Source: Alteromonadaceae bacterium (GTDB lineage Bacteria > Pseudomonadota > Gammaproteobacteria > Enterobacterales > Alteromonadaceae). Taken from it: DNA of 32,000 nt. The translations under genes and the position numbers were made by a program. Positions 1-32,000 of the stretch are shown piece after piece. Every line of letters starts with the position of its first letter. Within the stretch, counting starts at the first letter, position 1. Location of the stretch: positions 82,794 through 114,793 of the forward strand of contig WKFJ01000056.1 of assembly GCA_014872785.1 (NCBI GenBank), in the 5' to 3' direction. Under the pieces are notes generated by a model. That model was not told the origin of the DNA and ran no database searches. It saw only the letters and a program-made list of their open reading frames with translations.

Positions 1-243
1 GGTGTGATTGAGAGACACGTCCGCCATCTACTAAAAAATCCATCGGTAAGAGTCCGTTTGCAGGGCAATGCATCCAATGATGGTGCAAGAGCTTATAACT
101 ACGATTTGGCATTGGCGCGGGCAGAATCAGTGAAAGATATTATGGTGCAACTTGGCGTAGCACCAACACAAATTATGATCAGCAGTATCGGCGAACAACG
201 TGCGACGATGTGGCCTGCTCAAAGCGTTAAAATTACTTATTAA
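1..243 (+). CDS. OmpA/Pal-like peptidoglycan-binding domain protein, C-terminal fragment (5' end lies outside the window)
   Basis: Frame 1 is open from base 1. The tail VRLQGNASNDGARAYNYDLALARAESVKDIMVQLGV fits the OmpA C-terminal pattern (G-x-x-D-x-x-G-x-x-x-Y-N-x-x-L-x-x-x-R-A). Confidence 0.7.
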   Translation, partial: GVIERHVRHLLKNPSVRVRLQGNASNDGARAYNYDLALARAESVKDIMVQLGVAPTQIMISSIGEQRATMWPAQSVKITY

Positions 244-266
244 TTCAAATTAAACTGGAGTCATAC

Positions 267-638
267 ATGTACAAGTTACTTACCGCAGCTGCGCTTTTGC
301 TTAGCACCCAAACGTTCGCCCAAATTGATCTTGATACAATGGGGATGCAAGCGCCGTCAGATAATCTTTTGGCGTCGGTTGATACACGACCGTTGACGGT
401 CGACCCAATCGTTGAGCAAAAAGCATCGACGGTAATGGCGATGGAGCCGGCGCAGGATCTGCTAAGCAAAATACAATGCCCAACCGATAAAGTGCCAGCC
501 CTTCGCGCTTTTGAGCATACAATGAATTTTGAGTACCGTTTAGCAGAAGGCCAGTTGTTGTTTGCAGAGAAAAAGGACATGTGCCCAGAGAATTATCAGC
601 TTGCCGCTGGTTTTTGCATTAGTGTAACGTGCCAGTAA
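267..638 (+). CDS. small secreted protein of unknown function
   Basis: GGAG lies about 7 nt upstream of the ATG. The N-terminal signal peptide is MYKLLTAAALLLSTQTFAQ, and the C-terminal part contains several Cys. Confidence 0.6.
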   Translation: MYKLLTAAALLLSTQTFAQIDLDTMGMQAPSDNLLASVDTRPLTVDPIVEQKASTVMAMEPAQDLLSKIQCPTDKVPALRAFEHTMNFEYRLAEGQLLFAEKKDMCPENYQLAAGFCISVTCQ

Positions 639-882
639 TACGAATAGCGCGAATAAAAACCGTATAGTTGCCAGTCAGTGATGTCTTGGTAATGTTAATA
701 TCAAAGATTTTGAGCCTTGGGTTGACGAAGTCCTGAAACTGTCGTCGACTGTATCTGCAAAAAATGCACGTGAAGGCGAAAAATACCGACTAAAATGGCT
801 AAAACGCTTCACTGATCAACTAACGCCGAAAGAAGCGGTAGAACAAGATAGAGTAGATAAATTTTAAAGGATGCTGGTAACG

Positions 883-2871
883 ATGAAAAAAGCGGTTGGA
901 TACTCACTCTTTGGCGTGTCAATGTTGACAGCAGCTATGACCCATGCGCAAAACACAAAGGTAATAGACAACATTAATCACAACTTGATTGAGCAATTAA
1001 ATGTGGCTCTTCAAGACTTGCCTGAAGACCCTCAAAAAACGATTGATGTGATGGTGTATTTTCAACCATCGTACGCGACTGTAATGGGCGGCGAACAGTT
1101 TGTAGTGGAAAAAGTGCAAGGGTTGTTTGACCGCATGAATGCACTTAACGAGAGCGAAGGCTTTAACGAAAGTTATCGAGTGGTTGCCGTGACGCCTACC
1201 GTTAGCGTCCCTGAAGATGTACCCGTATTTTCCTATGATGATGAAAATGGCGTAAGGCAACCAGGTGCATCATCACTAGCGGCAAGAGCGATTGGCAATA
1301 TCGGCAACCCTGAATATGACACACGTCTTTTATATAAGCCTGATATGGTGACATATATCAGAGACTACAATGGCGAGAGGTTTTTAGGCCTTGCTGCAAA
1401 CACAGGAGCTAATACACAGACGCTTGAAGGGTTTTATGCTTCTCAAACAGTGTTAGACGAATTAAACAATTACGAAAGTACGTTTAATACACTAGCGCAT
1501 GAAATTGGACATAATTGGGGTGGTGGTCACGAGGAAGCAGAAAACCCAAATACGGGCGATCCTCGTAATCGAGCGGTAATATGCGGCTCTAAGAGAACCA
1601 TCATGTATAGCGCTGGAGGTAATGCAGGTTTTTATTCAAATCCTGACGTTGCACTTAACGGCGAAGTGTGTGGCGATGCCGATGAGGCAGATAATCATGC
1701 TGTTATTAGTGAAAACCTACCTTTCGCGCATAGGTTGGTTACATCAAGCAGTGTTATTGGGACAGTCAGTTTTGATTCGACTGAGGTAGGTGTGTCAGAG
1801 GGAAATGATGCTTTACTGACAATCATCAGAGATGGCGACCTATCAGAAGCAGCAAGAGCGATGGTGTTGGTTTCGTCAGATACCGCGCAGGTAAACGTGG
1901 ATTATACCGATGGCTTCTACGACGTTTTGTTTGAAGCTGGTGAAACTACTAAACAAGTCGCGGTAACGACGCTTATTGATGGAGTCGCGGAAACAGACGA
2001 AATGTTAACGGCATCGCTTGTGTTCCCCGCTCGCTTAGACGTCGTACAAGGAGTCGCGCAAATCACCATTGAAGGTAATACAACCAGCGGCAATCCTGGG
2101 ATATTTTCACTAAATACAGACACGCTAAATATCACAGAAGGTGAAACGAAAACATTTACCATTGAAAGGACAGGTGGCAGTGATACTCAAGTTGTGGTGG
2201 ATGTGCAAACGCAGTTAATGAGCGCATCATTCACCGATGTTGGATCCATTAACGAATCAGTGTTGTTTGATGTGGGCGAAACTGAAAAAACGTTTAATTT
2301 GGTAACGCTTAATGATGAATTGGTGGAAGATACTGAAACATTGGTTATCAATATAACGTCACTTGCTGATGTGAACGTTTCATCGATGACAGTGAATATT
2401 GGTGACGACGATTCGGGGATTGTGAATAGAGGTGAGTTTGATGTGGTAGCGCCTACTAGCGTGACCGAAGGCGATACGTTTGAGGTGACCATAAACCGCA
2501 GTGGTGGTGAAGGTGAAGTTGATATTGTGTTAGAGGCTAACTACTCAAATAGCACAGCAGATAGCACGCAAACGTTGAGTTTTGCTGATGGTGAGACATC
2601 CAAAACGGTAAGCATCACTGCAACGGACAACAGTACTGACGAAGCAAACTACTCGGTGACATTGACGTTATCCTCTGATGATGAAGGTGCAGTATTTGGC
2701 ATAAATGCGGTGTCGGTGACAGTAGCTGACAATGATGAAGCGCCCGCCACGCCTTCTCAGCCGAGTTCGTCTGGTGACTCTGGCGGTGGTAGCATAGGGT
2801 ATGGGGTATTTGCGTTGATAGTGGCGATATTCGCGTGCTTACGTCGGCGTCAAAAGTATTTAGCGTCTTAG
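883..2871 (+). CDS. secreted metzincin-type zinc metalloprotease with three Calx-beta-like repeats and a GlyGly-CTERM sorting tail
   Basis: Signal peptide MKKAVGYSLFGVSMLTAAMTHAQ. Zinc site HEIGHNWGGGHE (HExxHxxGxxH). Three ~100-aa repeats show the Calx-beta pattern (F..GE..K.V.V...D...E..E). The C-terminus SGDSGGGSIGYGVFALIVAIFACLRRR is Gly-rich, then TM, then an Arg cluster. ATG 883 is preferred over ATG 871 because AAAGGA sits directly against 871. Confidence 0.8.
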   Translation: MKKAVGYSLFGVSMLTAAMTHAQNTKVIDNINHNLIEQLNVALQDLPEDPQKTIDVMVYFQPSYATVMGGEQFVVEKVQGLFDRMNALNESEGFNESYRVVAVTPTVSVPEDVPVFSYDDENGVRQPGASSLAARAIGNIGNPEYDTRLLYKPDMVTYIRDYNGERFLGLAANTGANTQTLEGFYASQTVLDELNNYESTFNTLAHEIGHNWGGGHEEAENPNTGDPRNRAVICGSKRTIMYSAGGNAGFYSNPDVALNGEVCGDADEADNHAVISENLPFAHRLVTSSSVIGTVSFDSTEVGVSEGNDALLTIIRDGDLSEAARAMVLVSSDTAQVNVDYTDGFYDVLFEAGETTKQVAVTTLIDGVAETDEMLTASLVFPARLDVVQGVAQITIEGNTTSGNPGIFSLNTDTLNITEGETKTFTIERTGGSDTQVVVDVQTQLMSASFTDVGSINESVLFDVGETEKTFNLVTLNDELVEDTETLVINITSLADVNVSSMTVNIGDDDSGIVNRGEFDVVAPTSVTEGDTFEVTINRSGGEGEVDIVLEANYSNSTADSTQTLSFADGETSKTVSITATDNSTDEANYSVTLTLSSDDEGAVFGINAVSVTVADNDEAPATPSQPSSSGDSGGGSIGYGVFALIVAIFACLRRRQKYLAS

Positions 2872-3221
2872 TGATTATTGCGATGTTGGAATAAAGTCGA
2901 GTGATGGGTTTGCGTCCAAGCTTAATGTGGACGCGCCGCCCCGTTACGATTGATTAGTAACGCAGAACAGTCTATCACAATCTCACTTGTTCGCTACCAT
3001 ATGGTGAATAGGGAATGCGGCTCTCTATCTATGATTACCGTTACATTTATCGGTATGGACTTCTTACTGTAACGAGCTGTTTTATCTCGATTCAATTGCT
3101 CAACACACATCTAGTACCGGCCTACCTTAGATATCAGTTTAGGCTAATTAGAAGTTAGCAGGGATTGATGTCGAATCACTTTAATTTGGGTACCACTAAT
3201 TATTGACACCGATTGATATGG

Positions 3222-4190
3222 TTATAAACCGCTATGCCGTAGATTATCTATCGTAGTTTTCACAAATTTAGATAAAGTAGAAAAGTCATCGGTGAGCAAC
3301 TGACCATAAAGAACTGTAGCGGCCGACTTTACTTCCGGCGTGATATCCTCTTTTTGGTAACCCCTAAACATCGTAGCTAAATTAAACGCCTTTTCGAAAT
3401 CAATAAGAGAGGGCAGCCCACTTTTGTTTTGAGCCTGAAGGTAATAGCTATATTGCAAAACGCCCCGACTAACAGAAAGAAAAAACAAATCCCTTTTAAG
3501 ACTGGCGCCAAGGCTTATGAGTTTCATGGATAAACTAGTAGCAGCATCTACACTTCTGTTGGCAATAAAAGCTTCGTGGATCAATTCCAACCCTTTTGAA
3601 TAGGAAGTTTCAGTACCATCTCCATCAAAGTAGGCCTCTCCTAGTAATACTGTATATTTTTCTGGGTTAATACGTTGCAACTTAGCGAGAAAATAAAACG
3701 CCTTCTCTTTATCTAATATATCGTCAAACGGCTCAAATACTGGGATGGTTTCACTCTCCCTTTTGCCTTTGTAGATGTTCAATAGTGACAAACCAGAACG
3801 ATGTGATTTTCCACTGTAAATTTGATAAACCAACGCCATTGCATTCTCATTCTCCGCATAAGGTGACAATTCATTTAAGGCGATTTGGTACTTCAATGAA
3901 AAGCTATTCAGGGAACTTTCATCTAGCAATCCAGAGGATAGTTTTGTGTTAGTTTGGTAGTTATCAAGGAATTCTAAATATTCAAATGCTAATTGATGGG
4001 AAAGACTTAAATCATCACCGTTTTTAGCAAGCTTCGCTTCTAATTGGCAGTTTGAAATATGGCTCTGCTGAACCTCTATCAATGCCAGAGAGCGAAGCGT
4101 TTCACAAGCGGATTGAGCGAGCAACGGTTTGGTGCTAAAGATAAAAAATACTAATGTATATAGAAGTGATTTGACACCAGAATAAGACAT
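3222..4190 (-). CDS. secreted Sel1-like/TPR-like repeat protein
   Basis: AAGGAG RBS about 9 nt upstream. Signal peptide ending LLAQS. Segments such as LGEAYFDGDGTETSYSKGLELIHEA resemble the Sel1 repeat pattern (LG..Y..G.G......A). The family call is tentative. Confidence 0.55.
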   Translation of the reverse strand: MSYSGVKSLLYTLVFFIFSTKPLLAQSACETLRSLALIEVQQSHISNCQLEAKLAKNGDDLSLSHQLAFEYLEFLDNYQTNTKLSSGLLDESSLNSFSLKYQIALNELSPYAENENAMALVYQIYSGKSHRSGLSLLNIYKGKRESETIPVFEPFDDILDKEKAFYFLAKLQRINPEKYTVLLGEAYFDGDGTETSYSKGLELIHEAFIANRSVDAATSLSMKLISLGASLKRDLFFLSVSRGVLQYSYYLQAQNKSGLPSLIDFEKAFNLATMFRGYQKEDITPEVKSAATVLYGQLLTDDFSTLSKFVKTTIDNLRHSGL

Positions 4191-4352
4191 TAAACAGCGC
4201 TCCTTGCAAACTTAAGAATCCCATTAAAGCTATCATAGATATGACAGCCCTAGATTCCTAATATTAGACTCAATTTACGTAATTGACAAAGTACCCATCT
4301 ACGTGATGTAAGTGCCACGATTGATAAGACGTTAAGGTGAACATAGCGACTG

Positions 4353-6353
4353 TTAATTGTTAACGGCGGCTAATGTAGTGGGTTTTTGCTTGGCTAAAAT
4401 CGTTTTGTCAAACATGGCCCAATTGATTGGCTTGTCCATAAACTCGTTATATCCCACCTCCAAACATTTGAGGCGATTGGAGAAACTGGTGTCGGCTGTC
4501 AGTGCGTAGATGTAGACGGGCTTTAAATTGTACTTTTTCTCAAACTCTCTCACCGCTTTGACCATTTCATAACCTGACATTTTTGGCATGTAACAATCGA
4601 CCACCAAAATATCAAAATCTTCGCAATTGGACTTGTATTCGTATAAGCCTTCTTCCCCATCTTCTGCAATGGTGACATCTATATTGTGTTTATCTGCCCA
4701 CACCTCAAATGCGGTGCGAGAAATAGGTGTATCTTCGACGTATAAAATGTGGTTGATGTGATGGGCAGGTAAATTGACAATGTCATCCTTTGGCACTGGC
4801 ACTCCAAAGGTGACGTGCAAACAAAAAGCGAGACGGCCGTTTTCATCCAATTTGACCGAAAGTACACCGCCTAGCAGCGCTGTTGCCACGTGGGCATCAT
4901 AGATTGATTGCCCAAGGGTTTGGATGGCATCGTGTTTGTCTTGATCGGCGATGGTGTTCATCGCTAAGTAGTGAGACATTTCATCCAAAAACGCAGGGTC
5001 TTTAGGGCGTATGTCGCTGGTCACTATCACCGTAACATCTACATCATTATCTCGCGGGGCGTGGGATAACTGAAAAGACAACTGATGGCCTTTGCTGGCG
5101 TTGTCGATAACTGCTTGGATGGTCAACTCTACGATGCGGTGCCAACAAAGCACATCCCCGGTGACCATCAATGGGGATTGTTGGTCAAGATTGTGTTGGA
5201 TAGTGGCCTCTCGGCGTGTCGCCCGTTTGTCCGCCCGTTCTAGTGTGATGTGCATTGCGTCAATCAAATCATCGACCGACTCTTCGCTTTCTCGATTGGG
5301 GTAGATGAACTCAATGGCACTGGTGATCTCATTGATTTTGTCGTTCAGCTCTTGGGACATGGTGTTTGAGATCTTCAGCATATTGTCGGTTTCATTGAGC
5401 ATATCGATGATTTGCTTTGCCTCATGTCCAGCCAAATGCAGCTTATCGGGATTTTGCAACGTGCGTCTTAATTCCTGAAACGCGATATTCACATCCACCA
5501 GCTTATCTTCGCCAAGGGTTAAACTGGTTTGCACATTGACGATAGGATGTTTCAGATCAGAGGTGATGTTGCGCAGTAAAGTGATTTTCTCGTTGTAGGC
5601 TTTTTGTTCTGAGCTTCTGGCGTGATCGGCAATCTTACATTGCTCCTGGTATTTATCCGCCAGCTCCAAGGCCCCGTGTTTTTCTTTTTCGATTTGCTCG
5701 GCCGCACGCTGCAGATCTTCGCGAGCGCGATTCATTTCCATGGCAATGCGATTGAACTCATCATCGCCACGAGGGTCAATCGGCACCTTTTCGTTTTTCG
5801 CAAACTTACTGACCGCGATGCGCAGTACTTTGAAGCGCGATGTAAAAAATTGATAAGAAAACAGTAAAAAGATCACGATAAGGGCGGTGATCACGGTTAA
5901 CCCAACAATGTAGATATCCAACAATTCATTGCGTCTTTGACGCAACTGTTCTGGATTGACGGTGTAATTAAGTTGACCAAGAGCGGTTTGGCCTTTGGTG
6001 ATGCTAAGTGACTGTAAATCGGTGTCTACAACGATATTGCCGATAGAGACGAGTGTCTTTCCCGCCGGGTCGACCACATTGATACCCAATAACACTTTGT
6101 TTTGCACCAGCGGTGATAACAGTGTGACCAGCTGTTCGGGTTTATCGTTGTCCAGGGCATCTGCAGCGATATCGGTATAGGCCGAGGTAAGCATGATGGA
6201 TACGGTGTCGTGCTGTGTATCACTGACCATCGACAGACCATTACTGGCAACAAGGTAGGCAAACAAAAAGCAGGAAAGAAACAGCACACCGAACAGCGAC
6301 ACTAGCTTGCCGCGCAGCGTATAAAAATATGTCCGGAGTGATTTCCTTGCCAT
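4353..6353 (-). CDS. membrane hybrid sensor-kinase-like protein with C-terminal receiver domain and apparently degenerate kinase core
   Basis: Two TM segments flank a ~130-aa periplasmic region. It has a HAMP-like linker (DEFNRIAMEMNRAREDL), a coiled coil, an H-box-like LLRNITSDLKHPIVNV and an N-box-like VIDNASKG. There are no DxGxG or GxGLG boxes. The receiver is intact (ILYVEDT, DILVVDCYMPKMSG, ALTADT, MDKP). Start is set at MARKSLRTYF (ATG 6353), immediately before the first TM. Confidence 0.75.
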   Translation of the reverse strand: MARKSLRTYFYTLRGKLVSLFGVLFLSCFLFAYLVASNGLSMVSDTQHDTVSIMLTSAYTDIAADALDNDKPEQLVTLLSPLVQNKVLLGINVVDPAGKTLVSIGNIVVDTDLQSLSITKGQTALGQLNYTVNPEQLRQRRNELLDIYIVGLTVITALIVIFLLFSYQFFTSRFKVLRIAVSKFAKNEKVPIDPRGDDEFNRIAMEMNRAREDLQRAAEQIEKEKHGALELADKYQEQCKIADHARSSEQKAYNEKITLLRNITSDLKHPIVNVQTSLTLGEDKLVDVNIAFQELRRTLQNPDKLHLAGHEAKQIIDMLNETDNMLKISNTMSQELNDKINEITSAIEFIYPNRESEESVDDLIDAMHITLERADKRATRREATIQHNLDQQSPLMVTGDVLCWHRIVELTIQAVIDNASKGHQLSFQLSHAPRDNDVDVTVIVTSDIRPKDPAFLDEMSHYLAMNTIADQDKHDAIQTLGQSIYDAHVATALLGGVLSVKLDENGRLAFCLHVTFGVPVPKDDIVNLPAHHINHILYVEDTPISRTAFEVWADKHNIDVTIAEDGEEGLYEYKSNCEDFDILVVDCYMPKMSGYEMVKAVREFEKKYNLKPVYIYALTADTSFSNRLKCLEVGYNEFMDKPINWAMFDKTILAKQKPTTLAAVNN

Positions 6354-6707
6354 CAGTGTTAATGCCCTTGGGATACGTCTAACGCTTATGGTTACTGGTG
6401 TAGACGACCATTCATCCTCGCCCAATGCGAAAAATATAACGCTATTAGAGTTATAAAACAAGCCGAGTTAGGCGGTGAGTCACCATCTGGTGGCGGCATT
6501 GAAAAAATGGCGTACTCTGTTGTTCGGTGAAACAGAAAAACGTATGGAAAACCTACAGTTAATGGCCATGCGTCTGTTTTTTATAGTAATTTTCGACCTC
6601 TTTCTGAAAGAATTATGAAGAAATGTGAATTGGATCACTATTTTTGTTCTTTTTTTCCGAAAAAAGTTGTATAGTATCTGTACTACAGCAGTTGAGGTGG
6701 TAAACGC

Positions 6708-7256
6708 ATGGGATTAGCTGAATTGAAAAACCAAGACAACACGAAGATCCAAGATATCGAACTGGATAAAAGCGGAACCCTTGATGGGTTTTCTGAACGC
6801 TTTTCGACGTTTCTTGCGATGGGAGAAGTCGGGGGCAAAGGCCAGAAATTCACGGTTTTGGAAAAAGAACTGAGTGCGAGTCGTTCCAGCGTCCACACGT
6901 GGTTAACCAAAGATATCGCCCCTAAAGACGGTAAATTGGAACAAATAATCCGCTATACCTTGACCAAGACGATGTTGGCGACGTATCCAAGCGTCAAGCG
7001 CATTGCGGCATGGCTAAAGTACGGTGGCGATGAGGGCGGCGTGAGCAATCCGTTTGAACATAATGGTAGCAGCCGCAATGAATTAGCGTTTCGTATGTTA
7101 TGTGAGATATACGCGATGCGTAACGAAGCGCCTGATGTGACGAAATTAGACAGTCAGATAGACAAGATTGCCAAGGCATTGGAATCGTTTGGCGTAAAAG
7201 AATATGCCGATATCACGACGTCTATTCGTGGTTTTGTCGCGAAGTGTATGTATTAG
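6708..7256 (+). CDS. putative helix-turn-helix DNA-binding protein
   Basis: GAGGTG RBS 8 nt upstream. The segment FTVLEKELSASRSSVHTWLTKD looks like an HTH. A rho-independent terminator follows. Confidence 0.55.
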   Translation: MGLAELKNQDNTKIQDIELDKSGTLDGFSERFSTFLAMGEVGGKGQKFTVLEKELSASRSSVHTWLTKDIAPKDGKLEQIIRYTLTKTMLATYPSVKRIAAWLKYGGDEGGVSNPFEHNGSSRNELAFRMLCEIYAMRNEAPDVTKLDSQIDKIAKALESFGVKEYADITTSIRGFVAKCMY

Positions 7257-7294
7257 CAGGTAACCTACCCCTGATCCTGCTGATCAGCAAACGG

Positions 7295-7328
7295 CCCCAC
7301 CTTTAACCAACCGGTGGGGTTTTTTTAT
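7295..7328 (+). terminator. rho-independent terminator
   Basis: The 7-bp GC stem CCCCACC (7295-7301) pairs with GGTGGGG (7313-7319), followed by TTTTTTTATT. Confidence 0.7.
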
Positions 7329-7362
7329 TCTATACATTTATATGTACTCGATAGAGCCAGGT

Positions 7363-7929
7363 CTAATGAGAAGAGTGCACGGGAATGTAGTCTTCATACT
7401 CTTTGCCTATTTTATCAAGGTATTGACGGCGGCGATGCGGGCTGTGCTTTTCCAGAAACACCTGCGTTAATTCGGCGACTCTTTTGGCGCATGTCGGGTG
7501 CAAATTCTGTATTTTTTTCTCGATAAGGGCGTTGATTTTCCCTAGCGTGCTGTGGTGTTGCTCAAGGGCAAACGCACGAGCATCGGCATCTCCGTGTTGT
7601 CGCAATACCGCCTCGACCGGCGCACAAATATCGTTAATGGTGTTGATGCTTTCAAGCGTGAAAGTATGTAGCGCTCGGTCTCGTTGCTCCAGAAGCTCTA
7701 ACATACCAGGTACAACCATATACTGAAGGATGTGGCCTGAGTAGGTCAGAAGTGGCAGCGGATCAGGTGGCGTGGTGGCTTTAGCAAAGGCATTGAAACT
7801 GGCCAGCAAGTAGCATCGAAGGTCGTCATACACGCCTAAGTTGTCAATGTCAGCTTTGCCTTTGATATCGGCCAGCCGGATAGAAAGCGATGCCAAATTC
7901 ACTCCATAATTCCACATTCCTTGATTCAA
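7363..7929 (-). CDS. hypothetical protein (184-188 aa)
   Basis: Long ORF with no competing frame. The start is ambiguous: TTG at 7929 or ATG at 7917. No motif recognised. Its upstream region contains Ter-like site T1. Confidence 0.55.
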   Translation of the reverse strand: MNQGMWNYGVNLASLSIRLADIKGKADIDNLGVYDDLRCYLLASFNAFAKATTPPDPLPLLTYSGHILQYMVVPGMLELLEQRDRALHTFTLESINTINDICAPVEAVLRQHGDADARAFALEQHHSTLGKINALIEKKIQNLHPTCAKRVAELTQVFLEKHSPHRRRQYLDKIGKEYEDYIPVHSSH

Positions 7930-7968
7930 TCATAATGCACAGTGTAACGACCGACAACTTAACAATCA

Positions 7969-7986
7969 TTTTAATACATCGTACCT
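7969..7986 (-). other. Ter-like site T1 (reads AGGTACGATGTATTAAAA on the minus strand)
   Basis: Matches the tus-proximal copy at 14/18 positions. Inverted relative to T2. Resembles the E. coli Ter core GTATGTTGTAACTAA. Confidence 0.55.
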
Positions 7987-8173
7987 ATATACCCTACTTG
8001 CAAAACCTAACCGCGCGTTGCGCGGTTGCGCCCGCCGCCCCTTATGGGGCGCCCATGAGGGTTAGCCAAGACAAACGAGAGAAAGACGAAGTGAGCGCTG
8101 CACCGAATGTCGAGACAACCGACAGGTCAATGCCCGGCGCACGGGGGTGGGAAAGGCACGAAACGGCATCTTT
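7987..8173. other. GC-rich hairpin-forming spacer between inverted Ter-like sites
   Basis: Strong compositional contrast with its AT-rich flanks. Perfect hairpin AACCGCGC-GTT-GCGCGGTT (8009-8027). Second hairpin CGCCCC-TTAT-GGGGCG (8036-8051). An outer pairing CTAACC (8007-8012) / GGTTAG (8060-8065) is also possible. Confidence 0.5.
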
Positions 8174-8191
8174 AGGTAGGATGTATTAAAA
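8174..8191 (+). other. Ter-like site T2 (AGGTAGGATGTATTAAAA)
   Basis: Matches T1 at 17/18 positions in inverted orientation, T3 at 17/18 and T4 at 15/18. Confidence 0.55.
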
Positions 8192-8249
8192 TCGTAGGTG
8201 GTGAGGGTTTCACTGCACAAATAGGATGGTCAGTGCTTGGGGGGGGTTC

Positions 8250-8267
8250 AGGTATGATGTATTAAAA
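8250..8267 (+). other. Ter-like site T3 (AGGTATGATGTATTAAAA)
   Basis: Shares an identical 15-mer, GGTATGATGTATTAA, with the tus-promoter copy T4. Matches 12 of 16 positions of the E. coli core GTATGTTGTAACTAAA, including the G equivalent to G6. Confidence 0.6.
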
Positions 8268-8555
8268 CAGAGCTGGTCTGATGTGTGGAGAACGAGTGTG
8301 CTGAGGCTGTGGCAGAATGTTTTTCAAGGCGACGGATCTGGATTTTTTTACCAATGGCTAACAGTGTGCTCGGTGCCTGCAAAAATATCTTGATTGGTAT
8401 AATAAACCGGCGTAAGTTACATACATGACTTACCGTCATACAGCTTCATCGTTGATAAGCTGTTCATGCACCGACTGCGCAGCAGTTTGTGTTACCCAAA
8501 TCACGCTTATGATTGCCTTGTAAAGGTGCGTAAGTGATTATTTGAGATTGATATT

Positions 8556-9860
8556 ATGAAAAAATTAAGCAGTTGCCTTGGGCAACATGTGGATGTGGCT
8601 GTACACAGCCCAAAAGATAAAACCTTCAAGAAAAGCGCTCACCAGACGTTATCACTCCCGTTTGACCTATCTGAGCCACTTGCTGCGTTGTTGCAGCACG
8701 TCACCCTTATCAATACGTCATTTCAGATCAAAGCCGACCCTGATTGCGCCGAAAAAGACGCCGCGCAGATCTTTTATAACGACATTAATTTGCTCAATAC
8801 CGTTATGACTGAATTGTCCAAATCTGAATGTGTCGCGTTTGTAGCGAAATACGTGGAGCAGGAAATAGACCGCTTAGGCGAGACTATCCGCAAAGAAGAG
8901 GGATACCTCATAAAAGCGTTTATGGCCAATAAAGTCTTTGCTGAGTCGATTGAACGTTACTTAGAGACGAAAGGTTACGCGGCAAGTTGCAATATTCAAC
9001 GAGGCACTTTGTTTGTCTCTGACAATCTGGTCATTAATTCTGGGATAACTCGCAATACAACGTTAACGACCGGGCTTTTTAATGCACTGCGCATGACGCC
9101 AGACAATGCAGACGTGCTTCGCTATGAGCAGATGTACAACAAAGCCCCGCAGCGTCATTTTGAGGCGGGCATTTGGTTGGATAAACAAGGTGACACCCCC
9201 TACACTGATGCGTTTAGCGCCATCTTGCTCGGCATGTTGCGTAACTTTGTTTCGTTCATGCACAAAAACCTTGGTAGTGATATTGTCGCCCCTGGGCTCG
9301 TAGAGGCCATTGAGGAACAATACGAGAAACAAGTGGCGCACATTGACACGCGGTACCACGTTGACACGCTAGATAAAACGACGGTCATGACATGGCCTGC
9401 GATTAAAAACAGCCAGGCATACCAAGAGATTGAACTGTTGGGGCTCGGTCAAGCAGCGAAGGATGCGTTTTACGAACGAGAATTAAGCTACGTGGTGCTC
9501 AATGAGTTGAAAAGTCTACTTGGTGCTATCGACACGTCTTTGTTTGATGCCTATCAGTTAGAAAAGGATGCACAGAGACACGGTTATGTCTCTGAGACGT
9601 ATTGCGACAGTGTGCCTCTTCCCAATGCTAAAGTAAGAGCTGCGCTTTTGACGCTTCAATCGCAGATAGCCTCTCCTGAGAGTCTATTTAATTACTTTTT
9701 TGATGCACAGCAGCTGAAAATCAAAATTGCCTGCGATGCTCGGTACGACAGTGAACACGATATCTTCACCCATCCACGCCAGTACCTCGATATCGTTGCT
9801 GGGGCGAAAATGCCCATCGCCAATGCCTCGCAAGTGCTTCGATTCACCTTTGAAGATTAG
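8556..9860 (+). CDS. hypothetical protein (434 aa), first gene of a three-gene operon
   Basis: Long uninterrupted ORF. The next gene starts 9 nt after its stop. No catalytic motif recognised. Confidence 0.7.
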   Translation: MKKLSSCLGQHVDVAVHSPKDKTFKKSAHQTLSLPFDLSEPLAALLQHVTLINTSFQIKADPDCAEKDAAQIFYNDINLLNTVMTELSKSECVAFVAKYVEQEIDRLGETIRKEEGYLIKAFMANKVFAESIERYLETKGYAASCNIQRGTLFVSDNLVINSGITRNTTLTTGLFNALRMTPDNADVLRYEQMYNKAPQRHFEAGIWLDKQGDTPYTDAFSAILLGMLRNFVSFMHKNLGSDIVAPGLVEAIEEQYEKQVAHIDTRYHVDTLDKTTVMTWPAIKNSQAYQEIELLGLGQAAKDAFYERELSYVVLNELKSLLGAIDTSLFDAYQLEKDAQRHGYVSETYCDSVPLPNAKVRAALLTLQSQIASPESLFNYFFDAQQLKIKIACDARYDSEHDIFTHPRQYLDIVAGAKMPIANASQVLRFTFED

Positions 9861-9868
9861 GAGAAAAC

Positions 9869-10156
9869 ATGAACGCACAGGCAACCGAATTGAGGTCAGA
9901 GTCTGCAATAAAGCGGAAATTGTCAGATTGGTTAGGGGAATTTCTCAGCCGCAGTCGACAAGCAGGAAAGCGCCATAACAGACACAGTGTCGCGCAAATG
10001 TTAGGGATCACCGATTCCTGTCTAAGTCAGTACACGAACCCAAGTAACAGCAAAAAAGCGCCTTGGGAATTTCAGGTCAAAATGTGTTTTTTGGTGGGGA
10101 AAAGTATTATTGAACTCCATCCAGAATTGAATGAGATCCGCATTCAGCATTTCTGA
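9869..10156 (+). CDS. XRE/Cro-like helix-turn-helix protein
   Basis: AGGAG RBS sits over the stop of the upstream gene. HTH-like segment HSVAQMLGITDSCLSQYTN. Confidence 0.6.
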   Translation: MNAQATELRSESAIKRKLSDWLGEFLSRSRQAGKRHNRHSVAQMLGITDSCLSQYTNPSNSKKAPWEFQVKMCFLVGKSIIELHPELNEIRIQHF

Positions 10157-10235
10157 TCTGATTGGGCTGGCCAGCAATCCGTTATTGCCGGTCGGCTCAC
10201 TACTTAATGAGCGATGTTATCAGGAGAAGCGTGCC

Positions 10236-11063
10236 ATGGTGTTATTAGAAAAGGGTCTGCCTAAGTATTTGTATAAGTATCGTTGTTTTGAGGATGACCA
10301 TATCGACGCCCTGACTCGTCACACTATCTATTTTTCACGGGGACGGGAGTTTAATGATCCGTTTGATGCGTGCAAAGATGTTCCAATGATATTAAGTGAC
10401 AGAGAATACGCGGTGAAGTTTTACCAGAAACGAAACCCTAAGAGTTATGCCGATTATCTGAAACGCTTTGGCAGTAAGCAGGCAACCGACGATGCCCTTT
10501 TTAGGACGCTGCAAAATAGCCAGCACGATCACAAAGACATCATCAATGGTGTACTTCAACGGTTAGAATCGTCTTACATTCTCAGTCTATCGACCTCCGC
10601 GACCAATCACCTTTTATGGTCGCATTATGGTGGCTGGCACAGTGGATTTTGTATTCGCTTCAAAACGCAGGCACTGATTGATTCGATGAATATAGAATGT
10701 GCGGGCCCTGTAACATACACAGATGAACCAATTAATCTGTTTAAATTCATGTGTGACGGCCAAGATGATTACGTTAACGAAGCAAGGAGACTGGTTAATC
10801 GCAAATCGATTGCCTGGGAATATGAGCGAGAATATCGATTGATCCACAATCGATTTGCAAACAGTCTCTCTGCAGACGGCTCTATCGCGTGCACCTATCC
10901 AAAAGATTGCGTAGACGCTATTTTCTTTGGCATTCGCACTTGCGAACAGAAGAAACGTGAGCTGTTTGAAATCTATGAAAATCAGGTCATCTACAAAGAA
11001 GTTAGACAAAAACAAGCCAGTTATGAGTTAACCGTTTCAACAGACCGATACCAACCAACCTAA
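10236..11063 (+). CDS. DUF2971-family protein
   Basis: LYKYRCFEDDHIDALTRHTIYFSRGREFNDPFD matches the DUF2971 N-terminal signature (lYkYr ... lyFs....fNDPfE). A later WEYEREYRLI block is also present. Start is set at ATG 10236, which has AGGAG 9 nt upstream; the ORF track begins earlier at 10131. Confidence 0.75.
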   Translation: MVLLEKGLPKYLYKYRCFEDDHIDALTRHTIYFSRGREFNDPFDACKDVPMILSDREYAVKFYQKRNPKSYADYLKRFGSKQATDDALFRTLQNSQHDHKDIINGVLQRLESSYILSLSTSATNHLLWSHYGGWHSGFCIRFKTQALIDSMNIECAGPVTYTDEPINLFKFMCDGQDDYVNEARRLVNRKSIAWEYEREYRLIHNRFANSLSADGSIACTYPKDCVDAIFFGIRTCEQKKRELFEIYENQVIYKEVRQKQASYELTVSTDRYQPT

Positions 11064-11166
11064 ACCGATGAACACCACATCACAGCCGGACTAAAAAGAG
11101 TACTCGCGCATGGTTAGTAATGAGTATAATATTGCTCCATTATAATGCAATTAAGGATGCTGCCCC

Positions 11167-11361
11167 GTGGATCCTGAAGATATGGCGTACATTACTATCG
11201 ACAAAACAGGCTATGTGGATGGTATTTGCTTTTCCAGTGACCCCAAGGCTCTTGAATGGTTGACCCAACAAGAGAACGCGGGCTATCAGGTTCAATATGT
11301 CACCAAAGAATACGGAAAGTCGGTGTTGTTTACCACGCTTACGACTTGGATTACTGCATAG
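11167..11361 (+). CDS. small hypothetical protein (59-64 aa)
   Basis: AAGGA lies upstream of GTG 11167, with an alternative ATG at 11182. An antisense ORF of similar size exists, so coding status is uncertain. Confidence 0.35.
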   Translation: MDPEDMAYITIDKTGYVDGICFSSDPKALEWLTQQENAGYQVQYVTKEYGKSVLFTTLTTWITA

Positions 11362-11530
11362 TAACAACTATCCGTACTTACTCATTGATAATGTTTGTAT
11401 CCGCACAGTTATCTGTTTAGGATGAGGAACGTTTTGAACCTCATTGCAAACCTCAACACCAGGTAGTCGATATCAACAATGGCTTGCCTACATGGTAAGA
11501 GGCAAATACTTAAAATAATAACCTTTGACT

Positions 11531-13162
11531 ATGAAAAATACCTTGCCGTTACTGTCTTTTCGTAAACTTCTTTTGGTGACTTTTACTTTGTGTCTTGTGG
11601 GCTGTCAAAGCACTAACAAGCAAGGTGCAAGCGGCAGTGATATATCCATTGGCTATGTACCCAATGCAACGACATACTACGCGAAGATATCTAAGACAAA
11701 CGAATTACTGTCCGTAAGTAATAAGCGGAGCAAGCTTGGTAAAGGGCAAGAATTTATTCTCGTCTCAGGCAACAGATATCGTCCGGATTACCAGTACAGT
11801 ACTGAGAATAAGTTTAACTGTCGCCCCGATGAGGCTAAGAAGAAATACAGGATCTGCCAAAGCCGCTTCGTGGACGATGGTCTGGTAGCGAACTGGTGGG
11901 CACAAGCTGCACTTGGCGCTGCTACAGGCGGATTGACCATCGGTCTACTGGCACTTGGGGAGCTATCAGATGCTATCGGTGAAGATGACGATACAAGCGA
12001 TAGAGATGGGCTGGTGTTATTTAACCCTGACACGTTTATCGCTATCGTTGAATCCTCGGGATTGCACGCTCATATGCAAGCGGCACTGCCACTACAAAAT
12101 TTAAAAAATGAAGTAGAACGAGATATTAAAAATCGATTTGGCGCATCTCAACGGTTTGGTAAGCAAAACTACATTCATTACGTCAAAGGCCGCTCAGAAG
12201 ACCCAACAAACAAAAAACGACATAACTCATTTTTCCAATCAGAAATGGCATCACTTCGCAATCAACATAAAGCGAGCGTGAAGCGGTTTGAGTTGGCAGC
12301 TAAGAGAAAAGCCGAGGCGTCGGCCAAAATGGCCAGCGCTAAGACCATTTTAGATCAGTACCGAGTGGCAAGCGTGATTTCCAGTGAATATCTACCGACA
12401 TATGCCAAGGCAATCAAAGACGGCATTTACTTCACTAAACGTGATATTACGGTCGCATACAACGAAAGTGAATGCGGTAAAAAAACGTTTTTCGGGAAGT
12501 CCTGCAATAACAAAACGTACGCGGGAAAAATTCTTAAAAACGACATTGTGTATGTCAGCGGCAATTATGTTCGCACGTTGCACACATACAAAGCAGGCAG
12601 AAAATCACCTAGTATAAATGCTGGCAAATACGGCGAAGCTTATGGGAATTACCGCCCATATTTGAAAGAAAACAGAGTGAGCTTTGACAAGGTATTTTCT
12701 AAGTATAGTCCGTCTCGTTTTGCCTCGACTTATCATCCCACTAAACTTGTAGACCAACGCAGCAGCTGGGAAGGTGGTCTTTTTGGATTTATCGAGAAAA
12801 ACCCACTCGCATCAATTGTCATTGGCGCGGCGGCATATAAAGTGGGGGAATGGGCTACAACACCCTCCCCTTCATATTCTAGCAATAGCTACTCTAGCAA
12901 CAGCTCAAGCACTGAGGATTCAAACGCTGCACCATCTGAGGTAACCTTCGAGATAAAAGAACATCACGATGTAGGCGGCTATTCGAGTCTTTGGGTGGAC
13001 TGCTCAAATGGAAAAGAAGGGCGCATTTATTACCAGCACGACCGAAAAAATCGAAAAAAGTGGATGGTAAACCGATTTTTAGGTGTAGATACGTCCCATG
13101 AGACAAAAGAGGAAGCAGCTAGAACAGGATGTGGCCCGGCGCCCTACGGCTTTGTAGATTAA
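11531..13162 (+). CDS. large lipoprotein of unknown function
   Basis: Lipobox in LLLVTFTLCLVGCQS. Also a coiled-coil-like Lys/Ala-rich middle, a Ser-rich linker (SYSSNSYSSNSSS) and a C-terminal Cys-containing module. Confidence 0.75.
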   Translation: MKNTLPLLSFRKLLLVTFTLCLVGCQSTNKQGASGSDISIGYVPNATTYYAKISKTNELLSVSNKRSKLGKGQEFILVSGNRYRPDYQYSTENKFNCRPDEAKKKYRICQSRFVDDGLVANWWAQAALGAATGGLTIGLLALGELSDAIGEDDDTSDRDGLVLFNPDTFIAIVESSGLHAHMQAALPLQNLKNEVERDIKNRFGASQRFGKQNYIHYVKGRSEDPTNKKRHNSFFQSEMASLRNQHKASVKRFELAAKRKAEASAKMASAKTILDQYRVASVISSEYLPTYAKAIKDGIYFTKRDITVAYNESECGKKTFFGKSCNNKTYAGKILKNDIVYVSGNYVRTLHTYKAGRKSPSINAGKYGEAYGNYRPYLKENRVSFDKVFSKYSPSRFASTYHPTKLVDQRSSWEGGLFGFIEKNPLASIVIGAAAYKVGEWATTPSPSYSSNSYSSNSSSTEDSNAAPSEVTFEIKEHHDVGGYSSLWVDCSNGKEGRIYYQHDRKNRKKWMVNRFLGVDTSHETKEEAARTGCGPAPYGFVD

Positions 13163-13245
13163 TATTGGGATTACTGTTGGGCGTTAATTAATTTTCATCA
13201 ACATATTAATGAATCATCATAGCTAAAGATTCATCTTTAGTTATA

Positions 13246-13277
13246 TTAATGCTAATGTATGCGTACAATAGCATTAA
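13246..13277. repeat. 32-bp hairpin repeat E1 (TTAATGCTAATGTATGCGTACAATAGCATTAA)
   Basis: 9-bp perfect arms TTAATGCTA/TAGCATTAA. Identical to E2 at 28/32 positions. Lies 13 bp upstream of ATG 13290. Confidence 0.7.
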
Positions 13278-13289
13278 TTGAGTGTAGCA

Positions 13290-13754
13290 ATGACTGATCG
13301 TATTGATAAAGTGAGAACACGCTATTTCAATGAATTCGCGTACCCACAAAAAAGCTTTAGAGCAGAATATTTAGCAGAAATATCGAACTTCGATATCGCT
13401 AATTGGGATGCACCAAAGAGAGCAGCAAGACTTAGCGCTGCTGTAAAGAACTATAAAACCTCAGAAATGCTAGTTTTCCTACTTTCATTACCAGATATTG
13501 AAGAGATAGATTTGACCCCTACGGTAGTTAAGAAGTTATTTAAGAACTGGTTTAACCGGACTGGTTCACAAAAAGGTATAGTGGCTCTTTTTGGCGTGAA
13601 GGGGCGCATAAAAAAGAGCGAGAATTCTTCGGAGCAATTTATTATTAAGTACGCGGATAAGCACCGTAGGTCGGCAGATAGACACTGGCAGAAATGCCTG
13701 AACAGCATTGACATTATAAAAAAAGAGTATCGGTCTGCTGTCGATTCTAAGTAG
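13290..13754 (+). CDS. hypothetical basic protein (154 aa) flanked by hairpin repeats
   Basis: ORF with ATG at 13290 (TTG at 13278 is also possible). Lys/Arg-rich. No motif recognised. Confidence 0.6.
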   Translation: MTDRIDKVRTRYFNEFAYPQKSFRAEYLAEISNFDIANWDAPKRAARLSAAVKNYKTSEMLVFLLSLPDIEEIDLTPTVVKKLFKNWFNRTGSQKGIVALFGVKGRIKKSENSSEQFIIKYADKHRRSADRHWQKCLNSIDIIKKEYRSAVDSK

Positions 13755-13760
13755 TGCATA

Positions 13761-13792
13761 TTAGTGCTAATGGATGCATACATTAGCATTAA
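13761..13792. repeat. 32-bp hairpin repeat E2 (TTAGTGCTAATGGATGCATACATTAGCATTAA)
   Basis: 12-bp arms with one mismatch. Begins 7 bp after the stop codon of the 13290-13754 gene. Both copies are preceded by ATAT. Confidence 0.7.
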
Positions 13793-13970
13793 TAGTAATG
13801 TGAAAGAGTTAACGATGGCAATTGAGCAAGTTAAGATGATACTTTGTTATTCTTGTTATATCTGCCTGCCGAAGAATAATACTTTCAGAGTTGTTTATGT
13901 CACAACTTTGTTCTTATAAAACAATTACATTAACCTTTGTAAATAACCTGCCGCAAGTTCGCACTCGATA

Positions 13971-14219
13971 TCAGTAATTATTGTTTTTTGGGTATGTGCT
14001 TCGTTGGATTTTCCAGCCCCAACGAGCAATAATTGCTGTTGCGGCCAATTGCAGAAACAGCGTTGTAACGTAAATACCAATACCGAACTTTTCAATGATT
14101 AGCATTTTGGCGTTGAGCCCTATATCAGCTAAAGATGCAATGATATTTGCAATGCAAAACAAGCATGCAAGCCAAAGCACAATCGAAAAAATATTTATGT
14201 CTTTACCAAATAGCTTCAT
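13971..14219 (-). CDS. small membrane protein (82 aa, 2-3 TM)
   Basis: GGGGAG RBS 7 nt upstream. Hydrophobic segments IFSIVLWLACLFCIANIIASL and GIGIYVTTLFLQLAATAII. Confidence 0.6.
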   Translation of the reverse strand: MKLFGKDINIFSIVLWLACLFCIANIIASLADIGLNAKMLIIEKFGIGIYVTTLFLQLAATAIIARWGWKIQRSTYPKNNNY

Positions 14220-14270
14220 ATCATGCTCCCCATACTCGCTTTTAAGGCCGAACCGGATTAATCGGCCAAC

Positions 14271-14507
14271 CTATTTCTCTTTTACTTGAGCTGGAAATCT
14301 TCGGTTAAGAAACATTCCAAGAAATGCTGTTACTATACCGACAAAACAACTTCCCAACATACCTGTAAACGTGGGTTCCTTTCCGAAAAGAATCCATGAA
14401 ATTAAAATACCACCAAAGACAATTGACACTAAGTATTTAGCAGCGCTAGAAGGTTTCGCGAAAACATCTCTGAGCCATGTCAGATAATTTCTGTTGTCGT
14501 TTTTCAT
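14271..14507 (-). CDS. small membrane protein (78 aa, 2 TM)
   Basis: AAAGGA RBS. Hydrophobic segments YLVSIVFGGILISWILF and GSCFVGIVTAFLGMF. Confidence 0.6.
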   Translation of the reverse strand: MKNDNRNYLTWLRDVFAKPSSAAKYLVSIVFGGILISWILFGKEPTFTGMLGSCFVGIVTAFLGMFLNRRFPAQVKEK

Positions 14508-14519
14508 AATTTCCTTTAT

Positions 14520-14816
14520 CTATAAGTTGTCTTCACATTCATTGACTAACTCAAGTTCATTAGAATCTTTTTCTGTCTCCACTCTCGCGCAAGGTATAGG
14601 GACGTTTGTAACTTCATAATCTTGAGAAAGCTTTGCTGTTTCGACAGTTAGTTTTATTAACTCCGTTTTTCTTTTTAAATCAAAGTCAGATGCCATTTCT
14701 CTCAACTCAACTTCCTGAAGAGCAAGATCAATCGCTTTTGGCATTATGTATTCTTCATACACCGCGACTGTAACGATTACACCAACTATGAGACCGACTA
14801 AATATTTACCGTACAT
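14520..14816 (-). CDS. small N-terminally anchored protein (98 aa)
   Basis: N-terminal TM YLVGLIVGVIVTVAVY followed by an acidic, coiled-coil-like tail. Same strand and tight spacing with its neighbours. Confidence 0.55.
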   Translation of the reverse strand: MYGKYLVGLIVGVIVTVAVYEEYIMPKAIDLALQEVELREMASDFDLKRKTELIKLTVETAKLSQDYEVTNVPIPCARVETEKDSNELELVNECEDNL

Positions 14817-14824
14817 GTCTTGCC

Positions 14825-15067
14825 CTACTTATCCACTTTGCTCAAATCGACTAATACAACAGCCTCTTTCTTGTCTTCAGGGATTAATTTTTTCAGAGCA
14901 GAAACAACTTCTTCACTCGAAGTAGCAGGTTGGAAAACAACCAATGGTTTACCCTCTTTTATTCGCTGTTCTAACAACTTCTGCATGCAAATTTCTGGTC
15001 TATCATCTGCCATGACATTATTCTTAGATACGGTTGATTGGTTGATAAATAGTGACACTAGTAGCAT
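14825..15067 (-). CDS. small hypothetical protein (62-80 aa)
   Basis: ORF in the same-strand array. The start is uncertain (ATG 15067 or the internal MADDRPE). Confidence 0.45.
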   Translation of the reverse strand: MLLVSLFINQSTVSKNNVMADDRPEICMQKLLEQRIKEGKPLVVFQPATSSEEVVSALKKLIPEDKKEAVVLVDLSKVDK

Positions 15068-15075
15068 TAGCAGAC

Positions 15076-15204
15076 CTATGGGAGTGTAATTGTTTCTAAA
15101 TACACATCAAAGTAGTTAATAGTATGCGCAAATAACAGTAACCCTAAAGACGTACCGAAAGCACCTCCGCCTATTAGGCTTAGCATCTTTGGGAATGTTT
15201 TCAT
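15076..15204 (-). CDS. possible 42-aa single-TM peptide (not in the supplied ORF track)
   Basis: Hand translation gives MKTFPKMLSLIGGGAFGTSLGLLLFAHTINYFDVYLETITLP. It fills the gap between neighbouring same-strand ORFs. Confidence 0.35.
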   Translation of the reverse strand: MKTFPKMLSLIGGGAFGTSLGLLLFAHTINYFDVYLETITLP

Positions 15205-15268
15205 TTCGCGATCCACCTATACAAATCTTTTTTCCAACCAATAAAATCAATACTTAGCGCCACAACGT

Positions 15269-15493
15269 TCAGAAATTAAGATCAATGTTTGCAGACTTTT
15301 TCCACGCGTCAAACTTGTCTCTGCTAATAGTGATAATTTCATCTGACTGACTCTTCCTGTATTGAACACAGTTCTCACCAAAGAACTCAAAGATTACGCC
15401 GTGCGTTGACTTTATATGTTCCACAAGCGGGTCTTTTCCTGATTTTTCTATTTCGATAGTTGATGCTTTACTACTGCTCATGTTGTTTCCCAT
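15269..15493 (-). CDS. small hypothetical protein (74-79 aa)
   Basis: ATG 15493 overlaps the stop of the upstream ORF as TAATG, suggesting translational coupling. The ORF track begins at 15508. Confidence 0.5.
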   Translation of the reverse strand: MGNNMSSSKASTIEIEKSGKDPLVEHIKSTHGVIFEFFGENCVQYRKSQSDEIITISRDKFDAWKKSANIDLNF

Positions 15494-15687
15494 TAAGCCC
15501 TTGACCAACTAACCACTTCTTGAGCGGCTTGTTTAGGTGATAAAATTCTGTGCTTTCCATTATGATTTTCGGCGTAGCACTGCTCCACCCAAAACTCTAA
15601 ATCTTCATCGTTGAAATTACTGAATTTCCAAAAATAAAACATGAAAGTAGTTTTCCAGCGAAGTTCGTATAATTCAGTCATAATCAA
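15493..15687 (-). CDS. small hypothetical protein (64 aa)
   Basis: ORF in the same-strand array, Trp/Phe-rich. No motif recognised. Confidence 0.45.
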   Translation of the reverse strand: MIMTELYELRWKTTFMFYFWKFSNFNDEDLEFWVEQCYAENHNGKHRILSPKQAAQEVVSWSRA

Positions 15688-15748
15688 AATATCCCATTCA
15701 GTATTAACACACCTTTTAAATTGGTACTCCGACTTTCCATATCATGAA

Positions 15749-16120
15749 CTAATTTTTAAATTCACCCACACTACGTGCGTAATCTTCTATAGAAAAAACC
15801 TTTAGTTCAGAACCTTTATAGAACTTGATTAACGCTCCTAGTGTTTTTGGACCGTAATCTTTTCTGACACATCTCTGATAGTGAAGCCCCCAAAGATAAT
15901 GAGCAATGTAAAAAGTCGCCATAAATGGAAGGATTAACAAATAGCCTAAAAACAACACTGCGATATGCCATTCAGCGCCAGCTAGGCTGATGTTTAATAA
16001 CGGGAACGGCAGCGTGACAATACCAAAACCAGTAAAATATGAAGCTATGGGATCGCTTTGTAAAGCACGTCCTATCCTAGACGATGTCAAGTAATCAAAT
16101 GTCATTTTTGTGTGTCCCAT
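15749..16120 (-). CDS. membrane protein (123 aa, about 3 TM)
   Basis: Hydrophobic segments FTGFGIVTLPFPLLNISLAG and IAVLFLGYLLILPFMATFYIAHYLW. Confidence 0.55.
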   Translation of the reverse strand: MGHTKMTFDYLTSSRIGRALQSDPIASYFTGFGIVTLPFPLLNISLAGAEWHIAVLFLGYLLILPFMATFYIAHYLWGLHYQRCVRKDYGPKTLGALIKFYKGSELKVFSIEDYARSVGEFKN

Positions 16121-16161
16121 TAAACCTATTTTCGTTTAGGTCGTTGTTATTTTCCTACAAG

Positions 16162-16356
16162 TTAAGAAGTAGACCAGCCTAGTTGAATCTCGCGAATATT
16201 CTGATCAACATCAATGCCTCTTAGCTTCTTCGAAGCTTTCATTTCATGATCAAATTCACTTGCTGAAATGTCTCCCCCAATATAATCAAGAATATCTATA
16301 AGCTTATCTGAGTCGACATCGCTATATGACATACCGTAACGCCTTTTGGGGATCAA
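16162..16356 (-). CDS. small acidic hypothetical protein (56-64 aa)
   Basis: ORF in the array. Start is TTG 16356 or ATG 16332. Confidence 0.45.
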   Translation of the reverse strand: MIPKRRYGMSYSDVDSDKLIDILDYIGGDISASEFDHEMKASKKLRGIDVDQNIREIQLGWSTS

Positions 16357-16508
16357 TTCGGTCTCTAGGTTGCAATAAAAACCGAAGTCTAGCGTAATTT
16401 ATTGTTGTTAATTGAGTGCTACGTCCAGTTGAATACTCTTAATTGCTTCTTTCATTTCGTGGTCGCTGTCAGCAATTCTTTTTAACTATTCCAACGGTTC
16501 CATAACCA

Positions 16509-16865
16509 TTATTTCTTTTTACAAGGAAGACTTTCTGACAAAGCAGTTAAAATCTGTGCGGTAGCAGATTGGTGCCGTGTCTGTGGTTTTAGTCTTACAT
16601 TCTTTCTGACGATTTCTAGATATTGTTCGCCGGACATACCGTTGGCAGGACATATTGCGTTTACTACTATCGCCATTTCAGCAACACCGTAGACTAGCCC
16701 CATATACATGCCTACCCCACTATGCACAGTGTCGGGGTCATTAACGAGGCTTTTTTCATATTCGGTTAGATAAACGATAAATCGTTCTCCATCTACGAGC
16801 GCATGACTTTTAGATGCGAATACCAAAGCACACAAAGCAATAATTATTCTCGCTACCTTCAACAT
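16509..16865 (-). CDS. periplasmic Rap1a-like protein (possible T6SS amidase-effector immunity family)
   Basis: GAGGGA RBS upstream of ATG 16865. Signal peptide MLKVARIIIALCALVFASKSHA. The pattern G..YG.....V.NAICPANGMSGEQYLEIVRKNV...P..RH.SA..IL.AL...LPC resembles my recollection of Rap1a-type immunity proteins (C-P ... PC). The family call is tentative. Confidence 0.5.
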   Translation of the reverse strand: MLKVARIIIALCALVFASKSHALVDGERFIVYLTEYEKSLVNDPDTVHSGVGMYMGLVYGVAEMAIVVNAICPANGMSGEQYLEIVRKNVRLKPQTRHQSATAQILTALSESLPCKKK

Positions 16866-16908
16866 TCTTTTTGTTCCCTCTATTGGTCTAATCTTCAATA
16901 CGTTTAAT

Positions 16909-17337
16909 CTATAAAACAAAAACCGAATATACAGAGCTATAAAAACCAAATATAAATAGTAACTGCGCGGTTCTAACACATACTTTTGTACTTCGGTCGT
17001 TCATAGGATTCGTCTGGGCAAAAGAAAGAACATTAATCGTTCCATCGCATTCTAGTCCAGAGTTTCCTTTTGATAGTGAATTTCCATGAAACTCCAGATA
17101 TCGAGCAAAAGATGTCATGGCAAACAATCCTGCAAAAATGGAACATAAATAACTGAACATTCCTACCTTTAGCACCAATAAATCGAACTCGGTAAATTTG
17201 AATTTGCTGAGCAGCAACAAATCGAAAGCCAGCGCGGCCACCGCAATGGTGATAAAAGCTTTATACACGTCTAAGTGAACCGTTGTGAGCTTGCTAGCCA
17301 CTTCCTTACTTATGTCAGATAATTCATACGTTGTCAT
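16909..17337 (-). CDS. membrane protein (142 aa, about 4 TM)
   Basis: GAGGAG RBS upstream of ATG 17337 (MTTYELSD). Several hydrophobic segments. Confidence 0.55.
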   Translation of the reverse strand: MTTYELSDISKEVASKLTTVHLDVYKAFITIAVAALAFDLLLLSKFKFTEFDLLVLKVGMFSYLCSIFAGLFAMTSFARYLEFHGNSLSKGNSGLECDGTINVLSFAQTNPMNDRSTKVCVRTAQLLFIFGFYSSVYSVFVL

Positions 17338-17413
17338 ACAGTCTCTCCTCAGATACTCGCCAATTAGCATTTATACTTTTGTTAGTCGCATGTTTCATGT
17401 AAATAAACACACA

Positions 17414-17433
17414 ATAAGCAAACTATTGCTTAT
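17414..17433. promoter_or_regulatory. perfect palindrome ATAAGCAA-ACTA-TTGCTTAT, candidate operator
   Basis: 8-bp perfect inverted arms with a 4-bp spacer, in the 260-bp divergent intergenic region between the 17337 (-) and 17597 (+) starts. Confidence 0.4.
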
Positions 17434-17596
17434 CTTTATCTTTAGCCTACTAGCATTTATCGTTCGCACTACTATATCGCGTTCATTTGATTGTTAGGAT
17501 TACGGTAAGAAGGTCAAGCGGCAATTTGCAAACTAAGAAATTAAACTACTATCATACCTAAAATATAAAAATCCTTATTTAGATGTTGGGGAGCTT

Positions 17597-26571: not shown

Positions 26572-27483
26572 TTAAAACGAACACAATTGTACGGATAAGC
26601 GCTGGCCTAAACCGTTTATCAACAAATCGTTATTTTCATGCGGAATGCGTTCTGAAAACGAATTGATGCGGTAATGAAATTTGAAACGCTTAGCGTCTCG
26701 GTATCGACCGGCCAAAGTATTGACGAAGGTATCACCGTAGTAGACACAAATACTCGGCAACGACCTTAGCTCATGAGCATCCGACAAGTAAGTGGATGAC
26801 GCCAAAAATCGCTGGTAGTCTTGCCACTTTCTTTCAAAGTCAGGGTTATGTTCGGCGACAACTGTGACGAACTGTTCATCTATCTCGGTTACACTGAACA
26901 CGTGGCCGCTTAGCAATGGAAGCAGGTAAGCCGAATACAAGACGTTTATCTGTTCGGTGATGATGGCGTTTTTTGCCGCCAATGTATCCGCAATAGTATC
27001 GCGCTTTACCCACGCCTCTTTGATGCCGAATATCGCCAAATGGGTGTCAATCACCGACTGCCTATCTTGCACGGTTGTCAGTTTTTCAATTTGCGCATAA
27101 GCGGCGTTTAATTGCTCACGCAGCGCAGTGTCACTCTCCAGCTTATCGATAAGATCTAGTGTCTTGGTCGTGTCTATGCTGACGTTAGCCGTCAACTCGT
27201 ATTTACCCTCAAACCATCGCTCATTCACCTTCTCGACGTCAACCGCCGCTAAACCTAGCGCATTGATTTCTTGTCGAAACTCGCCGTTTATTAGTGTTTC
27301 TTTTCCACCTACGAACAGCGGTAGCGTTAACAAGCCCTGCTTCTTTGCTTCAAGTCGAGCGTGTTGACGGACAATGTAGTCTTGTCTGTTATCAACGTTT
27401 ACCGTTACAACAACGTTCTTGCTCAATGCAGGAAAACACACCCCGAACACCAACAGGATAAGCGTAAAAACCCGTATCACCAT
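26572..27483 (-). CDS. secreted hypothetical protein (303 aa), first gene of the operon divergent from tus
   Basis: Signal peptide MVIRVFTLILLVFGVCFPALS. Long ORF. No motif recognised. Confidence 0.65.
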   Translation of the reverse strand: MVIRVFTLILLVFGVCFPALSKNVVVTVNVDNRQDYIVRQHARLEAKKQGLLTLPLFVGGKETLINGEFRQEINALGLAAVDVEKVNERWFEGKYELTANVSIDTTKTLDLIDKLESDTALREQLNAAYAQIEKLTTVQDRQSVIDTHLAIFGIKEAWVKRDTIADTLAAKNAIITEQINVLYSAYLLPLLSGHVFSVTEIDEQFVTVVAEHNPDFERKWQDYQRFLASSTYLSDAHELRSLPSICVYYGDTFVNTLAGRYRDAKRFKFHYRINSFSERIPHENNDLLINGLGQRLSVQLCSF

Positions 27484-27645
27484 TCACTCCATTATTACGA
27501 TTTCGCCAGTGTATCACCATGCGTGGGTGGCGCGATTAAACGGTAACTTATTAGCGAGTAAAAAACTAGGCAATCTAGATATAGGTAAATTATCTGAGCC
27601 GATATCGCGTTGGTTGTCAGATATTGACGATATGATCGACAAAAA

Positions 27646-27663
27646 GGGTATGATGTATTAATA
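27646..27663 (+). other. Ter-like site T4 in the tus promoter (GGGTATGATGTATTAATA)
   Basis: Lies 40 bp upstream of the tus ATG, in the same orientation relative to tus as E. coli TerB. It overlaps candidate -10 hexamers TATGAT (27649-27654) and TAATAT (27659-27664); candidate -35 elements are TTGACG (27624-27629) and TCGACA (27636-27641). Confidence 0.7.
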
Positions 27664-27703
27664 TTTTACTTGTTGTCAGACAAAGACATTAGCAGGTAAA
27701 TAT

Positions 27704-28648
27704 ATGGCCGCCATTGAAATAGATACCACCAAATACGAGCAAGAAATCAAAGCTATCCGACATGCCTTATTAAGTGTTGAAAGCCACATAAAGGCGTTTT
27801 TAGATGTGCTATCACAAGGTCGAATACTGGCTCCTTCGGTGGTGTATAAATTGCCACAGTTAACCGCTGAAGATATTGGTGTCGATGTGGTCGATATCCC
27901 TGTTCAACCGGTCATTGGTGAACGGTCGTTATCGCACTATGCGCACCATGTGTTGGATTTTCGTATCGACCATGACCATCCGGGCATGATGGCAAAGCGT
28001 CTACCTGGTGTGCTGATTGTTGAGCACAATGAGGAAATAGAACTCATGGAGCGCGTGGCGCATATCAATGCGTTAAAGTCTCAGTTCCATAACATTGTCA
28101 CCGGTGTGGCTAAAAACAAAGATGTTCGCCATGCGATCATGGTGGAAGCTGTGCCACTTTGTATCCGTAAATCAGTGGAGCGTAATTTGTTGTTGTGTCC
28201 GCAGAACTGCCAATCGATCAATTTTTCTTTCACAAGACGCTTGAGCATGCCCAAGCGAACGTTTACCAAAGAACAGCTTGAGCAGGATCTGATACAAAGT
28301 GTGAAATTTTCCAAAAATCCAGCCAAGCAACAAGAACAAGTGGATATTGATATCGCGTCGTTGAAAAACGCCAATCACGCTCACCATTTTCGCGTTGCAA
28401 GACCGCTGCGGGTAAACCCAGTGTACAATTTCTATTTAACGAAACCTGAAATCAATGAACAAGGAAAGTTGAAGAAGAGTCGCAGTAAAACCGCTGTTGC
28501 CCACACACCCGTCTTGTGTATAAACCAAGCGCCCAATATTGGCACATTAAAGAGCTATATTGGGCAAAGCACCGCGGACAATCCATTGGGGGATCCTGTC
28601 ATTGAAAGGCTTCATGTATATGCCGACAACAGGGCCGTCAGTCTTTAG
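27704..28648 (+). CDS. tus: DNA replication terminus site-binding protein Tus
   Basis: Length is similar to E. coli Tus (314 aa here, about 309 aa there). Collinear blocks (this window vs E. coli): KRLPGVL vs VRLPGVL; VAHINALKSQFHNIVTG vs IQHINKLKTTFEHIVT; FRVARPLRVNPV vs KIKRPVKVQPI; AHTPVLCIN vs CPTPLIALIN; IERLHVYADN vs IPRLHLYVAD. Confidence 0.9.
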   Translation: MAAIEIDTTKYEQEIKAIRHALLSVESHIKAFLDVLSQGRILAPSVVYKLPQLTAEDIGVDVVDIPVQPVIGERSLSHYAHHVLDFRIDHDHPGMMAKRLPGVLIVEHNEEIELMERVAHINALKSQFHNIVTGVAKNKDVRHAIMVEAVPLCIRKSVERNLLLCPQNCQSINFSFTRRLSMPKRTFTKEQLEQDLIQSVKFSKNPAKQQEQVDIDIASLKNANHAHHFRVARPLRVNPVYNFYLTKPEINEQGKLKKSRSKTAVAHTPVLCINQAPNIGTLKSYIGQSTADNPLGDPVIERLHVYADNRAVSL

Positions 28649-29825
28649 CGGTAAATTTGAGAGGCGGGCGTCCACTCGCCTCAACAAACTCGACATTGGA
28701 TGCTCTACCAATTTGCTTTTTTGCACTATCTTCGCCGAATAGCTCTACAGCGCGAATGTCGAACATAATATTGCCACATTTAATGCATTCAACTGAGAGT
28801 GTCTCAAGCACTTCAGTGTCTCTTACACCATCTACAACAAAAGCAAGTTTAAAGTTAGAGGAAAAGCAGGTCTGGCAGATTAATCTATCTTGTTTATGGC
28901 GCTTATCTGACGCTTCTTTTATATCGTTTAATGAATAATAAATATTATCAGCTGGCAAACAAAGATAATGCTCAAAGATAATGCTAGCTAGGATACTTTG
29001 CCCTCTTCCAGCTTTGTCGCGACTCCAATCATTAAACGACCAATTTTCATTTTGTGCCCTTAAGAGCAATCCACTGATTCGGTTTATCATCGAGTTGACC
29101 GCGTGCGGCTTCGGCACCCCTTTTTTCTTATAAAATTCGTTGGCGTCTTTAACGGCCTTGTTGATGAAATAAAAGAGTTTGGACGGGCTGAGATTCCAAA
29201 GTGCATCTTTAAAAAGGTCGGTCAGACCCGCTTGACACGTTAATGGTAACTCATAAGCATTAAGCAGCAGCTGTGTATAGTAAAGACATTCCTCAATTTG
29301 CAACTCAACTATCTTATCCAATGCATAGTCCTGATCACCATCCAAGAAATGACGACTCAACACGTTTAGTCCATAAGCTTTGATATCCGCATGACTTCCC
29401 CAACGCTCATATTCGGTTTCACTATCAAATTCATCACTATGCGCGTCTATAGTAAATACGTATTCACAAGAGAGCGGAAAGTAGCTCAAATCTCCAGCAT
29501 CGTTAAATTCAAAGCCAGAGTCTTTGGACAGTTCAACCTCAACGCAAAGAAATGAATTTGGATTTGCTGGATGATCTAACCAGCCACTAAACCCATATAG
29601 CTTGGCATCAAACTCAGGAGAAGGTGTCAGGTCTAGTGTTGCACCGCCACGGTGATATGGCGGAATAGAAAAACAAAGCTCAAGCTCTTTGTCTGGATTA
29701 AAATCAATTAATGAAATAATGACGGCCCAATCGAACGGATCTATATTTCGTCGGTGACAGGGATCGCTTGCTTTAGAGCCTATCGTCGATTCCAATTCAA
29801 CTTTCTGTTCATCGGTTAGCGTCAA
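28638..29825 (-). CDS. hypothetical protein (395 aa) with C-terminal CxxC...CxxC zinc-ribbon-like motif
   Basis: TTG start with AAGGA 10 nt upstream. CQTC and CIKC are about 40 aa apart near the C-terminus. The 3' end overlaps the tus 3' end by 11 bp. Confidence 0.6.
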   Translation of the reverse strand: MTLTDEQKVELESTIGSKASDPCHRRNIDPFDWAVIISLIDFNPDKELELCFSIPPYHRGGATLDLTPSPEFDAKLYGFSGWLDHPANPNSFLCVEVELSKDSGFEFNDAGDLSYFPLSCEYVFTIDAHSDEFDSETEYERWGSHADIKAYGLNVLSRHFLDGDQDYALDKIVELQIEECLYYTQLLLNAYELPLTCQAGLTDLFKDALWNLSPSKLFYFINKAVKDANEFYKKKGVPKPHAVNSMINRISGLLLRAQNENWSFNDWSRDKAGRGQSILASIIFEHYLCLPADNIYYSLNDIKEASDKRHKQDRLICQTCFSSNFKLAFVVDGVRDTEVLETLSVECIKCGNIMFDIRAVELFGEDSAKKQIGRASNVEFVEASGRPPLKFTAKD

Positions 29826-29924
29826 TTTTCACAAATCCTTTTCGCGTGCACTGGGAATAATATTGCCACAACACAGTGGAAATTACAGTACGAACAAACG
29901 AGTACCTAAGCGCTGAGGCTTTCG

Positions 29925-30704
29925 CTAACCAACCCCCGTTAATTTAAGCAAACTCTCAAGATTTCTAACAGGTGCCTGGGCATTGGCGATGGGTTCAAAA
30001 ACAAAATTATCGACGCGCGCTTCAGGTCTACCAAAATAATAACCTTGGCCAAAGTCGCCGCCTACACGCTGAGCAAGCGATAAATGCTCTGCCGTTTCTA
30101 TCCCTTCCACCACAACTTTCACGCCAATATCATGGAAGCAATTTACGAGTGCGCGCAGACTTTTTTCGTCATCCACACTTTCAGCCGCTTCACGCACCAG
30201 CGTCATGTCTGTTTTTATGATCCCAGGCTTCATCTTCATAACGTGACGAAAATTCGAAATTCCAGCACCGAAGTCGTCACAGACGATAGGATGGCCGTTG
30301 TTTCGAGCATGCTTCACATTGTGGTAAAAACCCGACACATCTTTCGGTAAGTCATTTTCCGTAACTTCAATCACAACAGATGACGGATGCAAACCCTGCT
30401 CGTAAAATGATTCAAGCGCTTCTGGAAATTGGGGGTGACAAATTTGTTCAGGAGAGAAGTTAACAAACACTGTTCTTAATTTACCCTCGATCACCATTTC
30501 CCGAATTTGCTTGGCAAGGCCGCGCACTAAAAATGACATATGCTCGACAAACAGTGCTGGCTCCTGACAGAAATCCTGCATTTTTAACTGGTTGAATTCA
30601 CGTAAGAGGAGTTCATGGGCAACCACTTTGTTATCCCGCATCCTGACAATAGGCTGGTGGGCAAAACTAACGCGGTGACTGTCCAGTTTAATGATATTTG
30701 TCAT
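29925..30704 (-). CDS. stand-alone EAL-domain protein (cyclic-di-GMP phosphodiesterase)
   Basis: EAL-domain signature blocks: HELLLR (ELL variant of EAL), FVNFS, VIEVTE, DDFGAGISN, IKTD, VVEGIET, QGYYFGRP. Confidence 0.85.
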   Translation of the reverse strand: MTNIIKLDSHRVSFAHQPIVRMRDNKVVAHELLLREFNQLKMQDFCQEPALFVEHMSFLVRGLAKQIREMVIEGKLRTVFVNFSPEQICHPQFPEALESFYEQGLHPSSVVIEVTENDLPKDVSGFYHNVKHARNNGHPIVCDDFGAGISNFRHVMKMKPGIIKTDMTLVREAAESVDDEKSLRALVNCFHDIGVKVVVEGIETAEHLSLAQRVGGDFGQGYYFGRPEARVDNFVFEPIANAQAPVRNLESLLKLTGVG

Positions 30705-31120
30705 GATGAAGCGTTTCCTAAATTTACCGCTGTAAATGGGTCGATGATCGCGTTTATTTTGTTGTTTTTATAGATGATAGCGGTATCAAAATGGGTGTTA
30801 TTGTTACTAGTCAGAGTGATCACTGAATATTTACGTTCGGCTTTTATAGATAGCGATTTAACTGTGCTTTTCTTGTGCCAGAACAAAAACCGTCTGACGT
30901 ACACGAGTTCTCCACCCAGCTCATATAATTGTTCATACCAAAAAGGGCTAATCAGAAGAGGAAGTGCGGGCAGCAGTAACACACCACTGATCACACCTTG
31001 GTACAATGAAGCATGGTAAAGGGATATAGCCAGATAAAAGATGATGGCGCACACACCCGCAAATACCGTCAAACGGTAAATGGGATTATTAAACATTACA
31101 TAGTAATAAATGTACGGCAT
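30701..31120 (-). CDS. membrane protein (139 aa, 2 TM) translationally coupled to the EAL gene
   Basis: ATGA overlap with the EAL start. TMs LTVFAGVCAIIFYLAISLY and VISGVLLLPALPLLISPF. Soluble C-terminal ~70 aa. Confidence 0.6.
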   Translation of the reverse strand: MPYIYYYVMFNNPIYRLTVFAGVCAIIFYLAISLYHASLYQGVISGVLLLPALPLLISPFWYEQLYELGGELVYVRRFLFWHKKSTVKSLSIKAERKYSVITLTSNNNTHFDTAIIYKNNKINAIIDPFTAVNLGNASS

Positions 31121-31223
31121 GATTTCTGGTTTCTCTGTTACAACGTTGCTCTATGGTATCAAATCGCCTGCGACGGAAAGGGGGCTAGACCGATGTATTC
31201 ACAAGGGTCTAGCCATGAAGTTT

Positions 31224-32000
31224 TTATGAATCCTGCTTCACGGGCTGTTCATATCGCCAGTCCGTTGGCACTTCAATATCATTAAACGTCTTCATGCTTG
31301 AGCCGTTAAACTGGTATAGGTTCCCGAAACTGTCTTCAAAGACACTAAAATCAACCTCACCGGTGGTTGGATCAACCTCTGCTCCTACTCTGATATAATC
31401 TTCACCTTCGTAGGTGAAACTGTCTAAGTCTGCGGGATTGGACAAATTGTCATTTTCAGCAGCGGCGTCTATTGCCGCTATCCCGGCAGATTTCAACAAA
31501 GCTTTTTGTTCTTCCTCTTCCAATGATTTGAAATCCTTCTCAGCAGTCTTAGCGTTTTGCGTATCATTGGTAGCTTCAACATCAGGGCGATCTAGCGATT
31601 CATCTTGACGTAAACCTTGTTGTTTCTCTGGGGTTTTATCCTCATCGCGTCCTTCTTTAGCTTCCACTTTATCTTGCGTCAAAGGTTTATCTTCTTTCGA
31701 CTCCGGGGCTTTAACAGTGCTATCAGGCGAAGAACTTGGAGAAGATGGTTCAAACATATCGCCAGCTAAACCAGCAAATTCAGCACCAGTGTCTGATGCA
31801 GGAGACTGGGCACCCCCCTCTGTGCTTGTCGACTGAACAGCCTCATCGCCGCCACTTTTCGCTGAGATTTGTTCGTCGGACAAATCATTCGGCAATGTAG
31901 ATGTTTGCACGACTTTATCAGGCTCTGCACCGCTTGCCAGCTGTGCGAATGTCTTGGCTTGGTCACCGCTTCCGGCGGTGTAATAGTTAGTGCCATCTTG
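31224..32000 (-). CDS. acidic low-complexity protein, C-terminal part (5' end probably outside the window)
   Basis: The frame stays open from 31911 to the window edge at 32000 (hand translation QDGTNYYTAGSGDQAKTFAQLASGAEPDKV). It is Ser/Glu/Asp/Pro-rich and ends in a structured-looking tail (YEGEDYIRVGAEVDPTTGEVDF). Confidence 0.55.
   Translation of the reverse strand, partial: QDGTNYYTAGSGDQAKTFAQLASGAEPDKVVQTSTLPNDLSDEQISAKSGGDEAVQSTSTEGGAQSPASDTGAEFAGLAGDMFEPSSPSSSPDSTVKAPESKEDKPLTQDKVEAKEGRDEDKTPEKQQGLRQDESLDRPDVEATNDTQNAKTAEKDFKSLEEEEQKALLKSAGIAAIDAAAENDNLSNPADLDSFTYEGEDYIRVGAEVDPTTGEVDFSVFEDSFGNLYQFNGSSMKTFNDIEVPTDWRYEQPVKQDS

What the first reader, a model, noticed from the sequence alone, without database searches (positions are those of the whole stretch)
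7966..8270. Back-to-back inverted Ter-like pair enclosing a 187-bp GC-rich hairpin element, plus a third copy 76 bp on
T1 (7969-7986, minus) and T2 (8174-8191, plus) are 17/18-identical inverted copies of the tus-promoter motif. T3 (8250-8267, plus) shares a 15-mer with the tus copy. In E. coli the G6 end of Ter is the non-permissive face. If that polarity holds here, T1 blocks leftward forks and T2, T3 and T4 block rightward forks. The innermost fork trap would then be only about 190 bp wide. Closely spaced inverted Ter pairs are known from plasmid R6K and from B. subtilis TerI/TerII, but not from Tus-type chromosomal termini. The enclosed DNA is compositionally foreign: very GC-rich in an AT-rich context. 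It folds into at least two strong hairpins (8009-8027, 8036-8051). It could be an ncRNA, a protein-binding structure, or a small inserted element whose terminal inverted repeats are the Ter sites themselves.
Basis: partly seen in the sequence, partly recalled or inferred. Interest (0 to 1): 0.8.

Follow-up and report, generated by a model that had tools for sequence, protein, structure and literature searches.

The report
Plasmid-borne Tus with inverted Ter pair
The inverted repeats are most likely the two arms of a compact replication-fork trap that sits next to a plasmid-encoded Tus gene and recurs across a family of conjugative plasmids, including IncC; the GC-rich DNA between them is the trap's own spacer, not a foreign insert, and the locus is probably on a plasmid rather than at a chromosome terminus.

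Summary
T1 (7969-7986, -), T2 (8174-8191, +) and T3 (8250-8267, +) are copies of AGGTAnGATGTATTAAAA. A fourth copy, T4 (27646-27663, +), lies 40 nt upstream of a Tus-family gene (27704-28648).

Comparison with relatives changes the interpretation. An inverted pair of the same core (AGGTATGATGTA), 144-264 bp apart, lies directly upstream of tus in four metagenomic lineages and in the complete circular Alteromonas mediterranea 615 plasmid. A diverged version of the pair lies upstream of tus in IncC plasmids, and that region matches 1029 plasmid records. The gene neighbourhood is that of a MOBH conjugative plasmid, not a chromosome terminus.

In the Alteromonas plasmid the pair lies 50.1% of the circle from an iteron array next to parA, which coincides with the cumulative GC-skew minimum.

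The arms are conserved and their outer parts co-vary within each lineage. The interior is not conserved in sequence, so a MITE or a structured RNA is not supported. Only a C-rich segment followed by a homopurine/homopyrimidine tract recurs. The strong hairpins are specific to this lineage.

In this window 19.45 kb of accessory DNA separates T2/T3 from T4 and tus.

Best reading: an R6K/R1-like compact fork trap combined with a tus operator. Tus binding and polarity are inferred, not shown.

The parts
7969..7986 (-). T1, the left arm of the Ter pair (AGGTACGATGTATTAAAA). By homology its G6 end faces the interior, so it would stop leftward-moving forks.
   Evidence: Equivalent left arms occur in L067, L069, L072, L074, pAM615 and IncC.
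7987..8173 (.). Interior (spacer) of the pair: 187 bp, 59% GC. The left part is C-rich with two hairpins; the right part is purine-rich on the + strand.
   Evidence: It cannot be aligned with the interiors of relatives apart from this compositional layout.
8009..8027 (.). GC hairpin 1 (AACCGCGC GTT GCGCGGTT), specific to this lineage.
   Evidence: dG -12.0 kcal/mol, 0/60 shuffles as good. Hairpins in relatives are no better than in shuffled sequence.
8036..8051 (.). GC hairpin 2 (CGCCCC TTAT GGGGCG), specific to this lineage.
8058..8097 (+). Purine-rich tract, 78% purine over 40 nt. It is a weak counterpart of the 85-95% homopurine/homopyrimidine tracts in relatives.
8174..8191 (+). T2, the right arm of the pair next to the ancestral interior (AGGTAGGATGTATTAAAA).
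8250..8267 (+). T3, a tandem extra copy with the consensus core AGGTATGATGTA, in the same orientation as T2.
8192..27645 (.). 19,454 bp lying between T2 and T4, absent from this position in relatives. Cargo includes the 434-aa gene, DUF2971, a Rap1a immunity protein and an AHH nuclease toxin. No integrase or transposase was found. It is bounded by direct Ter copies (T2/T3 on the left, T4 on the right).
   Evidence: In relatives the right arm lies roughly 20-70 bp from the tus start.
25060..25077 (-). Partial fifth site, ATGAAAGATGTATTAAAT. It shares the 11-mer GATGTATTAAA but lacks the GGTA end. It is intergenic.
27646..27663 (+). T4, the tus-vicinal Ter copy (GGGTATGATGTATTAATA). It overlaps a promoter-like -10 and is the equivalent of E. 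coli TerB.
27704..28648 (+). tus: a 314-aa Tus-family protein, very divergent from other known members.
   Evidence: Pfam PF05472 E=1.4e-27. PDB Tus chains E about 1e-6. Nearest relatives are 33-36% identical. NCBI names it GJ680_18650, MAG Alteromonadaceae bacterium.
7363..7896 (-). 177-aa gene transcribed away from T1. It is the conserved left neighbour of the pair.
   Evidence: Homologous to the 168-aa gene left of the pair in L067 (26% identity, E=2e-11). Gene call as in L002.
29925..31120 (-). EAL-domain gene plus a 139-aa gene: the conserved right neighbours of tus, used here as synteny markers for the plasmid backbone.
   Evidence: The same pair follows tus in L067, L069, L072, L075 and pAM615.

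Best explanation
T1-T4 are binding sites (Ter sites) for the Tus-family protein encoded at 27704-28648. T1 and T2 are the two arms of a conserved cassette: Ter(-), a 144-264 bp spacer, Ter(+), then tus. This cassette belongs to the backbone of a family of MOBH-type conjugative plasmids.

Inferred mechanism. Tus binds each arm. By homology with E. coli Ter, the G6 (non-permissive) ends point inward. A fork arriving from either side therefore passes the first arm and is stopped at the second. Replication of the plasmid ends inside or at the edge of a segment of about 200 bp, and forks cannot run on into DNA that has already been replicated. The arm next to tus overlaps the -10 of the tus promoter, so the same binding also represses tus, as at E. 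coli TerB.

The enclosed DNA is the cassette's own spacer. Its sequence evolves freely. What recurs is a C-rich segment followed by a homopurine/homopyrimidine tract of unknown role.

In this window the cassette has been pulled apart. 19.45 kb of accessory DNA now lies between T2/T3 and the tus-vicinal copy T4. This leaves one leftward-blocking site (T1) and three rightward-blocking sites (T2, T3, T4).

Shown: the sequences, their conservation, synteny, co-variation of the arms, and the position relative to the iteron array and GC skew in one complete plasmid. Inferred: Tus binding, polarity, fork arrest, and that the source contig is a plasmid.
For: 1. Tus family membership: Pfam PF05472, E=1.4e-27, full profile length.

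2. Ter homology and orientation. E. coli TerB, read from MG1655, is AATAAGTATGTTGTAACTAAAGT on the tus strand, ending 10 nt before the ATG. Window T3 matches it at 12 of 17 positions and the pAM615 arm at 13 of 17, in the same register and the same orientation relative to tus.

3. Conservation. The core AGGTATGATGTA (at most 1 mismatch) occurs exactly twice in each of L067, L069 (the same locus was recovered in four assemblies, L068-L071), L072 and L074. Each time it is an inverted pair in the intergenic region upstream of tus. The Tus proteins of these lineages are only about 30-36% identical to the window's.

4. The complete A. mediterranea 615 plasmid has perfect 22-nt arms 169 nt apart upstream of tus, and no other perfect site in its 200,847 bp.

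5. IncC plasmids have a diverged pair, TTAGACCATCATGCAA / TTGCATGATGGTCTAA, 168 nt apart upstream of tus. The arms are invariant across three variants, while the interior tract changes length. The region matches 1029 plasmid records.

6. Within each lineage the outer parts of both arms are the same, but they differ between lineages: GTAGTATA, GTAGTTA, ATACTTAC, GTACTTA, GTATTAAAA. This is expected if one lineage-specific protein reads both arms.

7. tus is the only gene that is always adjacent. The left neighbour varies: a ~170-190-aa gene, OmpA, or a co-directional gene.

8. In pAM615 a 16.7 x 36-bp iteron-like array next to parA (36,549-37,131) coincides with the cumulative GC-skew minimum. 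The pair (137,333-137,545) lies 100.6 kb from it, 50.1% of the circle, next to a local skew maximum.

9. Promoter-like -10 hexamers fall inside the tus-proximal arm: TATGAT in pAM615 and TAATAT in window T4.

10. Plasmid context. Gene order matches pAM615. The relatives carry TraG_N and ParB_N genes. Contig lengths are 114,794, 114,004, 115,223 and 110,355 bp.
Against: - There is no experimental evidence that this Tus binds these sites or arrests forks.
- The residues that form the E. coli cytosine-lock pocket are only partly kept. F140 is kept in relatives but is H in the window's Tus. H144 is V in the window's Tus and S, K or R in most relatives. G149 is variable. Polarity therefore rests on DNA homology alone.
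- T1 and T2 both depart from the clade consensus at the same core position (C and G instead of T). T3 and T4 keep the consensus, so the T1/T2 pair may be weakened.
- In pAM615 the global maximum of cumulative GC skew is at about 175 kb, not at the pair.
- In the IncC plasmid the pair lies only 10% of the circle from repA, so 'opposite the origin' is not general.
- No pair was found upstream of tus in L075, L073, a Photobacterium pAQU-type plasmid or an Aeromonas plasmid.
- The source contig itself could not be retrieved, so neither its circularity nor its origin could be checked.
Confidence: 0.6

Rival explanations
1. The sites are only transcriptional operators. The Tus-like protein acts as a repressor of two divergent promoters (tus and the gene on the left), and the pair has no role in replication.
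For: Both arms lie at the outer edges of a divergent intergenic region. -10-like hexamers fall inside the tus-proximal arm, and a promoter-like site lies just beyond T1 on the minus strand. The lock-pocket residues are poorly conserved. In IncC the pair is not opposite repA.
Against: In L072, L074 and IncC the left neighbour is a different gene or is co-directional, yet the left arm is kept. T2 and T3 in the window are 200-380 bp from the next gene and not at its -10, which I read at about 8397-8405. The pair is antipodal to the iteron array in pAM615. A Tus-fold protein bound to Ter is a known fork barrier in E. coli (established knowledge; PMC8707476), so regulation and arrest do not exclude each other.
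Confidence: 0.15
2. The pair acts as an R1-type barrier close to the origin. It enforces unidirectional replication and then stops the single fork after one round, rather than serving as a meeting point opposite the origin.
For: In R1, two ter sites next to oriR do exactly this. In Pseudoalteromonas chromids tus sits next to ori2 and replication is unidirectional (PMC10331603, PMC7858055, PMC6549158). In the IncC plasmid the pair is 16.3 kb (10%) from repA.
Against: In pAM615 the pair is 50.1% of the circle from the iteron array next to parA, at the skew minimum. The skew rises on one side and falls on the other, as in bidirectional replication. The origin of the window's own replicon is unknown.
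Confidence: 0.12
3. The interior encodes a small structured RNA, with T1 and T2 pairing as a closing stem. Alternatively, it is a DNA structure (cruciform or H-DNA) that is itself the functional element.
For: Both strands of 7960-8200 fold better than shuffled sequence (z = -3.2). There are strong local hairpins. A homopurine/homopyrimidine tract recurs in all seven lineages: 0.85-0.95 purine or pyrimidine over 40 nt in six of them, above the 99th percentile of plasmid background. In IncC the tract length varies in 10-bp steps.
Against: No Rfam match at the gathering or E-value threshold. The fold z-score is the same on both strands and is driven by the inverted arms. The interiors cannot be aligned, so no covariation can be tested. 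The hairpins are not better than shuffles in relatives. The tract lies on opposite strands relative to tus in IncC and in the Alteromonas group.
Confidence: 0.08
4. T1, the core and T2 together form a miniature transposable element (MITE), or a relic of one, whose terminal inverted repeats only happen to resemble the tus-promoter motif.
For: It has terminal inverted repeats of 18-20 nt around a short non-coding core of different composition.
Against: There is a single copy in 32 kb and no match in the plasmid, phage or E. coli collections. The same architecture lies at the same syntenic position in six other lineages, with conserved arms but an unrelated interior. No transposase is nearby. The arms are homologous to E. 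coli Ter.
Confidence: 0.02

Closest known systems
Plasmid R6K terminus (two inverted ter sites) and plasmid R1 terRL/terRR
   Same: These are pairs of oppositely oriented Ter sites within a few hundred bp on a plasmid, arranged so that a fork passes the first and is blocked at the second. In R1, loss of Tus gives multimers and rolling-circle intermediates (PMC10331603; the R6K geometry is from my own knowledge of Horiuchi and Hidaka 1988).
   Different: R6K and R1 rely on the host's chromosomal Tus. Here the plasmid carries its own, very divergent tus directly beside the pair, with one arm doubling as the tus operator. The spacer is longer (144-264 bp) and carries a recurrent homopurine/homopyrimidine tract.
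E. coli TerB-tus and the 'type I' chromosomal fork traps of Enterobacterales (Toft et al. 2021, PMC8707476)
   Same: A Ter site lies immediately upstream of tus on the same strand, with the same core register (12-13 of 17 identical to TerB). In type I traps the tus-vicinal Ter is one of the two innermost sites, and a two-site trap is proposed to be ancestral.
   Different: The narrowest chromosomal trap described there is 18 kb (Dickeya), and 56 kb in Edwardsiella. Here the partner site is 144-264 bp away and the replicon is a conjugative plasmid. In the window itself the tus-vicinal site (T4) is no longer innermost, which formally resembles a type II layout.
'Mobile' plasmid-borne tus genes (Galli et al. 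2019, PMC6549158), including tus/ter genes annotated on IncA/C and pAQU-type plasmids (PMC9709138, PMC12406693)
   Same: They belong to the same protein family and the same kind of replicon. That work proposes that chromosomal tus was domesticated from plasmids.
   Different: In the passages I searched, these papers mention the gene only. I found no description of the cognate Ter sites, their paired arrangement or the spacer. My search covered only the held library.
Pseudoalteromonas chromid tus next to ori2 (Xie et al. 2021, PMC7858055)
   Same: It is a Tus of plasmid origin in Alteromonadales, linked to a plasmid-type replicon.
   Different: Its ter sequences were reported as not identifiable with the E. 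coli consensus. There tus is adjacent to the origin and replication is unidirectional. In pAM615 the pair is antipodal to the iteron array.
Bacillus subtilis RTP with TerI/TerII (IRI)
   Same: It has closely spaced, oppositely oriented terminators next to the terminator-protein gene, with autoregulation (PMC10331603).
   Different: The protein family (RTP) and DNA sites are unrelated. It is an analogue by convergence only.

Membership tests
Tus/Ter replication fork trap | A Tus-family protein (PF05472) is encoded in the replicon. | tested here: met
   ORF 27704-28648: PF05472 E=1.4e-27, 97 bits against a cut-off of 22, matching profile positions 2-296 of 296. It matches PDB Tus chains at E about 1e-6.
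Tus/Ter replication fork trap | The sites have the Ter core, including the G at position 6. | tested here: met
   In an ungapped register with TerB from MG1655, window T3 matches 12 of 17 positions and the pAM615 arm 13 of 17. G6, T7, A8, G10, T12, G13, T14, A15, A19 and A20 are kept in all four window sites. T9 is kept in T3 and T4 but replaced in T1 (C) and T2 (G).
Tus/Ter replication fork trap | One Ter site lies at the tus promoter, on the tus strand (autoregulation, as at TerB). | tested here: met
   T4 ends 40 nt before the ATG and overlaps a promoter-like -10. The same holds for the right arm in L067, L069, L072, L074, pAM615 and IncC.
Tus/Ter replication fork trap | Oppositely oriented sites whose non-permissive faces point towards each other. 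| tested here: met
   The G6 ends of T1 (at 7986) and T2 (at 8174) face the interior. Orientation is assigned by sequence homology only.
Tus/Ter replication fork trap | The cytosine-lock pocket residues of E. coli Tus (I79, F140, H144, G149) are conserved. | tested here: not met
   In alignment A5, the I79 position stays hydrophobic. F140 is kept in relatives but is H in the window's Tus. H144 is V in the window's Tus and S, K or R in most relatives (H in the pAQU-type plasmid). G149 is variable. Alignment at 21-30% identity is uncertain. A lock of the E. coli type cannot be assumed.
Tus/Ter replication fork trap | The trap lies in the region where replication ends (opposite the origin, at the GC-skew switch). 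| tested here: inconclusive
   In pAM615 the pair is 50.1% of the circle from the iteron array and skew minimum and sits at a local skew maximum, but the global maximum is at 175 kb. In IncC it is 10% of the circle from repA. The window's own replicon could not be retrieved.
Tus/Ter replication fork trap | Tus binds the sites and arrests forks in a polar way. | not testable with these tools
   This needs gel-shift or footprinting assays, 2D gels, or marker-frequency sequencing.
R6K/R1-type plasmid ter pair | It is located on a plasmid. | tested here: inconclusive
   The gene order matches the circular plasmid CP004847.1. Relatives carry TraG_N and ParB_N genes, and four contigs measure 110-115 kb. 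Circularity of the source contig was not tested, and an integrative conjugative element is not excluded.
R6K/R1-type plasmid ter pair | Two inverted Ter sites lie within a few hundred bp. | tested here: met
   The interior is 187 bp in the window and 144-264 bp in relatives.
R6K/R1-type plasmid ter pair | The sites match the host (E. coli-type) Ter consensus and depend on host Tus. | tested here: not met
   The element encodes its own Tus. A scan for the E. coli Ter core with up to 4 mismatches does not return T1-T4.
MITE / small element with terminal inverted repeats | Multiple dispersed copies with a conserved interior, and a variable insertion site. | tested here: not met
   There is one copy in the window and no match in the plasmid, phage or E. 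coli collections. The position is syntenic in seven lineages, and the interior is not conserved. The complete source genome was not available.
Known structured RNA family (Rfam) | A covariance-model match, or conserved pairing with covariation. | tested here: not met
   There were no matches at gathering thresholds. Only chance-level snoRNA and miRNA matches appeared at E<=10. The interiors cannot be aligned, so covariation could not be tested.

The most novel reading that the evidence does not exclude
The cassette Ter(-), spacer with a homopurine tract, Ter(+), tus is a self-contained, mobile fork-trap module carried by MOBH conjugative plasmids, from marine Alteromonadaceae plasmids to more than 1000 IncA/C resistance-plasmid records. 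It would be the plasmid form from which chromosomal Tus/Ter traps were domesticated. The homopurine/homopyrimidine tract between the arms would be a functional part, for example a defined zone for fork fusion, decatenation or spacing. The window would capture an intermediate stage, in which accessory DNA inserted beside a Ter site has begun to spread the sites apart into a multi-site trap.
Probability: 0.35. Interest if true: 0.75.

Novelty: new variant of a known kind. Interest (0 to 1): 0.6.

Why it matters
Where and how plasmid-borne Tus proteins act has been left open. Papers note 'mobile' tus genes and propose that chromosomal fork traps were domesticated from plasmids. For Pseudoalteromonas chromids the ter sites are reported as not identifiable, and in the passages I searched on IncA/C and pAQU plasmids only the gene is mentioned.

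This locus, read alongside its relatives, gives candidate Ter sites for a whole clade of divergent Tus proteins. It also gives a minimal two-site architecture only about 150-260 bp wide. That is about a hundred times narrower than the narrowest chromosomal trap described (18 kb). It fits the proposal that a two-site trap with a tus-vicinal Ter is ancestral.

The idea is directly testable in a cultured strain (A. mediterranea 615) and in IncC plasmids, which are medically important. If the trap limits over-replication or multimer formation there, it is a plasmid-maintenance function that has not been studied.

Tried and rejected
- **Rfam.** Gathering thresholds on the whole window and E<=10 on 7850-8600 gave only chance-level snoRNA and miRNA matches.
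- **dif/Xer site.** No match to the E. coli dif sequence with up to 9 mismatches anywhere in the window.
- **Direct scan for the E. coli Ter core.** It does not find T1-T4 at up to 4 mismatches. The homology shows only in a hand-set register.
- **MITE or repeat element.** Single copy in the window; no matches in E. coli genomes, plasmids or phages.
- **Small protein encoded in the interior.** Open frames ending in stop codons inside the arms exist in the window, pAM615 and IncC. However, frames, starts and peptides are inconsistent across lineages. They look like low-complexity K/E/R runs produced by the purine tract.
- **Conserved hairpins.** Only the window's hairpin beats shuffled sequence.
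- **Retron-like ncRNA (inverted repeats flanking an msr/msd region).** No reverse-transcriptase domain in the neighbouring genes, and extra motif copies at T3 and T4 do not fit.
- **Prophage.** No PHROGs hits for 10 neighbouring proteins. The Tus alignment found nothing in viral contigs.
- **Finding the source genome.** The motif scan of genome contigs returned 45 single hits, about the number I estimated by hand for chance. The source genome is not in that collection, and the Parashewanella hit lies inside an integrase gene.
- **Metagenome scan with Tus alignments.** The third found only one distant locus, L073, which has no pair.
- **Walking along Logan contigs.** The contigs are too short.
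- **Literature search by run or locus-tag identifiers.** Nothing relevant.
- **Integrase or transposase to explain the 19.45-kb segment.** None found by Pfam.
- **Second weak inverted pair in pAM615** (179,683-179,699 / 179,864-179,880, 4 mismatches each). It has no purine tract, and I judged it probably chance.
Full report
**1. The observation**

- T1 (7969-7986, minus strand) is AGGTACGATGTATTAAAA.
- T2 (8174-8191) is AGGTAGGATGTATTAAAA.
- T3 (8250-8267) is AGGTATGATGTATTAAAA.

With their flanks, T1 and T2 form 20-nt arms that are 95% complementary, with 185 nt between them. T2 and T3 are direct repeats 76 bp apart, start to start. A fourth copy, GGGTATGATGTATTAATA (27646-27663, +), shares an exact 15-mer with T3. 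A fifth, partial site lies at 25060-25077 (-). The pattern with up to 3 mismatches gives five matches against 0.11 expected, and none of 100 shuffles reaches five.

The two hairpins at 8009-8027 and 8036-8051 are real and strong (dG -12.0 kcal/mol; 0 of 60 shuffles as good).

The interior is 187 bp at 59% GC, in a window of 43% GC. It is richer in GC than its surroundings, but 'very GC-rich in an AT-rich context' overstates it.

A separately retrieved Logan assembly contig (L002) has the identical sequence here.

**2. The protein and the source**

The ORF 40 nt downstream of T4 (27704-28648) is a full-length but very divergent Tus-family protein:
- Pfam PF05472, E=1.4e-27.
- E about 1e-6 to E. 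coli Tus structures.
- A word-based search of 5.8 billion proteins found only the protein itself, named by NCBI as GJ680_18650 from a 'MAG: Alteromonadaceae bacterium', with a longest contig of 114,794 bp.
- An exhaustive HMMER search found 80 relatives. The closest are 33-36% identical and all come from metagenomes.

**3. The decisive comparison**

I fetched the contigs that encode those relatives. Four distinct lineages carry an inverted pair of the same core, directly upstream of tus, with the right arm roughly 20-70 bp from the start codon:

| Lineage | Spacer between the 12-mer cores |
|---|---|
| L067 | 264 nt |
| L069 (same locus in four assemblies, L068-L071) | 176 nt |
| L072 | 207 nt |
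| L074 | 144 nt |

In each 8-14 kb locus, the 12-mer AGGTATGATGTA with at most 1 mismatch occurs exactly twice, as this pair and nowhere else.

A tblastn search of PLSDB then found the same arrangement in a complete, circular plasmid of a cultured strain, Alteromonas mediterranea 615 (CP004847.1; 200,847 bp; MOBH relaxase). Its arms are perfect 22-nt repeats, TAACTACATCATACCTTTATAG / CTATAAAGGTATGATGTAGTTA, 169 nt apart, and the right arm ends 24 nt before tus.

IncC resistance plasmids have a more diverged version, TTAGACCATCATGCAA / TTGCATGATGGTCTAA, 168 nt apart and again upstream of their tus homologue. That region matches 1029 PLSDB records, 971 of them over at least 80% of its length. 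In three IncC variants the arms are invariant, while the interior tract changes length in 10-bp steps.

I did not find a pair upstream of tus in L075, L073, a Photobacterium pAQU-type plasmid or an Aeromonas plasmid.

**4. Why these are Ter sites read by Tus**

- E. coli TerB, read from MG1655, is AATAAGTATGTTGTAACTAAAGT. It lies on the tus strand and ends 10 nt before the ATG. In the same ungapped register, the pAM615 arm matches 13 of 17 positions and window T3 matches 12 of 17, including G6. The orientation relative to tus is the same. This level of identity is similar to the 74-83% that Toft et al. report for tus-vicinal Ter sites of Enterobacterales (PMC8707476).
- Within each lineage the outer part of both arms is the same, but it differs between lineages: GTAGTATA, GTAGTTA, ATACTTAC, GTACTTA, GTATTAAAA. 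This fits one lineage-specific protein reading both arms.
- tus is the only gene that is always adjacent to the pair. The left neighbour varies.
- Promoter-like -10 hexamers lie inside the tus-proximal arm, as expected for TerB-like autoregulation.

**5. Not a chromosome terminus**

The gene order around the pair is OmpA/Pal ... a ~170-190-aa gene (-), the pair, tus (+), EAL (-), a ~140-aa gene (-) ... and a very large TraG_N protein. This order is shared by the metagenomic relatives and by the Alteromonas plasmid.

The window shares several of these genes:
- Its 177-aa gene left of T1 is homologous to the gene left of the pair in L067 (E=2e-11).
- Its EAL gene and 139-aa gene follow tus as in the relatives.
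- An OmpA-domain gene lies just beyond the left edge of the window (L002).

Four contigs from different lineages measure 114,794, 114,004, 115,223 and 110,355 bp, which suggests complete replicons of similar size. One relative (L075) has a ParB_N protein as the divergent neighbour of tus. No housekeeping gene, dif site, tRNA-like or rRNA-like feature appeared. I therefore infer a MOBH-type conjugative plasmid. An integrative conjugative element is less likely but not excluded. The source contig itself could not be retrieved.

**6. Position on a complete plasmid**

In pAM615, 16.7 copies of a 36-bp iteron-like repeat lie next to parA at 36,549-37,131. This coincides with the minimum of cumulative GC skew. 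The pair at 137,333-137,545 lies 100.6 kb away, 50.1% of the circle. It sits beside a local skew maximum (about 141 kb) and at a switch in gene orientation. That is what a terminus of bidirectional replication looks like.

Two caveats apply. The global skew maximum is at about 175 kb. In the IncC plasmid the pair is only 16.3 kb (10%) from repA, which is closer to the R1 situation, where ter sites near the origin enforce unidirectional replication (PMC10331603).

**7. What lies between the arms**

The interiors of the seven lineages cannot be aligned. Only composition recurs: a C-rich stretch, then a homopurine/homopyrimidine tract.
- The best 40-nt window is 85-90% purine in five relatives.
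- It is 95% pyrimidine in IncC, so the tract lies on the other strand relative to tus.
- It is 78% purine in the window.
- The 99th percentile of plasmid background is 82%.

The strong GC hairpins are peculiar to the window. No consistent ORF exists, no Rfam family matches, and both strands fold equally well because of the arms.

So the interior is the native spacer of the cassette. It is not a foreign insert, a MITE or a recognisable RNA gene. The function of the tract is unexplained.

**8. What is special about this window**

In relatives the right arm abuts tus. Here T2 keeps the ancestral interior on its left and T4 keeps tus on its right. Between them lie 19,454 bp (8192-27645). This segment carries the 434-aa gene, a DUF2971 protein, a Rap1a immunity protein, an AHH nuclease toxin and many orphan genes.
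- The only other homologues of the 434-aa gene lie in integrase-linked islands elsewhere.
- No integrase or transposase was found in the segment.
- It is bounded by direct Ter copies (T2/T3 on the left, T4 on the right). I can only speculate that recombination at Ter sites, which are known recombination hotspots in E. coli (my own knowledge), brought it in.

The result is one leftward-blocking site and three rightward-blocking sites, with the tus-vicinal site no longer innermost.

T1 and T2 both deviate from the clade consensus at the same core position, whereas T3 and T4 do not. Which copies are still active is therefore open.

**9. Mechanism and its weak points**

By homology the G6 ends of T1 and T2 face each other. 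Forks can enter the 187-bp segment but not leave, as in R6K and R1. Binding, polarity and arrest are all inferred.

The main weakness is the E. coli cytosine-lock pocket, which is not conserved. F140 is H in this Tus, H144 is V, and G149 is L. In relatives F140 is kept, but H144 and G149 are mostly not.

The principal rival is that the sites are only operators for divergent promoters. I give the fork-trap-plus-operator reading 0.6.

**10. Novelty**

The following are already known:
- Closely spaced inverted Ter pairs on plasmids (R6K, R1).
- A Ter site at the tus promoter.
- Plasmid-borne tus genes (PMC10331603, PMC6549158, PMC8707476).

I did not find a description of the cognate Ter sites of plasmid-encoded Tus proteins. 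Nor did I find a description of their conserved paired arrangement beside tus, or of the recurrent tract between them. For the related Pseudoalteromonas chromids the ter sites are explicitly reported as not found (PMC7858055). My literature search was limited to the held library.

I rate this a new variant of a known kind, of moderate to high interest. The interest comes mainly from what the relatives reveal, not from the window's GC-rich hairpins.

Noticed in passing
window 8192-27645: A 19.45-kb block of mostly orphan genes lies between the Ter pair and tus and is bounded by direct Ter copies (T2/T3 and T4). It includes an AHH nuclease toxin (19259-22900), a Rap1a immunity protein (16509-16979), a DUF2971 protein (10131-11063) and an AT-rich stretch (37-39% GC) at about 13-18 kb. 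No integrase or transposase was found. It is absent from this position in all relatives.
   Followed up: partly
window 25060-25077 (-): A partial fifth site, ATGAAAGATGTATTAAAT, shares the exact 11-mer GATGTATTAAA with T1-T3 but lacks the GGTA (G6) end. It lies in an intergenic gap of a minus-strand gene cluster. If active, it would point the opposite way to T4.
   Followed up: partly
window 7981 and 8179 (variable core position of T1 and T2): T1 and T2 both differ from the clade consensus (T) at the same core position, and both carry G on the + strand there. T3 and T4 keep the consensus. This may mean the T1/T2 arms are decaying, or that this lineage's Tus has a changed specificity.
   Followed up: no
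window 27704-28648 (Tus): This Tus has H where E. coli Tus has F140, a lock-pocket residue. All eleven other sequences in alignment A5, including E. coli Tus, keep F there. It also has no close relative (nearest 36% identity) among 1.8 billion representative proteins.
   Followed up: partly
window 8391-8409: An extended -10-like promoter (TTGATT..TGGTATAAT) lies about 150 nt upstream of the 434-aa gene. It is well separated from T2 and T3, which therefore are not at that gene's core promoter. This was read by eye only.
   Followed up: no
L078 36549-37131 (CP004847.1): 16.7 tandem copies of a 36-bp unit containing the palindrome AGTCCACAGTGTGGACT lie between a 473-aa orphan gene and parA, at the cumulative GC-skew minimum of the plasmid. 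It is either the origin iterons or a partition centromere.
   Followed up: partly
CP004847.1 179,683-179,699 (-) and 179,864-179,880 (+): A second, weak inverted pair of Ter-like 17-mers (4 mismatches each) has the same geometry and about 165 bp spacing, in an intergenic region. It has no purine tract. By my rough estimate this is borderline against chance.
   Followed up: partly
L083 3056-3269; L088; L089 (IncC plasmids): IncC/IncA plasmids carry an inverted pair upstream of their tus homologue, around a 35-55 nt homopyrimidine tract. The tract varies between plasmids by whole 10-bp units (TTTCTCTCTT), which would keep the helical phase between the two arms. The region matches 1029 PLSDB records.
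   Followed up: partly
L072 2549-2582: A third partial copy (GAATATCATAC) lies head-to-head against the right arm, separated by 2 nt. This makes a local palindrome at the tus-proximal site in that lineage.
   Followed up: no
window 26572-27483 (-): The 303-aa gene immediately left of T4 is homologous to the gene next to TraG in pAM615 (31% identity, E=2e-18) and in L072. This suggests that backbone DNA as well as cargo has been rearranged around tus in this element.
   Followed up: no
L004-L010 (contigs encoding P0002): The only sizeable homologue of the 434-aa gene (39% identity) lies in a small island next to a tyrosine integrase and DUF6731, beside an RND efflux operon, in several metagenomes. 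There are no Ter-like motifs there.
   Followed up: partly
window 8230-8239 and L067 3197-3206: The 10-mer GTCAGTGCTT occurs between T2 and T3 in the window. In L067 it occurs between the right arm and tus, and a near copy lies inside the L067 interior. It may be a second regulatory site or chance.
   Followed up: no

Follow-up and report, generated by a model that had tools for sequence, protein, structure and literature searches.

A divergent Tus homologue and inverted Ter-like sites in an Alteromonadaceae contig, probably a split copy of a plasmid-type Tus-Ter cassette

The window (the whole stretch of 32,000 nucleotides analysed here) carries a gene for a very divergent protein of the Tus family and four copies of a Ter-like motif, three of which make up an inverted dyad far upstream of the gene. 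What it carries is probably a self-contained Tus-Ter cassette, of a type found on marine MOBH-type conjugative plasmids, in a copy that has been split. Under this reading the 314-aa Tus would bind RGGTA-N-GATGTATTAAWA sites and, given the polarity of E. coli (with the G6 end as the non-permissive face), forks arriving from either side would pass the first arm of the dyad and halt at the second, with the result that the dyad would be where replication of the replicon, presumably a plasmid or chromid, comes to its end. The site nearest tus would serve at the same time as an operator for autorepression by Tus, on the model of TerB-tus.

The Tus-family protein

The tus gene (27704–28648, + strand, ATG start) encodes a 314-aa protein of a very divergent lineage of Tus-family terminus-site-binding proteins. 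An earlier note on this DNA had called it a Tus homologue on the basis of several blocks in its translation, and these were found (RLPGVL, HINALKSQFHNIVT, RPLRVNP and IERLHVY). The identification was borne out by the profile search proposed at that time, which returned a significant and full-length match to Pfam PF05472 (97 bits, the cut-off being 22; E 1.4e-27) with protein residues 18–306 aligned to positions 2–296 of the 296 in the profile. The Tus structure 1ECR of the PDB was matched by a profile of the clade with an E value of 7e-50 (residues 4–293 onto 5–307). The Tus fold consists of two alpha/beta domains with interdomain beta-strands that clamp the DNA, and the AF2 model of the protein (pLDDT 90.3, pTM 0.83) is predicted to adopt it; a Foldseek search of the PDB with this model returned Tus chains only (4XR1 and 1ECR, E 5e-22, TM 0.72–0.74), the next match having an E value of 0.56.

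Identity to E. coli Tus is about 20%, and the protein scores below the NCBIfam equivalog cut-offs for enterobacterial Tus (46.9 against 178.3 bits for TIGR02648 and 64.8 against 323 bits for NF002810). It is a member of the Tus family, but one that lies below the ortholog level of the equivalog. The closest relatives found in an exhaustive protein search are 33–36% identical to it and all metagenomic.

In E. coli Tus the pocket of the C(6) lock is said, after work by Mulcair et al. in 2006, to comprise I79, F140, H144 and G149. The counterparts of these residues in a MAFFT alignment of the window protein are I88, H143, V147 and L152, respectively, so that H144 and G149 are not kept, a difference from E. 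coli Tus that is joined by the plasmid-type context of the gene. Across the clade the four positions are occupied by I or L, by a nearly invariant F, by K or S, and by variable residues. The counterpart of position 6 is a G:C pair in all four sites of the window. The cytosine-lock pocket thus appears, from the alignment, to be kept only in part, and because the E. coli pocket is not conserved, a lock of the mousetrap type, and hence strong polarity, is uncertain for this protein.

Ter-like sites in the window

The Ter-like sites are AGGTACGATGTATTAAAA (7969–7986, − strand), AGGTAGGATGTATTAAAA (8174–8191, +), AGGTATGATGTATTAAAA (8250–8267, +) and GGGTATGATGTATTAATA (27646–27663, +), the last of these being the 18-mer previously pointed out 40 bp before the tus ATG. 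A scan of the window for the motif, allowing up to three mismatches, found these four copies against 0.03 expected, and none of 100 shuffles reached four. An exact 15-mer, GGTANGATGTATTAA, is common to all of them, while position 9 is T, C or G. From these copies, the cognate site of the window Tus is predicted to be of approximately 17 bp, RGGTA-N-GATGTATTAAWA, and the core for the whole family is GGTAYGATGTA-K-T-W. The earlier proposal of a diverged Ter consensus therefore holds as regards a conserved motif, but the consensus itself needs adjusting to this core, with position 9 left as T, C or G. No description of the motif was found in the searchable literature, in line with what had been supposed.

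The first three copies form a head-to-head dyad (7969–8267) located 19.4 kb upstream of tus, in which the 7969 site on the − strand faces the 8174 and 8250 sites on the + strand. One of the four copies was seen in the earlier note, the dyad lying 19.4 kb outside its coordinates. As the left arm of the dyad, the 7969 site would by analogy with E. coli stop leftward forks, the 8174 site is predicted to be the innermost one stopping rightward forks and the 8250 site, in the same orientation, to be a second, back-up site. The site before tus is presumed to be an autoregulatory operator and the outermost barrier to rightward forks. TerB of E. coli stops clockwise forks. With the − site to the left of all three + sites the layout is that of a trap, whose permissive faces would point outward if the polarity is that of E. 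coli. A recent duplication was rejected as the origin of the Ter copies on either side of the 19-kb insert, since similarity between them is confined to the 15-nt core.

The 187-bp spacer between the Ter(−) and Ter(+) arms (7987–8173) is presumed to be a fork-fusion zone. It contains GC hairpins (8009–8027 and 8036–8051), a C-rich run and a purine-rich tract (approximately 8067–8097), and its DNA fold has an energy of −18 kcal/mol (z −2.45). The related loci L002, L004 and L132 and the IncC loci L182 and L183 share this architecture but differ in sequence. No site in the window lies within eight mismatches of E. coli dif, and the sole match to V. cholerae dif1 is a poor one at 7081.

Aligned to positions 6–20 of E. 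coli TerB, GGGTATGATGTATTAATA matches at 6–10, 12–15 and 19 and mismatches at 11, 16, 17, 18 and 20, which agrees with the earlier description of a site matching most of the Ter core, G6 included, and differing at 11 and 16–18. Eight of the 11 specified positions of the E. coli core consensus GNRNGTTGTAACNA are matched, the mismatches being at 11, 16 and 17 (GATGTAKT against GTTGTAAC); G6, A8, G10, T12, G13, T14 and A15 are core positions in common. However, 150 sites in the window lie within three mismatches of GNRNGTTGTAACNA and so reach the score of the site before tus, and the resemblance to the E. coli core, taken alone, is weak and not significant. The site first singled out by this similarity is genuine and conserved, but the argument from similarity is a weak one; the real evidence for Ter-like sites would seem to lie in their repetition, in the dyad architecture and in conservation across very divergent relatives.

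The 27646 site lies on the tus strand with its G6 end distal. This is the strand and polarity of TerB relative to tus in E. coli, where Ter likewise lies immediately upstream of tus (the reference orientation was taken from a TerB+tus query matching 5424 E. coli genomes), and it agrees with the arrangement claimed earlier. The tus-proximal arm has the same strand and polarity in 12 related loci. The site is enclosed by a promoter-like element (27636–27664, +) made up of TCGACA (27636–41), a 17-nt spacer and TAATAT (27659–64). Two −10-like hexamers, TATGAT (27649–54) and the same TAATAT, are found in or overlapping the site, as the earlier note had stated, but promoter-like matches near it are not above chance (four found against 3.0 expected from shuffles). 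An arrangement of the autoregulation type thus appears to be present, with the Ter-like site on the tus strand and within a putative tus promoter.

The cassette in relatives and the inserted cargo

The arrangement hyp178(−), Ter(−), a spacer of 180–270 bp, Ter(+), tus and EAL, usually followed by traG, was found in at least nine Tus lineages, whose proteins share 26–45% pairwise identity, and the core GGTAYGATGTA is present in eight of the nine. Three loci which were reached through the protein, namely L002, L132 (the plasmid of Alteromonas mediterranea 615) and L004, encode Tus proteins 35, 28 and 32% identical to that of the window, respectively, and each has a single inverted dyad with the same or a near-identical core beside the same genes. 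The Tus of the Alteromonas plasmid has the accession AGP79917.1. Among 12 tus loci beyond the window, exactly one dyad was found in each of the 11 with enough flanking sequence, with Ter(−) at the same position as the 7969 site of the window, and L165, at a contig edge, retains the tus-proximal arm only. This arm is on the tus strand in every related tus locus.

A scan of metagenomes by DNA alone, with TACATCNTACC-N165-195-GGTANGATGTA, returned 18 loci, in nine of which a Tus ORF (E ≤ 1e-56) abuts the Ter(+) arm; the other nine have no tus nearby, and several of these have longer palindromic arms. The search patterns fixed positions 5–15 of the family consensus, so that the invariance of these positions across the metagenome loci is partly circular and is independent only for L002, L132 and L004. 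Position 17, which the searched pattern did not include, is T in all 26 sites. At positions 13 and 16–18 the variant is the same in both arms of one element and differs between elements (TTA, GTA, GTT, CTA, GATATA). Elsewhere, AGGTANGATGTATTAAAAY had 22 matches among 185,579 species genomes, all of them single and unrelated, viral contigs gave nothing beyond single chance matches, PLSDB plasmids showed no DNA-level similarity to the dyad region, and neither a dyad nor a related core was found within 8 kb of tus on a Photobacterium plasmid of the pAQU type (L133).

The gene order Pal/OmpA, hyp178, dyad, tus, EAL, hyp140, hyp217 and traG is found on a complete MOBH plasmid and on many contigs, and the window genes of the Pal/OmpA, hyp178, tus, EAL and hyp140 families have the order and orientation seen in CP004847.1 and at least seven metagenome contigs. 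The left-hand marker of the conserved cassette is the 3′ end of a Pal/OmpA-like gene (1–240, +), 46–49% identical by tblastn to the OmpA/Pal gene left of the dyad in four related loci. It is followed by hyp188 (7363–7929, −), a conserved hypothetical gene which is transcribed divergently from the Ter(−) arm and for which Pfam and NCBIfam gave no match. This gene is 26% identical (E 1e-11) to a 168-aa gene at the same position in L002, and its family (hyp178) flanks the dyad in six further loci. Beyond tus lie its conserved neighbour, an EAL-domain gene of the c-di-GMP phosphodiesterase type (29925–30704, −; Pfam EAL E 1e-39) that shares 40–50% identity with the EAL gene found shortly after tus in seven relatives, and then hyp139 (30701–31120, −), a small conserved gene which follows the EAL gene in the cassette and is 25% identical to its equivalents in L002 and L003. 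In the relatives, traG starts about 1 kb before the position that corresponds to the right end of the window.

Between the Ter(+) arms and tus the window holds approximately 19 kb of cargo (8556–27483), with genes for a DUF2971 protein, a Rap1a immunity protein and a 1213-aa AHH-nuclease toxin (Pfam assignments). Its GC content drops to 37–38% at 13–18 kb, and two ORFs of 183 aa within it (at 24065 and 25096) are not paralogues. The cargo is absent from seven syntenic cassettes of relatives, where Ter(+) directly precedes tus, and is for this reason placed outside the ancestral cassette. In the ancestral form the Ter(+) arm itself would have been the tus operator, and the cargo would have been inserted between the dyad and tus, a separate Ter(+) copy being left at the promoter.

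Replicon type, alternative readings and comparison with known systems

The earlier note had taken the tus locus to mark a replication terminus. This is plausible for a plasmid-type replicon, but a chromosomal terminus, as distinct from a plasmid one, was not borne out: the synteny of the cassette is that of MOBH conjugative plasmids, with traG adjoining in relatives, and any terminus here is for this reason most likely of the plasmid type. That the window instead holds a resident tus and Ter sites where the two chromosomal forks of a gammaproteobacterium meet is unlikely. The orientation of the sites does form a proper trap, the window is rich in orphan and accessory genes and cargo insertions, as termini often are, and there is precedent for the domestication of a tus gene from a plasmid, Pseudoalteromonas chromosome II being one case (PMC6549158, PMC7858055). 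No tra, rep or par domain was found in any window ORF of at least 120 aa, which would also suit a chromosome, but all relatives with enough flanking sequence have traG or TraG_N beside the cassette and one of them is a complete plasmid of the conjugative type. GC skew is positive in the left flank (+0.081), approximately zero in the insert and negative in the right flank (−0.045), a signal over 32 kb that is confounded by gene strand and by the insert, and once the insert is included the switch is missing at the dyad itself. Neither housekeeping genes nor, in or near the dyad, a dif-like site are present, and the window contains no tRNA genes or Rfam families.

The one complete Alteromonas plasmid, of 200 kb, allowed the position of the dyad on a whole replicon to be seen. 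The core occurs in it just twice, as a dyad at 137.3–137.5 kb. The cumulative GC-skew minimum, a ParA gene and a switch in gene orientation coincide at 37–38 kb, and the antipode of this minimum, at 138.6 kb, compares with 137.4 kb for the dyad, where local skew changes sign; the global skew maximum is a plateau at 140–175 kb that is confounded by gene orientation. IncC plasmids have an analogous dyad whose core, TGCATGATGGTCTA, is another; it is found upstream of the tus gene (annotated 'ter'), at 119.8–120.0 kb in the numbering of pSH163_135, and lies 17.6 kb from repA, and an antipodal terminus is therefore not a general property of such dyads.

It is improbable that the sites serve only as operators, with the Tus homologue or another regulator controlling the divergent hyp188 and tus promoters through them and fork arrest playing no part. 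In the ancestral dyad both arms do face a gene start (hyp178 or tus), the −10-like TATGAT falls within the core, conservation of the C(6)-lock pocket is poor and the spacer could be plain promoter DNA. Against this, the extra Ter(+) copies at 8174 and 8250 are approximately 300–380 bp from the next ORF, the exact 15-mer is kept in all copies although the dyad is 19 kb from tus, and a single dyad opposite the presumptive origin of a 200-kb plasmid fits a role in replication. In the sole case studied, a monomeric Tus-fold protein that clamps DNA acts as a polar barrier, and the roles of operator and barrier are compatible, as at TerB. Repeats unrelated to Tus, such as the termini of a miniature transposable element or the sites at which an invertible DNA switch recombines, would account for inverted repeats of 17–22 nt set 180–270 bp apart around a structured spacer and for the metagenome dyads without tus, but are a very remote prospect in view of the one dyad per element even in the whole 200-kb plasmid, its fixed position between the same two genes while proteins are approximately 30% identical and the spacer diverges freely, the lack of an adjacent recombinase or transposase, the direct orientation of three window copies and the alignment of the core with that of E. 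coli Ter in the correct register and polarity.

The plasmid-type cassette can be compared with several known systems. Plasmids R6K and R1/R100 have closely spaced or origin-proximal Ter sites which use the Tus of the host. The R1 sites are summarised in PMC10331603. These plasmids share with the cassette an opposed pair of Ter sites setting the end of replication, whatever its place relative to the origin, but their sites are of the E. coli type and they have no tus, whereas the window element encodes its own divergent Tus with a putative matching orthogonal Ter, and cassettes of its type add a conserved spacer with a hairpin and homopurine tract. A Tus-fold protein is also common to E. coli TerB-tus and the type I chromosomal fork traps described by Toft et al. 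(2021, PMC8707476) for Enterobacterales outside the Enterobacteriaceae. As there, a Ter site of opposite orientation closes the trap, and the ancestral cassette has its innermost Ter next to tus; the narrowest chromosomal trap described is 18 kb wide (PMC8707476), whereas that of the cassette measures 0.2–0.3 kb.

Plasmid-borne tus genes have been annotated as 'ter' on the MOBH plasmids pAQU1, IncA/C and IncT Rts1 (PMC4036041), and a 'mobile' class of tus has been recognised (Galli et al. 2019, PMC6549158). In the former the gene likewise lies in a MOBH backbone, near traF, traH and traG, and in searchable papers it was found as an annotation only, with no cognate DNA site described. The pAQU-type Tus is 23% identical to that of the window and belongs to a separate clade, and IncC plasmids have their own dyad with a core, TGCATGATGGTCTA, unlike the window motif. 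The tus of Pseudoalteromonas chromosome II (PMC7858055) is also non-enterobacterial, of plasmid ancestry and from a marine gammaproteobacterium, but it lies beside ori2, repA and parAB, whereas the window has no rep or par nearby and its sites are directly readable; a search of this chromid with the E. coli consensus found no ter (Xie et al. 2021, PMC7858055).

A broader proposal is put forward tentatively. The combination of tus with an inverted Ter dyad of 0.2–0.3 kb, whose spacer carries a hairpin and homopurine tract, may be an ancient terminus cassette of MOBH-type conjugative plasmids, with several orthogonal Tus/Ter specificities (GGTAYGATGTA in marine forms, TGCATGATGGTCTA), a source of domesticated chromosomal fork traps, and a spacer that would be a functional element for fork fusion or termination rather than just promoter DNA. 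To our knowledge, no Ter site has yet been defined outside Enterobacterales. In a review of 2023, the drawing still has a question mark at the ter site of non-enterobacterial systems (PMC10331603). If the reading as a terminus cassette is true, the window motif would be the first readable Ter code outside that order. Repetition, arrangement as a dyad and conservation among proteins of approximately 30% identity are what make the putative cognate site of this divergent clade directly readable.

This provides a concrete sequence for tests of binding and fork arrest, with Alteromonas mediterranea 615, which carries the cassette on its 200-kb plasmid, as a culturable host. A minimal orthogonal Tus-Ter pair might also be useful as a programmable barrier to forks or transcription. 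Because the plasmid form already packs tus, operator and opposing Ter into approximately 1.3 kb, it lends support to the proposed domestication of fork traps from plasmid to chromosome (Galli et al. 2019, PMC6549158).

A Tus-family gene is present in 1289 plasmid records of PLSDB. The TGCATGATGGTCTA form of the dyad was found in approximately 970 IncC-type plasmids and in some Pseudoalteromonas plasmids; its presence upstream of tus in IncC plasmids, which are clinically important, is previously unreported.

A remote Tus-family protein and Ter-like sites

The 314-aa product of the ORF at 27704-28648 (+) was matched end to end by the Pfam family PF05472 (Tus/Ter protein; 97 bits, E 1.4e-27, cut-off 22), while it scored far under the NCBIfam equivalog cut-offs for enterobacterial Tus. 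A single-sequence search against the E. coli Tus structures gave only E 5e-6, but a profile of the protein and its 21 nearest relatives matched 1ECR end to end at E 7e-50. The AlphaFold2 model (pLDDT 90.3, pTM 0.83) resembled E. coli Tus alone in the PDB (E 5e-22, TM 0.72-0.74), the next match having an E-value of 0.56. On the strength of these Pfam, profile and model matches, membership of the Tus family, as proposed in the earlier note, is secure. When 1.84 billion cluster representatives were searched exhaustively, the best relatives were 33-36% identical, all of them from metagenomes; the lineage is thus a remote one.

The Ter-like 18-mer reported 40 bp upstream of the tus ATG was confirmed as GGGTATGATGTATTAATA at 27646-27663 (+). 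Scanning the window with this sequence, allowing up to 3 mismatches, returned four copies against 0.03 expected, the others being AGGTACGATGTATTAAAA at 7969-7986 (-), AGGTAGGATGTATTAAAA at 8174-8191 (+) and AGGTATGATGTATTAAAA at 8250-8267 (+), all three within one 627-bp intergenic region (7930-8555). The exact 15-mer GGTANGATGTATTAA is common to all four. A weaker fifth candidate, TGAAAGATGTATTAA at 25062-25076 (-), within the insert described below, departs from the 15-mer core at 2 positions; chance alone would give about 0.2 matches of this quality, so it is probably not meaningful.

The 18-mer had also been aligned with the E. coli Ter core, from which it differs at positions 11, 16 and 17 (and at 18 and 20 when compared with TerB). 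These positions were correct, but since 150 window sites lie within 3 mismatches of the E. coli core GNRNGTTGTAACNA, the likeness is weak evidence, and it is repetition, architecture and comparison that carry the case for a Ter-like element. A promoter-like element surrounds the tus-proximal site (TCGACA at 27636-41, 17 nt, TAATAT at 27659-64) and TATGAT is also present within the core, in keeping with the -10 hexamers noted previously, with a count of promoter-like matches near the site no higher than in shuffles.

A query joining TerB, the 10-nt linker and tus had matches at approximately 100% in 5424 E. coli genomes, so TerB carries G6 on the coding strand of tus, at the end farther from the gene. 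The tus-proximal site of the window lies on the same strand relative to tus and has the same polarity, so that its orientation does copy TerB-tus. In E. coli, a clockwise fork coming from upstream of tus is stopped by TerB. Given this known polarity, the (+) sites would stop rightward forks and the (-) site leftward forks; 7969(-) and 8174(+) would then form a trap, 187 bp wide, which forks could enter but not leave, with 8250(+) and 27646(+) as back-up sites.

The window thus encodes a protein with the Tus fold and contains a conserved asymmetric site four times over, in a trap layout, one copy lying inside a promoter-like element. In the mechanism we propose, a Tus monomer would bind each of the four sites, forks reaching the G6 end of a site would be arrested, fork fusion would be limited to the 187-bp spacer and Tus would repress its own promoter. 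The cytosine-lock residues of E. coli Tus, reportedly I79, F140, H144 and G149 (Mulcair et al., 2006), align with I88, H143, V147 and L152 of the window protein, where the first alone is kept. Across the clade F140 is nearly invariant and H144 and G149 are not kept. The strength of polarity of the window Tus at these sites is uncertain.

A conserved dyad-tus cassette

Contigs of relatives were retrieved via the protein, making this set independent of the DNA motif. In locus L002 (Tus 35% identical), GGGTATGATGTAGTATAT (-) and AAGGTATGATGTAGTATAA (+) lie directly upstream of tus with 266 nt between them, and in L004 (32% identical) there is a perfect 17-nt inverted repeat, AGGGTACGATATAGTTA, with arms 266 nt apart. 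The nearest plasmid relative in PLSDB, the 200,847-bp MOBH plasmid of Alteromonas mediterranea 615 (28% identical), carries a perfect 22-nt inverted repeat, CTATAAAGGTATGATGTAGTTA, with cores 183 nt apart and a (+) arm that stops ~20 bp short of tus.

JGI metagenome contigs were then scanned for the bare architecture TACATCNTACC-N(165-195)-GGTANGATGTA. This DNA-only scan returned 18 loci, and in 9 of these a Tus ORF (E 1e-56 to 1e-104, using an HMM from the Tus alignment) abuts the (+) arm, some of the remaining contigs being too short to tell whether tus adjoins. As the Tus family is rare (80 clusters at E <= 1e-3 among the 1.84 billion), the association cannot be due to chance. Exactly one dyad was present in 11 of 12 tus loci beyond the window; at L165, which lies at a contig edge, the tus-proximal arm alone is left. 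In all 13 tus loci this arm is carried on the tus strand. Position 17, outside the search pattern, is T in 26/26 distinct sites; A is absent from position 16, and position 18 is restricted to A or T. The invariance of positions 5-15 is set by the search pattern in the metagenome loci and is independent in the three protein-found loci only. Both arms of one element carry the identical variant at 13 and 16-18 and elements differ from each other (TTA, GTA, GTT, CTA, GATATA-GTT). This is concerted change, such as would follow from the reading of both arms by a single co-evolving protein. The Tus proteins of these lineages share only 26-45% identity.

The spacer between the Ter arms (window 7987-8173; L002 2911-3176; L004 1594-1859; Alteromonas plasmid 7744-7926 of L132; IncC plasmid 3721-3911 of L182) has in each case a GC hairpin, a C-rich run and a 30-50-nt homopurine/homopyrimidine tract, and 22 nt separate the hairpin from the Ter(-) core in L002, L004 and the window. 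The Pseudoalteromonas plasmid locus L183 has these spacer features as well. This architecture is kept while the sequence diverges between lineages. The spacer had no Rfam match.

Gene order in the relatives is constant: Pal/OmpA(+), small ORFs, hyp178(-), dyad, tus(+), EAL(-), hyp140(-), hyp217(+) and traG(-). As the Pal/OmpA 3' end (1-240), the hyp178 homologue hyp188 (7363-7929, -), tus, the EAL gene (29925-30704, -) and the hyp140 homologue (30701-31120) occur in the same order and orientation in the window, it is a copy of this cassette with inserted DNA. The insertions comprise ~6.5 kb between Pal/OmpA and hyp188, ~19 kb between the dyad and tus (8556-27483) and one gene between tus and EAL (28638-29825). 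The ~19-kb insert encodes a DUF2971 protein (10131-11063), a Rap1a immunity protein (16509-16979) and a 1213-aa protein ending in an AHH nuclease toxin domain (19259-22900), and has a GC content of 37-38% along 13-18 kb. In L004 the cassette is broken at the same junction by ~7 kb with ParB_N, ThiF and E2-like genes; that a different insert uses this junction suggests that DNA is preferentially inserted next to the site of presumed fork arrest, as at a hotspot. A 303-aa gene (26572-27483, -), now divergent from tus, is 31-33% identical to a gene just past traG in the Alteromonas plasmid and L165, so a backbone gene has been moved next to tus.

The hyp188 family, without Pfam or NCBIfam match, is always divergent from tus across the dyad (L002, L004, L132, L166, L167, L171, L172), and may share regulation through the Ter(-) arm or act as a functional partner. 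The EAL gene is a conserved immediate neighbor of tus across the clade (40-50% identity). A c-di-GMP phosphodiesterase-type protein is thus consistently tied to the terminus cassette.

Replicon and possible terminus

The 200 kb of the Alteromonas plasmid contain only two copies of the core, at 137,337 and 137,531, and these form the dyad. Its presumptive origin is indicated by the minimum of cumulative GC skew (38.2 kb), a ParA gene (37.3 kb) and a gene-orientation switch (36.4/37.3 kb), and has its antipode at 138.6 kb. Local skew across the cassette changes from +0.053 to -0.085; the global maximum, however, spreads over a plateau between 140 and 175 kb and is influenced by gene orientation. 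In the window, skew is +0.081 in the left flank, where even (-) strand genes are mostly positive, ~0 in the insert and -0.045 in the right flank, a pattern that is suggestive only.

No dif-like site, tRNA gene, Rfam family or tra/rep/par domain was found in the window. Our best guess is that its replicon is a plasmid, chromid or plasmid-derived, because the cassette of the relatives adjoins traG, once on a complete plasmid. A two-way trap in an element integrated far from a chromosomal terminus would be expected to block host forks, which would favor an autonomous replicon or a terminus-proximal position. The earlier note was right on Tus and the diverged Ter but incomplete on architecture, and its "terminus" label is unproven, a plasmid-type terminus being most likely.

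Known systems and other tus loci

R6K and R1 have E. coli-type Ter sites and need host Tus; those of R1 have been summarized (PMC10331603). In type I chromosomal traps the innermost Ter is vicinal to tus, and the narrowest is 18 kb (Toft et al., 2021; PMC8707476); the ancestral cassette also has this layout but is 0.2-0.3 kb wide. The tus genes annotated on pAQU1, IncA/C and Rts1 plasmids (PMC4036041) belong to a plasmid-borne 'mobile' class (Galli et al.; PMC6549158), and a search with the E. coli consensus found no ter sites in Pseudoalteromonas (Xie et al.; PMC7858055). No description of cognate sites for the pAQU1, IncA/C and Rts1-type genes was found in the open-access literature, nor one of the diverged motif, in line with the previous claim of novelty; motif matches in open-access full texts were unrelated primer sequences only, and an older description is possible. 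The sites described here make the non-enterobacterial Ter code directly testable.

Tus-family genes occur in 1289 PLSDB records, of which 1069 are conjugative. On the IncC plasmid pSH163_135, arms TTAGACCATCATGCAA and TTGCATGATGGTCTAA are separated by ~190 nt and immediately precede tus (L182 3705-3927; NC_019116.1, ~119.76-119.98 kb), and the region is conserved in 973 PLSDB records. The proximal arm reads TGCATGATGGTCTA on the tus strand and has G-N-A-T-G-A-T-G in common with the window site. A MOBH plasmid of Pseudoalteromonas agarivorans has a dyad with the same core and similar arm spacing, likewise directly before its tus (L183 3727-3926; NZ_CP033067.1). No description of the IncC/Pseudoalteromonas dyad was found in the open-access literature. 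On the 135-kb circle of the IncC plasmid, 17.6 kb separate the dyad from repA, so that an IncC-family trap would give strongly asymmetric replication and not mark the antipode.

The PLSDB plasmid entry NZ_AP026896.1 is in fact a 4.94-Mb chromosome of Aeromonas caviae, with a tus region at 1.73 Mb that is unannotated there. The stretch immediately before this tus has an element GTATGATGG, carried by the opposite strand, and GGTATGGTTATTTATA; these may be an Aeromonas Ter variant.
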